Origin: Atribacterota bacterium
GTDB taxonomy: Bacteria > Atribacterota > Phoenicimicrobiia > Phoenicimicrobiales > Stramentimicrobiaceae
Direction of reading: 5' to 3'
DNA length: 64,000 nt
Assembly: GCA_040767965.1 (NCBI GenBank)
Contig: JAXGNR010000004.1
Location: forward strand, 704,001-768,000
Shown: positions 1 to 64,000 of the stretch, one piece after another
Layout of the letters: every line of letters begins with the position of its first letter
Numbering within the stretch: the first letter of the stretch is position 1
Notes under the pieces: generated by a model
The model's input: the letters and a program-made list of their open reading frames with translations, nothing else
What the model was told of the DNA's origin: nothing
Databases searched by the model: none
Translations under genes and position numbers: made by a program

Positions 1-218
1 TTATTATCACTTTGCGCAGAATTGATAATTTTTTGTGTTTGAACTTCTGATTTAGTAGAAATATACAGCATAATATTTTCTGATTGTTGATATTTATCAA
101 ATTTTATTAAATAGTTTGCTATTTTATTACTTTTGTCTAAAATAGCATCAGAAGAAAGCATTCTTCTCATTTCAAGAATGGACTTTCTGATCATTTTTTT
201 ATTTAACTTGTTAATCAT
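1..218 (-). CDS. ygfA: 5-formyltetrahydrofolate cyclo-ligase, N-terminal part (runs off window start)
   Basis: Manual translation from ATG at 218: MINKLNKKMIRKSILEMRRMLS...NIMLYISTKSEVQT, matching the K..R...R N-terminus and Y.s..sEV motif of this family; lies directly downstream of a 6S RNA. Confidence 0.8.
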   Translation of the reverse strand, partial: MINKLNKKMIRKSILEMRRMLSSDAILDKSNKIANYLIKFDKYQQSENIMLYISTKSEVQTQKIINSAQSDN

Positions 219-293
219 AATACATATTATGCTGAATTGTCAACAGTAATTCAATTTTAATATAGATTTTAATATAGAAGTAATTTTAAAAAA

Positions 294-510
294 TAACCCC
301 GCTATGACGCTAACCTCAAGTTTTGATACCTATCCTCAGACAGGTGGATATCTAACCGGATATTTTAAACTTCCAGTTAATTAACTATTGTTAATCTTAG
401 GTTGTCCTAAATGGAAAACCACAGGCTTGTTCTACATATCCGGACTTGATTTCCTCTTTATAAAAGTGTTGGGTCAAAACTTATTCAGTTTGGCGTCTAC
501 AGCAGGGTGA
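294..510 (-). ncRNA. ssrS: 6S RNA
   Basis: Ends pair (tcaccctgctgtagacgcc with gttagcgtcatagcggggtta; aagttttga with tcaaaactt), central bubble, inner stem gtccggatat/atatccgggt; between aspS and ygfA, both known 6S neighbours. Confidence 0.85.
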
Positions 511-628
511 CTTGTCACTTTCTGAAATAAATATAACATATTTATAGACTAATTTCAATTAGCGTCGGTTTACAAATAAATATATTTTCCAGCATTTTTA
601 TCTGCCAGAATATTTATTGACAGAAATC

Positions 629-2428
629 TTACCGACTAATTTTTAAATGTAATTCCTTCAGCTGTTCATCATTCACTTCTGATGGTGCGCCGGTTAATAG
701 ACAGGTTGCCTTTTGTGTTTTTGGAAAAGCAATCACTTCTCGTATGGAACTGGAACCTGTAAGGATCATTACCAGCCGATCCAAACCAAAAGCTATTCCT
801 CCATGAGGAGGAGCACCATATTTTAAGGCATTAAGTAAAAATCCAAATTTTTGCTCTGCCTCGGTTTTGTTTATCTTCAGCAAATCAAAGATTTTTTCCT
901 GAATTTCTGTTTGATGGATACGGATACTTCCACCTCCGATTTCACTGCCGTTTAAAACTAAATCATACGCCTTGGATCGTGCGTTATACGGATTTTTATC
1001 CAACAAAGCAATGTCTTTATCTATCGGTGCAGTAAACGGATGATGCATGGATGTATATCTTTTTTCAGTGTTAGAGTATTCAAATAAGGGGAAATTTGTT
1101 ACCCATAAAAATCTATATTGACTATTATCAACTAAATTTAAATCTCTGGCCAGTTTAATTCTAATTTGTCCCAGCGCTTGCAGTGCAGTCATTTTGGGAC
1201 CGGCAATAATAAAAATGAGGTCTCCTGCTTTGGCATTTGTTTTTTGTCTTATTTGCCCTATTTCATCCCCGGAAAGATACTTGGCTATAGATGATTGAAT
1301 AGTATTATCTTCTTTAAAGCGAATATAAGATAAACCTGCTAAATCTAAAGATTTAACAAAATTATTTAAATCATCTATATTTTTCCGGGAAAATGAATCT
1401 GGTTTTTCAGTTTTAATTGCACCAATAATTCCGTCATTTTCAATAATTCCTGAAAATATCTGAAAGTTTGTTTGCAAAAAAACTTCATTTAAGTCAATTA
1501 TTTCCATATCGTATCTTAAATCAGGCTTATCAATTCCATATTTTGACATAACTTGATCATAATCATATCTAAGGAAAGGTTTATTTATAATTATACCCAA
1601 TATTTCTTTGAATAAATGAACCATTAAATCTTCAATTAAATTAAAAATATCATCACGTTCGACGAAAGACATTTCCATATCTAACTGAGTGAATTCCGGA
1701 GCTCTATCAGCTCTCAAATCTTCATCTCTAAAACAGCGGACAATCTGATAGTATTTATCAAAACCGCTAATCATCAGCAGTTGCTTGAACAGTTGAGGTG
1801 ATTGAGGAAGGGCATAAAATTTACCCGGATTAACCCGGCTTGGAACAATATAATCCCTGGCTCCTTCCGGTGTACTTTTGGTTAAAAAAGGTGTTTCAAT
1901 ATCCAGAAAACCTCTTGTATTAAGAAAATTACGGATGAGGTGACCAACTCGGTGACGAACAATTAAATTGTTTTTCATTTCTGTTTTTCGAAGATCCAGA
2001 TAGCGATATTTCAGTCTTAAATCGTCTCCAATGTCAGAATATTCATCAATACTAAAAGGAGGAGGCTCAGATGTGTTTAATATTTTAATATTTTTTACTC
2101 TTATTTCAATTTCACCAGTTTTCAAATTTGGGTTAATTGCATCTTCTCCTCTATTAGATACCTGTCCATTTATTGCAATTACATATTCATTTCTAATTTT
2201 ATGTGCAGTTAAATGGGCTTCTTCTGATATTTTAGGGTCAAATACTACTTGAGTTTTTCCTTCTCTGTCTCTCAAATCTACAAAAATGAGCCCACCATGG
2301 TCCCTTCTTGTATTTACCCATCCCATCAATATTACCTGTTCATTGACGTTTTTTTTATTTAGTTCTCCGCAAGTATGGGTTCTTTTCCATTCACCTAAAG
2401 TATTATATTCTTGCCCTAGCATGCTCAT
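629..2428 (-). CDS. aspS: Aspartate--tRNA ligase
   Basis: RTHTCGEL, RRDHGGLIFVDLRD, STPEGARDY, FRDEDLRADR, GAPPHGGIAFGLDR motifs. Confidence 0.98.
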   Translation of the reverse strand: MSMLGQEYNTLGEWKRTHTCGELNKKNVNEQVILMGWVNTRRDHGGLIFVDLRDREGKTQVVFDPKISEEAHLTAHKIRNEYVIAINGQVSNRGEDAINPNLKTGEIEIRVKNIKILNTSEPPPFSIDEYSDIGDDLRLKYRYLDLRKTEMKNNLIVRHRVGHLIRNFLNTRGFLDIETPFLTKSTPEGARDYIVPSRVNPGKFYALPQSPQLFKQLLMISGFDKYYQIVRCFRDEDLRADRAPEFTQLDMEMSFVERDDIFNLIEDLMVHLFKEILGIIINKPFLRYDYDQVMSKYGIDKPDLRYDMEIIDLNEVFLQTNFQIFSGIIENDGIIGAIKTEKPDSFSRKNIDDLNNFVKSLDLAGLSYIRFKEDNTIQSSIAKYLSGDEIGQIRQKTNAKAGDLIFIIAGPKMTALQALGQIRIKLARDLNLVDNSQYRFLWVTNFPLFEYSNTEKRYTSMHHPFTAPIDKDIALLDKNPYNARSKAYDLVLNGSEIGGGSIRIHQTEIQEKIFDLLKINKTEAEQKFGFLLNALKYGAPPHGGIAFGLDRLVMILTGSSSIREVIAFPKTQKATCLLTGAPSEVNDEQLKELHLKISR

Positions 2429-2527
2429 TAGATACTCCTTCTTTTTATTAGTACATCTAGATTTATTTGTTTATGGCCTTTCATTTGAAAGGATTTTAAA
2501 AAGATAAATTTACTATGTTAAAAAATG

Positions 2528-3823
2528 TTAAGGGTAAATTTTATTTAACATTCTTGGGAAAGGTATAGTTTCCCTGATATGAGGCAAGTTACAGATCCAG
2601 GCAACAGTTCTTTCAATACCCAAACCAAATCCTGAATGAGGAACTGATCCATATCTTCTTAAGTCTATATACCATTGGTAATCTTCTTCCGGTAAATTAT
2701 GTTCTTTTATTCTTTCTTTTATCAAAGAATAGTCATCAATTCTTTGACCGCCACCAATTATTTCTCCGAAACCCTGTGGAGCTATCAAATCAGCTCCTAA
2801 AACTGTTTCCGGTCTTTCCGGATCGGGTTTCATATAAAAAGCCTTACATTTTGTGGGGTAGTGATGAATAAAAACAGGTTTTTGGAAGTTATTAGAAATA
2901 ATTGTCTCATCTTCTCCAGTTAAATCTTCTCCCCATTTGGTGGTGCTTCCCTCTTTTTGGATTATTTTAATTGCTTCATCGTAAGATAAATATGGAAATG
3001 GTGATTTTATTACTTCCAGCAAAGAAATGTCTCTTTCCAGATTTTTTAACTCCAAACTGCAATTGTTTAGAACATGTTCAATTATATGAATTATTAATTC
3101 TTCCTGTAATTTATTGTTGTCTTCAAAAGTAAAATAAGCTGCTTCCGGCTCTACCATCCAGAACTCCATTAAATGCCTTCTTGTTTTAGACTTTTCTGCT
3201 CTAAAAGTAGGTCCAAAACAATAAACTTTTCCGAAAGCCATTGCGGAAGCTTCATTATAAAGCTGTCCGCTTTGGGTTAAATAAGCTTTATCGCCAAAAT
3301 AATCTGTTTCAAATAATGTGGTTGTGCCTTCACAGGCAGATGGGGTTAAGATGGGAGATTCTATTAAGTAAAAACCTTTTTTATTTAAAAAATCATGGAT
3401 TGATTTAACAATTTCTGAACGTATTCGCAAAATAGAATTTTGTCTTTGTGTCCTCATCCAAAGATGCCTGTAATTCATCAGAAATCCTACACCGTGTTTT
3501 TTAAGGGAAATAGGGTACTCTTTTTCAGCATTATGGATGACCTGGATAGATTTTATGATTAATTCATAACCGCTTGGAGCTCTATTTTCTTTTTTAACTA
3601 AACCCTCTACTATTATAGATGATTCATAGTTTATATTTTCCAGCATATTAAAATATTCTTCATCTATTTCATTTTTTACCAGTATACCTTGTACAAAACC
3701 TGAGCCATCACGAATAATCATAAATTTTACTTTTCCACTTGAACGCTGATTGTATAACCATCCTTTTATAGAAACAATTTTTTCTTCATAATCCCTAATT
3801 TGAGATATACTTATATTTGTCAT
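2528..3823 (-). CDS. asnS: Asparagine--tRNA ligase
   Basis: YLTQSGQLY, FGPTFRAEKSKTRRHLMEFWMVEPE, PHSGFGLGIER. Confidence 0.97.
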   Translation of the reverse strand: MTNISISQIRDYEEKIVSIKGWLYNQRSSGKVKFMIIRDGSGFVQGILVKNEIDEEYFNMLENINYESSIIVEGLVKKENRAPSGYELIIKSIQVIHNAEKEYPISLKKHGVGFLMNYRHLWMRTQRQNSILRIRSEIVKSIHDFLNKKGFYLIESPILTPSACEGTTTLFETDYFGDKAYLTQSGQLYNEASAMAFGKVYCFGPTFRAEKSKTRRHLMEFWMVEPEAAYFTFEDNNKLQEELIIHIIEHVLNNCSLELKNLERDISLLEVIKSPFPYLSYDEAIKIIQKEGSTTKWGEDLTGEDETIISNNFQKPVFIHHYPTKCKAFYMKPDPERPETVLGADLIAPQGFGEIIGGGQRIDDYSLIKERIKEHNLPEEDYQWYIDLRRYGSVPHSGFGLGIERTVAWICNLPHIRETIPFPRMLNKIYP

Positions 3824-3886
3824 TACAATAAATTCCCCCTATCGCATTACCCTTATATTAATTGTATACAGATGCATACAGAATAT

Positions 3887-5161
3887 TTATAATCTTTCTT
3901 TTTGTTGCCAAGAGATAATTTCATTTGCAAGATCATCTAAATTGACAATCTTCTGCTGCCCGTCTAGCATGTTTTTTAAAATTGCACTTTTTTGAACTAG
4001 TTCATCTTGCCCCAGTATAATAACATAAGAAACCTGTAGTTTATTTGCCTGGCGCATTTGGGCTTTTAAGCTTTTGTTAAGAAAGTCAATTTCTGTGCTG
4101 ATATTATTTTCTCTCAAGTTTAAAGCAACCTGCAATGCAATAGATGTTTCTTTTTCACTGGTGGCAGCAATGAATACTTTTAAACCCTCCCAGAAAGGTA
4201 TTTTTATCTGCTGTTTTTCCATTGTAGAGATAATTCTTTCAATTCCAGCTGCAAAGCCTACGGCAGGAGTAGGTGACCCGCCTAACTCTTCTACCAAATA
4301 GTCATACCGACCGCCTCCGCCTATTGCATTTTGAGACCCTAATTCTCCTGAAGTAATTTCAAAAGCAGTTTTTGTATAGTAATCCAAACCCCTAACCAGC
4401 AATGGATTTATCTGATAATTAATTGTCAAATGGTCTAAATATTTTTTCAGTTTACTGAAATGTTCAGAACAATCCTCACAAAGATAATCATAAATAGACG
4501 GACTTTTTTTTATTTGAATCTGGCAATTTGTTTTCTTGCAATCTAAAATCCGCAACGGGTTTTTGTGATACCTTTCCTGACAATCAGAACACAATAAATC
4601 TTTTTTGTCCTGGAAATATTCTTTCAGTTCTTTTAAATAAATAGGCCTGCATTTTCTGCAGCCCACGCTGTTCAGGATTAAACTAAAGTCTTTGATACCA
4701 ATCTTTTTATAAATAGCAACAGCTGCTGCTATTATTTCTGCATCTACCAGAGAAAAAGGGGAGCCAATTGCCTCTAATCCAAATTGATTGAACTGACGAA
4801 ATCTTCCAGCTTGCGGCTTTTCACAACGAAACATGCTGCCTAAATAAAAAAGTTTGCTGACCGGATTTTCTCTACCAATTTTATGCTCTAAATAAGCTCT
4901 TACTACTGGTGCAGTCCCTTCAGGTCTTAAAGTTAAACTCCTGCCTTTTTGATCCTGAAATGTGAACATTTCCTTATTTACTATATCAGTAGTTTCACCG
5001 ATACCCCTGATAAACAGCTCAGTATGTTCAAAAGAAGGAGTTCTGATTTCTCTGTATCCAAATTTCTGTAAAGTGTTTTTTATAATTTCTTCAACATAAT
5101 ACCAATAATCAATCCGTGATGGCAATATGTCGTTTGTTCCTTTTGGAGCTTTTGTTAACAC
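3887..5161 (-). CDS. hisS: Histidine--tRNA ligase
   Basis: LRPEGTAP, GRFRQF, VRGLDYYT, GGGRYD motifs; GTG start after AAGGAG. Confidence 0.98.
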   Translation of the reverse strand: MLTKAPKGTNDILPSRIDYWYYVEEIIKNTLQKFGYREIRTPSFEHTELFIRGIGETTDIVNKEMFTFQDQKGRSLTLRPEGTAPVVRAYLEHKIGRENPVSKLFYLGSMFRCEKPQAGRFRQFNQFGLEAIGSPFSLVDAEIIAAAVAIYKKIGIKDFSLILNSVGCRKCRPIYLKELKEYFQDKKDLLCSDCQERYHKNPLRILDCKKTNCQIQIKKSPSIYDYLCEDCSEHFSKLKKYLDHLTINYQINPLLVRGLDYYTKTAFEITSGELGSQNAIGGGGRYDYLVEELGGSPTPAVGFAAGIERIISTMEKQQIKIPFWEGLKVFIAATSEKETSIALQVALNLRENNISTEIDFLNKSLKAQMRQANKLQVSYVIILGQDELVQKSAILKNMLDGQQKIVNLDDLANEIISWQQKERL

Positions 5162-5239
5162 GGCAATCTCCTTATCTGTTCATGTAATTAATCAGTTATT
5201 ATCTTTAACAGGGTTTTACACTAAATAAAAAATTATTTA

Positions 5240-5450
5240 TAAAATAAAAAACCTGATAATATTTAATAATACTATCAGGGGCGAAATTATTTCGCGGTGC
5301 CACCCTGTTTAATGGATTTGTTTTCACATTCGCTTAATTATTTTAACGCATTTAACGGTAAGTTTTATTCTTTAAATATTTTAAAAGAATATTCAGATTG
5401 TCTTTCAATTACCGTTAAGGTAATTTACTTTTCTAAAAACTTACTATTTA
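5240..5450 (-). promoter_or_regulatory. T-box riboswitch leader (Asp specifier GAC) with intrinsic terminator, upstream of hisS-asnS-aspS
   Basis: Minus strand AAACAGGGTGGCACCGCG T-box at 5293-5310, antiterminator partner CGCCCCTG, terminator CCTGATAGTATT/AATATTATCAGG plus U-run; AGTA...GAA-A-GAC-A specifier loop at 5400-5429. Confidence 0.9.
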
Positions 5451-5538
5451 GATATATTATTTAATTTTAACTAAAATAGAAAAGTTATTTTTAGATATTC
5501 TATAATATTTACAATAAAAAAGTCAATAATTCATACTT

Positions 5539-6600
5539 TTATAACCCGGCATATTCAATAAAAGAATTTTTATTAATAGCTTTTTTTAAAGCAGCTTCTC
5601 TGGTTATCTTTCCCTGCATTAGCAAATCTTTTAAAGATTGATCCAAACTTTGCATGCCTGCTTTTTTACTAATTTGAATAGTAGAAGGTATTTGATGTAT
5701 TTTTTCATCACGAATCAGGTTTCTGATAGCAGGGGTTGCCAGCATTAACTCCATAGCTGCAACTCTTCCCTGTCCATCTGAAGTGGGAATTAAAGTTTGA
5801 GCAATTACTGCTTCAATAGATCCGGCTACCTGTAATCTTGCTTGAGCCTGTTGATGTGCCGGGAAGGCATTTATTATTCTTTCTATGGTATCTGCTGCAC
5901 TGTTGGTATGCAAGGTCGAAAACACCAGATGACCTGTTTCGGCAGCCTTTAAAGCCATAGAAATTGTCTCTAAGTCTCTCATTTCACCTACCAGAATAAC
6001 ATCCGGGTCTTCACGCAAGGCTACTCTTAAAGCACTGGCAAATGATTCTGCATGTTCTCCGATTTCTCTTTGTGAAATGACACAATTTTTATGGGTATGG
6101 ACAAATTCAATAGGATCTTCAATTGAAATAATATGATCATATCGCTGAGTATTTATAATATCAATTAAAGCCGCCAGAGTGGTAGATTTACCACTGCCGG
6201 TTGGGCCGGTAACAAGAACAATCCCTTTATCTTTTTCTGTTAATGTATTTATTATTTCCGGTAATCCCAATTGTTCTGTAGAAAGTATAACATTAGGAAT
6301 AAGTCTTATTACGGCAGCATTTCCCAGGCGATGCTTAAAAATATTAATTCGAAACCTGGAAACATCTTTTATTTCATAAGAAAAATCTAACTGCTTGTTT
6401 TTTTCAAAATCGTCTTTTTGCTTGTCAGAGATTATACTATAAATCAATTTTTGGACATCCTCTGAGCTTAATACAGGGAATTCTGATTTAGTCATTTTTC
6501 CGTTTAAACGAAAAACTGGCGGTATGCCAATATTTAAATGAACATCTGAAGCTTCTTTGTCTTTTGCTTTTGTTAATATTTCTTGAATCTTATAATCCAT
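5539..6600 (-). CDS. pilT: Type IV pilus retraction ATPase PilT (paralog 1)
   Basis: ASDVHL, GPTGSGKST, EDPIE, LREDPDVILVGEMRD, TGHLVFSTLHT, AIRNLIRD. Confidence 0.95.
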   Translation of the reverse strand: MDYKIQEILTKAKDKEASDVHLNIGIPPVFRLNGKMTKSEFPVLSSEDVQKLIYSIISDKQKDDFEKNKQLDFSYEIKDVSRFRINIFKHRLGNAAVIRLIPNVILSTEQLGLPEIINTLTEKDKGIVLVTGPTGSGKSTTLAALIDIINTQRYDHIISIEDPIEFVHTHKNCVISQREIGEHAESFASALRVALREDPDVILVGEMRDLETISMALKAAETGHLVFSTLHTNSAADTIERIINAFPAHQQAQARLQVAGSIEAVIAQTLIPTSDGQGRVAAMELMLATPAIRNLIRDEKIHQIPSTIQISKKAGMQSLDQSLKDLLMQGKITREAALKKAINKNSFIEYAGL

Positions 6601-6636
6601 TTATCTCTGTAATCTCCTTTTTCATTCTTTTCGGCA

Positions 6637-7092
6637 TTATTTTTCCCAGATATCAGGATGTTCTTGCTCGATAAGTTTAATTATTTCGGCAATGTTTTGA
6701 AAAGAAGCAAAAACTATTTCAATATTATTTTGAAAAGCAGATTTTACCCTTTCAATTGCTTCATAATCTGTGGGATCAGCCATTGCAATAGTTACTTTGC
6801 CTTCTATTTCTATTAAAGGAATTAAATTATAATTTTTTATTAAGTATTCGGGAATTTTTTTTATCAGATTAAAATCCAGCTGCTCTTTTTCAATTTGAAC
6901 ATATGGCATATCTAATTGTCTGCTTAAAACCCAGTTTATCTGATCTTGAGTTACTAATTTTAATTTAATTAATGTTTCTCCAATCCGTTTATTTTTTTGT
7001 TTTTGTACTTTTAATGCCTTTGTTAATTGTTCTGAAGAAATCATTTTATAATCTAATAATATTTCTCCAAGTTTTTTATTATTTTCTTTCAT
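6637..7092 (-). CDS. Stand-alone MshEN/GspE N-terminal domain protein (putative c-di-GMP receptor, no ATPase domain)
   Basis: Tandem KLGEILL...LTKALKVQ and RIGETLI...INWVLSRQ motifs plus AMADP motif; only 151 aa. Confidence 0.8.
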   Translation of the reverse strand: MKENNKKLGEILLDYKMISSEQLTKALKVQKQKNKRIGETLIKLKLVTQDQINWVLSRQLDMPYVQIEKEQLDFNLIKKIPEYLIKNYNLIPLIEIEGKVTIAMADPTDYEAIERVKSAFQNNIEIVFASFQNIAEIIKLIEQEHPDIWEK

Positions 7093-7157
7093 ATAATGTC
7101 ACTCCTTATAAGCAAACTTAGAAAAAGCTTATGTAAAATATTATTTTAATTGTTCAT

Positions 7158-8204
7158 TCAATGAGATGTTACATAATTTGGATCCATTGCTTTTGATATT
7201 GCTACTTCCCTGTCGATAATATGATTTTTGTATAAATCCTTTAAACACTGGTCAACTGTCTGCATTCCATGCTGATAAGAGCTCTGGATAGTAGCATATA
7301 TCATATGGATACGCTCTTCTCTGATGATATTTCTAATTGCTGGAGTTGCTCTCATTATTTCAACAACCGGAACACGAGAAGTCTGATCAATGTTTGGTAT
7401 CAGAGATTGAGACAAAACAGCAATTAAAGATTCAGCCAATTGTATTCTGATTTGTCTTTGCTGCTCAGGTGGAAAAACATCAATAATTCTCTCCACAGTT
7501 TCAGCCGCACTATTCGTGTGCAAAGTTGAAAATACCAGATGTCCCGTTTCTGCTGCTGTTACAGCCATAGAAATTGTTTCCAGATCTCTCATTTCGCCTA
7601 CCAGAATCACGTCAGGATCTTCCCTTAAAGCGCTTCTTAAGGCATACGAAAAAGATTGAGTATGCGAGCCTACCTCTCTTTGTTCGATAATACATTTTTT
7701 ATGCTTATGAACAAATTCAATCGGGTCCTCAATAGTTATTATATGCAACCTCTGATTTTCATTAATTATATCAATCAAAGTTGAAAGTGTGGTAGATTTA
7801 CCACTACCGGTTGGGCCGGTAACAAGAACTAATCCTTTTTGAATCTTGGCCAGGTTTCCTATAGAAGCCGGTAAGCCAAGCTCTTCCAGTGTTTTTATTT
7901 TACCTAGAATCAATCTAAAAGCACCTGCCATTCCTCTTCTGTGACGGAAAACATTGACTCTAAATCGTTCTCCATTAACTATTTCAAGAGAAAAATCGAT
8001 TTCATTTATATCCTCAAATTTTTTCTTTTGTTCATTACTCATAACACTGTAAAGAAGCTCATAAACATCATTTTCAGTTAGCTCGGGTAAATCCATCTTC
8101 AAAAGCGAACCATTAACTCTCAGAGTTGGCGGCACTCCTACTGTAAGATGTAAGTCCGATGCCTCAAAGTCACTGGCAGTTTTTAGTAATTCAATAATCT
8201 TCAC
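7158..8204 (-). CDS. pilT: Type IV pilus retraction ATPase PilT (paralog 2)
   Basis: ASDLHL, GPTGSGKST, LREDPDVILVGEMRD, AIRNIIRE; start reassigned to GTG at 8204 after AGGAGG. Confidence 0.95.
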   Translation of the reverse strand: MKIIELLKTASDFEASDLHLTVGVPPTLRVNGSLLKMDLPELTENDVYELLYSVMSNEQKKKFEDINEIDFSLEIVNGERFRVNVFRHRRGMAGAFRLILGKIKTLEELGLPASIGNLAKIQKGLVLVTGPTGSGKSTTLSTLIDIINENQRLHIITIEDPIEFVHKHKKCIIEQREVGSHTQSFSYALRSALREDPDVILVGEMRDLETISMAVTAAETGHLVFSTLHTNSAAETVERIIDVFPPEQQRQIRIQLAESLIAVLSQSLIPNIDQTSRVPVVEIMRATPAIRNIIREERIHMIYATIQSSYQHGMQTVDQCLKDLYKNHIIDREVAISKAMDPNYVTSH

Positions 8205-8261
8205 TATTTTCCTCCTTTTTATAAAGAAGGCAAGGAACAAGCTACATATATTACTGTTTTT

Positions 8262-9446
8262 TTACTTCAATAATTCTGCTTTATCAGTTTTTTCCCAGGT
8301 AAATTCTTCCAATTCCCTGCCAAAATGCCCGTAAGCAGCAGTATTTTTATAGATAGGTCTCTTTAATTTTAAATCATTGATTATAGCAGCTGGTCTGAGA
8401 TCAAAGTTATTTTTGATTAAATCTATTATCCTGGAATTTGATAGTTTTCCTGTGTCAAAAGTATTTACCATTATTGATACAGGATTAGCCACTCCTATAG
8501 CATAAGCAATTTCAATTTCACATTTTTCAGCTATTCCAGCTGCAACAATATTTTTAGCAATGTACCTGGAGATATAACTTCCTGAACGATCAACTTTTGT
8601 GGGATCTTTTCCAGAAAAACATCCTCCTCCATGACTTCCAAAACCACCATATGTGTCTACAATTATTTTTCTTCCTGTTAATCCTGTATCAGCCTGAGGT
8701 CCGCCGATAACAAATCTTCCTGTTGAATTAATATAATACTTTGTTTTGTTATCAAGATATTTACCAGGAATAACTTTTTTGATAACCTTTTCCATAATAT
8801 CATCTCTGATAGTTTGCAGATCTACATTTGGATGATGTTGAGCAGCGATAACTATTGCTTCCACTCTTTCAGGTTTGCCATCAAAATATTGCACAGTAAC
8901 CTGAGATTTCCCGTCCGGTCTTAAATAGGGTACTATTTTATTTTTTCTGACCTCAGCAAGCCTATAAGTCAATTTATGGGCTAATGAAATTGGCAATGGC
9001 ATCAATTCGGGGGTTTCAGTACAAGCATAGCCAAACATCATTCCCTGATCACCTGCCCCTGTAGCTGATATTTTATCTTTTTCAGGAATCTTTTTTTCTT
9101 CTCTTGTTTCCCAGGCGCAATTTACCCCTAAAGCAATATCTTTAGATTGCTCTTCTATTGATGTCAATACTGCACAGGTGTCACAATCAAAACCAAATTT
9201 AGCCCTAGTATAACCTATTTCTTTTATAGTTTCCCTGGCTATTTTTGGAATATCAACATACCCCTGAGTGGTAACCTGACCTGCCACCAGCACTAAACCG
9301 GTTGCAACTAATGTCTCTACAGCAACCCTTGCTTCTGTGTCCTGCTGGTATATTTCATCTAATATAGCATCAGAAATCTGGTCGGCTATTTTATCAGGAT
9401 GCCCTTCTGTAACAGATTCTGATGTGAATAAGTAATTTTCTTTCAA
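8262..9446 (-). CDS. metK: S-adenosylmethionine synthetase
   Basis: [37 protein letters not shown]. Confidence 0.99.
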
Positions 9447-9532
9447 AGTGATTCCTCCTTCTGCTTTTCGGCTTTAATAAATATTTCGGTAATCTTTTGT
9501 ATTGATTCAGTATAAATAATAAAAAAATATTT

Positions 9533-10618
9533 TCACAAATACTTTTTAAATTGGGTATCTTTTTCCATTTGTGAAATTATTTTTTTTATGTCTCCTTCTC
9601 TATTTTTGGGATATATCATTTGGATTGGCCCATTTTTTATAATAACAAAATTGTCAAGTCCAATAGTAACTGTAAGTCCATTGTCATTTATAATTATACA
9701 ATTTTTTGTATCTATCCCTAAGTGTTCTCCCTGTATAATATTTCCATCTATGTCCATTGGGATGAATCTTTCTACAGCATGCCAGGAACCAATATCATCC
9801 CAAACAAATCCGCCTTCAACAGCTAATATCTCAAGCGTCTTTTCCAGAACCGCATATTCAAAAGAAACTGCTTTTATCTTCTCAAATTGAGTTCTGATTG
9901 TTTGGCTTTTATCTAATGTTCCAATACTTTGGGATATTATTTGCATAGATTTGTCCAGTTCTGGAAGAAATTGTTTTATTGACTGAAAAATAAATTGGCT
10001 TGGCATGACGTATATTCCAGTATTCCAAAAAAGCTGAAACTTTTTTTCACTTTCAGCAATCCAATTTTCATCGGGTTTTTCTTTAAATTTCAATATTTTA
10101 TAAAGTTTTATATTTTTAACATTGGTTATTTGTTTGTCAACAACAATGTAACCATATCTTGGTTCCTTTTTTTTTGGCTTTATCCCTATCAGTACAGGTC
10201 TATTGTAATCAAAAGCAATCTGAAAAGCATCTTTTAAAGAATCTTGAAACTGCTCTTTTTCAGGGATATAATGATCAATTGGGAAAATAGCCAGGTTTAT
10301 TGAAGCTTTTTTATGATAATTATTTATTAGCAATGCTGACAAGGCAATACTTGCTGCTGTATCTTTCCCGGTCGGTTCTAAAATATAATTTAGCAAATCT
10401 ATTTCAGGAACTATCTCTCTAACCTGCTGAAACAAATCCTCAGTTGTGGAAATAAAAATATCATTGGGCTCAAAAAAAGTTAAAAGTCTTTCAAAAGTTT
10501 CTCTAAGCATGCTGTTTCCGCTTGGTGATGGCAATAATTGTTTAGGTTTATTAAAACGGCTATGAGGCCAAAAGCGCTTTCCTCTTCCTCCAGCCAAAAT
10601 AAGGGCAATTTTTTTCAT
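9533..10618 (-). CDS. manC: Mannose-1-phosphate guanylyltransferase family
   Basis: ILAGGRGKRFWPHSR..KPKQLL, EP.GKDTA, FKEKP, WNTG, WDDIGSW. Confidence 0.85.
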   Translation of the reverse strand: MKKIALILAGGRGKRFWPHSRFNKPKQLLPSPSGNSMLRETFERLLTFFEPNDIFISTTEDLFQQVREIVPEIDLLNYILEPTGKDTAASIALSALLINNYHKKASINLAIFPIDHYIPEKEQFQDSLKDAFQIAFDYNRPVLIGIKPKKKEPRYGYIVVDKQITNVKNIKLYKILKFKEKPDENWIAESEKKFQLFWNTGIYVMPSQFIFQSIKQFLPELDKSMQIISQSIGTLDKSQTIRTQFEKIKAVSFEYAVLEKTLEILAVEGGFVWDDIGSWHAVERFIPMDIDGNIIQGEHLGIDTKNCIIINDNGLTVTIGLDNFVIIKNGPIQMIYPKNREGDIKKIISQMEKDTQFKKYL

Positions 10619-10665
10619 AATAACATTCCTGTATTACCTTGTTAATAATATATTTGCAAAAAACA

Positions 10666-11580
10666 TTAATATGTTCCATTTTGATCGTGATATAATAAAT
10701 CATCTATATTTTCATAGTCAAATCCGCGGAATTGAGCATAATTTTTTAATACTTTTTCGGTATAACTATTCGGGATTTCACTATCATTTAACAATATTTC
10801 CTGTATTTTAAAGGGTCCATGATTATAAGCAGCGAGGGCTAGTTTCATGTCACCAAAATCCTCATAAAGCAATGAAAGATAATGCAAACCTATCCTGATA
10901 TTATTTTCAGGATCAAAAAGCGTATTTTCAGCTCCATCCCATTTTATCCCAATATTTTCAGCCAGTTCTTTAGCAATAAACCTTCGGACCTGACAAAGGC
11001 CGAAAGCATAAGCTTCAGATAAGGCCTCAGTATCAAAATTACTTTCGACTTTAATTAAAGCACTGGTCAACAAAGGGTTAATTCCATATTTTACAGAATT
11101 TTCATAAATATGTTTTGCTACTTCATAAATAGTTTCACTTTCCAGATCCTTATTATGATTTGATATAATATTTACAATACGACTAATATAAAATTCTCTT
11201 TTATTCTCTTCAGAAATCATTCCGGTTAACTCCTGAAGCTGCATATATATTTCAGTAAACTGCTCTTTGCTTATAATGTTATTTTCAAATCGATTATGAA
11301 TCGAATATACTTCTTGAATCATTTCATTTAAAGAAGTTTTTAGAGAAATATTTTCTTCTTTCAACTCCTGGTATGAATTGGATAAATTTTCTATAGAAGT
11401 TGATAGATTATTTAACTTTAGTATTCCCATGATAAAAAACACAACAATTATTGTAAAAAATATCAGGAAAATAAAATTGATAATTTTATTTACTTTATCC
11501 AGGATAACCAGGAAAGCCTTTTTTTGCCTGCTTTTTTTCTTTTTCTTTTTTGCATTAACCTGTTCTTCTTTTTTGGCCAA
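10666..11580 (-). CDS. Membrane-anchored lytic transglycosylase (SLT domain) with coiled-coil stalk
   Basis: N-terminal TM helix, coiled coil, IKVESNF (catalytic Glu), GLCQV, ALAAYNHG. Confidence 0.85.
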   Translation of the reverse strand: MAKKEEQVNAKKKKKKSRQKKAFLVILDKVNKIINFIFLIFFTIIVVFFIMGILKLNNLSTSIENLSNSYQELKEENISLKTSLNEMIQEVYSIHNRFENNIISKEQFTEIYMQLQELTGMISEENKREFYISRIVNIISNHNKDLESETIYEVAKHIYENSVKYGINPLLTSALIKVESNFDTEALSEAYAFGLCQVRRFIAKELAENIGIKWDGAENTLFDPENNIRIGLHYLSLLYEDFGDMKLALAAYNHGPFKIQEILLNDSEIPNSYTEKVLKNYAQFRGFDYENIDDLLYHDQNGTY

Positions 11581-11617
11581 TTTAACCTCGCATTTTTATT
11601 ATAATATTATAAGTAAA

Positions 11618-13546
11618 TCATTTTATTTTACTGCCAGGGTTAATTTCTTTTTCAGTAGTTAGAAGGACAACTTTATTATTATCTGAAGCTGCTAATAACA
11701 TTCCTTGAGATTGAATACCTCTAATTTTAGCAGGTTCCAAATTAAAAACAACTACTATATTCTTACCGATAAGATCATCTGGCGAATAATGCTCTTTTAT
11801 CCCGGCAACTAATGTTCTTTCTTCACTGTTAAAGTTTACTCTTATTTTAAGCAATTTGTCTGCACCTGGTATTTCTTCTGCTGATAATACCTTTCCAACT
11901 CTCAAATCAATTTTTTTAAAGTCGTTAATTGTAATATTTTCTGTATTCTCCATTTTTTGAACCTCTTTTTCATTGTCATTATTTATCTTTTTTTCTTCAA
12001 TTCTTGGAAATAAATTTTCGCCTGGTATTACCTCTATCCCGTTTTTCAACCCTCCCCATTTTGTATTAACAGGGATATTCATTTCTTCAATATTGACTGT
12101 AAGCCCTAATTGATTCCATATTTTTAAAGAGGTTTCTGGAATAAAAGAGTAAGTCAGGATAGCAATAATTCTTAATGATTCTGCCAGATTATAGAGAACG
12201 ACTTCTAACCGTTCTTTTTTATCAATATCTTTTCCAAGCATCCAGGGTTCAGTCTGATCTATATATTTGTTTGTTCTCCGGACTAATTTCCATATATTTT
12301 CCAGGGCTGTATTAAATGAAAATTCTTCCATATCAATCATGAGGTTTTCTACAGTCTGTTTGGCAAGTTCCGATAATTCCAGGTCATATTGATCATTATT
12401 TAAAGAGGATATACTTATTACCGGTATTTTCCCTGAACAGAATTTCTGAATCATCGCAACTGTTCTGCTTAACAGATTTCCAAGGTCATTGGCCAGATCA
12501 TAATTAATCCTTTGAATCAATAATTTCTTTGAATAATTTCCATCCTGTCCAAAGGAAAGCTCTCTTAATAGAAAATATCTGAAGGCATCAGCACCAAACT
12601 CTTCGGCAACCTGATAAGGATCTACTACATTTCCTTTTGATTTTGACATTTTTTCGCCTTCCATAGTCCACCATCCATGTGAAAAAACCATCCTGGGAGG
12701 TGTAATATCAGCAGCCATTAACATGGTGAACCAAATAATGGTATGAAACCTTAATATGTCTTTCCCTATTAAATGAACAACTTCAGGCCAGTACTTATTA
12801 AATTTATCTTGATTTATGCCATAACCGGCCATAGTCAAATAATTTATCAAGGCATCAAACCAAACGTAAACTACATGATTGGAATCAAAAGGAACATCTA
12901 TTCCCCAATCCAGGCTTGCTCTTGTTCTGGTTACACTTTGATCTCTTAATCCCTGTTCAACAAAACGAATTATTTCATTTTTCCTGGTTTCAGGTTTTAT
13001 GCAATCAGGATTTTCTTTAATATAAGCAAGGAGTCTTTCCTGGTATTTGCTCATTTTAAAGAAATAGCTTTCTTCTTTAAATTTTTCAACTTCTTTACCG
13101 CAGTCAGGGCATTTTTTACCTTCTACCTGACTTTCCGGCCAGAATGCTTCACAAGTAACACAATACCAGCCCTCATATTCCCCTTTGTAAATATCGCCTT
13201 TCTCATACAATTTTTCAAAGATTTTTTTAACTACCTGTTCATGTCTTTTTTCGGTAGTACGAATGAAATCATCAGGTTTTATATTTAATATTGGCCATAA
13301 GTTTTTAAATTTCGATACTACCTGATTAGCAAGTTCAATGGGTTTTAGCCCTATTTTTTCTGCAGATTTAGCTATTTTTTGTCCATGCTCATCAGTTCCT
13401 GTTCCAAAAAGAACATCAAATCCTTGTAACCTTTTAAATCTAGCCATTGTATCAGCTGCGATTGTTGTATAGGCATGTCCAATGTGAGGCACATCATTTA
13501 CATAATAAATTGGTGTTGTAATATAGTAAGGTTTTCTCTTTTCCAT
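11618..13546 (-). CDS. metG: Methionine--tRNA ligase with C-terminal tRNA-binding domain
   Basis: HIGH, KMSKS, CVTC/CPDC zinc knuckle, C-terminal DLRVGKV...SQGMLL OB domain. Confidence 0.98.
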   Translation of the reverse strand: MEKRKPYYITTPIYYVNDVPHIGHAYTTIAADTMARFKRLQGFDVLFGTGTDEHGQKIAKSAEKIGLKPIELANQVVSKFKNLWPILNIKPDDFIRTTEKRHEQVVKKIFEKLYEKGDIYKGEYEGWYCVTCEAFWPESQVEGKKCPDCGKEVEKFKEESYFFKMSKYQERLLAYIKENPDCIKPETRKNEIIRFVEQGLRDQSVTRTRASLDWGIDVPFDSNHVVYVWFDALINYLTMAGYGINQDKFNKYWPEVVHLIGKDILRFHTIIWFTMLMAADITPPRMVFSHGWWTMEGEKMSKSKGNVVDPYQVAEEFGADAFRYFLLRELSFGQDGNYSKKLLIQRINYDLANDLGNLLSRTVAMIQKFCSGKIPVISISSLNNDQYDLELSELAKQTVENLMIDMEEFSFNTALENIWKLVRRTNKYIDQTEPWMLGKDIDKKERLEVVLYNLAESLRIIAILTYSFIPETSLKIWNQLGLTVNIEEMNIPVNTKWGGLKNGIEVIPGENLFPRIEEKKINNDNEKEVQKMENTENITINDFKKIDLRVGKVLSAEEIPGADKLLKIRVNFNSEERTLVAGIKEHYSPDDLIGKNIVVVFNLEPAKIRGIQSQGMLLAASDNNKVVLLTTEKEINPGSKIK

Positions 13547-13649
13547 TTTTTATTTTTTTATTCCTTTCTATTAACTGGACTTTTTTACTTGAACTGGATC
13601 TACTTAAAAGGTAATTTCTTCATATTAATTAATATAGAAAAATTATTGC

Positions 13650-14546
13650 TTATAATTTATCATTATTAATTTTTATAATTTCTTTGTAAATCCAATTCTT
13701 TGATACGGGATATTCTTTAATTATATAAGAAACAATATCTTTGTTAAAATACCCTTTCTCTAAATACTCACTTATTCTTTGTGTAATTTCTTTTTCCATT
13801 GCTATCAGCTCAGTAGAAGGCAAAATTTTCCCCTGATTTGCATCTGAAGTTGCATCAATTGCTCCCTCTACGATAACAGTTAACTCTCCTTTTATATTCC
13901 TGTTTTGCATTTTTTCCAGTATTGAGCTTGTTTTTCCTCTTAATGTTTCTTCAAATCTTTTTGTTAGCTCTCTATTAATTACAACATTCCTGTCGTTTAA
14001 GATGTCTTTTAGAATTGTCAAAGTTTCCTTGATGCGATATGGAGAATCAAAGAAAACAATAGTTTTTTTATCATTTTTTATTTCAGTAAAATATTTTTCT
14101 TTTTCTTTTTTTTTCTTAGGAATAAAACCAATAAAAACAAACTGGTTGACGTTAAATCCTGATATTGATAAAGCAGTAGTCAAAGCAGACACCCCAGGAA
14201 CAGGGATAACCTGAATGTTATTTTTCAGAGCTAAATTAATAATCTCATATCCAGGATCGCTGATTCCAGGCATTCCCGCATCAGAAACCAGGGCTATATT
14301 TTTACCTTCTTTTAAATGAGATAGTATTATTTTACTTTTTTTTTCTTTATTGAATTCATAATAACTGATTAATCTGGATTTGATATTGAAGTAATTTAAT
14401 AGTTTCCTTGTATGTCTGGTATCTTCTGCAGCAATCAGATCAACTTCTTTTAGAGTTTTCAGGCAACGCAATGTTATATCATCCAGGTTCCCAATAGGAG
14501 TTCCGCAAATATAAAATTTTCCAAAGGAGTTAGTCAAAAAATTCAT
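13650..14546 (-). CDS. rsmI: 16S rRNA C1402 2'-O-methyltransferase
   Basis: TPIGNLDDIT, AAEDTRHT, VSDAGMPGISDPG, RELTK. Confidence 0.95.
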   Translation of the reverse strand: MNFLTNSFGKFYICGTPIGNLDDITLRCLKTLKEVDLIAAEDTRHTRKLLNYFNIKSRLISYYEFNKEKKSKIILSHLKEGKNIALVSDAGMPGISDPGYEIINLALKNNIQVIPVPGVSALTTALSISGFNVNQFVFIGFIPKKKKEKEKYFTEIKNDKKTIVFFDSPYRIKETLTILKDILNDRNVVINRELTKRFEETLRGKTSSILEKMQNRNIKGELTVIVEGAIDATSDANQGKILPSTELIAMEKEITQRISEYLEKGYFNKDIVSYIIKEYPVSKNWIYKEIIKINNDKL

Positions 14547-14590
14547 TTGTTCTCTTTCAAAAGTTATAAAAACTCATATAAAAATAGATT

Positions 14591-15286
14591 TTAATTTTTT
14601 AAATAAAGAGGCGGTAATATCTTTAATTCTGTGCCACCATCTTTTCTTGCTTCAATTAGTACTCTTTTGGCGCTTTGCCCCTGTTTAGTATACACAATAT
14701 TAATTAATTTGGGCTCCAGATTGTTGTTTTTTAATTTAACTATCAGCGGAACCAGGTAGTCTGCTCTGTGTATAATATATAACCTGCCTCTTCTTTTTAA
14801 TAAGTAATTACTTATTTGAAATATGCTATCCAAATCAATGTTAATTTCATGTCGTGCCAGCAACTGGTCTTCTGTTGAATTCTGCTTTCCTCTGCCTAAA
14901 GACATAAATGGTGGATTAGCTGTAATAACATTAAACTTTTCACCAGGGAAAACATTTTTTAAATTCTTAATATCGTTATTAATAATATGTATTTCTTGTT
15001 GCAAATTGTTTATTTCAACATTTTTAAGAGCTAATTTTGCCAGTTTTTCCTGTATTTCTATAGCATAAATTTCATTGTTTTTTTCTTTATCATAAATCAT
15101 TAAGGGAATTATACCGCAGCCTGTTCCAAAATCTATAACTTTTTCCCTTTTTTTTAAAACTATAAAGTTACTCAAAAGGATAGAGTCAGTAGAAAAACAA
15201 TAATAATTTTTATTTTGTATTATTTTTAACTGATTCTTCTTTAAAGTTTCTATTATTTCTCCCGGCTGAAGGTTTATTTTGTACAT
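14591..15286 (-). CDS. tRNA1(Val) A37 N6-methyltransferase (YabB/TrmN6-like)
   Basis: FSTDSILL, DFGTGCG, NPPF, ARHE motifs; conserved position between yaaT and rsmI. Confidence 0.88.
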   Translation of the reverse strand: MYKINLQPGEIIETLKKNQLKIIQNKNYYCFSTDSILLSNFIVLKKREKVIDFGTGCGIIPLMIYDKEKNNEIYAIEIQEKLAKLALKNVEINNLQQEIHIINNDIKNLKNVFPGEKFNVITANPPFMSLGRGKQNSTEDQLLARHEINIDLDSIFQISNYLLKRRGRLYIIHRADYLVPLIVKLKNNNLEPKLINIVYTKQGQSAKRVLIEARKDGGTELKILPPLYLKN

Positions 15287-16133
15287 TTTTGTCTAATATC
15301 TCTACTTCTCCTTTTTTAGAGTACAGGTCGTCTATATTTATTTTTAATCTATTTTTAATACGTTCATTATCTTCTTTTTCTATTGTCTCAATAACAACAT
15401 ATCTGCTTAATATGTTTACTTCAATTACTTTTCCTTCTTTACCATCTTTAGTAACAATGCTTTTACCAACTTTAGGATATTTTTTTAATTCTTCTTTATA
15501 AAATTGAGATTCAAAATTTAAACAACACTTCAATCTTCCACATGTCCCAGAAACTTTTGACAGGTTTAAGGCAACACTCTGCATTTTAGCTACATTGATT
15601 GGAACTGGTTTAAATTCTGACATAAAAGTAGAGCAGCATAAAGGTCTGCCGCAAATCCCTAGTCCGCCTACCATTCTTGCCTTGTCTCTGACCCCTACCT
15701 GTTTTAATTCTATTTTTGTTTTAAAGATATAGGCAAGTTCTTTTACCAGTTCGCGAAAATCTATGCGATTATCAGAGCAAAAATAAAACACTAAACGGCT
15801 TTTATCAAATAAATATTTGCATCTTATCAAATGCATATCCAGCTGATGTTTCATTATTTTACTTAAACATATCTCATATGCTTCTTTCTCATCATGCTGG
15901 ATATCTTCCCATTTTTGACAATCATCATTAGTAGCTTTTCTAACAATACTTTTCAGAGGTGTTTCAATTTCTTCAGATTTTACACTCTGCACAGGTATTA
16001 CTACTTTACCAATATCAAGGCCCATGGATGTTTTAACAACACAAAAATCTCCTATTTCCAAAGGGCATTTTGTACTTTTAAAATAGTATATGGTACTAGA
16101 ATTATTAAATTGAATTCCTACAACATCAGGCAT
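15210..16133 (-). CDS. ricT: PSP1-domain protein YaaT/RicT
   Basis: RIDFRELVKEL, GGLGICGRPLCC, KVSGTCGRLKCCL. Confidence 0.92.
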   Translation of the reverse strand: MPDVVGIQFNNSSTIYYFKSTKCPLEIGDFCVVKTSMGLDIGKVVIPVQSVKSEEIETPLKSIVRKATNDDCQKWEDIQHDEKEAYEICLSKIMKHQLDMHLIRCKYLFDKSRLVFYFCSDNRIDFRELVKELAYIFKTKIELKQVGVRDKARMVGGLGICGRPLCCSTFMSEFKPVPINVAKMQSVALNLSKVSGTCGRLKCCLNFESQFYKEELKKYPKVGKSIVTKDGKEGKVIEVNILSRYVVIETIEKEDNERIKNRLKINIDDLYSKKGEVEILDKNVQNKPSAGRNNRNFKEESVKNNTK

Positions 16134-16135
16134 AA

Positions 16136-17128
16136 TTAATCCCCTAATTCAAGAAATATATTTTCCAAAAGGTTATTCTGGTTAATATGTTTTTCCAGTA
16201 AACCCGGTATATTTAATAAATAATATATAATCATAATCAATCTCTTTCTGGAATAATATTCAGAATATTCCTCTATTTTTTTATATTGTTCTGAGAAAGA
16301 TAGCTGTTTATTATTTTTTACCCCGACTTTTAATATTAATATATCACGAAACCAAAGTAACAATATTTCTAAAAAATCATAAAAATTTTCTTTAATACCT
16401 GGAAATATTTTTTCATATTTGAAGACAAATTCTTCCATTTTCCAGGGCTCTGTTTTTGCCAGAATATTTATATATTGCTCTTTAAATTTTATTTTTTCAA
16501 GATTATTTTCTTCCACAAGTCTTTTACCGGTAATCCCAAAAGATAATCTGAATAATCTATCCAATTCGTCATGATTAAAATTGGTTGTAGCAGAAAGAAT
16601 AGTTTTTTGTTGCTCAAAAGTAAGTGGTTTGAAAGATAAATGGCAACATCTGGAAATAATGGTTGGCAAAATAGAATTGAAAAAAGTGGTTATTAAAATT
16701 ATAACAGCATAATTAGGCGGTTCTTCTAATATTTTTAATAGAGAATTTGAGGCTTCAATATTCATCCTGTCCGCTTCATCTATAATATATACTTTTTTTC
16801 TGTTTTCAGTTGGCTGTAAATAGATGTCCCTTTTTATATCTCTAATTTGTTCTATTTTTATTACAGAATTAATTGGTTCAATCAATTTAAATTCTGAATT
16901 AATTCCTTTCTCTATTTTTTTGCATGAATTGCAGTTATTGCAGGAATCAAATAATTTAGAAAAATTATCACAATTAACTGCTTTTCCAAAAGCAATTGCA
17001 GTTAATTTTTTGCCAATGCCTTGATTTCCAGTAAAAAGATATGAATGTCCAATTTTATCATTTTTAATTCTTTTTATTAAAAAATCAATTATTTTTTCAT
17101 GACCAATTATATTATTGAATGAAATCAT
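16136..17128 (-). CDS. holB: DNA polymerase III delta-prime subunit
   Basis: HSYLFTG..GIGK, zinc Cys cluster, ASNSLLKILEEPP, ILPTIISRC; follows tmk. Confidence 0.92.
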   Translation of the reverse strand: MISFNNIIGHEKIIDFLIKRIKNDKIGHSYLFTGNQGIGKKLTAIAFGKAVNCDNFSKLFDSCNNCNSCKKIEKGINSEFKLIEPINSVIKIEQIRDIKRDIYLQPTENRKKVYIIDEADRMNIEASNSLLKILEEPPNYAVIILITTFFNSILPTIISRCCHLSFKPLTFEQQKTILSATTNFNHDELDRLFRLSFGITGKRLVEENNLEKIKFKEQYINILAKTEPWKMEEFVFKYEKIFPGIKENFYDFLEILLLWFRDILILKVGVKNNKQLSFSEQYKKIEEYSEYYSRKRLIMIIYYLLNIPGLLEKHINQNNLLENIFLELGD

Positions 17129-17145
17129 ACAGCTATATACTCTTT

Positions 17146-17826
17146 TTAATTTATTTTATTTAAGTCCAATTTTCTGGGCAAAGAATTATTTAAGATAGCA
17201 ATAATATCATTTAAGACAAAATCAATACTTCTATTTGAATTTATTATTTTAATCCTTTTAGGATTTTGTGCAGCTATTTTGAGATAGCCATCTCTAACTC
17301 TTTCCAGAAATAATTTTCCCTTAATTATTTTCCCTTTCAAAAATTCATCTTCAAAGCGCATTTCTTTCCCCTGGCTGGAAACAGTAGATCTTTTTAATCC
17401 AATTTCAGGATCCACATCAAGATAAAAAGTAAGATTTGGTATTATATTCTCAGTAACAAATTCATTTATAAAATTTACTGCTTCCATATCAAGCCCTCTA
17501 CCATATCCCTGATAAGCAGTAGTCGAATCAAAATAACGATCGGTAATAACTATGAAGCCATTTTTTAAAGCTGGCTTTATATTTTGCAATACATTCTCTG
17601 ACCTGGAAGCAGCAAAAAGCAATAACTCTGCTTTATTGCCCAAATTTTTTGTTTCTTTTTCTAATAATATTTCTCTTATTTTATCTGCAGTATAGGTGCC
17701 ACCAGGCTCTTTTGTTAACATTGCTTTGTATTTATTTTTTGTTAATATTTCATGCATCTTTTTTGCAATGGTTGTTTTCCCGGAGCCTTCAAATCCTTCT
17801 AAGGAAATAAAAAAACCTTCTTTCAT
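17146..17826 (-). CDS. tmk: Thymidylate kinase
   Basis: EGFEGSGKTT, EPGG, DRYFDSTTAYQG. Confidence 0.97.
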   Translation of the reverse strand: MKEGFFISLEGFEGSGKTTIAKKMHEILTKNKYKAMLTKEPGGTYTADKIREILLEKETKNLGNKAELLLFAASRSENVLQNIKPALKNGFIVITDRYFDSTTAYQGYGRGLDMEAVNFINEFVTENIIPNLTFYLDVDPEIGLKRSTVSSQGKEMRFEDEFLKGKIIKGKLFLERVRDGYLKIAAQNPKRIKIINSNRSIDFVLNDIIAILNNSLPRKLDLNKIN

Positions 17827-18159
17827 TTTTCTTGTTCTCTTATTCTGCTTTCTTTTTAATATTCAATTATTTATTGATATTTTTTTTAATATATTTTACT
17901 CTAATACATTTATTGTATTTGTCTAATCAGATAAAAAAACATTATAACATTAATACTTGAATGCTTGAATAATTTTTAATTATTTTAATTATAAATGCAA
18001 TTGTTAATTAATTTTCTGTAATATTCAAATGAAATAAACAAAATAACATAAAGTATTTGATTTTTACAATTAATGCAAAAAATCTGCATAAATTATATCT
18101 TAATTAATGTTATTTATCAAAAAGGAGTTTTATTAATAAATTTATAATTTATTTATTAA

Positions 18160-18852
18160 TTATAAGAAATGAGATGGTTTTTTAGGGATATTGATAAAAA
18201 GCTTTATTAATAAAATACCACCGATAAAACCACCGATATGAGCAAACCAGGCTACCCCGGAATTTACACTCTGACTAGTCAGGTTGGAAAGGCCATACAA
18301 AACTTGAAAAACAATCCAAATACCTAGTACAAACAGGGCTGGCATTTTAATCAATCGGATAAAAAAACCAAAAAATACTAATGTAGTTATTCTTGACTTT
18401 GGAAAAAGTATAAAATAAGCACCTAGAACTCCTGCAACCGCTCCACTAGCTCCAATCATGGGAATATCTGAATACGGACTAATTATGATTTGCATAAAGG
18501 CCGCTAAAATCCCTGATAAGAAATAAAAAAAAATAAATTTGATATCACCCAGAACATCTTCAATATTATTTCCAAAAATCCATAAATAAAGCATATTCCC
18601 AAATAAATGAACAAAATTACCATGAATAAACATAGAAGTTATTATTGACAGATATATTGGGGAAGGTCCGCTTGGAAACAAATCTACTCCTTTCACTATT
18701 TCATAAGGAATAAGCCCATATGAATATATAAACTGAGTAGAATTTGGCACTATAAAAAACTGGTAATAATAAACTACTGCATTAACGGCGATAATTAAAA
18801 TAGTTATTATCGGAACTTTTCTGGTTGGCATCTCATCCCACAATGGAAACAT
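18160..18852 (-). CDS. Rhomboid family intramembrane serine protease
   Basis: SMFIHG..HL.GNM, GASGA catalytic Ser, AHIGG catalytic His, multiple TM segments. Confidence 0.93.
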   Translation of the reverse strand: MFPLWDEMPTRKVPIITILIIAVNAVVYYYQFFIVPNSTQFIYSYGLIPYEIVKGVDLFPSGPSPIYLSIITSMFIHGNFVHLFGNMLYLWIFGNNIEDVLGDIKFIFFYFLSGILAAFMQIIISPYSDIPMIGASGAVAGVLGAYFILFPKSRITTLVFFGFFIRLIKMPALFVLGIWIVFQVLYGLSNLTSQSVNSGVAWFAHIGGFIGGILLIKLFINIPKKPSHFL

Positions 18853-19012
18853 ATCGGATTACTCAGAATAAACTGTTACTCCTTTTATAAAATAAAACAT
18901 TAGTTTACATTATAACACAACAGGCAGTTGTAATATAGTCTTTATGGTTTTTAAATGTTTTCAGAGGTAAATATTTTTAATAAGAAGAAGATTAATTTCC
19001 TATTGAAGAAAA

Positions 19013-20182
19013 TTATATTATAAATTCATCAGGTTTTTCACTTATATAATTATATTTAAATAATATAAATTCAATTATTCTATTGGCTGCTTTTCCATCA
19101 CCATAAGGGGATCTTTTGTTGCAGGACATCTTTTTATACTCAATATCATTTGAAAGTAGATTTTCAACATTATTAATAATTTTGTCAGGCTCAGTTCCGA
19201 TCAATTTTGCGAATCCCTTTTCAATAACTTCTATCCGTTCAGTTTCATTTCTTAAAATTAATACCGGCTTGCCTAATGCTGGGGCTTCTTCCTGTATTCC
19301 TCCTGAGTCTGTTAAAATCAAAGTGGAATACTTGATTAAGTTAGCCATTTCTGAATAATCCAAAGGATCTGATAAAACAATATCTTTTTTTCCAGACAAA
19401 TATTTATTAACAACTGCTTTTATAAGAGGGTTTTTATGAACAGGGAAAATTATTTTTACATTATCATATTTTTCGTTGATACATAAAAGAGATCTGCAAA
19501 GATCTTCCAAAGGTTTGCCCCAGTTTTCTCTTCTGTGCATTGTCACTAATAATATTCTTTGATTTTTATTTAATATGATATTATTAATTTTATGGTCAGA
19601 AAATGTTATATCTTTTTTTTGCATTAAAAATAAAGTATCGATTACAGTGTTTCCGGTAACATAAATATTATTTTTATCAATTCCTTCTTTTAACAACAAT
19701 TTTTTCGCATTTTCAGTTGGAGCAAAATGGTAATCAGTTAGGACAGTTGTTAATCTTCTGTTTATCTCCTCTGGACAAGGATAATATTTTTTTGTTGTCC
19801 TAAGTCCTGCTTCGATATGACCAATATTTATCTTTTGATAAAATGCAGCTAGAGCCCCGGAAAATGTTGTTGTGGTATCTCCTTGCACCAAAACAATATC
19901 AGGTTTTGTTTCTTTGTAAATTCTTTCCAATTTTAATAAAGTCTGGGAATTTATTTGACTGATTGTCTGGTTATGCTTCATTATATCTAAATCATAATCG
20001 GGAACAACCTGAAATAAAGAAGCTATTTGATCTAACATTTCCCTGTGCTGTGCTGTTGATATTAATATTAAGTCAATCCAATTCTGGTATTTCCGTGCTT
20101 CTGTTATTATAGGGTAAATCTTTATTAATTCCGGTCTTGTGCCAAATACAATGGCAATTTTTATTTTATTATTCTTGCTCAT
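19013..20182 (-). CDS. wecB: UDP-N-acetylglucosamine 2-epimerase (non-hydrolysing)
   Basis: [41 protein letters not shown]. Confidence 0.96.
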
Positions 20183-20618
20183 ATGTAATCTCTTCTATTT
20201 GTGCTTCCTGCAATAAATCTTTTGCTAATTGATCGGGATAACCCTTATGATAAATAATTCGAATAATTCCAGAATTAATTATCATTTTTACACATGTTAC
20301 ACATGGCTGATTAGTGCAATATATATAACTACCCTCAATGCTGATACCATGCATTGCAGCCTGAATAATGGCATTTTGTTCTGCATGCAAACCCCTGCAT
20401 AATTCTTGTTGTTTGCCGGACGGTATTTGCTGTTTTTCTCTTAAACAACCAATCTCGGCGCAATGCTTTAGTCCTCGGGGAGCACCATTATAGCCTGTAG
20501 TTAATATTCTTTTCTCCTTAACAATAATTGCACCCACTTTCCTTCTAAGGCATGTAGATCTACTGGCAACTAATTCGGCAATCTTTAAAAAGTACTGATC
20601 CCAAGACGGTCTATCCAT
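20169..20618 (-). CDS. dCMP deaminase (ComEB-like)
   Basis: [27 protein letters not shown] zinc motif. Confidence 0.93.
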
Positions 20619-20669
20619 TTTTTATTTCCTCACAAAGAGCGTTTTTATTAAAATAAGTGTTAAAAGTAT

Positions 20670-21299
20670 TTATTTTGTTCCAAACAAACGATCACCTGCA
20701 TCTCCAAGACCTGGAACTATATAAGCATGATCATTTAAGCCTTCATCTATAGTTGCAGTGTATATGGCAATTTCAGGAAAATGTTTGTGTATTTCATGGA
20801 TACCCTGAGGGGCAGCGACAATACACATAAATTTTATATTAGATTTGGTGTGATTTTTTATATATTCGATTGTTGCTACAGCAGTTCCGCCAGTAGCCAG
20901 CATAGGATCCACTACTATCACCTCTCTTTTATCAATATCTTTAGGCAATTTTGCATAATAGCTAACTGGTTTTAAGGTATCCGGATCTCTGTACATACCT
21001 ACATGTCCAACTTTAGCAGAAGGAATTAATTTTAAAATACCACCTACCATTCCTAGTCCAGCCCTTAAAATAGCAATTATAGCCATTTTTTTACCAGAAA
21101 TTATTTTACCTGTTGTTTTAGCAATAGGAGTTTCTATTTTAATTTCTTTTAATTCTATGTCTCTGGTAACTTCATATGCCATCAAATTGGAAAGTTCATC
21201 TACAAGTTCACGAAAATCTTTTACATCAGTCTTTTTATTTCTGAGCATGGTTAGCTTATGCTGAATCAAAGGATGGTCTAGTATTATAGTGTTTTTCAA
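20670..21299 (-). CDS. upp: Uracil phosphoribosyltransferase
   Basis: [30 protein letters not shown]. Confidence 0.98.
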
Positions 21300-21343
21300 A
21301 ATATTTCCTCCAAATTATTATATAGTTTTAATTATTTGCTATT

Positions 21344-21799
21344 TTAAATTGTAGAATTATTGTTAATATTTTCTATTTTAGTTAATCTTAATTTATGTCT
21401 TTCTTCATTGCTGAAGTCTGTAGTAAGCCAGGTTTTTATGATATCTCCAGCGAGTCCGATTGATATTACTCTTCCACCCAATGCAAGCACATTAGCATTA
21501 TTATGCTCTTTTGATTTTCTTGCAGAAAAAGTATCATGGCAAAGAGAAGCCCTGATTCCCTGATATTTATTTGCTGCAATAGACATGCCTATTCCTGTTC
21601 CACAGATCAAAATCCCGCAATCACTTTCTTTATTAATTATAGAGTTACAGACTTTTTCAGCATAATCAGGATAATGAACTGATTCTTTGTTGTTACAGCC
21701 AAAATCAAAATAAGCATAATTCAATTTCTGTAAAAAAGTAATAATATCTTTTTTTAAATCATAACCACCATGATCACTTGCAATTGCTATTTTTAGCAT
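21344..21799 (-). CDS. rpiB: Ribose-5-phosphate isomerase B
   Basis: SDHGG, CGTGIG, HNNANVL, RH..R. Confidence 0.95.
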   Translation of the reverse strand: MLKIAIASDHGGYDLKKDIITFLQKLNYAYFDFGCNNKESVHYPDYAEKVCNSIINKESDCGILICGTGIGMSIAANKYQGIRASLCHDTFSARKSKEHNNANVLALGGRVISIGLAGDIIKTWLTTDFSNEERHKLRLTKIENINNNSTI

Positions 21800-21814
21800 A
21801 TTTTTATACCATTC

Positions 21815-22288
21815 CTATCTTAATATATTTATTAATTCCTGAATGCCAATATCTATTTGATTACATATTTTTTCATATATGCAAAGATCTTCTCCAAAAG
21901 GGTCTTCTATTTCTTTTCCAGCTTCATTATTTTTAGTATTAATTCCTATATATTCACCAAACAAAAATATTTTATTCTTTTGTTCTGGATATTTATTATT
22001 CAGGTAATTCAGTTGACTGAAAGTCATAGTCAGCACCAAAAAAGCGTTTCTTATTAGTGTTAAATTTACAGGTTTGGATGTATGAGTAGAAATATCAATG
22101 TTTCTTTTTTTTAAGCAGGTAACAGTTTCTTTTGTAGCATGAATCCCTTTTTCTGCAAATATTCCAGCTGAATCAGCCTGGAAATTATTTTTTAAATTTA
22201 GCAAGTTGATTTTATTGTTAAAAAAATATTCAGCCATAACACTTCGGCAAGTGTTGCCGGTGCAGATAAATAAAATAGTGTTTTTCAA
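21815..22288 (-). CDS. Low-molecular-weight protein arginine/tyrosine phosphatase (YwlE-like)
   Basis: CTGNTCRS P-loop, IEDPFG; position prmC-ywlE-rpiB as in Bacillus. Confidence 0.9.
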   Translation of the reverse strand: MKNTILFICTGNTCRSVMAEYFFNNKINLLNLKNNFQADSAGIFAEKGIHATKETVTCLKKRNIDISTHTSKPVNLTLIRNAFLVLTMTFSQLNYLNNKYPEQKNKIFLFGEYIGINTKNNEAGKEIEDPFGEDLCIYEKICNQIDIGIQELINILR

Positions 22289-22290
22289 GA

Positions 22291-23223
22291 TTAATCCTTA
22301 ATTTTATAATTTTTTTTATAAGCAAACAAGATTCTATAATTATGAAAGTAATCACGGAACAGACTTATTTTACTTTCATAACAGGGATTTTTTAGTATCA
22401 GCTGACTAATCAGATTTTTTTGAGTATGTCCGATTTCAAAAGCTAAAAAACCATTACTATCATTCAAGTATCTTGGAGATTCTTTTATAATTTTTTCATA
22501 AAAGTACAATCCTTTTTTACCTCCATAAAGGGCTTTTACAGGTTCATGTTCGGCAACTTCATCTGCCAGGACAGGCCATTCTAAATCAGAAATATAGGGG
22601 GGATTAGATACTATTCCATCAAATAAGCTAATATATTTTTTATCTTGCAATGATTTAAACAAATTACTCTGAATAAATGTTATCCTGTCTTTGCAGTTAA
22701 ATAAATTTGCATTTTCTTCTGCTATTTCAAGAGCTTTTTTGGATATATCAATCGCATAAAAATGAACGCTGATATTTGTGTTTTTGAAGTATTGGCAAAT
22801 AGAAACAGGAATAATACCAGAGCCAACCCCGATATCCAATAGAAAAAAGATTTTTTTGTCTTTTTGGTTTTTGATAAATTCAATAACTTTTTCTACCAAT
22901 ATTTCAGTTTCTGGCCTGGGAATAAGAACTCCCTTTCTGACTATAAAATCGTGTCCCATGAAATTTTGATAACCGGTAATGTATTGTACGGGTATTCCCT
23001 TGCTTCTCTTATTTATCCATTGAATATATTTTGCTTTGATATTAGCAGGAACAATCTCAAAACGGTTTATAAATATTTCGTGTCTTTTTTTGTTTAGCAA
23101 ATAACTTAACAGTAACAAGGAGTCATCAATATACATTTGGTTTCCATTTTTTTTTAATAAATCACAACCAAAAGTAAATAATTCTCCTATAGTTGTAACA
23201 GTTTTGGATTTATTATTTTTCAT
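22291..23223 (-). CDS. prmC: Release factor glutamine methyltransferase
   Basis: VLIPRPETE, DIGVGSG, SNPPY; start reassigned to ATG 23223 downstream of prfA stop. Confidence 0.95.
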   Translation of the reverse strand: MKNNKSKTVTTIGELFTFGCDLLKKNGNQMYIDDSLLLLSYLLNKKRHEIFINRFEIVPANIKAKYIQWINKRSKGIPVQYITGYQNFMGHDFIVRKGVLIPRPETEILVEKVIEFIKNQKDKKIFFLLDIGVGSGIIPVSICQYFKNTNISVHFYAIDISKKALEIAEENANLFNCKDRITFIQSNLFKSLQDKKYISLFDGIVSNPPYISDLEWPVLADEVAEHEPVKALYGGKKGLYFYEKIIKESPRYLNDSNGFLAFEIGHTQKNLISQLILKNPCYESKISLFRDYFHNYRILFAYKKNYKIKD

Positions 23224-23236
23224 TGATATTTTCATT

Positions 23237-24277
23237 TTATTTTTTATTTTTAAAAGCAACAATAAGTTCGCTGAGATCTCCATCAAGAAGTTCTTCCAGA
23301 TTATGAAAATTAACATTAATCCGATGATCTGTTACTCTGTTTTGTGGGAAGTTGTACGTTCGAATTCTTTCGCTGCGATCTCCGGTTCCTACCTGTTTTT
23401 TTCTTTGTTCATCAATTTCCTGGTTTTGCTCTTTTTGCAATCGATCTAATAATCTTGCTCTAAGCACTTTTAGTGCTTTTTCTTTATTTTTATGCTGAGA
23501 CTTTTCATCCTGACAGGTAACCACAATTCCGGTTGGTAAATGAGTAACCCTTACTGCCGAATCAGTTGTATTAACACTTTGTCCTCCTGGACCAGTTGAA
23601 CGAAAGCGATCAATTTTTAATTCATTAGGGTTAATATCCATTTCTACTTCTTCTGCTTCAGGTAGAATGGCCACAGTAACAGTTGATGTGTGAATTCTGC
23701 CTCCTGATTCAGTTACCGGTATTCGCTGTACCCGGTGAACACCACTTTCCTGTTTAAGTGCTCCAAAAACATTTTCCCCGGATATTCCGAAAATTATTTC
23801 TTTCAAGCCTCCAATCCCTGTGGGATTTGAATTCATGACTTCCACTTTCCAGCGGTTCCTTTCAGCAAAACGAGAGTACATTCGATATAGATCGCTAACA
23901 AAAAGTGCAGCCTCATCCCCACCTGCTCCAGCCCTAATCTCAACAATAATATTTTTTTTATTTCTAGGATCTTCCGGATTCAGTATTTCTTTTAATTCTT
24001 CTATTATTATATTCTTTTGATTTGATAAGCTGGAAATTTCCTCATCAATCATAGTAAGCAAGTCATTATCATTTTCTTCTTTTTTTAATTGTTCGTTTTC
24101 AGCCAGCTCTTTTTCTGTTTCTTTATATTTTTGATACAACTGAACAGTTTTGGAGATTTCACTATGTCTTTTAGCAAATTTTTGAAATTGTTCCTGATCT
24201 GCAATTATCTGAGGATCAGAAAGATATTTGTTTAAGTCTTGATATTCTTTTTCTATATTATCCAATTTTTCAAACAT
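23237..24277 (-). CDS. prfA: Peptide chain release factor 1
   Basis: PVT recognition motif (RIPVTE), GGQ, ERIRTYN. Confidence 0.97.
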
Positions 24278-24323
24278 TTTTTCACTGCTTTCTTAGAAAA
24301 AATAAATTATTATTTTGAGTCAC

Positions 24324-25004
24324 TTAGTTATTTGACATTCTTTTCCAGGGTTTTCCGCAAGACATCTCACCTTCGGGACATTTGCCAGTCAAACAAGGGG
24401 GACCAGCACTTTCAAAGATAACTGGAGCAATTTCTTTTGCTAGTTTCAACATTTCAACAGCAACTTCTCTTATTTCCCACTGAGCCCTATTGCAGCATCG
24501 CAATTTAAAGAAATGAAGCAATTCTCTAGCGTTTGCAGTAAATATTATGCTGGTAAACACTGCCTGCGGTAAAATATATCGTGCATCTTCAGCAGGTATC
24601 CCGGCAGAAATCAGCTCCTGATATAAGTTAAAATTGTTTATCAGTGCCTCGTGATAGATTGATTTGGCTTTTTCATTATTATTAATTGTGGTTGGAACTA
24701 TATAATTTTTAGGGTCATTATATTTTACATATCTTTGACTTCTTTGAGAAAAAGAAGCAATTCGGTGTCTTACCAGTTGATGAGTGCATACTCGTGAGAC
24801 ATTTTCAATGCCGAATGAAAAAGAAACATGTTCCAAAACAGAGTAATGACCTAATTTCATTATTTTCTTTATCAGGCTTCCCTGGGTCTTTTTATCCATT
24901 GAGCAGGCAATGTCAGCAATACTTTTAGCAGAATAACACAATCTAGCTGCCTGGGAAACAGTTTTTTCTGGATTTTCTGTATAATTAATTAAAGTTATTT
25001 TCAT
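24324..25004 (-). CDS. thyX: FAD-dependent thymidylate synthase
   Basis: GHYSVLEH, RHRIASFSQRSQRY ThyX motif, AQWEIR; start likely MKITLI at 25004. Confidence 0.96.
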   Translation of the reverse strand: MKITLINYTENPEKTVSQAARLCYSAKSIADIACSMDKKTQGSLIKKIMKLGHYSVLEHVSFSFGIENVSRVCTHQLVRHRIASFSQRSQRYVKYNDPKNYIVPTTINNNEKAKSIYHEALINNFNLYQELISAGIPAEDARYILPQAVFTSIIFTANARELLHFFKLRCCNRAQWEIREVAVEMLKLAKEIAPVIFESAGPPCLTGKCPEGEMSCGKPWKRMSNN

Positions 25005-25011
25005 ATTTTTC

Positions 25012-25587
25012 CTATCTGTTAATTTGATGATGCTTTCTACATCTAGCTTCATATGTCTCATCAGCACCAATTAAAATAGTCGGGTCATTGTAATGCGCAG
25101 GTTTTCCATTTATTATCCTTTGTGTTCTAGATGCAGGTTTCCCGCATACCATACAAATGGCATGTAATTTATCCACATATTCAGCTATTCCCAGCAATAA
25201 AGGTATCGGTCCAAAAGGCTCACCTCTAAAATCCTGATCAAGTCCAGCAACAATAACTCTTTTACCTAAATCAGCAAGTTTTTGACATACAAAGACAATC
25301 TTATTGTCAAAAAACTGTGCCTCATCTATGGCAACAGCTTCGCAATTTTCAGGAATATTATTTATTATATCTGTTGATTTATTAACACAATTAGCCAGTA
25401 TTTTACTTCCATTATGCGAAAAAATATATTCAGCTGCAGAGCGTGTATCAATAGCGGGCTTAAAAATTACAATCTTTTTTTTAGCTATCTCAACACGTTT
25501 TACTCTCCTGATTAATTCTTCACTTTTACCGCTAAACATGCTGCCGCAAATGACTTCAATACTTCCACCGTCATAAGCTTCATGCAT
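25012..25587 (-). CDS. tdk: Thymidine kinase
   Basis: [26 protein letters not shown]; start at 25587 after GGAGGG. Confidence 0.97.
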
Positions 25588-25641
25588 TATAATAATCCCT
25601 CCAGGAGCGTTATGCAATATTTGAAATAGAAATGAAAGAAT

Positions 25642-25687
25642 ATTAATAATAAAAAACAGAGCTTTAGCCCTGTTTTTTATTATTAAT
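25642..25687. terminator. Intrinsic terminator hairpin after rpmE
   Basis: 18-bp perfect inverted repeat attaataataaaaaacag / ctgttttttattattaat. Confidence 0.8.
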
Positions 25688-25727
25688 TATTAAACATTTA
25701 AAATATTAGAGTGAAAATGGTTTTTAT

Positions 25728-25964
25728 CTAAACCTCTTCATCGTTACTAGTTTCTTCAAGTTCATTTTCCAGATTGTATCTGCGGTTAAATTTTTCCACT
25801 CTTCCGGCTGAATCAAATATTTTTTGTTTACCAGTAAAAAATGGATGGCAAGCAGAACAGACTTCTACTCTTATTTCTTCTTTTGTAGAGCTTGTTTCAA
25901 AGGTATTTCCACATGCGCAGATCACTTTAGATTTACCGTATTTTGGATGTATATCTTTTTTCAT
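25728..25964 (-). CDS. rpmE: 50S ribosomal protein L31 (zinc-binding type)
   Basis: [33 protein letters not shown]. Confidence 0.98.
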
Positions 25965-26011
25965 TATTATTAATCCACCTTAGTTTTTATAAAAACTGAA
26001 TTTCCGAAAAA

Positions 26012-26040
26012 ATTATATCATAAGTAATTAAAACCGTCAA
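26012..26040 (-). promoter_or_regulatory. Sigma70/SigA promoter of rpmE
   Basis: TTGACG-17 nt-TATAAT with TGn extended -10. Confidence 0.8.
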
Positions 26041-26056
26041 AAACATTTGGGCTGTT

Positions 26057-27316
26057 TTATCTGTTATTATTTTCATCTTTTATAGCATTTAAGAAATCAC
26101 TATTGTTTTTAGTTTTTTTCAGCTTGTTTAAGATTAAACTAATGGCATCAATAGTGCTTTGATTTGATAGGGCTCTTCTCATCAGCCAGGCTTTGCTTAA
26201 TTCATCAGCTTCCAGTAATAATTCTTCTTTTCTGGTGCCGGAACGTTTGATATCAATGGCCGGGAATATTCTGCTATCAGATATTTCTCTATCCAGCTTT
26301 AGTTCCATATTTCCTGTTCCCTTAAATTCTTCAAAGATAACATCATCCATTCGGCTGCCAGTTTCAACCAGGGCAGTTGCCAGAATAGTCAAACTGCCTC
26401 CTTCTTCAATATTACGAGCTGCGCCAAAAAATCTTTTCGGGTAATATAAAGCAGTGGAGTCAAGACCACCGGATAATGTTTTACCGCTGGTGGGAATATT
26501 TAAGTTGTAAGCTCTGGCCAATCTAGTTATACTATCGAGTAGAATAACTACATCATGTTTTAGTTCTACTAATCTTTTAGCTCTTTCTAATACTATCTCG
26601 GCTACTTTAATATGATGGTTTATAGGCTGATCAAATGTTGAACTTATTACTTCAGCATTGTTTACTGATCGTTTCATTCCGGTAACTTCTTCCGGTCTTT
26701 CATCTATCAGGAGAATCATTAATTTTGTTTCAGGATGATTTTCAGTAATTCCATTGGCAATTTTTTCCAATAGGATTGTCTTTCCCGCTTTTGGAGGTGA
26801 AACTATTATTCCCCTTTGACCTTTCCCTATGGGAGAAAAAATATCTATCACTCTTGTGGATAGTTCATATGGCTTTGTTTCAAGAATAAATCTTTCATTT
26901 GGAAATAAAGGGGTCAAATTTTCAAAATCTATTCTGTCTTTTGAAAGTTCAGGATCTTCATGATTTACAGCCTCTACTTTTAATAAAGCGAAATATCTTT
27001 CACCTTCTTTAGGGTATCGTACTTGACCGGAAACCAGATCACCATTACTCAAGTTAAATCTTTTTATCTGGGACGGAGAAATATAGATATCATTTGTACT
27101 GGGTAAATATCCTCCTGTCCGTAAAAATCCAAAACCTTCCTTCATAATATCAAGGATGCCTTCAGAAAACATGTATCCTTTTTTTTCTGTTTGTGCTTTT
27201 AAAATATTAAATATCAAATCTATTTTTTTCATGCGAGCACAATTATTTATTTCGAATTCGTTGGCAATTTTACACAATTCATTTATTTTCATTTCTTTTA
27301 ATTCATTTAATTCCAA
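26057..27316 (-). CDS. rho: Transcription termination factor Rho
   Basis: [47 protein letters not shown]. Confidence 0.99.
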
Positions 27317-27572
27317 TATAAAAACCCCCTAGAGTATAAATATCAAAAATACAGATAAAAAAGCATGATTTTTACTTAAATAAAAAATATTGCTATTTGG
27401 AAAGTTTATTAACAATTTTTTTTGTTTTGTCTTTTAAGCAAAAAATATAATTTACACATTAAAGTTCAGGCACATAATTATTTAAAAACCCTCAATTATA
27501 ACAAACAGTATTTGTTTAGATATGCAGTGGGATAAATATTCATGAAGAATAACCCTGGAGTTATCAATCTAA

Positions 27573-27600
27573 ATTATATCACTTATCTTTAAAAAAACAA
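27573..27600 (-). promoter_or_regulatory. Putative promoter of rho giving a long 5' leader
   Basis: TTGTTT-16 nt-TATAAT with TGn, about 255 nt upstream of the rho start. Confidence 0.55.
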
Positions 27601-27643
27601 TACATTAATATTTTTATTTTTTAATAATATAAAATATAATCAG

Positions 27644-28396
27644 TTAATTATTTTTATTTAATTCACGTAAAATAAGTTCATAATCACTTAACTTGTCAAG
27701 ATCAATCATTATCTCGGGATTATCAATTAGAATGCCTTTTACAGGGAAACCAACTATTTCAGCAGCTCTTTTTTCTATCTCTTCGATAGTCAATGTTTTG
27801 CATAAATATTTTATTATAAATTTCATCCCTAATAGATTGATATATTTTTTAACATCTTTACGCTTTTCATAAACTTCGTTTAACAGGTTTTTATTTTTTT
27901 CAAAAATAGCCTTTGAAAAAATAATAACATTTCCACCACAAAAAAAACCTTCTTTCAAAGAAGCGTAAGATCTAACTGTATCAGGATATTTTTCCAATAT
28001 TGTTTCTTTCCTGATAAAAGGATAATACAAGAAAGCCTCATATTTTTCACTTTTTTCAATAAAATTATCAATTATTGTTCCTGATATTAGAGGGATATCA
28101 GCGGTGGAAACAAATATTTTATCACTTTTTATATAGTCCAGTCCTATTTTTAAATTATTAACAATGGAATCGGTTGAATCAAGTATTTTATTAACTTTTC
28201 CATCCAAAAAATGAGATAATTCCAGTTGAGGTCCTACTATAACAATATTGTTAATTTTATGAGATTTACATATAGCATCAACTATATATTCAATCATTGG
28301 GACACCATTTAGAAGCAACAGAGCTTTGTTATTAAATTTGTTATTAGAGCCTATATTGTTTTTATCTTTTCCGCCAGCAAGTATTAAAGCATCCAT
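27644..28396 (-). CDS. Nucleotidyltransferase family protein (MobA-like NTP transferase fold)
   Basis: DALILAGG, KALL..G.PM, TADIP, IDLD; overlaps pyrG stop by 1 nt. Confidence 0.75.
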   Translation of the reverse strand: MDALILAGGKDKNNIGSNNKFNNKALLLLNGVPMIEYIVDAICKSHKINNIVIVGPQLELSHFLDGKVNKILDSTDSIVNNLKIGLDYIKSDKIFVSTADIPLISGTIIDNFIEKSEKYEAFLYYPFIRKETILEKYPDTVRSYASLKEGFFCGGNVIIFSKAIFEKNKNLLNEVYEKRKDVKKYINLLGMKFIIKYLCKTLTIEEIEKRAAEIVGFPVKGILIDNPEIMIDLDKLSDYELILRELNKNN

Positions 28397-30039
28397 TAAT
28401 CTTTTACTCCAGGCTTATTTTTTTGATTACCTTTAGTCAAATTATTAATTGCTGCCTCTATAAAACCAACAAAAACAGGATGGGGAGAATTTGGTCTTGA
28501 TTTGAATTCTGGGTGGAATTGCATTCCGACAAACCAGGGGTGATCCTTCAATTCAAATATTTCGACTAAATTATTCTCAACATTGATACCGCTAAAAATT
28601 ATATCATTTTCTTCAAACTTTGGCAAAAAAGAATTATTGAATTCATAACGATGGCGATGTCTTTCTTTTATGAATTCTTTTTTGTACATTTGATATGCTT
28701 TGCTGTTTTTATCAATTTTACAGTCATAATTACCTAATCGCATTGTTCCGCCTTTATCCTGGCATTTTTTCTGCTGTTCCATTAATACAAATATCGGGTA
28801 AGGGGTGTCCGGTGAAAATTCAGTACTGTTAGCATCTGATAATCCGATTTTATTGCGGGCGATTTCTATTAACGCACATTGCATTCCAAGGCAAATTCCC
28901 ATAAAAGGTATTTTATTTTCACGGGCATATTTTATTGCTTTTATTTTGCCTTCAATTCCTCTAACACCAAAACCTCCTGGTATTAATACAGCATTGATAT
29001 CTTTTAGAGAATCTTTATAGTTATTACTGAAAAATTGATCTGCATCTATTCTCTTTATTTCAATTTTACATTTATGGTATATTCCAGCATGGATCAATGC
29101 TTCATTTATACTCATATATGCATCTTTTAACCGAACATATTTTCCTATCAATGCTACATTGATTTTTTTATCAGGATGGTAAAGCCGGTTAATCATTTCT
29201 TTCCATTCATGTAAATCTGCCTTTTTCTTAGGAAGATTAAGCAGATTTAAAATAGTATCGCCTAATTGTTGTTCTTCCAGTATGATAGGCACTTCATAAA
29301 TAGAGTTTACATCTTTGGCTTCAATAATCCCTTCTTTGGGAATATCACAAAAGAGGGATATTTTATCTTTTACTGAGTCTGTCAGTCTTGATTGAGATCT
29401 ACAGATCAATAAATCCGGTTGAATCCCTATTCCCCTCAATTCTTTGATGCTATGCTGGGTTGGTTTTGATTTAATTTCTTTTGCAGCTCTTAAATATGGG
29501 AAAAAAGATACATGAACATACAAAACATTTTCTTTTCCTATATCGTTTCTGAATTGCCTGATTGCTTCAAGAAAAGGCAATCCTTCAATATCTCCAATAG
29601 TTCCCCCTATTTCTACAATAATAACATCCAGTGTTGTTTGACCTGGCTTGTTTAACCGTTTGATGCTTGATTTAATTTCATCGGTAATGTGAGGTATTAT
29701 TTGTACTGTTTTACCTAAAAAATCTCCGTGTCTCTCTTTGGAAATCACTGTATTATATATCTTTCCTGTAGTGACACTATTGTCTTTAGTGAGATCAACA
29801 TCAATAAATCTTTCATAATGGCCTAGATCTAAGTCAGTTTCAGCTCCGTCTTTAGTTACAAATGCTTCGCCATGTTGAAAAGGGCTCATGGTACCAGCGT
29901 CAACATTTAGATAGGGATCATGTTTTTGGATTGTTACTTTCAATCCTCTGCTTTTTAATATTCTCCCGATAGAGGCAGCAGTAATACCTTTTCCTACCGA
30001 TGAAACAACTCCTCCTGTTATAAAAATATATTTTGTCAT
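28396..30039 (-). CDS. pyrG: CTP synthase
   Basis: [45 protein letters not shown]. Confidence 0.99.
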
Positions 30040-30197
30040 TTATTTCCCCTATTCACTTTTAATAGTTTATATATTATTCATACTTTTAATGTTAATCAAA
30101 ATAAAATTATACTAACTTCAATCAACAAAACACTTTAATATTATAATAGTATATTTGTAAAAAAAAAGAGTTTCAGGATATTTTTTATAAAAAATAT

Positions 30198-30833
30198 TCA
30201 GTAATTTAAAATATATATAATGGTTTTATCCGGAAGGTTGCCTTGTTTAATTTCAAAAAAATTATTTCGAATTAAAGAAATATTTTTCTTTTCTTCTAAA
30301 AAAGTGGATAAAGGATCGATAGACCATTTTATGGCATCAGTTTTATAATGCATTGGCAAAACTATTTTAGGTTTTATTTGGGCAATCACCTGGTCTGCCT
30401 GGTGATTATTCAGTGTAAAATAACCACCGACAGGGATAAACAATATATCTATCAAACCGATTTTTTCCAATTGGTCATCATCCAGGAGATGCCCAAGATC
30501 ACCAAGATGACATAAAGTTAGGTTATCAGTAAGAATCTTAAATATAGTGTTTTCACCTCTATTCTTACCGAAAACACTATCATGAAATGATGATATCCCC
30601 TGAAATATAATTTTATGAGTATCTCTATAAACCGGGCCTTTTAACACAGTAGGCTTACCTTTAATACCCATTGTGTTGTTGTGATCATAATGCTCGTGAC
30701 TTATGGTAATGATATTTATTTTTTCTTTAGTCATTTTATAGCCTAATGTTTCATCAAATGGATCTGTTAATATATTTATTCCCCTATCATTAGTTATAAG
30801 AAAGCAAGAATGACCTAACCATTTAATAATCAT
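30198..30833 (-). CDS. Metallo-beta-lactamase fold Zn-dependent hydrolase
   Basis: WLGHSCF, TDPF, SHEHYDH, HLGDLG, PMHY. Confidence 0.88.
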   Translation of the reverse strand: MIIKWLGHSCFLITNDRGINILTDPFDETLGYKMTKEKINIITISHEHYDHNNTMGIKGKPTVLKGPVYRDTHKIIFQGISSFHDSVFGKNRGENTIFKILTDNLTLCHLGDLGHLLDDDQLEKIGLIDILFIPVGGYFTLNNHQADQVIAQIKPKIVLPMHYKTDAIKWSIDPLSTFLEEKKNISLIRNNFFEIKQGNLPDKTIIYILNY

Positions 30834-30859
30834 TTTAAAAAACCTTTAACCGGACAGTT

Positions 30860-31360
30860 TTATTTATAATTTTTCATTAATTCTGAGTAGTGCAAAGCAT
30901 GTTCTTTTAATCCTGCAATTTCTTTTTCAGTTAATTTTCTAATAACTTTCCCAGGTATTCCCATTACCATAGAATTAGCAGGGATAATTGTGTTAGGAGA
31001 GATAACACTTCCTGCTGCTATAATTGAACTCTCTCCAACTTCTACTCCGTCCAGAATATTCGCGCCTGATCCAATCAAAACATTATTTTGAACTGTACAG
31101 GCATGCAATATAGCACCATGTCCAATTGTAACATAATTACCTATTTTTGTGGGATGATTTTTCCCTACATGGATTATAGTACCGTCCTGCACACTTGTGT
31201 AATGCCCAATAGATATACAATCCAAATCTCCTCTTAAAATTGCACCAAACCATATACTGCTATGTTTTTCAATATATACTTGTCCAATCACGGAAGCATT
31301 AACTGCAACAAAAACAGTATCGTCAATTACTGGTTTGTTATTCTGATAACTTAAAATCAT
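30860..31360 (-). CDS. Gamma carbonic anhydrase family protein
   Basis: Hexapeptide repeats, LRGD, QD..IIH, TIGHGAILHAC. Confidence 0.9.
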   Translation of the reverse strand: MILSYQNNKPVIDDTVFVAVNASVIGQVYIEKHSSIWFGAILRGDLDCISIGHYTSVQDGTIIHVGKNHPTKIGNYVTIGHGAILHACTVQNNVLIGSGANILDGVEVGESSIIAAGSVISPNTIIPANSMVMGIPGKVIRKLTEKEIAGLKEHALHYSELMKNYK

Positions 31361-32834
31361 CTCTTGCCTCCAAAACAGTTTTAATTTTTACGGCAGTATT
31401 TTTACCAATACCTGGTATTTCTGTTAATTCATTTATTTGGGCTATTTTTATAGCATTTACACTTTTAAATTTTTTTAAAAGCATCATTTTCTTTTTTTCT
31501 CCTATTCCAGGAATAAAATCTATGACAGATTTTTTAATCAATTTTTCACGTAATTTTTTATGAAATGTAACAGCGAATCGATGTGCTTCATCTCTAATTC
31601 TCTGAATTAAATACAACATTTCAGAATCTTCTGGTAGCAAAAAAGGTTCTTTATTTCCGGGAATAAATATTTCTTCTTCTCTTTTTGCCAAAGATATAAT
31701 ATCCAGGTCTATATTTAAATCGTGTAAAATTTCAAGAACTGAACTTAATTGACCTTTACCTCCATCAATTAATAATAAATCAGGCATTTTTTCTTTTTTT
31801 TCCAGAACATCCTTAAATCTTCTGTAAATAACTTCTTTCATCATTGCAAAATCATTTATTCCCTTTACGTTTTTAATTTTGTAATGTCGATATTTTTTCT
31901 TTTCGGGAACACCTGAATTGAACACTACCATAGAACCAACAGGAATGTCGCCGCTAATATTGGAAATATCAAAAGCTTCGATATGCAAAGGAGTATTCTT
32001 TAAGCCAAGAAAGGCTTGAATATCTGTTAGTGTTTTTATAGAGAAAAAGTTTTCTTTTTTTTGACTTATATAGTATTTTTGTCTTTTTTTATAATATTTA
32101 CTGATTTTTCCTTGTGTAATCAGCTTTTCTATCATTATTATTGAATCCCTGGTGGCAGCAGCCTTTTCATACAGCATAAGTTGAGATGCTATCTTCATCT
32201 CGTTTTTCATTTCTGTTAAAAGTCTTTTATGCTGCCCTATTAAAAGCATTCTGCATTCTCGCACTTTTTTCTGATAATCTTCTTCAGATATTTTATCTGC
32301 ACAAGGAGCAGAACAAAGACCAAGTTGAAAATCCAGACATGCTTTCTTTTGATTGAATTTTCTTTGAGTACAATTTCTAATTTTAAAAATTTCTCTCAAT
32401 TTTTTAACAGAATTTTTAACCATTTCAACATCAACAAAAGGTCCATAATAATAATCTTCTGTGGGAATATTTTTATTACTTTTTCTAATAACACGGATAG
32501 ATGGATAAATATTTTTTTTGTCTATCTGGATAAATGGATAACTTTTATCATCTTTTAGTTGAGTATTAAAATATGGTTTTTCTTTTTTAACCAGGCTGCT
32601 TTCTAAAAGCAATGCTTCCATTTCTGAAGAAGTTAATATATATTCAACATCATAAATTTGTTTTATCAACCTTGAAATTTTAATAGAATGTGAATAATTT
32701 TTATTAAAATATGAGTTTACCCGGTCTTGTAAAGAAATAGCTTTTCCTATATAAATAATATTATTCTGTTTATCCTTAAAAAGATACACACCGTTTTTTT
32801 TGGGGAGTTGTTTAATTTTTTTTATTATATCCAT
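31338..32834 (-). CDS. uvrC: Excinuclease ABC subunit C (compact, 498 aa)
   Basis: GVY...YIGKA GIY-YIG domain, IEAFDISN, IDGGKGQ, RDEAHRFA, HhH C-terminus. Confidence 0.95.
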   Translation of the reverse strand: MDIIKKIKQLPKKNGVYLFKDKQNNIIYIGKAISLQDRVNSYFNKNYSHSIKISRLIKQIYDVEYILTSSEMEALLLESSLVKKEKPYFNTQLKDDKSYPFIQIDKKNIYPSIRVIRKSNKNIPTEDYYYGPFVDVEMVKNSVKKLREIFKIRNCTQRKFNQKKACLDFQLGLCSAPCADKISEEDYQKKVRECRMLLIGQHKRLLTEMKNEMKIASQLMLYEKAAATRDSIIMIEKLITQGKISKYYKKRQKYYISQKKENFFSIKTLTDIQAFLGLKNTPLHIEAFDISNISGDIPVGSMVVFNSGVPEKKKYRHYKIKNVKGINDFAMMKEVIYRRFKDVLEKKEKMPDLLLIDGGKGQLSSVLEILHDLNIDLDIISLAKREEEIFIPGNKEPFLLPEDSEMLYLIQRIRDEAHRFAVTFHKKLREKLIKKSVIDFIPGIGEKKKMMLLKKFKSVNAIKIAQINELTEIPGIGKNTAVKIKTVLEARDDFKLSE

Positions 32835-32865
32835 AACTATATTATTATAATTTTATATTAATTTA

Positions 32866-35688
32866 CTATATTAAAACTTTCTTTAAAAATTGACCTGTAT
32901 AAGAAGAGTTAAAGTTGATTATTTCTTCAGGACTGCCCTCGAATAAAACTCTGCCACCCTCATTCCCTCCATCTGGTCCCAGATCGATAATATGGTCAGC
33001 TGATTTTATAACATCTAAATTGTGCTCTATTACTAAAACAGTATTGCCTTGATCTACCAGCTTATTCAGGACTTCCAGCAATTTTTTAACATCATCAAAA
33101 TGAAGTCCAGTGGTTGGCTCGTCTAACAAATACAAAGTTTTGCCAGTGCTTTTTTTGCTTAATTCTTTTGCCAGCTTGATCCTTTGAGCTTCTCCACCTG
33201 AAAGAGTACTTGCAGATTGTCCAAGTTTTATATAACCTAAACCGACATCAATCAGAGTTTTTAATATTCTTTTAATTTTAGGTATATTTTCAAAAAATAT
33301 ATCAGCTTCTTCTACGGTCATATTGAGTACTTCAGAAATATTTTTTTCTTTATACTTTATTTCAAGAGTTTCTCTGTTAAACCTTTCTCCTTTGCAGACC
33401 TCACAGGGAATAAAAATATCCGGTAAAAAAAACATCTCAATTTTGACTATTCCAGCTCCTTCACATGATTCACACCTTCCACCTTTTACATTAAAGCTAA
33501 ACCTGCTGGGAGTATAACCTTTCATTTTTGCTAATCTGGTCATAGCAAACAATTCTCTGATTGGAGTAAACACTCCAGTATAAGTTGCAGGATTGGAACG
33601 CGATGTCTTCCCTATAGGAGATTGATCAATTTTAATTACCTTATCAATATTTTCAATTCCTAATATATCTTTATGTTCACCAGGTTTAATTCTGCTATGA
33701 TTTATTTTTTTTATAAGAGCTTTATATAAAATATCCTCGATCAAGGTACTTTTACCTGAGCCCGATACTCCAGTTACACAATTAAATTTTCCAAGTGGAA
33801 TGTTTACATTAATATTTTTAAGATTGAACTGTTTTGCGCCAATTATTTGAATTGTTTTACCATTGCCGACTCTTCTATTTTTGGGAACCGGAACCTGAAT
33901 TTCTTTGCTCAAGTATTTTCCGGTAAGAGATTCTTTGCTGTTCATTATTTTGTTTTCTTTACCCTGGGCTACTAGATAACCTCCATGAATACCGGCACCT
34001 GGACCTAGATCGATTATATGGTCTGCTAGTCGTATTGTATCTTCATCATGCTCTATTACCAATACGGTATTTCCAAGATCTCTTAATTTTATGAGAGTGT
34101 TTAGTAATTTATTGTTATCTCTTTGATGCAAACCAATTGATGGTTCATCTAAAATATACAAAACTCCTGTAAGGCTTGAACCAATTTGAGTAGCTAATCT
34201 TATTCTTTGATTTTCTCCCCCGGCTAGAGAAGCAGAAGAGCGAGAAAGACTTATATAATCAAGTCCTACATTGGATAAAAATGTTAACCTGGAAACAATT
34301 TCTTTTCTGATTTGTCTGGATATTTTTTCTTCTCTATCTTTAATCTTAAGGTTGTTAAAAAAGTATAAAACCTCTTTTACAGTCATATTTGCTAAATCAG
34401 AAATAGAAAGATCATTTATTTTAACCATCAGGCTTTCTTTCCTTAATCTTTTACCGGCGCATGTTGAACAATTATTTATATTCATATATTTTTGTATTTC
34501 TGACCTGATGTATTCAGATTTTGTTTCCCGATATCTTCTTTTTAAGTTATTTATTACACCTTCAAAATCATTTTTATGTATCCAGGCATTGTCATCTTCT
34601 TCATGGTTATATTCATATGTTATTTTAGTTTTACCAGAACCATATAATAAAACATCCTGTTGTTTTTTAGTTAATTTCTTAAAAGGTGTATTAAGGTCAA
34701 AATTATAATGCCTGGCAACACCAGCCAGTATATGATAAATATATTTACCTTTCACACTCCCCCAGGGGGTCAGTGCTCCTTCTAAAACAGAAATGTTTTT
34801 ATCAGGTATAATTAAATCTGGATCAAATTCCATTTTAACTCCCAATCCGCCACAATCCGGGCATGCCCCATACGGACTATTAAAAGAAAATATTCTGGGA
34901 GTTATCTCAGGCATATTGATTCCACAATGAGGACAAGAGTATTTTTCACTGTAAATTGTTTCTTTATTTTCTTCATTTAATACTATAACCAGTCCATCAC
35001 TCAATTGTAAGGCTGCTTCAACAGAACTGCTAATTCTGCTTTTCATCTCTTCAGTTATTATCAGCCTATCAACTACAATATCTATGTCATGCATTTTATA
35101 GCGAGCCAGGTTTATATTATCATCAATTTCTGAAATCTGGCCGTTTATTCTTACCCTGATAAATCCTTTTTTTCTGATCTCCTCAATTACCTGCTTATGC
35201 TCACCCTTTTTTGCTCTAATAACCGGAGATAATATGATTATTTTACTGTTAACGGGCATCTTTATAATGCTATCTACTATCTGATCAACAGATTGTTTTG
35301 ATATTCTTTTCCCACATGAAGGACAATGAGGAACACCAATTCTAGCAAAAAGTAACCGTAAGTAATCATATATTTCTGTTGCCGTGCCTACAGTTGAACG
35401 TGGATTTTTACTTGATTTCCTTTGGTCAATTGATATTGATGGAGATAGACCTTCAATATAATCAACATCAGGCTTATCCATCTTTTCCATAAATTGTCTG
35501 GCATAAGATGAAAGTGATTCAATGTATCTTCTTTGACTCTCTGCGTAAATAGTGTCATAAGCAAGTGAAGACTTGCCTGAACCACTTAATCCTGTTATTA
35601 CAACTAGTTTATTTCTGGGTATTCTTAAAGAAATATTTTTTAAATTGTGTTCCCTAGCACCCTTAATTATAATGTTGCTGGTTGCCAT
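32866..35688 (-). CDS. uvrA: Excinuclease ABC subunit A
   Basis: GAREHNLK, two Walker A ([16 protein letters not shown]), zinc fingers, LSGGEAQR. Confidence 0.99.
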
Positions 35689-35732
35689 ATTTTTTTCTCC
35701 GCTTTATGCAAAAAAACTTAAACTTCAATTAT

Positions 35733-37730
35733 TTAATAATGAAATAATAATTTTTCTTTTTTTAATCTTTTTATTTCATCTCTAAGTAATGCAGCTCTTT
35801 CAAAATCTAATTGCTTAGCAGCTTGTTTCATTTCGTCTGTTAAAGATTTTAGCAAAGCATTCAGGCTGCTTTTTGGCAAATATTTTGTCTTGCTATCCAT
35901 CATTGAATTATTTTTATCCGGAATCAGATCATTATTTTCTTCATATATCAAATCAAAGATCGGTTTTTTGATAGTTCTAGGGGTTATTTTATATTTTTTG
36001 TTATATGCCAATTGTATTTTTCTTCTTCTATTTGTTTCATCAATAGCTCTTTCCATAGAGCCTGTTATTCTATCACAGTATAATATTACTGTACCATTAA
36101 TATTCCTTGCAGCCCTCCCCATAGTTTGTATTAATGAAGTTTCAGATCTTAAAAATCCTTCTTTATCAGCATCAAGAATGGCAACAAGGGCTACTTCCGG
36201 TAAATCTAATCCTTCTCTCAACAAATTTACTCCAACCAGCACATCATACTCGCCTTCTCTGAGTCCTTTCAAAATCTTTATTCTTTCTAATGTATCAATT
36301 TCCGAATGAAGATATCTTACTTTTATTCCTATTTTTTTTAAATATTCCGCAGTGTCTTCAGCCATTCTTTTGGTTAAAGTTGTCACTAATATTCTTTCTT
36401 GCTTTTTTACTCTTGCTTTTACTTCTGAGATTAAATCATCAATCTGGAATTCAGCTGAACGTATTTCAACTTCAGGATCAGCCAAACCAGTAGGTCTGAT
36501 AATTTGTTCAACGATCTGTTGGCTTTCCTCTAATTCATATTTTGCAGGGGTTGCAGAAACAAAAAGAACTTTTTTCATATATTCTTTAAATTCTTCAAAC
36601 ACTAATGGTCTGTTATCGTAAGCAGAAGGTAATCGAAATCCATACTTTACTAAACTGTCTTTTCTAGATTTATCACCTGCATACATTCCTCTTATTTGGG
36701 GTATTGTAACATGAGATTCATCAATAATTATTAAAAAAGGTTCTGAGAAATAGTCTAATAGTGTCGCAGGCGGTTCACCTGGTTTTCTGCCACTTAAGTG
36801 CCTTGAGTAATTTTCTATTCCAGAACAATAGCCAACCTGAGAAAGCATTTCCAAATCATAGTTGGTTCTTTGTTTTAATCTTTCTGCTTCTAATATTTTT
36901 TTATTCTTCTTTAAATATTCTAATTGTTCTTCTAATTCAGCTTTTATATTTTTAATTGCCTCTATTACTCTTTCATGAGTAGTAACAAAATGCTTTGCAG
37001 GATATACTATTATTTTTTCTTTTTTATTTATTTTTTGGCCAGTTAATGGATTTATTTCAAAAATAGATTCTATAATATCTCCAAACATCTCAATGCGAAA
37101 CGCGTTTTCCAAATAGGCAGGAAATATTTCTACTATATCTCCCCTTATCCGAAAACGGCTTCTTTGAAAATCATAATCATTTCTCTCATACTGTATATCT
37201 ACAAGTTTTTTTATAATTTCATTACGATCTATTTTCTGGTTTTCTGATACCATCAACACTAATTTTGAAAAATCGCCAGGAGATCCTAATCCATAAATAC
37301 ATGAAACGCTTGATACGATTATTACATCGTTTCTTTCAAGTAAGGATGCAGTTGCCGCTAATCTCAATCGATCTATCTCTTCGTTAATAGAAGAATCTTT
37401 TTCAATATAAGTGTCTGTGCGGGCAATATATGCTTCTGGCTGATAATAGTCATAATAACTCACAAAATAGCCAACGGCATTATCGGGAAAATATCTTTTA
37501 AATTCATTACACAATTGAGCAGCTAAAGTTTTATTATGGGAAATAACAAGAGTTGGCATTTGCATTTTTTGAATAATATTAGCCATAGTAAAAGTTTTTC
37601 CAGATCCGGTAACACCTAACAATGTTTGGATTTCCTGGTTATTTTGAAAACCAGTCCATATTTTATTGATTGCCTGAGGTTGATCTCCCTGTGGGGGATA
37701 ATCAGCTACTAATTGAAATTGTTTTTTCAC
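35733..37730 (-). CDS. uvrB: Excinuclease ABC subunit B
   Basis: [33 protein letters not shown]-terminal UVR motif. Confidence 0.99.
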
Positions 37731-37929
37731 TTAAAAAATATTACCTCAAATAAATATAATGAATAGTTTTAATGATTCCGGTATTTTACCAAAAATAAAT
37801 TATATCATAAAATAATATTTAGTCATGGGGTTTTTATTGTCAATTCATATGAACAACATAAAATAAAGCAGAACAGAATGATATTTTTATAGTTTTTAAA
37901 TATACAATTTAGAAAAAGCAGATAAGCTG

Positions 37930-38541
37930 CTAAATAAAAGTATTTAGCTCTTTCCATAATTTTATTACTTGTTCTTTAGTGTTTTCAATACTTTTACTAT
38001 TATCTATAACATAATCTGCAAGTTTTATCTTATCCTGCATAGGCATTTGGCTTTCAATCCTTTTTATAGCTTCATCATTGTTTAGCCCATTTCTTGTTTT
38101 TAGCCTTGTAAGTTGTTGTTCCCAGTCTAAGTATACCACAATTATTTTATCCATAATATTATCTGTTTTTGTCTCAAAAAGTAAAGGGATATCAATTATG
38201 CAGATTCTTTCATTTTCTGAATTATTTTTTATTTCTTTTATCTTTTTTTTGATATTGTTTATTATTTCAGGATGAGTAATACTGTTTAATAGTTTCAATT
38301 TTCTGTTGTCAGAAAAAACTATATCTGCCATTTTTTTTCGGTCGATCTCATTGTTTTCATTCAAAATTTCTTTCCCGAAATTTTTAATAATCATTTTCCA
38401 TGATTTTCTCCCCGGTAAAACCATTTGACGGGCAATCATATCAGCATCAATAATAATAGCACCTAATTGCTGAAATATTTTTGCAACTGTACTTTTACCG
38501 GTAACTATGCCTCCAGTAAGTCCCACGACAAGTACTTTCAT
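37930..38541 (-). CDS. coaE: Dephospho-CoA kinase
   Basis: GLTGGIVTGKST, DAD, THP, DIPLLFE; start MKVLVV at 38541. Confidence 0.96.
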   Translation of the reverse strand: MKVLVVGLTGGIVTGKSTVAKIFQQLGAIIIDADMIARQMVLPGRKSWKMIIKNFGKEILNENNEIDRKKMADIVFSDNRKLKLLNSITHPEIINNIKKKIKEIKNNSENERICIIDIPLLFETKTDNIMDKIIVVYLDWEQQLTRLKTRNGLNNDEAIKRIESQMPMQDKIKLADYVIDNSKSIENTKEQVIKLWKELNTFI

Positions 38542-38546
38542 AATAT

Positions 38547-41237
38547 TTAATCCAATTCCCCCCATCGGTAACCTGTTTTGAAATTTACTTTTAAAGGAAC
38601 ATTTAATTTTAAACTATTTTCCATTATTTTTTTAATAATTTTTTTTCTTTTTTGCAATTCAATAGCAGGGATTTCAAATATTAATTCATCGTGTATTTGT
38701 AAAATTAAGTTACTTTTTAAATTATTCTTAACCATCTGTTGCTCTATCTTTACCATGGCAATTTTTATTAAATCTGCTGCTGTTCCCTGGATGGGTGTAT
38801 TTACAGCAGCTCTTTCAAAAAACTCCCTTATATTTTTATTAGGACTATCAATTCCCTCCAAGTATCTGATACGATTCAACATTGTTCGTACTATTTTATC
38901 TTTTCTAGCATTTTTAATCTGTTTATTAATGTATTCTTTTACATTAAAATATTTTTGGAAATAAGCGTCAATATAATTTTGAGCTTCGATATTTGAGATG
39001 CCAAGATTATTTGAAAGACCATAACTGCTCATACCATATATAATTCCAAAATTTATTACTTTTGCAATTCTACGCATTTCATCACTAACCGCATCCAGAT
39101 CTACATTGAAAACATTTGCAGCAGTATATGTGTGCACATCCTGATCTTTCGAAAATGCTTCAATTAGACTCATATCATTAGATAAATGTGCTAAGATACG
39201 TAGTTCGATTTGAGAATAATCTGCCGAGAGATAAATGCAGCCATTATCAGCTATAAATGCATTCCTGATTTCCTTTCCTAACTCAGTTCTGATAGGAATA
39301 TTTTGCAAGTTAGGATTATTACTGCTAAGCCTTCCTGTTGATGTGCCTGTCTGATTAAAGGAAGCGTGAATACGTCCTGTTTTAGAATTAATTAATTTTG
39401 GTAATTTATCAATATAAGTATTTTTTAATTTTTCCAATTCCCGGAAATGAAGTATTTTGGCAACTATTATGTGCTCTTCTGATAATTTTGTTAAAACATT
39501 TGCATTTGTTGAATAGCCAGTTTTTATTTTTTTTATGACAGGTAGTCCTAATTTTTCAAACAAGATAACGCTCAATTGTTTAGGAGAATTAAGGTTAAAT
39601 GTTTCTCCTGAAATTTCAAATATTTCTTTTTTAATATTATCTATTTCTACGGCAAATTTTTGAGACATTTCCTTCAAAAAAATACTGTCTATTTTTATTC
39701 CTTTTTTTTCCATATTACAGATAATATTAATTAGTGGAATCTCTACTTCTTTGTAAAGTGCTATCAGTTCATTTTTTTGCATTTCCTGAAGCATCATTTT
39801 TTCCAAAGGTATCAATTTACCAGTCTGCCAGCAAAAAGCTATTTCCTCTTCTTGGTCATTTTTACAATCTTCTGTGATATGTAAATAATTTTCATCATTT
39901 GTATTGTTAAAATATTTTTTTATAATTTCTTTTAAATTTATATTTTCCTGGGTAGGATTCAATAAATAAAAGGCGATTTTTAGATCGGAAAAAGGTTCAA
40001 AAAAGTCGCTTTGAATGTCCAGAAAATAAAACAAAGTATCCTTCAAATCAAAACCGATCTTTTTGATTTTTTTACTTTGAAACAAAGGATAAAGCAACTC
40101 AATTATTTTTTCCTTGGAAATAGCATTCTTCTCCTTTAGCAAAATATCTCCACTTGAGACATAAATTAAATAAATACTGTCATTTTCCAGAGTAATTGCT
40201 ATTTTTTTCAATATTTTTTCATTGTTACAATAAGATATATCAAGCAAGAAAGCAAAATATTCTCTATTTTTAATTTTATCTGTTAATATTTTTAAATCTT
40301 GCTCATTATTAATATTTTTGTAATTAGTTGTATCATGAGTACTGAAGCTATTTTTTTGTAATTTCTCCCCTGGTATTTTTTCTAATAGTTTTTTAAATTC
40401 ATATTTTTCAAAAATATCTTTTAATTTATAATAATCAGGTTCTTTATAAATCAAATTATTGATTTCCAGATTTAATTTCATGTCTTTTTTTATAACAGCC
40501 AGGCTTCTGCTTAAGAAAGCTTCCTCTTGACTATTTTCTATTTTATTTTTTACAGCTTTGCTTTTGATTTTATCTAAATTAGCAAATATTTTTTCCAAAT
40601 TACCGAAATCGGCTATTAATTTTTTGGCGGTTTTTTCTCCAATCCCTGCAATACCAGGAATATTATCAGAAGAGTCTCCTTTTAAACCAATATAATCAGG
40701 TATTAACCCGGGTGGAAATCCTAACATATTTTTTACAGTTTCCAAATTGTGTTGTTTAACCTGGGTTATGCCTTTTTGCATCAGTACTATTTCTGTATTC
40801 TCACTGATTAATTGCAATAAGTCTCGATCACCGGTAACAATAATTTTTTTAAAATCAGATATTTTTTCATTTTGAACAATAGAGCCAATGATATCATCAG
40901 CTTCATATTCCTCTACGGCAACAGAAGGGATTTGAAATGCATCTACTATTTTCTTTATGATAGGTAGTTGATCTATCAATTCCTGTGGCATTTTTTCCCT
41001 TTGTGCTTTATACTGACCATATATTTTATGCCTAAAAGTAGGCTTTGGAGAATCAAATGCAATAACTATGCCATCAGGGTGATATTCTTCCAATATTTTG
41101 ATGATCAATAATGTAAATCCATAAGCAGCGTTAATTGGCTGGCCAAAAGTAGTAGTTAATTTTGGTAAAGCAAAATAAGCCCTATAAATCAATCCTTGTC
41201 CATCAATCAGATATAATTCTTTTTTTTTACTGTCCAT
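38547..41237 (-). CDS. polA: DNA polymerase I
   Basis: 5' nuclease (IDG, EADD, GDSSDNIPG) and polymerase motifs (TGRLSS, ADYSQIELR, QIHDEL); 3'-5' exo region looks degenerate. Confidence 0.98.
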   Translation of the reverse strand: MDSKKKELYLIDGQGLIYRAYFALPKLTTTFGQPINAAYGFTLLIIKILEEYHPDGIVIAFDSPKPTFRHKIYGQYKAQREKMPQELIDQLPIIKKIVDAFQIPSVAVEEYEADDIIGSIVQNEKISDFKKIIVTGDRDLLQLISENTEIVLMQKGITQVKQHNLETVKNMLGFPPGLIPDYIGLKGDSSDNIPGIAGIGEKTAKKLIADFGNLEKIFANLDKIKSKAVKNKIENSQEEAFLSRSLAVIKKDMKLNLEINNLIYKEPDYYKLKDIFEKYEFKKLLEKIPGEKLQKNSFSTHDTTNYKNINNEQDLKILTDKIKNREYFAFLLDISYCNNEKILKKIAITLENDSIYLIYVSSGDILLKEKNAISKEKIIELLYPLFQSKKIKKIGFDLKDTLFYFLDIQSDFFEPFSDLKIAFYLLNPTQENINLKEIIKKYFNNTNDENYLHITEDCKNDQEEEIAFCWQTGKLIPLEKMMLQEMQKNELIALYKEVEIPLINIICNMEKKGIKIDSIFLKEMSQKFAVEIDNIKKEIFEISGETFNLNSPKQLSVILFEKLGLPVIKKIKTGYSTNANVLTKLSEEHIIVAKILHFRELEKLKNTYIDKLPKLINSKTGRIHASFNQTGTSTGRLSSNNPNLQNIPIRTELGKEIRNAFIADNGCIYLSADYSQIELRILAHLSNDMSLIEAFSKDQDVHTYTAANVFNVDLDAVSDEMRRIAKVINFGIIYGMSSYGLSNNLGISNIEAQNYIDAYFQKYFNVKEYINKQIKNARKDKIVRTMLNRIRYLEGIDSPNKNIREFFERAAVNTPIQGTAADLIKIAMVKIEQQMVKNNLKSNLILQIHDELIFEIPAIELQKRKKIIKKIMENSLKLNVPLKVNFKTGYRWGELD

Positions 41238-41294
41238 TTTTTTCTTTCGCTATATTATTAATAATAAGTCTATCTATAATTATTTTATACTTGC

Positions 41295-41323
41295 TTGACA
41301 TTACACATAGACTAAATTATAAT
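41295..41323 (+). promoter_or_regulatory. Consensus sigma70/SigA promoter of tRNA-Leu
   Basis: TTGACA-17 nt-TATAAT, perfect consensus. Confidence 0.85.
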
Positions 41324-41352
41324 CTTTTTGTGTAATTTTATATATTTTAATT

Positions 41353-41441
41353 GCCGAAGTGGCGAAATTGGTAGACGCACTGGACTCAAAATCCAGCGGG
41401 CCTCACAGCTCATGTCGGTTCGACTCCGACCTTCGGCACCA
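41353..41441 (+). tRNA. tRNA-Leu(CAA)
   Basis: Acceptor GCCGAAG/CTTCGGC, D-arm, anticodon stem CTGGA/TCCAG with loop CTCAAAA, long variable arm, GGTTCGACT T-loop, encoded CCA. Confidence 0.97.
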
Positions 41442-41446
41442 CTACT

Positions 41447-44400
41447 TCAAGCAGTCTTTTCAAACCAAACTTTCCCCTTTGTCAAAAAATCTTTAATTTC
41501 TTCAATAATATTTTGATCGTATTTTATCCCGAAATCATTGCCAATTTTCTGGCAAAAAGTTTTTTTAGAAGTCTTGTAGTGCAAAATAATTGGATTATTT
41601 CCAGGATACTTAGTGAAAATATTTTTTAACTTATGCAGTTTTTTTAAATCCATGCTATCCATTTCTGTTTCAATATGGAGACAATATTTTTTGTTAGTAT
41701 TCTCATTGTCAATGGTAATGTTTTTAAATATTGGTGCTTTTTTCTTCTTTTTATAATCTTCAATGGGAACTATTGATTCAGCTAATATTTTTGCACTGAA
41801 TTCACCAATATCGAGTTTTCCTTCCACAATAACTATATTTTCTTCAGTAATTATATCTTTATGATCTTCAAATGTTTTGGGAAATACAATAATATCAACA
41901 GTACCTTCAAAGTCTTCTAAAACAAAATATGCCATCATATTACCATTTTTAGTTGTTTTTTTCCTTATTCCGCTAATTATCCCGCCCATAATTACATGGC
42001 TTTTATCCTCATAATCAGGTAATCGGGAGGTTGACGCATCTGTTATTTTCTTTATTTTTTCCTTATAATCATCAAGAGGATGTTTTGATAAGTAAAAACC
42101 AAGGATTTCTTTTTCCATCGTTAAAAGCTCCTGGTCATTAAACTCATCAATATCAGGTAATGAAAAATTTTCACGAATTATATTATTTTCACTGTTATTA
42201 TCACTAATTAATGCAAAAATATTCGTTTGTCCGTTTCTTTTTTCTTTTTCTGCTTCATGCCCCAAATTGATGGCATGTTCTAATATAGATAACAATTGTG
42301 ATCTTTTAGCTTTGGTAGAATCAAAAGCGCCACATTTTATCAAGCTTTCTATAGTTCTACGGTTCATGGTTTTCAAATCTACTCTGCGACAAAAATCAAA
42401 CAAAGAAGTAAAACAACCTTTTTCATTGCGCTCTATGATTATGTTTTCTATAGCAGCGTTTCCGACATTTTTTACCGCAGCTAATCCAAAACGAATGGAT
42501 TGCTTGTCAACAACAGTAAAATCTATCAGGCTTTCATTTATGTCAGGAGGTAATATTTTTATATTAATATTCTGACTTTCTTTTATATATTTAACTACTT
42601 TATCAGTATTCTGCATTATACTTGTTAGCAAAGCAGCCATATATTCTACAGGGTAATGAGCTTTCAAATAGGCAGTTTGGTAAGATATGTATGCATAAGA
42701 AACACTATGAGATTTATTAAACCCATATCCAGCGAAATAATCTATCAAATCAAATATCTCATTGGCAGTTTCTTTACTGATGCCATTCTTTACTGCTCCT
42801 TCAGTAAATAACTGATGTTGTTTATTCATAATTTCTTTTACTTTTTTACCCATGGCTTTTCTTAAAATATCTGCTTGACCCAGGGAATATCCTGCTAATT
42901 CACTTGCAATTTGCATAACTTGTTCCTGATAAACAATAACTCCGTAAGTATCTTTTAAAATTGGCTCTAGGCTGGGGTGAAGGTATTTAATATCAATCTT
43001 CCCTTTTTTACGATCAATAAAATCATCAATCATTCCACTACCTAGAGGGCCAGGTCTAAACAAAGCCAAAAGGGCAGTAATATCTTCAATGTTTTTTGGT
43101 TCCATTCTTTTTACTAAATCTATCATACCTGAACTCTCTAACTGGAACAGACCACAACAGTCTCCTTTAGCTAAAAGCTGATACGTCTTTTTGTCATCAA
43201 GAGGTATTTCATCAATATTTAGCTCTTTTTTTCTGGTTTTACGAATTATTTTTAAGGTATTATTAATAACAGAAAGTGTTCTCAAACCTAAAAAATCCAT
43301 TTTTAATAGGCCTAATGATTCTAAGTCTTCTGCTGCATACTGTGTTGAAGTTTCGCCGTCAGTGGTTAATTGAAGAGGTACGAAATCAGTTAAAGGATCT
43401 CTGGATAAAACAACTCCAGCAGCGTGTGTCGAAGCATGTCTGGATAATCCTTCTAATTTTGCTGATACTTCTATCATTTTTTTTATTTGAGGATCATCTT
43501 CCATCCTGTTTTTTAATTCCGGTTCGATTTGTAAAGCCTTCTTTATAGTCATCTTTGGGTCCATAGGAATTAATTTGGCTATTTTGTCAACTTGTCCATA
43601 AGGGATTCCCAATGATCTTCCTACATCTCTAATGGCAGCCCGGGCTGCCATAGTACCAAAAGTAATGATCTGGGAAACTTTATCACGACCATATTTATTA
43701 CTTACGTATTCTATTACTTCTCCTCTGCCTTCATAACTAAAATCGATGTCAAAATCTGGCATGCTGATTCTTTCCGGATTCAGAAATCGTTCAAACAATA
43801 ATTTATATTGCAATGGATTAATGTTTGTAATACTCAAGCAATAAGCAACTAAGCTGCCCGCTGCAGAACCTCTACCTGGCCCAACCATTATTTTGTGTTT
43901 TTTAGCATAATTAACAAAATCCCATACTATCAAAAAATAAGTTGAAAACCCCATTTTTTCTATAACAGAAAGCTCATAATCAAGTCTTCTTCTAATTTTA
44001 TCATTCAAATCAGGGAATTTGTTTTTTGCACCTTCGTAACAGATTTTTCTTAAATACTCATTATCAGTCAGATTATCAGGTAAGTTAAATTCAGGTAAAT
44101 GGGCAGTTCGAAAATCAATTTCCAAATTACATGATTCTGCAATCTTTAAAGTATTTTCCAGCGCCTCTGGAATATCAATAAATTGTTTTTCCATTTCTTC
44201 CGGAGTATTAAAATAAAACTCATCAGTGCTCAGTCTCATTCTGGTGGGATCATCCAGATTAGTTGCTGTTTGGATACATAATAAGATATCATGTGCTTCC
44301 CTGTCTTCACGATTTATATAGTGAACATCATTTGTAGCAACCAGCGGTATGTTTAAAGATTTCCCTAGTTTGATGAGTTCTTTATTTACAGCTATTTGTT

Positions 44401-44953
44401 CCGGCATAGTATTATTTTGTATTTCAAGATAAAAATTATCTTCCCCAAACATTTTCTGAAAATACAATGCGGCTTCTTTTGCTTTATTTATTTTATTTTG
44501 TAAAATATACTGAGATATTTCCCCTTTCAGACAGGCAGAAAGACAGATAAGACCATCACTATATTCTTGTAATAATTCTTTATCGATTCTGGGCTTATAG
44601 TAAAAACCTTCCAAAAATGATTTAGTAACCAATTGCAATAAATTTTGATATCCGGTTTTATTTTTTGCCAAAAGTATTAAATGATTCGGTGATTCTTTTT
44701 TGCCATTTGACTTATCTTTTCTGCTTTTTGAAGCAACATACACTTCACAACCAATGATGGGTTTAACATTGTTAGCCATTGCTTCTTTATAAAATTGAAC
44801 AGCTCCGTACATTACTCCATGATCTGTAATTGCTAATGCAGTCATCTTATTTTCTTTTGCTTTTGCTATTAAATCTTTTATTCTGCAAGCCCCATCAAGA
44901 AGACTATATTCAGAATGAACATGCAGATGTATAAAATTATTGTTTTTTGTCAT
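41447..44953 (-). CDS. dnaE: DNA polymerase III alpha subunit
   Basis: PHP HLHVHSEYSLLDG, GPGRGSAAGS, PDFDIDF, KMDFLGL, YGFNKSHS. Confidence 0.99.
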   Translation of the reverse strand: MTKNNNFIHLHVHSEYSLLDGACRIKDLIAKAKENKMTALAITDHGVMYGAVQFYKEAMANNVKPIIGCEVYVASKSRKDKSNGKKESPNHLILLAKNKTGYQNLLQLVTKSFLEGFYYKPRIDKELLQEYSDGLICLSACLKGEISQYILQNKINKAKEAALYFQKMFGEDNFYLEIQNNTMPEQIAVNKELIKLGKSLNIPLVATNDVHYINREDREAHDILLCIQTATNLDDPTRMRLSTDEFYFNTPEEMEKQFIDIPEALENTLKIAESCNLEIDFRTAHLPEFNLPDNLTDNEYLRKICYEGAKNKFPDLNDKIRRRLDYELSVIEKMGFSTYFLIVWDFVNYAKKHKIMVGPGRGSAAGSLVAYCLSITNINPLQYKLLFERFLNPERISMPDFDIDFSYEGRGEVIEYVSNKYGRDKVSQIITFGTMAARAAIRDVGRSLGIPYGQVDKIAKLIPMDPKMTIKKALQIEPELKNRMEDDPQIKKMIEVSAKLEGLSRHASTHAAGVVLSRDPLTDFVPLQLTTDGETSTQYAAEDLESLGLLKMDFLGLRTLSVINNTLKIIRKTRKKELNIDEIPLDDKKTYQLLAKGDCCGLFQLESSGMIDLVKRMEPKNIEDITALLALFRPGPLGSGMIDDFIDRKKGKIDIKYLHPSLEPILKDTYGVIVYQEQVMQIASELAGYSLGQADILRKAMGKKVKEIMNKQHQLFTEGAVKNGISKETANEIFDLIDYFAGYGFNKSHSVSYAYISYQTAYLKAHYPVEYMAALLTSIMQNTDKVVKYIKESQNINIKILPPDINESLIDFTVVDKQSIRFGLAAVKNVGNAAIENIIIERNEKGCFTSLFDFCRRVDLKTMNRRTIESLIKCGAFDSTKAKRSQLLSILEHAINLGHEAEKEKRNGQTNIFALISDNNSENNIIRENFSLPDIDEFNDQELLTMEKEILGFYLSKHPLDDYKEKIKKITDASTSRLPDYEDKSHVIMGGIISGIRKKTTKNGNMMAYFVLEDFEGTVDIIVFPKTFEDHKDIITEENIVIVEGKLDIGEFSAKILAESIVPIEDYKKKKKAPIFKNITIDNENTNKKYCLHIETEMDSMDLKKLHKLKNIFTKYPGNNPIILHYKTSKKTFCQKIGNDFGIKYDQNIIEEIKDFLTKGKVWFEKTA

Positions 44954-45020
44954 AATGTAACTCTCTTAACTTTTTTTGTATTATTATACAGGAAATTAAT
45001 TTTATAATTATTTTCAGATA

Positions 45021-45054
45021 ATAATAAGGAAAGCTTTTAAGCTTTCCTTATTAT
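45021..45054. terminator. Intrinsic terminator hairpin after pfk
   Basis: Inverted repeat ataataaggaaagctt / aagctttccttattat. Confidence 0.75.
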
Positions 45055-45144
45055 ATATTAATATTATCATAAATTAGAGTTAATTTTAATGCTTTAAGTA
45101 ACTACTAATTTTATTTATTTTAATGCATATTATTAGAATTGATT

Positions 45145-46176
45145 TTATTTGAAAAAGATTTTAGCAAAATTGAGCCAATTATTATCAACAATTCTGATAT
45201 TTTTTGTAGCTTCATCTAATGGAATAGCAATAGTGTCATTTCCCTTTAAAGCTGCCATCATACCGTACTCATTATTTTCTATTAACTCCACTGCCTTTAC
45301 CCCAGTTCGCAATCCCAGCATACGATCAAATACAGTTGGATTCCCACCTCTTTGCATATGGCCAATTACAGAGTGTCTGGTTTCAATTCCGGTTTTTTGA
45401 CAAATAACTTCTCCTAAAGCCAGTCCTATCTCCCTTTCTTTTAATATCATATGTCCGAATTGATCTAATTTTTCTTCTTTATTTTCAGTACCCGGCAAAA
45501 CTACTCCTTCAGAAACAACTACCAGGGCATATTTTTTTCTGGAAAACACTCTTTGTAACTGTTTGCACATTCCATCTATATCCGGTTCTTCCTCAGGCAC
45601 CAGTATCCAATCTGCTCCAGATGCAAGACCAGTATAAAGGGCGACCCAACCTGCATGCCTGCCCATAACCTCCAGTATCATTACTCTATGATGCGATTTG
45701 CCTGTGTCTTCCAAACTTTTCATAGCTTCAACTGCTCTTGTTACTGAGCTGTCAAAACCAAATGTAAAATCAGTTGCAGATAAATCATTATCCATTGTTT
45801 TGGGAGCACCCACTACGTTTACCTGATTTTCCTTAAACAATTTATTAGCAACACCTAGTGTGTCTTCACCGCCCATGGCTAATATAGCATCAAGCCCATA
45901 ATTACTTATAGTTTGCAAAACTCTTTTTACTCCATTTTCAATTTTAAATGGATTAGTTCGAGATGTTCCCAGCATGGTACCTGCTTTATCTATTAATTCT
46001 TCTGCATCTTGCAGGTCAATTTTCATTATATTTCCATCCATTAAACCTTTCCATCCATCGCGGATACCAAATACTTCATACTTAAAATCATGGGCACGAT
46101 AAACCGCGCCTCGGATAGCAGGATTTAATCCACAACAGTCTCCACCACCAGTTAAAATTCCAATTCTTTTGGTCAT
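45145..46176 (-). CDS. pfkA: 6-phosphofructokinase, probably PPi-dependent or mixed-substrate type
   Basis: TGGGD, GTSR, GGEDT, PKTMDND, EVMGRHAGW, GHMQRGG. Confidence 0.93.
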   Translation of the reverse strand: MTKRIGILTGGGDCCGLNPAIRGAVYRAHDFKYEVFGIRDGWKGLMDGNIMKIDLQDAEELIDKAGTMLGTSRTNPFKIENGVKRVLQTISNYGLDAILAMGGEDTLGVANKLFKENQVNVVGAPKTMDNDLSATDFTFGFDSSVTRAVEAMKSLEDTGKSHHRVMILEVMGRHAGWVALYTGLASGADWILVPEEEPDIDGMCKQLQRVFSRKKYALVVVSEGVVLPGTENKEEKLDQFGHMILKEREIGLALGEVICQKTGIETRHSVIGHMQRGGNPTVFDRMLGLRTGVKAVELIENNEYGMMAALKGNDTIAIPLDEATKNIRIVDNNWLNFAKIFFK

Positions 46177-46207
46177 CTCTTACCTCCATTATATTGATTA
46201 ATAATTA

Positions 46208-47074
46208 TTAACTTTTATTTTTAGAACCTAAAACTCTAATGCGCCCTTTAATTACCTGCTTAGCAGCTTCTTTTGCATATCCCAAAGGTTTTCTCGGATC
46301 AACTTCGCCAGGATTCTGTAGCATATATTCTTTAATTGCAGTTGTAAATGCAACACGTATACGAGTATCTATATTTACCTTGCAGATACCTGAAGAGATT
46401 CCTTTCTTGAGTTCATCATCATCTACGCCTGAAGCTCCGTGCAAAACAAGTGGAATTCCTGTCAAACTTTTTATTTTTTCTATTCTTGCAAGGTCAAGTT
46501 TTGCAATAGTATCTTTACAGCCATGAATGGTTCCTACAGCAGCAGCAAGTGAATCTATTCCGGTTTGTTTAACGAATTTTGCAGCTTCTTCTGGATCAGC
46601 CATATATTCTTTTATTCTTTCTAAGGCAACTCCTGGTTCATCACTAGAGTCCATTTTCCCAATTTGGCCTATTTCAGCCTCAACAGGTATATTGCAGGCA
46701 TGGGCCATTTCAACAACTTTTTTTGTCATCTCCACATTCTCATAAAAGGGCAATTTTGAACCGTCAAACATTAATGATGTGAAGCCAGCCCTTAAACAAA
46801 GAATATTTTGAAAAAAATCTGTTCCATGGTCCAGATGTAGAACAACAGGAATTGTTACAGATTCAGCCATGGTTTTGACCATACTTACTATCATATTCAG
46901 TTCAGCATATTTTATTGCTCCCTGAGAAGCTTGTACTATTACCGGAGAGCTTTCCTCATTTGCTGTTTCAATAATAGCCTGAACTATTTCCATATTGTTG
47001 GCATTAAAAGCTCCCACTGCATAATTATTTCTTTGAGCATCTAATAGAAGCTCTTTACTGGTAACTAAAGGCAT
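46208..47074 (-). CDS. fba: Class II fructose-bisphosphate aldolase
   Basis: GAFN, HLDHG, VEAEIG, GTIHG, LVLHGASG, KVNIDT. Confidence 0.95.
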   Translation of the reverse strand: MPLVTSKELLLDAQRNNYAVGAFNANNMEIVQAIIETANEESSPVIVQASQGAIKYAELNMIVSMVKTMAESVTIPVVLHLDHGTDFFQNILCLRAGFTSLMFDGSKLPFYENVEMTKKVVEMAHACNIPVEAEIGQIGKMDSSDEPGVALERIKEYMADPEEAAKFVKQTGIDSLAAAVGTIHGCKDTIAKLDLARIEKIKSLTGIPLVLHGASGVDDDELKKGISSGICKVNIDTRIRVAFTTAIKEYMLQNPGEVDPRKPLGYAKEAAKQVIKGRIRVLGSKNKS

Positions 47075-47311
47075 TTATTTCTCCTCTCTATTTTCTTTCC
47101 GGAAAATAGTAAACTAATAAATAATCATATTTTGTAATTATATATATGTTGTCACCTAATTGCAATTAGAGACTTAAAATTTAGAATATTAATATTTTAA
47201 ATTTTAGGAAAAAAATTTGAGTTACTTTTTAAATAATGATATATTCATTTAAAAACAAATTATACCCTTACTCTACTTTCAGAAATATATCTTATAAAGA
47301 AAGGAGAAAAG

Positions 47312-48322
47312 ATGTCTAATTTTCAAAATGACCCCCCAAATAACATTAATGACATTCTGGATAAAATCCCAAAAATAAAATTTGATTTTGGAAAGAAAAT
47401 AATTAAATTAATATTGCTCGTAATGGCAATTCTTTATGTTGCAACCGGAATTTACATTGTCCAACCAAATGAACAAGGTGTGGTAAGGAGGTTCGGCAAA
47501 TTTGCAAGGCTTGATAGCCCTGGTTTGCATTACCACCTACCTTACCCTTTTGAAACTGCAGTTACACCATCAGTAACTGAGATCAAAAGAATTGAAATCG
47601 GATTTCGCACTACTCGAAGCGGATATACAGAAATGTCTGAAGAATCGTTGATGCTAACTGGAGATGAAAATATCGTTAATGCCGAGGCAATAGTACAGTA
47701 TAGAATCAAAAATGCTGCTGATTATTTATTTAATATTATAGAGCCTGAACAAACAGTCAGAAATGCTTCAGAAGCTGCCTTAAGACAGGTAATTGGCAGC
47801 AGGAAAATTGATGATGCTCTTACAGAGGGAAAATATGAAATCCAGGAGGAAACAAAATTTCTAATACAGGATTTACTGGATTCTTATGAATCAGGAATTA
47901 TTGTAATGGCAGTACAATTGCAAGATGTAAATCCCCCAGAAGAAGTATCTGCAGCCTTCAAAGATGTTGCAAGTGCTAAAGAAGATAAAAGTAAATTCAT
48001 CAATGAAGCTGAAGGTTATCGAAATGACATAATACCTAATGCCAGAGGAGAGGCCGCTACTATCATAAAAGAAGCAGAGGGTTATAAAATAGAAAGAATA
48101 AGAAAAGCCGAAGGAGATGTTGCTAAGTTTAACCAAATATTACTGGAATATCAAAATGGAAAAGATGTAACAAAATATAGACTCTATATTGAAACAATGG
48201 AAACAATCTTGCCTTATATGGAAAAATTTATTATGGAAAATGAAAATAATGATTTAATAAAATTTTTACCTCTAAAAAATCCTTTCGGGATTGACAATAA
48301 CCCAAAAGATGGTATCAAATAA
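47312..48322 (+). CDS. hflK: FtsH modulator HflK
   Basis: SPFH domain, MLTGDENIV, ARGEA, RLYIETME. Confidence 0.95.
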   Translation: MSNFQNDPPNNINDILDKIPKIKFDFGKKIIKLILLVMAILYVATGIYIVQPNEQGVVRRFGKFARLDSPGLHYHLPYPFETAVTPSVTEIKRIEIGFRTTRSGYTEMSEESLMLTGDENIVNAEAIVQYRIKNAADYLFNIIEPEQTVRNASEAALRQVIGSRKIDDALTEGKYEIQEETKFLIQDLLDSYESGIIVMAVQLQDVNPPEEVSAAFKDVASAKEDKSKFINEAEGYRNDIIPNARGEAATIIKEAEGYKIERIRKAEGDVAKFNQILLEYQNGKDVTKYRLYIETMETILPYMEKFIMENENNDLIKFLPLKNPFGIDNNPKDGIK

Positions 48323-49179
48323 TGAAAAAGACTTTTTATATTATTATTGTTTTCCTGTTGATTATTATTGCAAGTTTTTCTTTTTTTATTGTAGATGAAA
48401 CAAGACAGGCTATTATCCTGCAATTCGGTAAACCAGTTAAGGCTATTCAGGAAGCTGGTCTGTATGTCAAGATTCCTTTCATTCAAAATGTTGTCTTTTT
48501 TGAAGATCGTTTATTAATTTATGACGCTTTACCTACAGAAATTATTACTAGAGATAAAAAAACTTTAATTCTAGACAATTATGCCAGATGGAAGATAAAA
48601 AATCCTTTACTTTTTTTGCAAACAGTTCGAGACCTAAACGGCGCACAAGCCAGACTTGATGATATTATTTATTCAGAATTGAGAGTTGATTTAGGGAAAT
48701 TCGACATGAGCGAAATTGTGTCTCAAAAAAGAACTGAAATAATGGGAACAGTTACTCAGCGCAGTAATGAAAAATCCATGGAATACGGTATAAATATAAT
48801 TGATGTCAGAATAAAAAGAGCAGATTTACCACCAGAAAATGAACAGAATATTTTTGCCCGGATGGAAGCAGAGCGTGAAAGAATTGCAAAGCAATATAGA
48901 GCAGAAGGACAAGAAGAATCTGCTAAAATAATAGCAGAAACCGAAAGAGAAAAAACAGTTATACTGGCAGAGGCATACAAAGAAGCTCAGCAGTTAAGAG
49001 GTGAAGGTGAAGCAGAAGCAATAAAGATTTATGCAGAAAGCTTTAATCAGGATCCAGAATTTTATCAGTTTTATAGATCATTGGAATCCTACCAGAATAG
49101 CCTCAACCAGAATACAACCATTTTACTGTCACCAGATAATGAATATATTAAATACTTAAAAAATATTCAAGTAAAATAA
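48322..49179 (+). CDS. hflC: FtsH modulator HflC
   Basis: QFGKP, DVRIKRADLP, RMEAERE, DPEFYQFYRSL; TAATG coupling to hflK. Confidence 0.95.
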   Translation: MKKTFYIIIVFLLIIIASFSFFIVDETRQAIILQFGKPVKAIQEAGLYVKIPFIQNVVFFEDRLLIYDALPTEIITRDKKTLILDNYARWKIKNPLLFLQTVRDLNGAQARLDDIIYSELRVDLGKFDMSEIVSQKRTEIMGTVTQRSNEKSMEYGINIIDVRIKRADLPPENEQNIFARMEAERERIAKQYRAEGQEESAKIIAETEREKTVILAEAYKEAQQLRGEGEAEAIKIYAESFNQDPEFYQFYRSLESYQNSLNQNTTILLSPDNEYIKYLKNIQVK

Positions 49180-49181
49180 AG

Positions 49182-49229
49182 ATAAGAAAGGCTTTTATAC
49201 AAATTTAAAAGTATAAAAGCCTTTCTTAT
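49182..49229. terminator. Bidirectional terminator between convergent hflC and RNase H fusion gene
   Basis: 19-bp perfect inverted repeat ataagaaaggcttttatac / gtataaaagcctttcttat. Confidence 0.8.
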
Positions 49230-49273
49230 ATAATTTATTCATTTATTTTGTTAACACTTTAATATCAAAGCTT

Positions 49274-50815
49274 TTAATAACCTAATTCAATACTTATTAT
49301 ATTATCCGGTTTTTCACAGTTTGCTACTTTGATAATATTTTTATATATAGCTAAAACATTTTCTTCTATAGCTTTTTCAGTGTATCCGGCAACATGTGGA
49401 GACATAATAACATTGTCCAATTTATGAAAATTGTATTTACTGGGATAATTTTTAGAATTATTTTTTTCAGGATATTGATACCAGACGTCTATGGCTGCTC
49501 CTGCCAGAAATTTATTTTCCAGGTATTTATAGAGAATTTTTTCTTCTACTACTTTTCCCCTGCTTATATTGATAAGATATTTATTTTTCATTTGGGAAAG
49601 AATTTTTTCATTAATAATATTTTCAGTTTGTTTGGTTAAAGGAACTGTAACAACTATAAAATCAGAATTTTTTATCACGAATTCAATATCGTCTTTGTCA
49701 CCGATATATTGTAGCTTATATTTTTTTTCTAATTTCTTCTTGTTTTTTGCATTTCTTTTTATTGCCAAAACATCCATTCCAAAAATATTGGCCTTTTTCG
49801 CTATTTCTAAACCAATTGATCCTAAACCTATGATTCCTAATTTCTTACCAGCAAGCTCTATATTTTTTTCATTTTTTAAGAAATCATTCCATTTCCCTTT
49901 TCTTAAATCAGAATCATTTTTTATAAGTTTTTTGGCTAAAGCCAACAACAAACATATGGCATGTTCCGAAACTGCATTGCTGTTGCTATGAGTATTGCAA
50001 ATAAATATTTCAGGATAATCTTTAAAAGCACTTAAATCCAAATTATCTAATCCTGAATAAGGTATCTGATAAAGTTTTAAATTGTTCGTCAGTTTAAGAT
50101 CTTCATTGGTTAATTTACCACCTATTATAATATCTGATATTTTTAAAATATCTTTTAAATTCTCTCTACCATTTTCCGGAAATATTAAATTAAATGGAAT
50201 ACTGTGTTTTTCATTTAGATTTTGTAACTTTGTTTTCCAATCACCGGGGCTTAGCATTTTGCTGAAAATTAAAATATTTATTTTATGTTTCTCTGTTTCA
50301 TTATTTAAGTTTTTTATTCCAGTAAAATCATCATTAAATTCTGATATAGGTTTTTCTTTTTTTGCTTTTAAGACTATATCTTCTTCGGGTAATCTTGATT
50401 TTTGATCCTCTGTTTTTTTAATTAACAAACTGCGTGCCAGTTGATCAGCTATCTTATTTTCTTCTCTGCTGTTCCAATAAAAATAAACCTCTGTGTTTTT
50501 AATTTCTTTTAACAGGGTTTTTATTTCATTATAGAGAGGAATTATATTTTCATTTTTAATTTTAAATTGTTTGTTTAATTGCTTTACAACTAATTGGCTG
50601 TCACAGTAAAATTCTGCTATTTGAAAGTTCATTCCCTTGATTTCTTCTAATCCCCTGATAACAGCTTTATATTCAGCAATGTTATTAGTACCAAATCCTG
50701 CTAGTTCATTTATTTTTTTAATTATTTTATTGTCCTCATAAATCACAACGCCAATTGCCATATTTCCAGGATTAGGAATACAGGAGCCATCAACTCTTAA
50801 TATTAATTTTGACAT
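49274..50815 (-). CDS. Fusion: N-terminal ribonuclease HI plus C-terminal D-2-hydroxyacid dehydrogenase
   Basis: aa 1-130: DGS..PNPG, TNNIAEY, DSQLV, REEN..AD; aa ~180-513: VSEH, GIIGLGSIG, NISRG, DVWYQYP, SPHVAG. Confidence 0.85.
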   Translation of the reverse strand: MSKLILRVDGSCIPNPGNMAIGVVIYEDNKIIKKINELAGFGTNNIAEYKAVIRGLEEIKGMNFQIAEFYCDSQLVVKQLNKQFKIKNENIIPLYNEIKTLLKEIKNTEVYFYWNSREENKIADQLARSLLIKKTEDQKSRLPEEDIVLKAKKEKPISEFNDDFTGIKNLNNETEKHKINILIFSKMLSPGDWKTKLQNLNEKHSIPFNLIFPENGRENLKDILKISDIIIGGKLTNEDLKLTNNLKLYQIPYSGLDNLDLSAFKDYPEIFICNTHSNSNAVSEHAICLLLALAKKLIKNDSDLRKGKWNDFLKNEKNIELAGKKLGIIGLGSIGLEIAKKANIFGMDVLAIKRNAKNKKKLEKKYKLQYIGDKDDIEFVIKNSDFIVVTVPLTKQTENIINEKILSQMKNKYLINISRGKVVEEKILYKYLENKFLAGAAIDVWYQYPEKNNSKNYPSKYNFHKLDNVIMSPHVAGYTEKAIEENVLAIYKNIIKVANCEKPDNIISIELGY

Positions 50816-50881
50816 ATTTACTCATTTCTTTTCCAGATCATACTTATTATATTTATTTTCTATCTAAATATTTTTTAATTT

Positions 50882-51985
50882 TTATTTATTTAAAGGACAA
50901 TGTAAGCCAATTTCTGTTCTTGCTGTCAAGAAGCACTGGTTGCAATGAATGCAGCTGGACTCTTCTGTGTCGCCGATTTTCCAGCGTTTTATCAAATCAG
51001 GTTCCTTTATCAATGGCCTGCAAAGAGAAATATAGTCAACACCCTCTTTTATTATCAAATCTTCTGCTGTTTTTAAATATTTTATTCCGCCTACCAGAAT
51101 TACAGGTATTTTAAGCTTATTTTTAAGCAATTTAACTTCATCACGATAATAAACATCCTCCTTCTTGCTATCGGCTGAATCTGTTATTTTTCTAGAAAAA
51201 GAATATTTGCTGATATTCAGTGCGGTACCACCGCTTAATTCTATGGCATCAACACCATTTTCTTCAAACAATAAAGCCGTTTCCAGCATATTCTCAGTTG
51301 TCAGGCCTCCACTAATATAGTCATTTGCATTCATTTTTATAATAAGAAGAGTATTATCAGGTAACTTCGATTTTATAGCATTTATAATTTCAAGTATTAT
51401 TCTAGCTCTGTTTTTTACGCTACCTCCATAACTGTCCGATCTTTTATTGAAAAATGGTGATAAAAACTGGCTTAGCAAATACCCATGAGCAGCATGTATT
51501 TGCACACCATCAAATCCAGCCTTTATAGCTCTTCCAGCTGCATCTGCAAAGTCTTTAATTATCTTATTTATTTCATCTTTAGTTATCTCTCTGCAAGTGT
51601 ATCCTTCAATGTTCAAAGTAGAGGGTCCAGCAGGAAGCTTATTTTCTTCTTTGCTCAATGATCTGCCACCGGCATGAGATATTTGCATAACTATCTTGCT
51701 GTTTTCCTGGTGAACACTATTGATCATTTCTTTGTAACTATCAATCATAGAATCATCATAAATTCCTAACTGCTTTGGCCCTGCCTGTCCATTTTCACTG
51801 ACATAGGCGTGGCTTGTAATAATAAGACCTACTTCCCCTTTAGCTAGTTCAACCATCTTCTGTGTTATTTTATTTGTGCAAAATCCTTTATCATCAGCCA
51901 AGCCTTCATAGGTTGCACTACGTACAAATCTATTTTTAATTTCAATACCTTTCAATATATTTTTTCCAAATATATCTTTTTTCAT
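50882..51985 (-). CDS. NADH:flavin oxidoreductase (old yellow enzyme family) with C-terminal Cys cluster
   Basis: KNRFVRSATYE, QISHAG, GFDGVQIHAAHGYLLSQFLSP, CIHCNQC...C. Confidence 0.92.
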   Translation of the reverse strand: MKKDIFGKNILKGIEIKNRFVRSATYEGLADDKGFCTNKITQKMVELAKGEVGLIITSHAYVSENGQAGPKQLGIYDDSMIDSYKEMINSVHQENSKIVMQISHAGGRSLSKEENKLPAGPSTLNIEGYTCREITKDEINKIIKDFADAAGRAIKAGFDGVQIHAAHGYLLSQFLSPFFNKRSDSYGGSVKNRARIILEIINAIKSKLPDNTLLIIKMNANDYISGGLTTENMLETALLFEENGVDAIELSGGTALNISKYSFSRKITDSADSKKEDVYYRDEVKLLKNKLKIPVILVGGIKYLKTAEDLIIKEGVDYISLCRPLIKEPDLIKRWKIGDTEESSCIHCNQCFLTARTEIGLHCPLNK

Positions 51986-52020
51986 TCATGATTCTCCTTA
52001 TTGTAATTTTAGAGTTTATT

Positions 52021-52076
52021 AAAATAATGTCGGGTATAGTGTAAAATCATTTAAAAACTATACCCAACATTATTTT
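52021..52076 (-). terminator. Intrinsic terminator after dhaL
   Basis: 20-bp inverted repeat with a single G-U pair on the minus strand. Confidence 0.75.
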
Positions 52077-52093
52077 AATTTTTTGAATCTATT

Positions 52094-52744
52094 CTATTTG
52101 TTGTAAAATTTTTCTAATATGTAATTTCCAACAGTATTAATAATTAGATAACCAGAATGGGCTCCAGGATCTTTAACTCCGACACTTCTTTCTTTGAACC
52201 ACCTTGCTCTACCGATTTGTGGTTCCATTTGAATTGTTTCCTCTGCACTTCGATCAGCAATTTCAATAGCTTCTTTAATTATTTTTCTTTCATCATCAGT
52301 ATTTTCTACAGAATTTAAATATTCAACAACAGGAATCAGTGAATCAAGTATAGTTTTTTGCCCTCGTTCTGCCTTGCCTCTTTTTTTAATAGCTTCTATT
52401 CCAGCTTCGAGCATTTTTTTAAGATCATCAAATAAAATCACTTTCTTGTCTTTTATGACTAAACTACATGCTCTCATAGCAGAAAATATTAGTATACCGA
52501 TAGTAGAGCCGGTAACTTCATTAAATTGCATTCCACCTTTTGATAACATATCCTGCATTTCAAGTTGATTATTATTTTTTAGATAATCAGCAACTGAATT
52601 AAAACCACGTGACATAGACAAACCATGATCACCATCGCCGATTTTGCTATCTAAATCATTTAAATAAGATTTTTCTTTATTAAAAACATCTGCCAGTTTC
52701 AGTATAATTTCATAAACATCGTTTTTTTGCAACTGTAAAGACAT
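52094..52744 (-). CDS. dhaL: Dihydroxyacetone kinase family, L (nucleotide-binding) subunit
   Basis: LD..IGDGDHG.SM.RGF, RGKA..GQKTILD, GRA, DPGA. Confidence 0.9.
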   Translation of the reverse strand: MSLQLQKNDVYEIILKLADVFNKEKSYLNDLDSKIGDGDHGLSMSRGFNSVADYLKNNNQLEMQDMLSKGGMQFNEVTGSTIGILIFSAMRACSLVIKDKKVILFDDLKKMLEAGIEAIKKRGKAERGQKTILDSLIPVVEYLNSVENTDDERKIIKEAIEIADRSAEETIQMEPQIGRARWFKERSVGVKDPGAHSGYLIINTVGNYILEKFYNK

Positions 52745-53751
52745 TACATTTTACCTTCCTTTATAAATGGTGTCCAGATAGGGTGATCGAGATAAGCTTT
52801 TTCTTCTTCATTTATCTTAAACAATGTAATCGAAAATCCTGCCATTTCCAGAGATGTTGCATAACGGCCTATAAAAGGTTTATATATTTTTATCTTTTTT
52901 TCTTTAAATATTTCAGATATTTTTCTAAAAACAATATAAAGCTCTTCCAGCGGAGTTGCTCCTAAACTGTTAACTAAAATACTGATTTCATCTCCCTCCT
53001 TGATAGGCATATCTTCTAATAATAAGTCAATCATATCCTGTGTTACAATATCAGCAGATTTTCTTTGTTCTATTTTTATACCAGCTTCACCATGAATACC
53101 CATACCTATTTCCATTTCATTTTCACCTAAAGTGAAAGAAGGTTTATCTGCACCTGGAACAGTGCAAGGCGAAATAGCAACTCCCAATGTTCTGATTCTT
53201 TCTAATGCATTTTTTGTTTTATCATATACTTCATCTAAAGAAAAACCGTTATCTGCACAAGCTCCAGCTATCTTATAAGCAAAAAATAATCCTGCAACAC
53301 CTCTTCTGGATGATTCATTTCCTTTTTTGCCTGAAGCAATATCATCTGATACCAGTAATGTTTTTACTTCAATTCCTTCTTCTTCAGCCATCTCAGCAGC
53401 CATATCAAAATTCATTATATCTCCACCGTAGTTGCCATATAAATACAAAACACCTTTCCCACCATGTACTGCTTTTGTTAGCGTTAGCATTTGGTTCATA
53501 CTTGGAGAAGCAAATACATTTCCAATAGCTGCACCATCCAGCAAGCCTTTCCCAACATACCCCATAAAAACAGGCAAATGACCAGAACCACCTCCGGTAA
53601 CAATAGCTACTTTATCTTTAATAGGTGATTCAACACGAGCAATGGCTCTTATTTCATTATCTGCTTTCTTCAGTAAATCAGGGTGTGCCTTTAAAATACC
53701 TTCCAACATTTCATTAACATAATTTTCATCTTGATTATAAAAAGTCTTCAT
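52744..53751 (-). CDS. dhaK: Dihydroxyacetone kinase family, K (substrate-binding) subunit, possibly erythrulose-kinase-like
   Basis: GGGSGHLP, GNVFASP, NYGGDIMNF, RRGVAG, GMGIHGE, TSLEMAG. Confidence 0.9.
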   Translation of the reverse strand: MKTFYNQDENYVNEMLEGILKAHPDLLKKADNEIRAIARVESPIKDKVAIVTGGGSGHLPVFMGYVGKGLLDGAAIGNVFASPSMNQMLTLTKAVHGGKGVLYLYGNYGGDIMNFDMAAEMAEEEGIEVKTLLVSDDIASGKKGNESSRRGVAGLFFAYKIAGACADNGFSLDEVYDKTKNALERIRTLGVAISPCTVPGADKPSFTLGENEMEIGMGIHGEAGIKIEQRKSADIVTQDMIDLLLEDMPIKEGDEISILVNSLGATPLEELYIVFRKISEIFKEKKIKIYKPFIGRYATSLEMAGFSITLFKINEEEKAYLDHPIWTPFIKEGKM

Positions 53752-53808
53752 TTATTATCCTCCTTAAAAAATATAATATTAAATTTCTTCATTTATTAAC
53801 CGTAAATC

Positions 53809-54570
53809 TCATAGGCCAGTTGCCAGAAAACCACCATCAATCACAATAGTTTCCCCTACTATGAAAGAAGAAGAATCAGATGCCAGCAATAGCGCTGCTC
53901 CAGTTAATTCTTTTAGTTCACCAAAACGGCCGATAGGAGTTCTTTGAAGTACTGAATTCTTTCTGCTTGGATCCATTTTGTTTATATTTAGTTCCGTCAT
54001 GAATTGACCGGGAGCTATTCCGTTTACCCTCACTCCTTTAGGAGCCCATTCTGCTCCCAAAGTTTTTGTTAATGAAACTACTCCTGCTTTACTAATAGCA
54101 TAAATACTTGAATTTCTCCATCCTCTATAAGCTGCCATTGACGCTATATTTATTATAGTTCCACGGCCATTCTCGATCATATGTCTGCCTACTTCCAGGC
54201 ATGAAAAATACACACTTTTCAAATTTGTTTCAATTATTAAACCAAAGTCTTCTTCATTAAAATCTTCTGCTGGCTTAATTAAGGTTGTCCCTCGAGAATT
54301 CACCAATATGTCTATTTTTTTATATTTATCTATAATGTTTTTTACTAAATCTCGTAAATCTTTTATATTTTTAGCATCCAGGGTGAAGCCAACGGTTAAA
54401 TCTTTATTTGTGAGAAGGTTTATCTCATCAACTACTTTCTTTACTTTTTCTTTATTTCGACTTACCGGGAAAATACGTGCCCCGGCTTCGGCATATTTCA
54501 AAGCAATTTCTCTTCCGATTCCACTAGTACCTCCTATAATGAGGGCATTTTTGCCTTCTAATGAAAACAT
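53809..54570 (-). CDS. Short-chain dehydrogenase/reductase (gluconate 5-dehydrogenase/KduD-like)
   Basis: GGTSGIG, NIAS, YAISK catalytic YxxxK, VRVNGIAPG, IDGG. Confidence 0.9.
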   Translation of the reverse strand: MFSLEGKNALIIGGTSGIGREIALKYAEAGARIFPVSRNKEKVKKVVDEINLLTNKDLTVGFTLDAKNIKDLRDLVKNIIDKYKKIDILVNSRGTTLIKPAEDFNEEDFGLIIETNLKSVYFSCLEVGRHMIENGRGTIINIASMAAYRGWRNSSIYAISKAGVVSLTKTLGAEWAPKGVRVNGIAPGQFMTELNINKMDPSRKNSVLQRTPIGRFGELKELTGAALLLASDSSSFIVGETIVIDGGFLATGL

Positions 54571-54646
54571 TTTTCCTCCTGATATAATTTTATATATTTT
54601 ATATTAATTATTCAAAAGCATTTGCCAGTCAAAAATCAAAAAGTAT

Positions 54647-55417
54647 TTATACTAGTCTGGATATGTTTTTAGTTATTTTGGGATAATTTTCATACATTAA
54701 CGGATCATGGCCAGGAAATAAATATTCAATAGAAGATACCTTCTCTCTCAGCATTGAATAGCTTTTTAGCCATTCAGGTAAATTAGTTATATAGATACTA
54801 GGCCAATCTTCCTGATAATTTTTAAAATAGTACCCGCAATCAGAGCCAATTATAGCTTTTCCTTTTTTAGTATTAACCAAAACAGATTGGTTGCCAAATG
54901 TATGCCCGGCTGACAAAATGCAATCAATTCCATCTACAATGTTAAAATTGCCATTTATTATTTTAAGTCTATCAGTTCCTTCTAATGACTCTAAATACTT
55001 ATATGATTCCTGATCTGAAGTAGACATGAAAGGTGGTCTTTTTGCAAGGGGATTTTTTAGCCAAAAGTTATATTCAGATTCCTGAATATAAAATGAAGCT
55101 TTTGAAAAAAGAGTAACTCCATTTGTATGATCCAAATGTAAATGTGTAATAATAATTTTATTTATATCTTCCGGTTTGAGATTTATTTGAGTAACTAATT
55201 CTGCAGGATTGACATAATTTAACAATTGCATTTTTTCTGCTTGTATTGGATGAATTCCAGTATCTACAAGTATATTTTCATTTTCACCTTTAATCAGCCA
55301 AATATAATAACTGCTTTCTGCTAATTCTCCCCAATCCCTGTTCCACATTCCAACAGCTGCTGGTCTTTTTACCGGCCCGGCATACCTTAATGCATATATT
55401 TCAAAGATATTTTTCAT
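54647..55417 (-). CDS. N-acyl-homoserine lactonase-family metallo-hydrolase
   Basis: VDTG, THLHLDH (HxHxDH), GHTFG.QSV, GSD, PGHDP. Confidence 0.85.
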   Translation of the reverse strand: MKNIFEIYALRYAGPVKRPAAVGMWNRDWGELAESSYYIWLIKGENENILVDTGIHPIQAEKMQLLNYVNPAELVTQINLKPEDINKIIITHLHLDHTNGVTLFSKASFYIQESEYNFWLKNPLAKRPPFMSTSDQESYKYLESLEGTDRLKIINGNFNIVDGIDCILSAGHTFGNQSVLVNTKKGKAIIGSDCGYYFKNYQEDWPSIYITNLPEWLKSYSMLREKVSSIEYLFPGHDPLMYENYPKITKNISRLV

Positions 55418-55554
55418 AAATGCTCCTTTAATTAGAATATTTTTGACAGTGATTAATGTTTATATAAGCTGATTTCAGTGAATAATGATATATATTATTT
55501 AAAATTATTTTATCAATAGGGATTATATTATCTGATAAATTATATATTATTCTC

Positions 55555-55583
55555 ATTTTAGCAAGTGACAACTAAATTGACAA
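55555..55583 (-). promoter_or_regulatory. Putative promoter of lactonase-SDR-dhaK-dhaL operon
   Basis: TTGTCA-17 nt-TAAAAT with TGn extended -10. Confidence 0.6.
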
Positions 55584-55634
55584 CAAAAGAACAGATTTTT
55601 ACAGTTAATAATTTTTTGAATAGTAAAGTAATTT

Positions 55635-57317
55635 TTATTTTTTTGTTTTTTTTATTAACTCTTCTGCTATTTTATTTCCATTAAAAAAGAAATATGGAAA
55701 TTTTCTGAATTGAGAAACTTTATCATTTTCAATAAATTTTTTACTATCTTCAATTTTTCCCGATATGTATTTTTCATAATCTGACAGGATTTCTGTTATA
55801 TTTTTGTTTATTTTATTAATTTTTTTAGAAACAAGATACTTCTGGTTACTTGGAGTGTTTTGGATTATTTTTATTAGATCATGTTTTTCCTTAATTAATT
55901 TGTTTATCATCTGATTCTTTTCTTCTGGAAGATTAGCTTCATCGATTATCTTTTCCGGATTATATTGTATTGTCCTTTTTTTCTTTTCTAAAACAGAAAT
56001 AGCTTCTATTGTTGTTGTTTTAACAGGCAAATCAAGTAAAAATGTAGCGGAAATAGTCAAAAACCTGGGAGGGATTATTTTAAAATATTTTTGCATTATA
56101 TCATCTGTAATACAGTCATATTTTGATCCTCCGATACCATGAATAAAAAGATCTGCTCCAAAAAGACGGTTAAATAAAGTTAAAATAATTGCTCTTGGGT
56201 ATAGGATGTAATTATTTTCTTGAATGTGTTTCTTGAATTTTGTAAAAACTGTATCTTCTTTTCCATTTATTATAGAAAACAAGGCAATGTTATCACCATA
56301 AATATCTTCAATAAATATTGACCCATTTTGTTTTTTGATAAATATCTTTTTTCTTTCCGAACGTTCGCCTCTTTTCCATATCCAAAATGGTGTTTCTATT
56401 CTATTGTTATCTGTGGAAAGATCTGGTAAAGGGTTGGCTGCATTTTTAATCTTGTGAGCTAGTCTATATTCATGAAGGCTTTTATTATAGATATATGAGA
56501 AATTTTCTATATTAAAAACTATTTCTAAAAAGAATAAAAGTAAAGAGTCATGATTTGAAATAAAAGAGTATGGTAAATCATAATACTGGGGATTTATAGT
56601 GCTTTCATAAAGTCTCCTGCAGGTTGTCATAAATATACCTAACTGATTCATTGCAGGAGTTGATTTGCATATTTTGTAAGCATTTTTAAAACAATTTGAA
56701 AATACATTATAGTTTTGATAAGTATTATCTGGCAGAAACTGAATACTTTTATTAATTTTTTTTAAAACATTTAATAGCATTTCTTTTGATGGTATTTGTA
56801 ATTCCTGTAAAGGAATTTCATTATTATTGATACTTAAAATATGTTTTCTTAAAGAAATATCACTGGAGTTTTTTTGTATATTATTATCAATTTCAGTATT
56901 AATAGCTGGATAGTATATTGAAACAGGATTAACAACATCATTATCTAAGTTTAAGTTTATCCCAAAAATATTTTTTGAGCTATTTTCTTTTATTATTTGA
57001 TTTAAGAGAATATTTTTTATCCATACTCCGGGATGATAAAATTCAGGCTGATGCCCTGTCATTATTATACAATCAACAGATTTTTCAGAAAAAGGGAGCC
57101 TTGAAGGAGTAATTATATCTGTGAAAGATAATGTTTTTTTTATCAAATCAATACGATATCTATTTCTAAGGCTATTAAAACTCTTATGAAATATTTTTAT
57201 GTTGTTATTATTTAATATTCTCATATTTTCTTCAATAATTTTAGAGATACAAGAATAATCAGGATGAAGTATTATTTCTTTGTTTTTAATAGGTACTTTC
57301 AGAGATCTGCTTTTCAT
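55635..57317 (-). CDS. Uncharacterised 560-aa protein, distant BshC-like putative amino-acid ligase
   Basis: IMTGHQPEFYHPGVWIK, LFIHGIGGSKY, C-terminal coiled coil and QFRKFPYFF resemble in order BshC GQQ..F.GP.Y..YK, GGPGE.AY, coiled coil and QER motifs (by recall); directly follows a BshB1-like gene. Confidence 0.55.
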   Translation of the reverse strand: MKSRSLKVPIKNKEIILHPDYSCISKIIEENMRILNNNNIKIFHKSFNSLRNRYRIDLIKKTLSFTDIITPSRLPFSEKSVDCIIMTGHQPEFYHPGVWIKNILLNQIIKENSSKNIFGINLNLDNDVVNPVSIYYPAINTEIDNNIQKNSSDISLRKHILSINNNEIPLQELQIPSKEMLLNVLKKINKSIQFLPDNTYQNYNVFSNCFKNAYKICKSTPAMNQLGIFMTTCRRLYESTINPQYYDLPYSFISNHDSLLLFFLEIVFNIENFSYIYNKSLHEYRLAHKIKNAANPLPDLSTDNNRIETPFWIWKRGERSERKKIFIKKQNGSIFIEDIYGDNIALFSIINGKEDTVFTKFKKHIQENNYILYPRAIILTLFNRLFGADLFIHGIGGSKYDCITDDIMQKYFKIIPPRFLTISATFLLDLPVKTTTIEAISVLEKKKRTIQYNPEKIIDEANLPEEKNQMINKLIKEKHDLIKIIQNTPSNQKYLVSKKINKINKNITEILSDYEKYISGKIEDSKKFIENDKVSQFRKFPYFFFNGNKIAEELIKKTKK

Positions 57318-58007
57318 TTATACTAAGTCCTGAATATTTTTTATTCCAACACATTCCTTTGATATAAAGGCTTCTCCATATTCCCTGCCTATTAATCCAC
57401 CCCAATAAGAATTTTTTCTTTTTACCCAGGCAATACCAGCATGTTGGTTTAAGCTTGATCCAAATTGAGATTCATAACATTCTAAAGCAGTTAATTTCTT
57501 CTCCATTTCATCAGATATGTTATATATAAAATTAGGTGAAATATTTAATCTGATATGAGAGACTAAATAATAATATATTTTAGGTACGTAATAAGGATCT
57601 CCTTCCATATTTGTTTTTGTAAGTTTACCGTAAAACCTGGCAGCATCGCATAATTTAGAAGCTGCAATATGGTCTGGATGGGCATCAATCCAATAAGGAG
57701 CAAATATGATTTCTGGTCTATTTATTCTAAATTGTTCTGCTAATTTTTGACGAGAAGGAATATCGTCTGTTAAATATCGATTTTTTAAAGTAATATTAAT
57801 TCTATTTTTTACTCCAAGTATTTGTTTTGCTTTTTCAGATTCATTTTTTCTTTTTTCAACAGTTCCACGCGGAGTTGGTTCTCCATCTGTTAAATCCAGA
57901 ATTGTTACATCTATATTTTGTTTTACCATTGATATTATTGTTCCACCCATTCCTATTTCCACATCATCAGGATGAGCTCCTATAGCCATTGCTTTCAATA
58001 CAATCAA
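57318..58007 (-). CDS. PIG-L family N-acetylglucosaminyl deacetylase, BshB1-like
   Basis: GAHPDDVEIGMGG, DLTDGE...RG, R..E, DAHPDH, YESQF, YGEAF. Confidence 0.9.
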   Translation of the reverse strand: MIVLKAMAIGAHPDDVEIGMGGTIISMVKQNIDVTILDLTDGEPTPRGTVEKRKNESEKAKQILGVKNRINITLKNRYLTDDIPSRQKLAEQFRINRPEIIFAPYWIDAHPDHIAASKLCDAARFYGKLTKTNMEGDPYYVPKIYYYLVSHIRLNISPNFIYNISDEMEKKLTALECYESQFGSSLNQHAGIAWVKRKNSYWGGLIGREYGEAFISKECVGIKNIQDLV

Positions 58008-58720
58008 TCTCCTTTCGGATTATTTTTATATAATATGAAAACCTTTTCAAGGTATTATTCAGGATAACTCCAAATGTTCGTTTCTCATCTGTATAAATTA
58101 GCTCAATTGGCATTTCCTTAAGAATTAATTTTTGTTTATGTGCCTGTAAAATAAGTTGCAGCGGTAAACCAAAACCTTTTTCTGTTAATTTTAATTTTTT
58201 TAACGCCGATACACTATATATTTTAAAACCACAAAAAGAATCAGTTAAATCATAATCGGTAATTGCAGATAGTATTTTTGTTATTCTATGATTAACCTTT
58301 TGTCTGTTTGGAGGAGGTGTTGATAACATCATTTTCGGATCAAGATATCTTGATCCTGATAAAATATCTATATTATTTTTTTTAATCGTATTCACAAAGT
58401 GAGGGATATTTTCCGGCTCATGCTGTCCATCACCGTCAATAGTTATTATATATTTATAATTATTTTTTATTGAAAAATTAAAACCATTAATTAACGTTTT
58501 ACCATAACCTTCATTTGTGTGATGATTTATATAAAATAGGTTACCATTATTCTTTTCAGAAATATTTTTTATTATAGAATCGCTTGAATCTGTTGAACCA
58601 TCATTAATAATAAGAATATCGCTTTTTGAATATTTTCTAATATCATCTATAACTTTTTCAATATTTTTTCTTCGTTATATACCGGATAAATATTAAAATA
58701 TCTTGCTTATGTTTTTTCAT
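57967..58720 (-). CDS. Family 2 glycosyltransferase (DPM1-like), with two apparent 1-nt deletions near the 5' end
   Basis: Manual reading from ATG 58720 with two frame corrections gives ILIFI-PVYNEEK-IEKVIDDI...INDGSTD...NEGYG...IDGDGQHEP, continuing into ORF 57967-58395 (GSRY, TDSFCGFK). Both indels sit in homopolymers (CC near 58682, A6 near 58664-58669), so sequencing error or a recent pseudogene. Confidence 0.8.
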
Positions 58721-58748
58721 TTTTATTTAATTAATTTTTTAAATTTTT

Positions 58749-58787
58749 AATAAAGGATTATCTTTATTTTAAAGATAATCCTTTATT
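58749..58787. terminator. Intrinsic terminator hairpin after the AOR gene
   Basis: 18-bp perfect inverted repeat aataaaggattatcttta / taaagataatcctttatt. Confidence 0.75.
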
Positions 58788-58841
58788 TTTGTTATATGTT
58801 ATATATTATACTCTATTTAATTTTTTTACATTTAACAATAA

Positions 58842-60718
58842 TCAGCATTCAATCCATTCCAGATCCAGCTCTGCCAGTTTGGCTTTTGGTTGGAACTCCA
58901 TTTTCATCCCAGCCCTGTATGGCATAGTAGGTTTGAAGGGCTCAATTGAATTCTTCTTTATCAATAGCCTTGTCTTTTAAAGGGCCGCTGGTAAAGGCCT
59001 TGAAGATACGATCCGGTAATTTATCATCTTCGGTAAATCCTTCTCTGTTGTTGAAGCAGCGGGCCATGGTGTTAGCCTTTTTCTCCCACTTTAATCAGTT
59101 CAAATAAGCTGGTATTCCAGCCGGTTACTGCTTCTACTAAAGAAACCAGGTTTTTAAGGCTTTGAAAACCTATAGGAACTGAAGTAAAATTACACATTCC
59201 AATACTGTTATATAAATCTAATATTTTCTGAGTTGTAGACAAAAAGCCAATTTTTTTATCACTTAAATCTAATGGTTCAATTGGTTCCAATAAACCCAAA
59301 GCTGAAACCTCTTCAAGAGGAAAACCATAGTCAGTAAACATAACATCGTGTGGTATTTCACAATGATCTGCTCCGGTGGGAGAGATGGCATACGGATTCC
59401 TAAGCCAACTTTTCCTCTTGGTTCATGCATGGGAAATTCCTGTCCCTTGACATGCATGGCATACTGTTCTGCCCCTTTTCGAAATTTGTGCAGCTTTGGC
59501 TACGCCTTTGCTATAGGTGGCTCCTATTCCATCTAAGTTGTAGATCTTTTCGATCATCTTTTAACATGGCATCAGCATTGCCGAATTTCAGCTGGATGCC
59601 GTCGGTGTCTTTTTCGGTGATGATGCCTTCTTCGAAGCATTCCATGGCAAAGGCGATGGTGGTGCCGGTGGAGATGGTATCAAGTCCGTATTTGTTGCAC
59701 AGTTCATTACCTTTGGGCAATAGCCTCAAGATCATCTATTCCTAAGAGAGAGCCCAGGAACCGATGGTTTCATATTCAGGTCCTCCGTAATAGGGATCTA
59801 CATCATAGCGGCCTTCCACTTTGACTTCTCTTTGCAGCGGACCGGACAGGCATAGCAGTGGCCGCGCGGACTAAGATGGTCTCAGCCATGGTAGGTCCCG
59901 AGATGGCAGAGGCACCTTCAAACTGGCCTTCCCTGAAGTTGCGGGTAGGCAGGATGCCGGCTGCGTTTAAGGATTCTACTCCTCTGGGCGGTACCGTAAT
60001 CGTGCATGCCCTGGGAGACTTGTTTCCAATTGAGGGGCAAACTCCTTGGTAATCTCTTTGATCTTGGCCTATCATGATAGGGGTTCTTGCCTGAGGGCGT
60101 ACGGCAATGGCCCGCAGTTTCTTGGAGCCCATGACTGCTCCCAGGCCTACTTCAGGCCGTTGTAATGTTTTGATTCATTGCTTATGCAGGCATAGTTGAT
60201 CAGCTTTTCTCCGGTGGCCGCGATCTGGGCTATTCTGATCTTATCATCTCCCAATTCTTCACGGATCATACGCTTCGGCTTCTCCGGTGGTCTTACCGGT
60301 TATGGATGCGGCATCACGTAATTCTATCTTGTCATCCTTGATCCACAGGTAGACGGGCTGGGGGAGAGATGCCTTTGATGATGATGGCATCATAGCCGGC
60401 CCATTTGAACTCAGGGCCCACCAGCCTCCGGCTTCTGCTTCTCCGAAGCCTCCGGTTAAGGGGGATTTGGCTGCTACGGTGTAACGGCTGGCTCCCGGGA
60501 CGGTGGTACCGGTAATGGGACTGCAGGCAAAGACTAAGATGTTCTCAGGGCCTAAGGGACCATGCCCTTGGGCATCTCTGAAAGTGGCAGGGAACTGGCC
60601 ATGCTCTCCCTCCCAGGTACTTGCGGTAGATGAGCTCTGGTAAGACTTCTGTTTTGACTTCACCTTTGGAGAGGTCTACTCTGATGATCTTGCCATTATA
60701 GGGTTTCTTTTCTGACAT
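58842..60718 (-). pseudogene. aor: Aldehyde:ferredoxin oxidoreductase (tungsten AOR family), multiply frameshifted
   Basis: Fragments in order: MSEKKPYNGKIIRVDLS (ATG 60718 after GGAGG), AKSPLTGGFGEAEAGG, GAVMGSKKLRAIAV, LPTRNF, GPEYET, CNKYGLDTISTG, MHVKGQEFPMHEPR, SIGMCNF, AVTGW, ELDLEWIEC-stop; span is about full length. Confidence 0.85.
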
Positions 60719-60831
60719 AATATATGCCTCCTTTTGAAATTTAATTAGAACTAGGGTTTAGGGTAAAAACTATTACTTTAATTATAATTACAAATAGATT
60801 TAATTGCCCTTTTACAATAAAAGGCAAAAAT

Positions 60832-60871
60832 ATTAGAAACATAATAAATAGAAATTTATTATGTTTCTAAT
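60832..60871. terminator. Long hairpin, probable terminator between the micro-ORF and the AOR gene
   Basis: 18-bp perfect inverted repeat attagaaacataataaat / atttattatgtttctaat, followed on the minus strand by ATTTTT. Confidence 0.65.
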
Positions 60872-61006
60872 TAATTTAAAACTATATAAACATTTAGTTA
60901 ATATTATACAAAATCAATAATTTTTTTTCAATTTTTAATTTTTATATACTTTCATTTCTTATTATTTTATTTTTTATAATTTTTCAATATATTTTAAATA
61001 ATAAAA

Positions 61007-61038
61007 AATTACCTGCTGCTAACCTAGCAGACACAATC
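61007..61038 (-). promoter_or_regulatory. Candidate bacterial SECIS-like hairpin downstream of in-frame UGA
   Basis: Minus strand GATTG-TG-(T)-CTGCT-AGGTT-AGCAG-CA-GG-TAATT: bulged U and GGU-containing apical loop about 24 nt after the UGA; could alternatively be a terminator. Confidence 0.45.
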
Positions 61039-61042
61039 TTTA

Positions 61043-61117
61043 TTATGCTCATCCGCATCCAGCTAAAAAAAGAGATAAAGCTACTATTAATGAAATAAAT
61101 ATAAATAATTTTGCCAA
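61043..61117 (-). CDS. Unannotated micro-ORF: lipoprotein signal peptide plus Cys-Gly-(UGA/Sec)-Ala
   Basis: GGAGGTG SD, 7 nt, TTG: MAKLFIFISLIVALSLFLAGCG-TGA-GCA-TAA-TAA; LAGC lipobox. Ends at 61049 if UGA is a stop. Confidence 0.65.
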
Positions 61118-61153
61118 AATATTTCACCTCCATTTTAAATATAATTTATCTTT

Positions 61154-61175
61154 TTATCTGACAATTATCTGACAA
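61154..61175. repeat. Perfect 11-bp tandem repeat TTATCTGACAA x2, putative operator
   Basis: Directly visible; lies between the predicted promoter and the SD of the micro-ORF; each unit is a near-palindrome. Confidence 0.6.
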
Positions 61176-61186
61176 AAGTTTAATAA

Positions 61187-61215
61187 ATTGTATCTTATTA
61201 GCTTTATTAAAACAA
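61187..61215 (-). promoter_or_regulatory. Putative promoter of the micro-ORF
   Basis: TTGTTT-17 nt-TACAAT; AT-rich context lowers specificity. Confidence 0.45.
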
Positions 61216-61271
61216 ATTAATAATTTCAATTATTTAATTAAACTATTGAATTAGGTAAAAAGATTTATATT

Positions 61272-62069
61272 TTAATTCAACAATTTTTCAACAATGTAAG
61301 GATCATTAATGGTAAGACCATCAATCCGCCATTTTATTAATTTTCTTAGAAATGAATCTTCAATATTTTCCCCTACCCCCCAAAGGCGAACTTTAAAGCT
61401 GTTTTCATGAAGCATTTTAATAATTTCTTCATCAGTATTGCATGCTGGAGGGCAGACAACATTCACATTAAACTTAGTTGCATCCTTAATTAGGTTATTG
61501 ATATTGTTATAAATATTGACTGGTGCTCCATCGTTGATCAAAGAAAAATAGTCCTTTTTTGTTGAAAATTCAATTAAAGCAGAGGTTTCTATATTTTTTT
61601 CAATTTTTTTCACTTTTTCTAAAACATCCCAGTAAAAAGCTGAAACATTAACCCTATTTATCATATTTCTTTTCTTTATCATATTAACTGCTTTTTCTGT
61701 TATTTCAGGAAAATAATTACTATCCTTAATTTCAAGAACTAATTTAATATCTTTGTATTTTTCTAACAAATCAAATACTTCTGATAGAGTAGGTATTCTT
61801 TCATCTTTATATTTTGGACCAAACCACAAACCAGCATCTAATTTTTTTAAATCTGTTAAATTAAAATCAGAAACAATGCCTTTACCATTAGTTGTTCTGT
61901 CTATTTTCTTATCATGTATTACCACCAAATGGCCATCTTTTGACAATCTGATATCACATTCTATGTATTTTATTCCCGTATTGATTGCTTTTATAAAAGC
62001 AGCTAATGTATTTTCTGGACAATAAGCTGAAGCTCCTCTATGAGCTATATTCATGAAATCTGCAGGCAT
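61272..62069 (-). CDS. Glycerophosphodiester phosphodiesterase (cytoplasmic)
   Basis: IAHRGAS..PENT, IECDI, VVIHD...RTT, IPTL, EIK. Confidence 0.93.
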   Translation of the reverse strand: MPADFMNIAHRGASAYCPENTLAAFIKAINTGIKYIECDIRLSKDGHLVVIHDKKIDRTTNGKGIVSDFNLTDLKKLDAGLWFGPKYKDERIPTLSEVFDLLEKYKDIKLVLEIKDSNYFPEITEKAVNMIKKRNMINRVNVSAFYWDVLEKVKKIEKNIETSALIEFSTKKDYFSLINDGAPVNIYNNINNLIKDATKFNVNVVCPPACNTDEEIIKMLHENSFKVRLWGVGENIEDSFLRKLIKWRIDGLTINDPYIVEKLLN

Positions 62070-62117
62070 TTTTAACTCCCTTTCTTCTACTCATTATTAA
62101 ATATTATCTGTTTTAGC

Positions 62118-63026
62118 TTATTTTTCTGGTTTAAGATATTTTTTTTCTATTTTTGCTATATAAGTGTAAAGAGGGTCAACAAATTGAGTACATCTGGCTT
62201 GCATTACTTGTCCTAACAAAAGAAATGCTTCAGTATCAGTAAAACCAAAGCTGCCAACCATCCAGTTAATTAATTCCTGCACTGCTATTCGAAAAGCATC
62301 TTCGGCTGGTCTTGCACATCCTATACTTATAATAGATTCAGGAGTTTCTATTCTTGGCCAAATCATCTCCTGAGGTTTTGGAATTAAATCAACCTGGATT
62401 GTCAAAATAGATCTGGTTTCTATTCCACCAGCACAGCATATCTCACCATCTCCCATGATAGCATGCACATCACCAACATGAAGCAAGGCTCCATCAACAT
62501 AAACTGGTAAAAAAATAGTATTTCCTATTGTGACTTCTTGTATATCAAGATTTCCTCCATATTTCCCATTATCGCTATTTGGATATGACCCAATATCCGG
62601 AGCAGTGCCAACAAAACCAATCATTGGCTGTATTGGTATCTTAAGATTTTTACTCCAATAAACATGATCATTTTCAATTTTAACAGTTTTAGAAATAACT
62701 CCTCCCCAGTCTTTTTTTCTGATCCAGTCCGGGAAGGGTGTACATCTGGGAATAAGTGCAGTATAACCAATATTTGATAATTCAATATTTTTTATCTTTA
62801 TAGCTAAAACATCTTTGGCAGTTGCTTCTTCAATATAAATACATCCGCTGGTTGGATTTCTCCATGTTGCCTTTTCTGGTGACCATTGATCATTTTCATT
62901 TTGCAGCCAATCACCTGTATTCAACTCAGTTTCTATTTGAAATACCTCTCCAGGTTTTATCCTTAGTGTAACAGGATTAAATCTGCTTATTTCATTATAC
63001 AAAATATCTCGTGTAGCTATTTTCAT
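62118..63026 (-). CDS. Acetamidase/formamidase family protein
   Basis: NPTSG.IYIE.A, PMIG.VG.AP, GGNLD, GDVHAIMGDGE..GIE. Confidence 0.9.
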   Translation of the reverse strand: MKIATRDILYNEISRFNPVTLRIKPGEVFQIETELNTGDWLQNENDQWSPEKATWRNPTSGCIYIEEATAKDVLAIKIKNIELSNIGYTALIPRCTPFPDWIRKKDWGGVISKTVKIENDHVYWSKNLKIPIQPMIGFVGTAPDIGSYPNSDNGKYGGNLDIQEVTIGNTIFLPVYVDGALLHVGDVHAIMGDGEICCAGGIETRSILTIQVDLIPKPQEMIWPRIETPESIISIGCARPAEDAFRIAVQELINWMVGSFGFTDTEAFLLLGQVMQARCTQFVDPLYTYIAKIEKKYLKPEK

Positions 63027-63086
63027 TTCATCCCTCTTTTACTATATTTTAAATATCAAAAGTATTATTTTAAAAATTAGATGTTT

Positions 63087-64000
63087 TTAAGAAGTCATTC
63101 TCTCAACAACCTTATTAGCAAGGTCAAATCTATTTTCATTCACATATAAAGGAACACAGCATCCAGGGCCAAGTATTAACCTTTTGTCTTCAACTTGGTC
63201 AAAAGCATTATTAAAATGTTCCAATAATTCTTCTTCATTTGCTTCATTTAATATTTTATATTCATCAACTCCACCAATCAGAAGTTTGTCAGTTTTTTTT
63301 CTTCCCTCTTTTAATGATATGTCCACCAATCTATCATGCCAATTAAGCGCTTGTACCGGGTATTTTTCTAAAATATCAAACATTGGTGCATTTCCATGCA
63401 TATGAAGTATGTTAAACCAGGTATTATTTTTAAAAGCATTAATTATTTCTAAATCATAAGGTTTCCCAAATTTTTCGTATTCCTCAACGTTCATTTTATC
63501 ATAATTTGCCAATTGAGTAGCAAAAAACACCCCATCTATTCCAAATTTAATCAATTCTTTAACATAACTTACAGAAGTCTCTGTAATTACTTCTAACCCT
63601 CTTTTAAGATATTCGGGATTAGTTCTCATATGAATTAACATTTTATCATTACTCATTTTCATAGCATGTAATAATGAGTTAAACACAGTGATTACTACTG
63701 GCACCTCTCCTTTAAATCTATTTACCACTTCTTTTACTACTTCTAAAGAATCACCAATTGAATTTTGCTTTATTGGCAACACATTAATTTTTGTCCAGTC
63801 TTGTGCTGTTTTTATGGGATAGTCAGTTATTATTCCAACTTTTGAACAGGTATCAGGCCATTGACAATCTCTTTCTGGCCATTTTACTTGAGTCCCCCAG
63901 TCTTGGCTAAAATGCAGTCCATGATATGTAATCTTAACGAAATCCCAATTAAATCTTTCCTGGAATTGTATTATTTTTTTTATTAAGTTTTGTGGATTTT
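63087..64000 (-). CDS. Uroporphyrinogen decarboxylase-like (URO-D/CIMS superfamily) protein, 5' end outside window
   Basis: Frame stays open to the window edge (…FQERFNWDFVKI…DWG…YPIKTAQDW); GIDGVFFA, ILHMHG, LNWHD, ILGPGC. Confidence 0.8.
   Translation of the reverse strand, partial: NPQNLIKKIIQFQERFNWDFVKITYHGLHFSQDWGTQVKWPERDCQWPDTCSKVGIITDYPIKTAQDWTKINVLPIKQNSIGDSLEVVKEVVNRFKGEVPVVITVFNSLLHAMKMSNDKMLIHMRTNPEYLKRGLEVITETSVSYVKELIKFGIDGVFFATQLANYDKMNVEEYEKFGKPYDLEIINAFKNNTWFNILHMHGNAPMFDILEKYPVQALNWHDRLVDISLKEGRKKTDKLLIGGVDEYKILNEANEEELLEHFNNAFDQVEDKRLILGPGCCVPLYVNENRFDLANKVVERMTS

Follow-up and report, generated by a model that had tools for sequence, protein, structure and literature searches.

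Three adjacent genes, all on the minus strand at 55635..58720 of the window (the whole 64,000-nucleotide stretch of Atribacterota DNA that was analysed), encode a glycosyltransferase of family GT2, a BshB1-type PIG-L deacetylase and a 560-aa putative ligase related to BshC. We consider that this cassette most likely, by a modest preponderance, makes an aminoacyl-glucosamine glycoside that is related to bacillithiol and probably distinct from it, because of the fold and family matches of the gene products, the missing BshA and BshC, and the complementary distribution of the genes among genomes. The chemistry proposed below, comprising the donor sugar, the acceptor, the anomeric configuration, the amino acid and the physiological role, along with a thiol function for the product, is what we infer.

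Table 1. Features of the three-gene cassette (positions in the window).
Feature	Position	Strand	Basis
560-aa ORF, distant BshC homologue, putative amino-acid-adding ligase	55635..57317	-	ORF reading, fold, hhalign
BshB1-type PIG-L/LmbE zinc deacetylase, GT2-associated subclade	57318..58007	-	TIGR04001, 2IXD alignment, tree
GT2, DPM1/ArnC-like GT-A glycosyltransferase, main open frame, 235 codons	57967..58674	-	PF00535, orthologue alignment
5' end of the GT2 gene, ATG at 58720, out of frame via two 1-nt gaps	58675..58720	-	translation, DNA alignment with G012, intact N-termini in relatives

The original prediction placed three tightly coupled genes at this position and strand, and the open reading frames agreed with it. 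Since the GT2 frame ends at 57967, it overlaps the start of the deacetylase gene, which is either a TTG at 58007 or an ATG six codons further in; the deacetylase stop codon abuts the ATG of the 560-aa ORF. The motifs on which the prediction relied were all found, with AHPDD and HPDH in the deacetylase and TGHQPEFYHPGVWIKN, LDNDV, HGIGGSKY and QFRKFPYFF in the 560-aa protein. A promoter and terminator scan returned 30 promoter-like sites, compared with 25.5 expected, a difference that is not informative. When the ligase was used as the query in a metagenome scan, five loci were recovered; one near-identical metagenome contig (L136, 2223 bases) stops inside the deacetylase gene and is without the GT2. 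Part of the stretch is contained in 20 sequencing runs, the top four of which share 0.62-0.72 of words and carry the labels of landfill or soil metagenomes. Downstream of the ligase gene, a metallo-beta-lactamase gene (54647..55417) was considered as a glyoxalase-II-like thiolesterase and rejected; its best score was that of a distant AiiA-type lactonase (94.8 bits vs 375), and the gene was not kept beside the ligase in relatives.

The 560-aa protein had been predicted to be BshC-like, with its motifs in BshC order and its active-site residues changed, and both the fold and the profile comparisons bore this out. No Pfam or NCBIfam family was found for it (no match at E≤1; chance-level only), and the BshC models TIGR03998 and PF10079 did not recognize the family, with 0 of 27 members matching PF10079 at E≤10. 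The ligase-family profile (A1) likewise found no match at E≤10 among all PDB sequences, and the link to BshC would thus be invisible to that sequence search alone. The comparison of folds that the prediction had proposed was carried out with an AF2 model (pLDDT 91.2, pTM 0.86). BshC (4WBD) was the top match both in Foldseek (E 7.8e-13) and in VIA, where model residues 2..559 gave Z 24.4 with 459 of 540 residues aligned at an rmsd of 5.5. The next VIA matches were the class I LysRS 1IRX (Z 20.2, 278 aligned) and other class I aminoacyl-tRNA synthetases (aaRS) at about Z 10. The model has the architecture of BshC, namely a Rossmann core with connective peptides, here bearing a class-I-aaRS-like TGHQP..HPG..K motif, DND and HGIGGxKYD, followed by a C-terminal helical coiled-coil domain that is formed by long helices at 465-535. 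When the ligase family (A1, 27 sequences) was aligned with BshC (A3, 6 sequences) by using hhalign (Prob 78.5, E 1.7e-5, 328 columns), TGHQP was paired with TGQQ, DND with DHD, and HGIGGxKY with AGPGExAY. The BshC signature residues themselves are not those of the ligase family. At the aligned sites the family has GHQP..HPGVWIK, DND and GIGGxKY, whereas the signature read from the six A3 sequences is GQQ.G..GGPL[YF]...K, [ED]DH[DN] and G[PG]GE[IL][AS]Y.

With class I LysRS and other class I aaRS the protein shares the Rossmann catalytic core, and our reading of the alignment and the model places a His-rich HIGH-like motif and a Lys-containing KMSKS-like motif at corresponding positions; however, no aaRS family HMM matches it, and its C-terminal part is a helical domain of the BshC type. 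In the Atlas, the nearest named clusters (scores 0.86 and 0.80, to be taken as leads only) carry PF10079, and the family as a whole comprises 2614 clusters at 50% identity (E≤1e-3). Taken together, the modeled structure and the profile alignment support the 560-aa protein being a distant BshC homologue. The available portion of one report (PMC5790435) states that the BshC reaction itself has never been reconstituted, and the name 'ligase' is therefore itself one that we infer.

The second gene matched PF02585 (PIG-L, 82.6 bits) and passed the BshB1 equivalog TIGR04001 (202 bits vs a cut-off of 182.5), in agreement with its prediction as a BshB1-like deacetylase. Pairwise alignment with 2IXD revealed that H12, D14, D15, R53, H110, D112 and H113 are all kept. 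By 2IXD numbering, the accessible text on BshB (PMC4101496) assigns zinc coordination to His12, Asp15 and His113, catalysis to Asp14, His110 and Asp112, and sugar binding to Arg53, and proposes a contact between Arg109 and GlcNAc-Mal. Position 109 is Ala in the window enzyme and in most GT2-linked deacetylases. Arg109 was considered as a marker for the malate aglycone and set aside as a weak one, because Arg was present in only 1 of 11 BshA-linked planctomycete deacetylases examined. A tree of 37 deacetylases, picked from loci already fetched rather than from all matches, divided with 100/100 support into one clade of 11 BshA-linked enzymes and another of 26 GT2-linked enzymes, and the window enzyme fell into the latter. 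GT2-linked deacetylases are marked by a GEPTP signature and a 3-residue insertion, both absent from the BshA-linked ones. This split fits co-adaptation to a different substrate.

The deacetylase can also persist alone, as judged from genomes of the Atribacterota type, a point against the proposed three-gene pathway. Among 16 of these with a cut-off-passing BshB1 orthologue, seven (G025, G027, G030, G031, G032, G037 and G040) are without the ligase, and in G024 the ligase and GT2 are down to fragments, with two in-frame stops in the ligase and only a remnant of the GT2. Weak matches to the BshC model in G037 and G030 (E about 0.005-0.008) sit in unrelated genes and were discarded. In five planctomycetes with unlinked BshB1 genes, no obvious common partner was found among the neighbours.

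The first enzyme belongs to family PF00535 (81.8 bits vs a cut-off of 23.3) and has the DDGS-type, DGDGQHEP (DXD), SGSRY and TDSFCGFK motifs. In the alignment of GT2 orthologues (A2, 15 rows) the D-x-D-G/E-Q-H-E/D-P element is kept, and both Asp residues, Gln, His and Pro are invariant in 15 of 15 rows. The window GT2 is the only orthologue in its genome (342.9 bits, profile positions 15-240). The closest relatives of this enzyme all act on polyprenyl phosphates, which favours a lipid-linked envelope modification as the output of the cassette: the GT2 would make polyprenyl-phosphate-GlcNAc at the membrane surface, the PIG-L enzyme would de-N-acetylate it, and the BshC-like enzyme would aminoacylate it, yielding a lipid carrier for the decoration of an envelope polymer. 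PIG-L type de-N-acetylation occurs in GPI-anchor synthesis. The best NCBIfam matches are indeed PpgS, AglJ, dolichyl-P hexose transferase and ArnC; the best solved relative is DPMS (E 6e-21; Z 23.7 and 24% identity with the orthologue model), followed by ArnC (Z 21.7) and GtrB (Z 20.3), with the DxDxQHxPE and GSRY motifs common to GT2 and DPMS, and in 8 of 80 loci, all of one lineage, the upstream neighbourhood includes a GT87 (GT-C) gene. However, every one of the NCBIfam matches is far under its family cut-off, the best being PpgS at 78.4 bits vs 370, and the soluble glycosyltransferases of small hydroxy acids score almost as high structurally (GpgS Z 20.6, MpgS 20.0, mannosylglycerate synthase 19.7). 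Moreover, the enzyme consists of the catalytic domain only, with no membrane or interface segment past it and no C-terminal membrane helices in the AF2 model of the orthologue, no flippase is kept nearby, and GT-C genes are conserved in one lineage only. The GT2 also stands in precisely for BshA, which has a soluble malate acceptor, while BshB1 is kept and, in five genomes, so is a cut-off-passing BshC. We therefore regard the lipid-linked scenario as improbable and favour a soluble glycoside.

The assignment to family GT2, the lack of a membrane helix and the overlap with the deacetylase were all as predicted for the first gene, but the gene is not the single intact ORF from 58720 that had been assumed, as two frame changes had been missed. 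From the ATG at 58720 only 20 codons can be read before a stop; the conserved PVYNEE stretch has to be read in a second frame and the remaining 235 codons in a third, which has no canonical start before a GTG at 58395. A DNA alignment with G012, the closest relative, whose orthologue is intact, places two gaps of one base each in the window sequence; the first 16 codons contain both, and the runs affected are a T/C run and an A run. If both frameshifts are real, the cassette may be inactive in this genome, and it could then be a decaying remnant here, with a GT2 pseudogene and no product, whatever the cassette does elsewhere. The decayed, multiply frameshifted AOR-like gene just upstream of the GT2, the absence of a second GT2 orthologue from the genome, and the losses in relatives (G024 and the seven deacetylase-only genomes) would accord with such decay. 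Against this, both gaps sit in homopolymer-type runs, where indels are a typical pattern of assembly error. The 235 remaining GT2 codons (65% identical to G012), the deacetylase and the ligase are open and conserved, and within 1..50000 the remaining 45 ORFs of 120 aa or more lie close together and look undamaged, with no broken genes among them. Decay of the cassette in this genome appears unlikely, though it is the most serious of the alternatives.

Next, the gene content of genomes was compared. The bacillithiol route, which runs through BshA (GT4), BshB1 (LmbE) and BshC, occurs in Bacillus, Deinococcus-Thermus, Chlorobiota and others. In the source genome (98% complete), a search with TIGR03998 found no BshC at E≤10, and no BshA exceeded the TIGR03999 cut-off, the best of six GT4 matches scoring 140 bits vs 273.7; as had been predicted, no copy above the cut-off would supply GlcNAc-malate from elsewhere in the genome. 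Searches of this genome for YtxJ and Brx, which are accessory redox proteins of bacillithiol, gave no match at E≤1e-3, and the best YpdA-like match reached 63 bits vs 339.9; this weighs against the pathway proposed below. The GT2-PIG-L-ligase trio, expected to be conserved, has the same order in 9 of 12 loci from Atribacterota-type relatives. Among 80 loci from other species, spread across phyla, the GT2 and ligase genes are neighbours in 51, and the PIG-L gene lies between them in 7, again the Atribacterota-type order.

A phylogenetic profile of 201 Planctomycetota genomes separated the two systems. The ligase family was found in 44 genomes and canonical BshC in 113, with both in 0 and neither in 44. 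BshA was present in 106, every one within the BshC set, and GT2 orthologues, whose scores are bimodal (at least 200 bits, or 151 bits and less), were present in 50, including all 44 ligase genomes and none with BshA; since related genomes are not independent, these clean 2x2 tables overstate the statistical support. BshB1 occurred in 152 of the 201, accompanied by a ligase of either type in 151 and by GT2 in the remaining one, and 42 of the 44 ligase-family genomes have BshB1 at E≤1e-45. Five genomes combine GT2 with a cut-off-passing BshC (293-319 bits) and have no BshA. Across these 201 genomes, GT2 and BshA exclude one another as alternatives, and either one is accompanied by BshB1 and a BshC-type ligase.

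This profile also bears on whether the product might be ordinary bacillithiol, with the GT2 acting as a non-orthologous substitute for BshA that makes GlcNAc-malate and the end product being bacillithiol or N-modified bacillithiol. Besides the five genomes with GT2 and BshC, the deacetylase here and in 5 of 5 planctomycete genomes checked scores above the BshB1 cut-off, as this reading would have it. BshA, however, is a retaining GT4 enzyme of GT-B fold that makes alpha-GlcNAc-malate from soluble malate, and bacillithiol is alpha-linked, whereas GT2 enzymes invert. Moreover, the GT2-linked deacetylases form their own fully supported clade, and the motif residues of the ligase are unlike those of BshC at aligned sites. 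Ordinary bacillithiol is accordingly quite improbable as the product. The cassette nevertheless shares with the bacillithiol route the same three-step logic, a deacetylase that passes the BshB1 equivalog, and a third enzyme that has the whole BshC fold, helical C-terminal part included, and fills the BshC slot in genomes. It differs in that its first enzyme is an unrelated inverting-family GT2 of GT-A fold, its ligase (GHQP..HPGVW.K in place of GQQ.G..GGPLY..K) fails the BshC HMMs, its deacetylase sits in a separate clade, and YtxJ, Brx and YpdA were not found in the source genome.

In the pathway that we propose for this variant of bacillithiol- or mycothiol-type synthesis, a sugar would be attached, deacetylated and furnished with an amino acid. 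The soluble GT2 would glycosylate a small anionic acceptor X with GlcNAc, using UDP-GlcNAc as the donor, and because its family is inverting, the expected product is a beta-linked GlcNAc-X rather than the alpha-GlcNAc-malate of BshA. The BshB1-type zinc deacetylase would then free the 2-amino group of GlcNAc-X, and the BshC homologue would attach an amino acid to this amine, with cysteine as the likeliest candidate, probably via an ATP-dependent class-I-aaRS-like active site. The result would be a soluble aminoacyl-GlcN-X conjugate, plausibly a low-molecular-weight thiol.

Provided that the pathway works in this manner, a thiol is the product we would expect, with reasonable though far from full confidence. 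Hints toward a thiol or an N-modified amino acid come from YpdA-like reductases and from an Eis-like GNAT gene, which in 18 of 80 loci is the next gene downstream of the ligase and which the window lacks. The reductases were found in 17 of the 201 Planctomycetota genomes, all 17 of them ligase-bearing and 3 of the GT2-linked ligase type, and the BshB1 gene of G116 has one at a distance of some 2 kb. The GNAT position parallels that of MshD in the mycothiol route of Actinomycetota (MshA/MshB/MshC/MshD), which also proceeds by glycosylation, deacetylation and cysteine addition and uses a ligase of class I aaRS fold. However, MshC (3C8Z) gave only Z 9.3 against the 560-aa model, no better than other aaRS, the window deacetylase scored 30.6 bits vs 224 for MshB and 27 vs 277 for Mca, and the GNAT of the other loci is Eis-like rather than MshD. 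We put forward, tentatively, the more specific possibility that the trio makes a low-molecular-weight thiol not described before, namely a cysteinyl-glucosaminide whose linkage is beta and/or whose aglycone is new, and which carries an N-acyl group in loci with a GNAT after the ligase. This compound may fill the place of the missing principal thiol in Planctomycetia and anammox bacteria and may be present also in some Atribacterota.

In the available portion of their report, Hiras et al. 2018 (PMC6282198) place Planctomycetes among the major lineages for which no small thiol serving redox homeostasis has been documented or predicted. About half of the 201 Planctomycetota genomes have canonical bshABC, and another 22% (44) have the GT2 variant; the same rewired cassette is thus widespread in planctomycetes, including anammox genera and Blastopirellula marina DSM 3645. 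Given that cultured carriers exist, the planctomycete thiol question is directly testable by thiol profiling. A literature search, in which subscription journals were thinly covered so that a description elsewhere is possible, found no published account of a GT2/BshB1/divergent-BshC variant; it is most likely a variant of the known bacillithiol-type pathway that is apparently undescribed in print. For the enzyme family, a large and divergent sister group of BshC with more aaRS-like motifs would represent a second route to BshC chemistry, as that chemistry is portrayed in the accessible part of PMC5790435. The aaRS-like ATP-binding motifs are better preserved in the ligase than in BshC, and for this reason the ligase could show how BshC-type enzymes activate cysteine; in addition, about 2600 protein clusters that at present bear the label 'hypothetical' would be placed in the context of a pathway.

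The three tightly coupled genes of the original prediction, encoding a GT2 glycosyltransferase, a PIG-L deacetylase and a 560-aa BshC-like protein, were all found on the minus strand, and every motif quoted from their products is present. The GT2 gene, however, is not intact in the assembly. The frame starting with the ATG at 58720 closes after 20 codons, and the GT2 reading is split over three frames: this start, the conserved PVYNEE stretch and the remaining 235 codons. In relatives, the GT2 is a single continuous ORF, and DNA alignment with the closest orthologue revealed two single-base gaps in the window copy, one falling in a T/C run, the other in an A run. These gaps may be assembly errors or may mark genuine decay of the gene. 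The remainder of the window consists of closely packed intact ORFs, and the sole near-identical metagenome contig ends before reaching the GT2.

Features of the cassette, its surroundings and the planctomycete loci (positions in the window unless a fetched locus, L, is named)
Feature	Position	Strand	Remark
560-aa ORF (BshC-like)	55635..57317	minus	ORF reading
PIG-L ORF, 229 aa	57318..58007	minus	stop abuts next ATG
GT2 main frame, 235 codons	57967..58674	minus	end at 57967 overlaps PIG-L start
Inverted repeat	58749..58787		18-pair stem, 3-base loop
AOR-like remnant	~58840..60760	minus	multiply frameshifted
513-aa fusion ORF	49274..50815	minus	RNase H / RVT_3-like domain N-terminal
Eis-like GNAT (Acetyltransf_9, sometimes + SCP2_2)	L098:7614-8984, L066:7729-9063, L030:7726-9153, +15 loci	same as ligase

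Just upstream of the cassette lies the remnant of an aldehyde:ferredoxin-oxidoreductase (AOR) gene, with a GC content of 0.47 vs 0.31 for the window; its alignment with the AOR of a relative (28-53% identity) runs through no fewer than three frames, and the intact AOR of relatives lies on the opposite side of the cassette. Between this remnant and the GT2 start is a near-perfect inverted repeat, the only terminator-like site within 55300..59000. Elsewhere, a 513-aa ORF joins its N-terminal domain to a D-2-hydroxyacid dehydrogenase, an unusual combination.

The 560-aa protein matched no Pfam or NCBIfam family, and 26 homologues likewise gave no family. The family gave 134 matches in the 90%-clustered database, all labelled 'hypothetical', and an exhaustive search at E≤1e-3 found 2614 matching clusters of 50% identity. 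Its members are mostly from Planctomycetota (Brocadia, Kuenenia, Scalindua, Jettenia, Pirellulales, Gemmatales and Isosphaerales); the nearest relatives, at 35-46% identity, are in records labelled Atribacterota/Caldatribacteriota. When an AF2 model (pLDDT 91.2, pTM 0.86; 27-sequence alignment) was compared with the PDB by Foldseek, the top match was BshC (4WBD, E 7.8e-13), with class I LysRS next. VIA-align likewise matched the model to BshC with a Z of 24.4 (rmsd 5.5 over 459 residues, model 2..559), to class I LysRS with 20.2 (278 residues), to other class I aaRS with about 10 and to MshC with 9.3. Moreover, hhalign of the family against six bona fide BshC genes taken from planctomycete genomes (Prob 78.5, E 1.7e-5, 328 columns) paired TGHQP with TGQQ, DND with DHD, and HGIGGxKY with AGPGExAY. 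The motif-by-motif correspondence with BshC that had been proposed was thus right. Given these results, we conclude that the 560-aa protein is a distant homologue with BshC architecture, outside the BshC family by HMM and signature residues. Its motifs look nearer to the HIGH/KMSKS of aaRS than those of BshC do: two His precede the first helix, and the second motif contains a Lys. Shorter family members of 430-460 aa were also seen, more divergent (E 1e-12 to 1e-20 against the profile of the 27-sequence alignment) and located beside or a few kb from a GT2 orthologue (L128, L129 and L130 in G227, G046 and G178, plus genomes G078, G099 and G192); they are possible intermediates between the family and BshC.

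The distribution of the pathway genes was examined by running five queries on the same 201 Planctomycetota genomes, followed by set arithmetic; related genomes among the 201 do not count as independent, and no statistical claim is attached to the counts. Thresholds were E≤1e-10 for the ligase family, as we call the 560-aa family, E≤1e-5 for BshC, E≤1e-55 for BshA and E≤1e-45 for BshB1, and GT2 scores fell cleanly into two groups, one of 200 bits or more and one of 151 bits or less. The ligase family was found in 44 genomes and canonical BshC in 113, with no genome containing both and 44 containing neither. BshA was present in 106 genomes, every one inside the BshC set. The GT2 orthologue occurred in 50 genomes, including 44/44 with the ligase, and never together with BshA. 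Of 152 genomes with BshB1, 151 had a ligase of either type, and the exception, G164, has the GT2; 43 genomes had none of the pathway genes. Five bridge genomes (G132, G148, G177, G191 and G204) carry the GT2 without BshA but with a BshC passing the cut-off (293-319 bits), and in the four checked by coordinates (all but G132) the GT2 adjoins BshC, showing, at the level of gene content, that the GT2 can work with a bona fide BshC. This profile is what one would expect if the GT2 takes the place of BshA, and the 560-aa ligase that of BshC, within a single BshB1-dependent pathway. The counts also show that canonical bshA-bshB1-bshC genes are common, and often adjacent, in the sampled Planctomycetota; Hiras et al. 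2018 (PMC6282198) place Planctomycetes among major lineages for which no small redox thiol had been documented or predicted. At two canonical loci (L119 and L122), a SAM methyltransferase gene that may be NmbA-like adjoins bshC.

The deacetylase (PF02585, 82.6 bits) scored above the NCBIfam BshB1 equivalog cut-off (202 vs 182.5 bits). Aligned with B. cereus BshB (2IXD; residue roles from PMC4101496), it keeps His12, Asp14, Asp15, Arg53, His110, Asp112 and His113, with Ala at position 109. A tree of 37 sequences, drawn from loci already in hand and a subset of the matches, separates, with 100/100 support, a clade of 11 BshA-linked sequences from one of 26 GT2-linked sequences, the latter taking in bridge, planctomycete and Atribacterota enzymes, with those of Atribacterota sister to Brocadiales-type ones (91/85). 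Both a GEPTP signature and an insertion of three residues mark the GT2-linked clade and are absent from the BshA-linked one. The deacetylase thus diverged in step with the transferase, and this speaks for an altered substrate and against plain bacillithiol.

What the GT2 (PF00535, 81.8 bits) glycosylates was approached through its relatives. By sequence, the nearest are polyprenyl-phosphate transferases (DPMS, E 6e-21, then ArnC and GtrB; PpgS gave 78 bits, below its cut-off of 370), and a model of an orthologue (pLDDT 91.9) matched DPMS best (Z 23.7). A lipid-linked product is therefore a serious rival, if an unlikely one. Close behind DPMS in the model comparison were soluble hydroxy-acid glycosyltransferases (GpgS 20.6, MpgS 20.0, mannosylglycerate synthase 19.7), and the GT2 consists of the catalytic domain only. 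Because it stands in the slot of BshA, where the acceptor is malate, because the downstream enzymes remain soluble and BshB1/BshC-like, and because neither a flippase nor a GT-C partner shows broad conservation near the ligase in 80 loci from other species, the favoured acceptor would be a small anionic molecule.

In 51 of these 80 loci, the ligase is immediately preceded by a GT2 orthologue (34-54% identity); a PIG-L gene lies between the two in seven, all Atribacterota-type. Brocadiales loci have neither GT2 nor PIG-L within 6 kb of the ligase. In the five planctomycete genomes checked, Brocadia and Kuenenia among them, an unlinked BshB1 over cut-off was found in 5/5, BshC in 0/5 and BshA over cut-off in 0/5. 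A xylose-isomerase-like TIM-barrel gene (AP_endonuc_2) recurs no more than a few kb from the ligase, mainly in Brocadiales, at L046, L075, L038 and L130 and, as counted by clustering, in 18/80 loci; it could serve aglycone synthesis or reflect mere lineage synteny.

Among the 41 genomes nearest to that of the window, its own included, the ligase was found in 13 (four with fragments or contig-end copies only), a GT2 orthologue of at least 185 bits in 11, BshB1 over cut-off in 16 and canonical BshC in none. The predicted conservation of the trio was borne out, with the order GT2 - PIG-L - ligase held in 9/12 relatives' loci. Seven of the nearest genomes have the deacetylase alone, and in the four whose loci were examined (L107-L110, from G027, G032, G037 and G030) it follows a Na/Pi-cotransporter-PhoU gene. 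In the tree, these solo deacetylases branch from within the cassette copies, and in G024 both genes flanking the deacetylase are fragments. The outer genes thus seem to have been lost repeatedly while the deacetylase was retained; the solo enzyme probably has an independent role.

If the pathway works as described, its product is on balance likely to be a thiol. This reading is supported by the BshC homology, by a GNAT gene downstream of the ligase and by YpdA-like reductases. An Eis-like GNAT lies directly 3' of the ligase in 18/80 loci from several planctomycete orders, a feature of planctomycete loci that recalls the place of MshD in mycothiol logic and, by this analogy, suggests that the product may be N-acylated. 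YpdA-like reductases were found in 17/201 genomes, all 17 ligase-bearing and three of them GT2-type; in the GT2-type genome G116 (L134, C20), a YpdA-like pyridine-nucleotide disulphide oxidoreductase (306.8 vs a cut-off of 339.9 bits) is about 2 kb from BshB1. The gene between these two encodes a protein of 580 aa that carries a C92 amidase domain. Against the thiol reading, profile searches of the window's own genome returned no YtxJ, Brx or YpdA above noise, and YpdA is rare even in canonical BshC planctomycetes (14/113).

A 2018 review (PMC5790435) gives the BshC reaction as unknown. No description of a GT2-based bacillithiol variant was found in the literature searched, which covered few subscription journals. 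New in this analysis are the occurrence in Atribacterota, the complementary distribution across the planctomycetes, bridge genomes included, the deacetylase tree split and the frameshifted copy. Taken together, homology, linkage and phylogenetic profile support the pathway interpretation first proposed, in which the cassette would be a variant of a known pathway type. Intact orthologues of the three genes are present at L008 and L098, for example. Cultured carriers of the GT2 variant, among them Blastopirellula marina DSM 3645 (L098) and Singulisphaera sp. (L066), make the cassette testable, and it is therefore of real interest.

What the first reader, a model, noticed from the sequence alone, without database searches (positions are those of the whole stretch)
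61007..61215. Candidate selenocysteine lipo-tetrapeptide gene: signal peptide-LAGC-G-UGA-A with SECIS-like hairpin, as its own transcription unit
Seen in sequence (minus strand, too short for the ORF track): putative promoter TTGTTT-17-TACAAT (61187-61215), tandem 11-bp repeat, strong SD GGAGGTG 7 nt before TTG (61117), then MAKLFIFISLIVALSLFLAGC-G-TGA-GCA-TAA-TAA. Next is a GC-rich hairpin UG(U)CUGCU-AGGUU-AGCAG-CA whose loop starts about 24 nt after the UGA. A separate long AT-rich terminator of the style used elsewhere in this window lies downstream at 60832-60871. Established: LAGC is the canonical Lgt/LspA lipobox; the E. coli fdhF SECIS has a bulged U and a GGU-containing loop just downstream of the UGA; CxU is a selenoprotein-type motif. 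Inference: UGA is read as Sec, so the mature product would be diacylglyceryl-Cys-Gly-Sec-Ala, a ribosomally made membrane-anchored selenopeptide (redox catalyst, metal ligand or Se store). I know of no description of this. Even without Sec, a lipo-dipeptide gene would be odd.
Basis: partly seen in the sequence, partly recalled or inferred. Interest (0 to 1): 0.88.

Follow-up and report, generated by a model that had tools for sequence, protein, structure and literature searches.

The report
Orphan lipoprotein-signal mini-ORF with SECIS-like hairpin
A 22-codon stretch that encodes only a lipoprotein export signal, and stops at a UGA followed by a hairpin like this bacterium's own selenocysteine signals, is really in the sequence, but no relative of it was found, so it is more likely a leftover or an accident than a new selenium-bearing lipopeptide.

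Summary
On the minus strand, SD GGAGGTG lies 7 nt before TTG (61117). The ORF reads MAKLFIFISLIVALSLFLAGCG-TGA-GCA-TAA-TAA and is followed by a bulged hairpin with a GGU loop (61033-61014) and a T-run. Contigs of two other sequencing runs carry the identical sequence, so the TGA is not an assembly error.

The hairpin fits the position and loop pattern of this genome's three real SECIS elements (selD, peroxiredoxin, HesB-like). Only 0.07-0.2% of the genome's TGA triplets fit that pattern.

Other evidence points the other way. The ORF is an orphan: nothing like it turned up in 51 order-level relatives, in 185,000 species genomes searched for the exact design, or in metagenome contigs. The hairpin is weak (-6.3 to -7.6 kcal/mol), doubles as the only terminator-like site after the upstream GDPD gene, and lacks the C-G loop-closing pair of all 53 true SECIS sequences examined. 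The neighbourhood holds decaying genes. No RNA evidence could be obtained.

My best reading (about 0.5) is a non-selected vestige or accidental ORF plus a terminator. A functional mini-gene gets about 0.2 and a Sec lipo-tetrapeptide about 0.1. The question needs experiments.

The parts
61187..61215 (-).
   Evidence: Read. It is not among the 6 promoter-like sites of the consensus scan, which found no more sites than shuffles do (6 vs 6.1 +/- 2.6).
61154..61175 (-). Perfect tandem 11-bp repeat (TTGTCAGATAA x2 on the minus strand), followed 10 nt later by TATATT (61143-61138). Function unknown.
   Evidence: TRF gives period 11, 2.0 copies, 100% identity. The idea that it is a Pho box was not supported: the two pstS upstream regions of this genome carry TTAACA/TTTACA repeats instead.
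61125..61131 (-). Shine-Dalgarno GGAGGTG, 7 nt before the TTG start
   Evidence: The SD class matches that of the genome's real lipoprotein genes.
61049..61117 (-). 22-codon ORF MAKLFIFISLIVALSLFLAGCG plus TGA. It is a complete lipoprotein-type signal peptide (K3, hydrophobic core, lipobox LAGC, Cys21) with one residue after the Cys.
   Evidence: It is the only SD-preceded SPII-like start in an ORF under 30 aa among 43 SPII-like starts in the genome.
61040..61048 (-). GCA TAA TAA: the one sense codon and two stops that would follow if the TGA were decoded
61014..61033 (-). Hairpin UG(U)CUGCUA-GGU-UAGCAGCA. It is SECIS-like (first loop G at +27 from the U of UGA) and is also the stem of a terminator-like site.
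   Evidence: Folds (-7.6 kcal/mol in a 28-nt context) and -6.3 by direct evaluation. The terminator scan lists 61033-61010 plus ATTTTTTATT.
61003..61008 (-). T-run (UUUUUU) 5 nt after the bulged hairpin, or directly after the alternative 8-pair stem 61033-61010
60903..60931 (-). Strong promoter-like site TTGAAA-17-TATAAT upstream of the AOR pseudogene. It marks the end of the mini-ORF unit.
   Evidence: 11 of 12 matches.
60832..60871 (-). Perfect 18-bp AT-rich hairpin followed by a U-rich tract: the long AT-rich style of terminator
   Evidence: I2, 100% complementary.: -18.3 kcal/mol, z -8.08, 0 of 200 shuffles as stable.
61272..62069 (-). Upstream gene for a GDPD-family glycerophosphodiester phosphodiesterase. 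No terminator-like site lies between it and the mini-ORF.
   Evidence: Pfam PF03009, E 5.7e-42. The terminator scan found a single site in 60500-61500.
58842..60718 (-). Downstream multi-frameshift pseudogene copy of an aldehyde:ferredoxin oxidoreductase gene. Similarity to the intact copy on contig C9 begins at 60796.
   Evidence: Fragmented frames. GC 46-55%. The 77-nt leader is 90% identical to C9:102788-102864. The C9 copy is open for 499 aa and matches AFOR_N and AFOR_C.

Best explanation
This is a lineage-specific orphan mini-ORF. It consists of a lipoprotein (SPII) signal peptide with a one-residue stub. It sits in the 3' tail of the GDPD transcription unit, inside an accessory region that is decaying. 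The hairpin after it is primarily the weak intrinsic terminator of that unit.

The ORF is most likely not under selection. It is either the vestige of a lipoprotein gene that lost its mature part (for example by an internal deletion that joined codon 22 to the gene's own 3' end and terminator), or a de novo accident of AT-rich DNA.

Inferred consequences, none of them shown:
- If the RNA is made, the strong SD would let ribosomes start.
- RF2 would end most chains at UGA.
- Lgt and LspA could turn the product into diacylglyceryl-Cys-Gly plus a free signal peptide.
- Because the hairpin happens to fit the bacterial SECIS consensus, a fraction of chains might be extended to Cys-Gly-Sec-Ala.
For: No relative found:
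- No DNA match to the ORF or hairpin in 40 relatives.
- Peptide search in the 22 genomes of the family gave only generic signal peptides of long lipoproteins (best foreign E 0.06). The one short hit is antisense inside a large gene.
- Of 66 occurrences of L-[AS]-G-C-x-TGA examined in the order, none has a signal peptide upstream.
- None of the 14 exact LAGCG-TGA-Ala-TAA hits in 185,579 species genomes has one.

Accessory, decaying neighbourhood:
- The flanking GDPD has no orthologue. The best relative is 38% identical, and metagenome hits are 31-34%.
- The next gene downstream is a multi-frameshift copy of an intact AOR gene elsewhere.
- The GT2 gene after that lacks its first ~23 profile positions in frame.
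- Another lipoprotein gene is frameshifted.

Terminator role:
- The hairpin is the only terminator-like site after GDPD (1 found vs 0.4 +/- 0.8 in shuffles), and a T-run follows it.
- Its energy is unexceptional (z -1.4 to -1.5).
- All 53 distinct true SECIS sequences of the order (3 gene families) close the loop with C-G. This hairpin closes with A-U.

Chance: AT-rich sequence makes signal-peptide-like ORFs by itself. There were 53 in 30 simulated genomes, all 20-75 codons, and 5 of the 53 ended 0-1 residues after the Cys.
Against: - An SPII-like start with an SD is rare by chance: 3 in 30 simulated genomes, none with a 5-mer SD such as GGAGG.
- A random truncation of a real lipoprotein gene would seldom fall one residue after the Cys.
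- The hairpin sits where this genome's true SECIS elements sit and has the selD-type GGU loop. Only 60 of 81,753 TGA triplets fit the strict pattern. Only 1 of 307 TGA stops, 0 of 1,216 TAA stops and 0 of 339 TAG stops of long ORFs fit the loose one.
- Of the 5 strict hits genome-wide that also have an in-frame SD and start, 3 are the true selenoprotein genes and one is this ORF.
- As a terminator the hairpin is atypical for this genome. Only 68 of 1,862 long-ORF ends have a hairpin with at least 3 G-C pairs plus a T-run, and their median stem is 13 bp.
- No remnant of a mature lipoprotein domain is visible downstream.
Confidence: 0.5

Rival explanations
1. Functional mini-gene without selenocysteine. 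The ORF is translated and ends at UGA, and the useful product is either the released signal peptide or the minimal lipopeptide. The signal peptide would be a hydrophobic peptide cut out by LspA and a site-2 protease, as enterococcal pheromones are cut from lipoprotein signal peptides. The lipopeptide would be diacylglyceryl-Cys-Gly.
For: - Strong SD at 7 nt and a canonical signal peptide and lipobox. The combination is rare by chance.
- lgt and lspA are present.
- The unit is compact, with a promoter-like site and a hairpin plus T-run.
Against: - No homologue anywhere.
- No receptor or exporter context beside it.
- The promoter is weak.
- No expression evidence.
- A 22-residue chain ends inside the ribosomal tunnel, so membrane targeting would have to be post-translational (inference).
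Confidence: 0.2
2. One reading: SelB binds the hairpin, UGA is decoded as Sec, and translation ends at UAA UAA. After Lgt and LspA processing the product is a membrane-anchored diacylglyceryl-Cys-Gly-Sec-Ala selenopeptide.
For: - The Sec machinery is complete, and selD itself contains Sec.
- Hairpin loop A-GGU-U fits the published N1-G-[G|U]-N-N2 pattern with 23 nt spacing, inside the 16-37 nt range (PMC13188914 section 5).
- Its first loop G is at +27, against +27, +29 and +30 in prx, hesB and selD.
- It has the same GGU triloop as selD in most of 27 genomes.
- Its stability equals that of the genuine prx SECIS (-6.3 vs -6.4).
- The pattern is rare, at 0.07-0.2% of TGAs.
- A SECIS placed wholly in the 3' UTR works in E. 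coli for thioredoxin reductase constructs (passages of PMC10778597).
- The TGA is verified in other runs.
Against: - There is no conserved family and no Cys homologue, which are the usual criteria for a selenoprotein gene.
- Only one codon follows the UGA.
- The hairpin lacks the C-G closing pair of all 53 true SECIS sequences seen. It is followed by a T-run, as a terminator is.
- The pattern was partly tuned after seeing the candidate. About 6% of TGAs have an in-frame SD and start, so a few such coincidences per genome are expected.
- The first stage scanned very many windows, so a coincidence of this size is not excluded at the level of the whole scan (inference).
- The +1 Cys thiol is lipid-blocked, so 'CxU' is not a redox pair (established lipoprotein chemistry).
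Confidence: 0.1
3. Translation-coupled attenuator. Where the ribosome stops decides whether the weak terminator hairpin forms, and so tunes read-through from the GDPD unit towards the downstream genes. At UGA the ribosome would leave the hairpin free. At UAA UAA, two codons further on, it would cover the lower stem.
For: - Geometry only: the hairpin starts 18 nt after the U of UGA and 12 nt after the first UAA.
- The hairpin is weak, and a second, strong hairpin follows.
Against: - The downstream gene has its own strong promoter and is a pseudogene.
- No Rfam family matches.
- A signal peptide with a lipobox is not needed for a leader peptide.
- No conservation.
Confidence: 0.05

Closest known systems
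Bacterial prolipoproteins (Lgt/LspA substrates, e.g. Braun's lipoprotein)
   Same: Positively charged n-region, hydrophobic core and lipobox L-A-G-C with Cys at position 21. The SD and signal peptide are of the same style as this genome's roughly 30 long lipoprotein genes. lgt and lspA are present.
   Different: The mature part is 1 residue (3 with Sec read-through) instead of tens to hundreds. The shortest other SPII-like ORFs with an SD here are 50 aa (frameshifted) and 72 aa. No family and no homologues.
Bacterial selenoprotein genes with a bSECIS, in this genome selD, peroxiredoxin and HesB-like
   Same: UGA followed at 16-37 nt by a small apical loop with G-G/U. The distance (+27) and the GGU loop lie within the range of the genome's own elements.
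   Different: The SECIS would lie entirely after the stop codons. There is no Cys-containing homologue and no conserved flanks. The closing pair is A-U instead of C-G. A T-run follows.
[quoted passage not shown]
   Same: Sec close to the C-terminus and an untranslated SECIS just after the stop, shown to work with the E. coli machinery (passages of PMC10778597).
   Different: These are engineered, not natural, and the product is a large enzyme rather than a tetrapeptide.
Enterococcal sex pheromones cut from lipoprotein signal peptides
   Same: The product comes from a lipoprotein signal peptide. The peptides are hydrophobic hepta- or octamers processed after LspA by Eep (passages of PMC4173765). 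That the plasmid-encoded inhibitor peptides come from ORFs of about 21-23 codons is my recollection and comes from no call.
   Different: The known precursors are full-length lipoproteins. No sensing system, exporter or plasmid context was seen here, and this organism is a diderm (Omp85 present).
Rho-independent terminators
   Same: Stem followed by a T-run, downstream of a gene with no other terminator-like site.
   Different: The stem is short. Typical hairpins in this genome with at least 3 G-C pairs plus a T-run have 13-bp stems, and most hairpins are AT-only. The T-run starts 5 nt after the best stem.

Membership tests
Lipoprotein precursor (SPII signal peptide) | n-region with K/R, uncharged hydrophobic h-region, lipobox [LVI][ASTVI][GAS]C at about residues 15-30 | tested here: met
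   MAK / LFIFISLIVALSLF / LAGC with Cys21. It passes the rule-based scan that also recovers about 30 long lipoprotein ORFs. No SignalP-type predictor was available.
Lipoprotein precursor (SPII signal peptide) | Processing enzymes Lgt and LspA encoded in the genome | tested here: met
   PF01790 at 233.3 bits and PF01252 at 123.5 bits. Lnt reached only 44.8 bits against a cut-off of 132.9.
Lipoprotein precursor (SPII signal peptide) | A mature protein domain after the +1 Cys | tested here: not met
   One residue (Gly) before TGA, then one codon and two stops. No open frame continues.
Lipoprotein precursor (SPII signal peptide) | Lipidation and cleavage shown | not testable with these tools
   This needs globomycin sensitivity, palmitate labelling or mass spectrometry.
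Bacterial selenoprotein gene | Sec machinery: tRNA-Sec, SelA, SelB, SelD | tested here: met
   tRNA-SeC at C9:20785-20880. selA 415.8 bits. selB 339.4 bits against a cut-off of 242.25. selD 346.2 bits with 1 in-frame TGA.
Bacterial selenoprotein gene | bSECIS: loop 3-9 nt, stem 4-16 bp, G in the first two loop positions, 16-37 nt from UGA | tested here: met
   Loop A-GGU-U, 5-6 bp plus 2 bp beyond a bulged U, 23 nt spacing. The model is quoted from PMC13188914 section 5.
Bacterial selenoprotein gene | bSECIS minimum free energy of -7.5 kcal/mol or lower | tested here: inconclusive
   -6.3 by direct evaluation of the hairpin and -7.6 in a 28-nt fold. The genuine prx element is -6.4 and hesB -7.6. 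By my strict implementation only selD passes.
Bacterial selenoprotein gene | Homologues with Cys or Sec aligned at the UGA, conserved flanks on both sides | tested here: not met
   No homologue in 51 relatives or in species-wide and metagenome scans. Only one codon lies downstream.
Bacterial selenoprotein gene | Loop-closing C-G pair as in this order's SECIS elements. This is a lineage feature seen here, not a published rule. | tested here: not met
   All 53 distinct selD, hesB and prx SECIS sequences have C-G at the loop. The candidate has A-U, or U-A if the loop is read as 5 nt.
Intrinsic terminator | G+C-containing stem-loop directly followed by a T-run, downstream of a transcription unit | tested here: met
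   Scan hit 61033-61010 plus ATTTTTTATT. It was the single hit in 1 kb, against 0.4 +/- 0.8 in shuffles. RNA 3' ends were not tested.

The most novel reading that the evidence does not exclude
The UGA is decoded by SelB through the 3'-UTR hairpin, and the gene makes a ribosomally synthesised, diacylglyceryl-anchored Cys-Gly-Sec-Ala selenopeptide. This would be the first lipoprotein-type and by far the smallest selenoprotein, with a natural SECIS lying wholly beyond the stop codon. In a variant of this reading, Sec-dependent ribosome progress controls the terminator.
Probability: 0.1. Interest if true: 0.9.

Novelty: new variant of a known kind. Interest (0 to 1): 0.45.

Why it matters
If it is real, it would add a new class to two well-studied systems. 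One is a lipoprotein gene reduced to its signal peptide and a 1-3-residue lipopeptide. The other is possibly a membrane-anchored selenolate made by the ribosome, with a natural untranslated bacterial SECIS. Neither appears in the recent review of prokaryotic selenoproteomes that I searched by term: 'lipoprotein' and 'signal peptide' each occur 0 times in PMC13188914. A full-text search for selenocysteine plus lipobox found 4 papers; the 3 listed are unrelated by title and abstract start.

If it is a vestige or an accident, it is a useful caution. In an AT-rich, Sec-using genome, a signal-peptide-like ORF, a UGA and a SECIS-like terminator can coincide. Pattern-based selenoprotein finders need the homology criterion.

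Tried and rejected
- Rfam. It found nothing relevant at the locus. It also failed to detect the three true SECIS elements of this genome, so it says nothing either way.
- Pho-box reading of the 11-bp repeat. Rejected: the pstS upstream regions carry TTAACA/TTTACA repeats, and TTGTCA-N5-TTGTCA sites show no obvious regulon.
- Synteny test. Not possible: GDPD has no orthologue in the 51 relatives (35-46% identity only, and the best hit is a paralogue in the genome itself) or in metagenome contigs.
- Strain variation. Contigs of runs X2 and X10 are identical to the window, so there is no substitution pattern to read.
- RNA. Contigs of the one clear metatranscriptome laid (X16) did not cover 60735-61353, and X13 is probably DNA. 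This is no evidence for or against transcription.
- Covariance model of the order's SECIS. Not built. MAFFT aligned the 53 sequences without gaps, so the three hairpin families fall in different columns and share no consensus structure. A hairpin-only model would carry too little information.
- My implementation of the published bSECIS model with a hairpin energy of -7.5 or lower. It rejected two of the three true elements, so it is too strict here. It passed 141 of 12,000 sampled TGAs.
- The 49-aa overlapping ORF 60984-61133. It has no SD and was set aside.
- Remnant of a mature lipoprotein domain downstream. None is visible: there are stops in all frames and 16-21% GC.
- Prx SECIS extraction. 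My motif caught 9 of the 13 Sec-type prx loci, and the other 4 were not examined.
- Supplements of papers were closed. The lists of BSepDB (PMC13326102) and deep-Sep (PMC12013277), of which I saw only the search listing, might contain small or exported selenoproteins that bear on novelty.
Full report
WHAT IS THERE. The window is G000:C4:704001-768000 of a 2.33-Mb, 32.8% G+C, 30-contig genome. GGAGGTG lies at 61131-61125, followed by 7 nt and TTG at 61117. The peptide is MAKLFIFISLIVALSLFLAGCG, then TGA (61051-61049), GCA, TAA, TAA. The TTG is the first start after an in-frame TGA inside the SD. From 61033 to 61014 lies UG(U)CUGCUA-GGU-UAGCAGCA, followed by GGUAA and UUUUUU. The 11-bp tandem repeat (61154-61175) and the 18-bp perfect AT-rich hairpin (60832-60871) are also real. 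The proposed promoter TTGTTT-17-TACAAT exists but is weak and was not listed by the consensus scan, which found no more promoter-like sites than shuffles do.

IS THE SEQUENCE RIGHT. Twenty of the 24 listed public runs, from 15 studies, hold the stretch or a part of it. I laid four of them. A 477-nt contig of X2 covers 60743-61219 with 0 differences. Two contigs of X10 cover 60914-61064 and 61078-61228 with 0 differences. So the TGA, the TAA TAA and the hairpin are not assembly errors. No variant was seen, so strain variation offers no test of selection.

PREREQUISITES. The genome has tRNA-Sec (C9:20785-20880) next to selA, selB and a Sec-containing selD. It also has lgt and lspA. Omp85 is present. 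Lnt is not found above its cut-off.

THE SIGNAL PEPTIDE. A rule-based scan found 43 SPII-like starts in the genome, 30 of them with an SD. Of those 30, 26 head ORFs of 100 aa or more, 2 head ORFs of 60-99 aa, 1 heads a 50-aa ORF and 1 heads the candidate. The 50-aa case is a frameshifted lipoprotein gene. Thirty Markov-3 simulated genomes gave 53 SPII-like starts (0-5 per genome), all in ORFs of 20-75 codons. Three had any SD and none had a 5-mer SD. Five of the 53 ended 0-1 residues after the Cys. AT-rich DNA therefore makes signal-peptide-like ORFs readily, but the combination with a strong SD is uncommon, at about 0.1 per genome or less.

THE HAIRPIN AS A SECIS. Looking for in-frame TGAs with coding signal on both sides gave 82 candidates. 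Three were recognisable: selD, a peroxiredoxin (FTFV-U-PTE) and a HesB-like protein (GIG-U-GG) (Pfam). Their SECIS elements are 6-8-bp stems with loops GGU, CGUGA and UGGAU, and the first loop G lies at +30, +27 and +29 from the U of UGA. These elements are conserved in relatives: 27 selD, 26 hesB and 9 prx sequences.

The candidate has a 6-bp stem, plus 2 bp beyond a bulged U, a GGU loop and its first loop G at +27. A pattern defined only from the three true elements requires at least 6 bp, at least 3 G-C pairs, a 3-5-nt loop containing G[G/U], and the G at +27 to +30. It is met by 60 of 81,753 TGA triplets. A looser version is met by 174 of 81,753. The looser version is also met by 1 of 307 TGA stops, 0 of 1,216 TAA stops and 0 of 339 TAG stops of ORFs of 150 aa or more. 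Only 5 strict hits have an in-frame SD and start: the three selenoprotein genes, the candidate and a 4-codon ORF.

The candidate also fits the published consensus of a 3-9-nt loop, G in the first two loop positions as N1-G-[G|U]-N-N2, and 16-37 nt spacing (PMC13188914, section 5 read). Its energy is marginal: -6.3 by direct evaluation and -7.6 in a 28-nt fold, against -6.4 for prx, -7.6 for hesB and about -9 for selD. A SECIS lying in the 3' UTR is known to work in E. coli for thioredoxin reductase constructs (passages of PMC10778597).

WHY I STILL DO NOT READ IT AS SEC.
1. About 6% of TGAs have an in-frame SD and start (11 of 174, 5 of 60). A few SD-ORF-TGA-hairpin coincidences per genome are therefore expected. 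What is special here is only the signal peptide.
2. The hairpin's fold is not unusual for its composition (z -1.4 and -1.5).
3. It is the only terminator-like site after the GDPD gene, and a T-run follows it.
4. All 53 distinct true SECIS sequences close the loop with C-G, whereas the candidate has A-U. This amounts to three independent families only, so the point is weak.
5. The standard criterion for a selenoprotein gene, homologues with Cys or Sec at the site, fails completely (next paragraph).
6. The +1 Cys of a lipoprotein is thioether-linked, so Cys-x-Sec cannot be a redox pair (established chemistry).

NO RELATIVES.
- A DNA search of 60720-61275 in 40 family- and order-level genomes gave only short AT-rich matches, none over the ORF or hairpin. 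No genome of the same genus is held.
- The 22-aa peptide found only generic lipoprotein signal peptides in the family's 22 genomes (best foreign E 0.06). One 43-aa hit is antisense in a glucanotransferase gene.
- The pattern for L-[A/S]-G-C-x-TGA gave 68 matches in 30 of 52 order genomes, against 18 for the reversed control by my count. I read the in-frame upstream translation of 66 of them, all except the candidate and one other site in the genome itself. None has a signal peptide, and none of the relatives' hits combines it with a SECIS-like hairpin.
- The exact L-A-G-C-G-TGA-Ala-TAA pattern gave 14 hits in the 185,579-species collection, about what chance predicts by my estimate. None has a signal peptide.
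- Metagenome contigs hold only 31-34% relatives of the flanking GDPD. In the order the best GDPD match is 38%, below a 46% paralogue in the genome itself. The locus is therefore accessory and synteny cannot be used.

CONTEXT. Upstream on the same strand lie genes for a URO-D-like protein, an FmdA/AmdA-family protein and GDPD. No terminator-like site lies between GDPD and the mini-ORF. Downstream come a strong promoter-like site (60931-60903), the 18-bp hairpin, and from 60796 a copy of the leader and coding region of an AOR gene. That gene is intact on contig C9 but broken by many frameshifts here, and it has 46-55% G+C. After it, a GT2 gene is open only from profile position 24, with its 5' end in other frames. 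The mini-ORF thus sits among decaying genes.

MOST LIKELY MECHANISM. I commit, at about 0.5, to an unselected orphan. One possibility is that a lipoprotein gene lost its body, which would bring its SD and signal peptide next to a 3' end with a terminator. The other is that the ORF arose by chance in AT-rich DNA. In either case the hairpin serves as the weak first terminator of the GDPD unit, backed up by the strong hairpin at 60871-60832. What is shown: the sequence, the machinery, the resemblance to true SECIS elements and the absence of relatives. What is inferred: transcription by read-through from GDPD, initiation at the SD, RF2 termination at UGA, possible Lgt/LspA processing to diacylglyceryl-Cys-Gly, and possible low-level Sec insertion.

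Against this reading stand the rarity of SD plus SPII by chance, the low odds that a truncation falls right after the Cys, the rarity of the SECIS-like geometry, and the hairpin's atypical form for a terminator in this genome. On that last point, 68 of 1,862 long-ORF ends have a hairpin with at least 3 G-C pairs plus a T-run, and their median stem is 13 bp. These points keep the functional readings alive: a mini-gene without Sec at about 0.2, the Sec lipo-tetrapeptide at about 0.1 and an attenuator at about 0.05.

NOVELTY AND SCORE. A full-text search for selenocysteine plus lipobox found 4 papers; the 3 listed are unrelated by title and abstract start. The 2026 review of prokaryotic selenoproteomes does not contain the words lipoprotein or signal peptide (term search). 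Supplements were closed. If the locus is functional it would be a new variant of two known kinds, and with Sec close to a new kind. As it stands it is a real, odd and untestable-by-comparison singleton. I score interest at 0.45.

Noticed in passing
window 58842-60718 (-); L010 (G000:C9:101288-104364): The gene downstream of the finding is a multi-frameshift pseudogene copy of an aldehyde:ferredoxin oxidoreductase gene that is intact on contig C9. The copy includes 77 nt of leader (90% identical). Its G+C is 46-55% in a 33% genome, falling towards the 3' end.
   Followed up: partly
window 57970-58720 (-): A family-2 glycosyltransferase gene is open only from Pfam profile position 24. Its first ~20 codons (MKKHKQDILIFI...) lie in other frames, with shifts at short homopolymer runs. 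This is either real decay or indel errors.
   Followed up: partly
window 61154-61175 (-): A perfect tandem 11-bp repeat (TTGTCAGATAA x2) lies 10 nt upstream of a TATATT. It has the architecture of a direct-repeat response-regulator site but is not the Pho-type box of this genome. Unexplained.
   Followed up: partly
window 60832-60871 (-): A perfect 18-bp AT-rich hairpin (-18.3 kcal/mol, z -8) lies downstream of the AOR promoter-like site, that is, inside the pseudogene's leader. It may be the old terminator of the upstream unit, left over from before the AOR copy arrived.
   Followed up: no
G000:C9:19557-25413: The Sec gene cluster is compact: a HesB-like selenoprotein gene, tRNA-Sec, selA, selB and a Sec-containing selD sit side by side. 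With a Sec peroxiredoxin (C10:3700-4224), these are the only selenoprotein genes my scan recognised.
   Followed up: partly
G000:C11:16283 (+): A lipoprotein gene (signal peptide ...LLFAGCSAG) stops after 50 codons and continues in another frame. It is a second broken lipoprotein gene in this genome.
   Followed up: partly
G000:C7:15950-16050 (-) and C4:321570-321600 (+): The upstream regions of the two pstS-like genes carry TTAACC/TTAACA/TTTACA hexamers in 11-bp phase, resembling Bacillus-type PhoP boxes. The comparison is recalled, not tested.
   Followed up: no
G000:C7:80340 and C7:138572 (-): Two identical copies of a short frame with an in-frame TGA (...TPTQGLS-TGA-FGPSKAGILAWITGE) point to a repeated element. 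Not examined.
   Followed up: no
L204, L205, L209 (Candidatus Electrothrix spp.), L201: The 24-nt degenerate pattern hit the same conserved stretch in three Electrothrix species and one other deltaproteobacterial MAG (...GSLAGCG-TGA-A-TAA in one frame, no signal peptide). It is probably a conserved coding region read in another frame.
   Followed up: no
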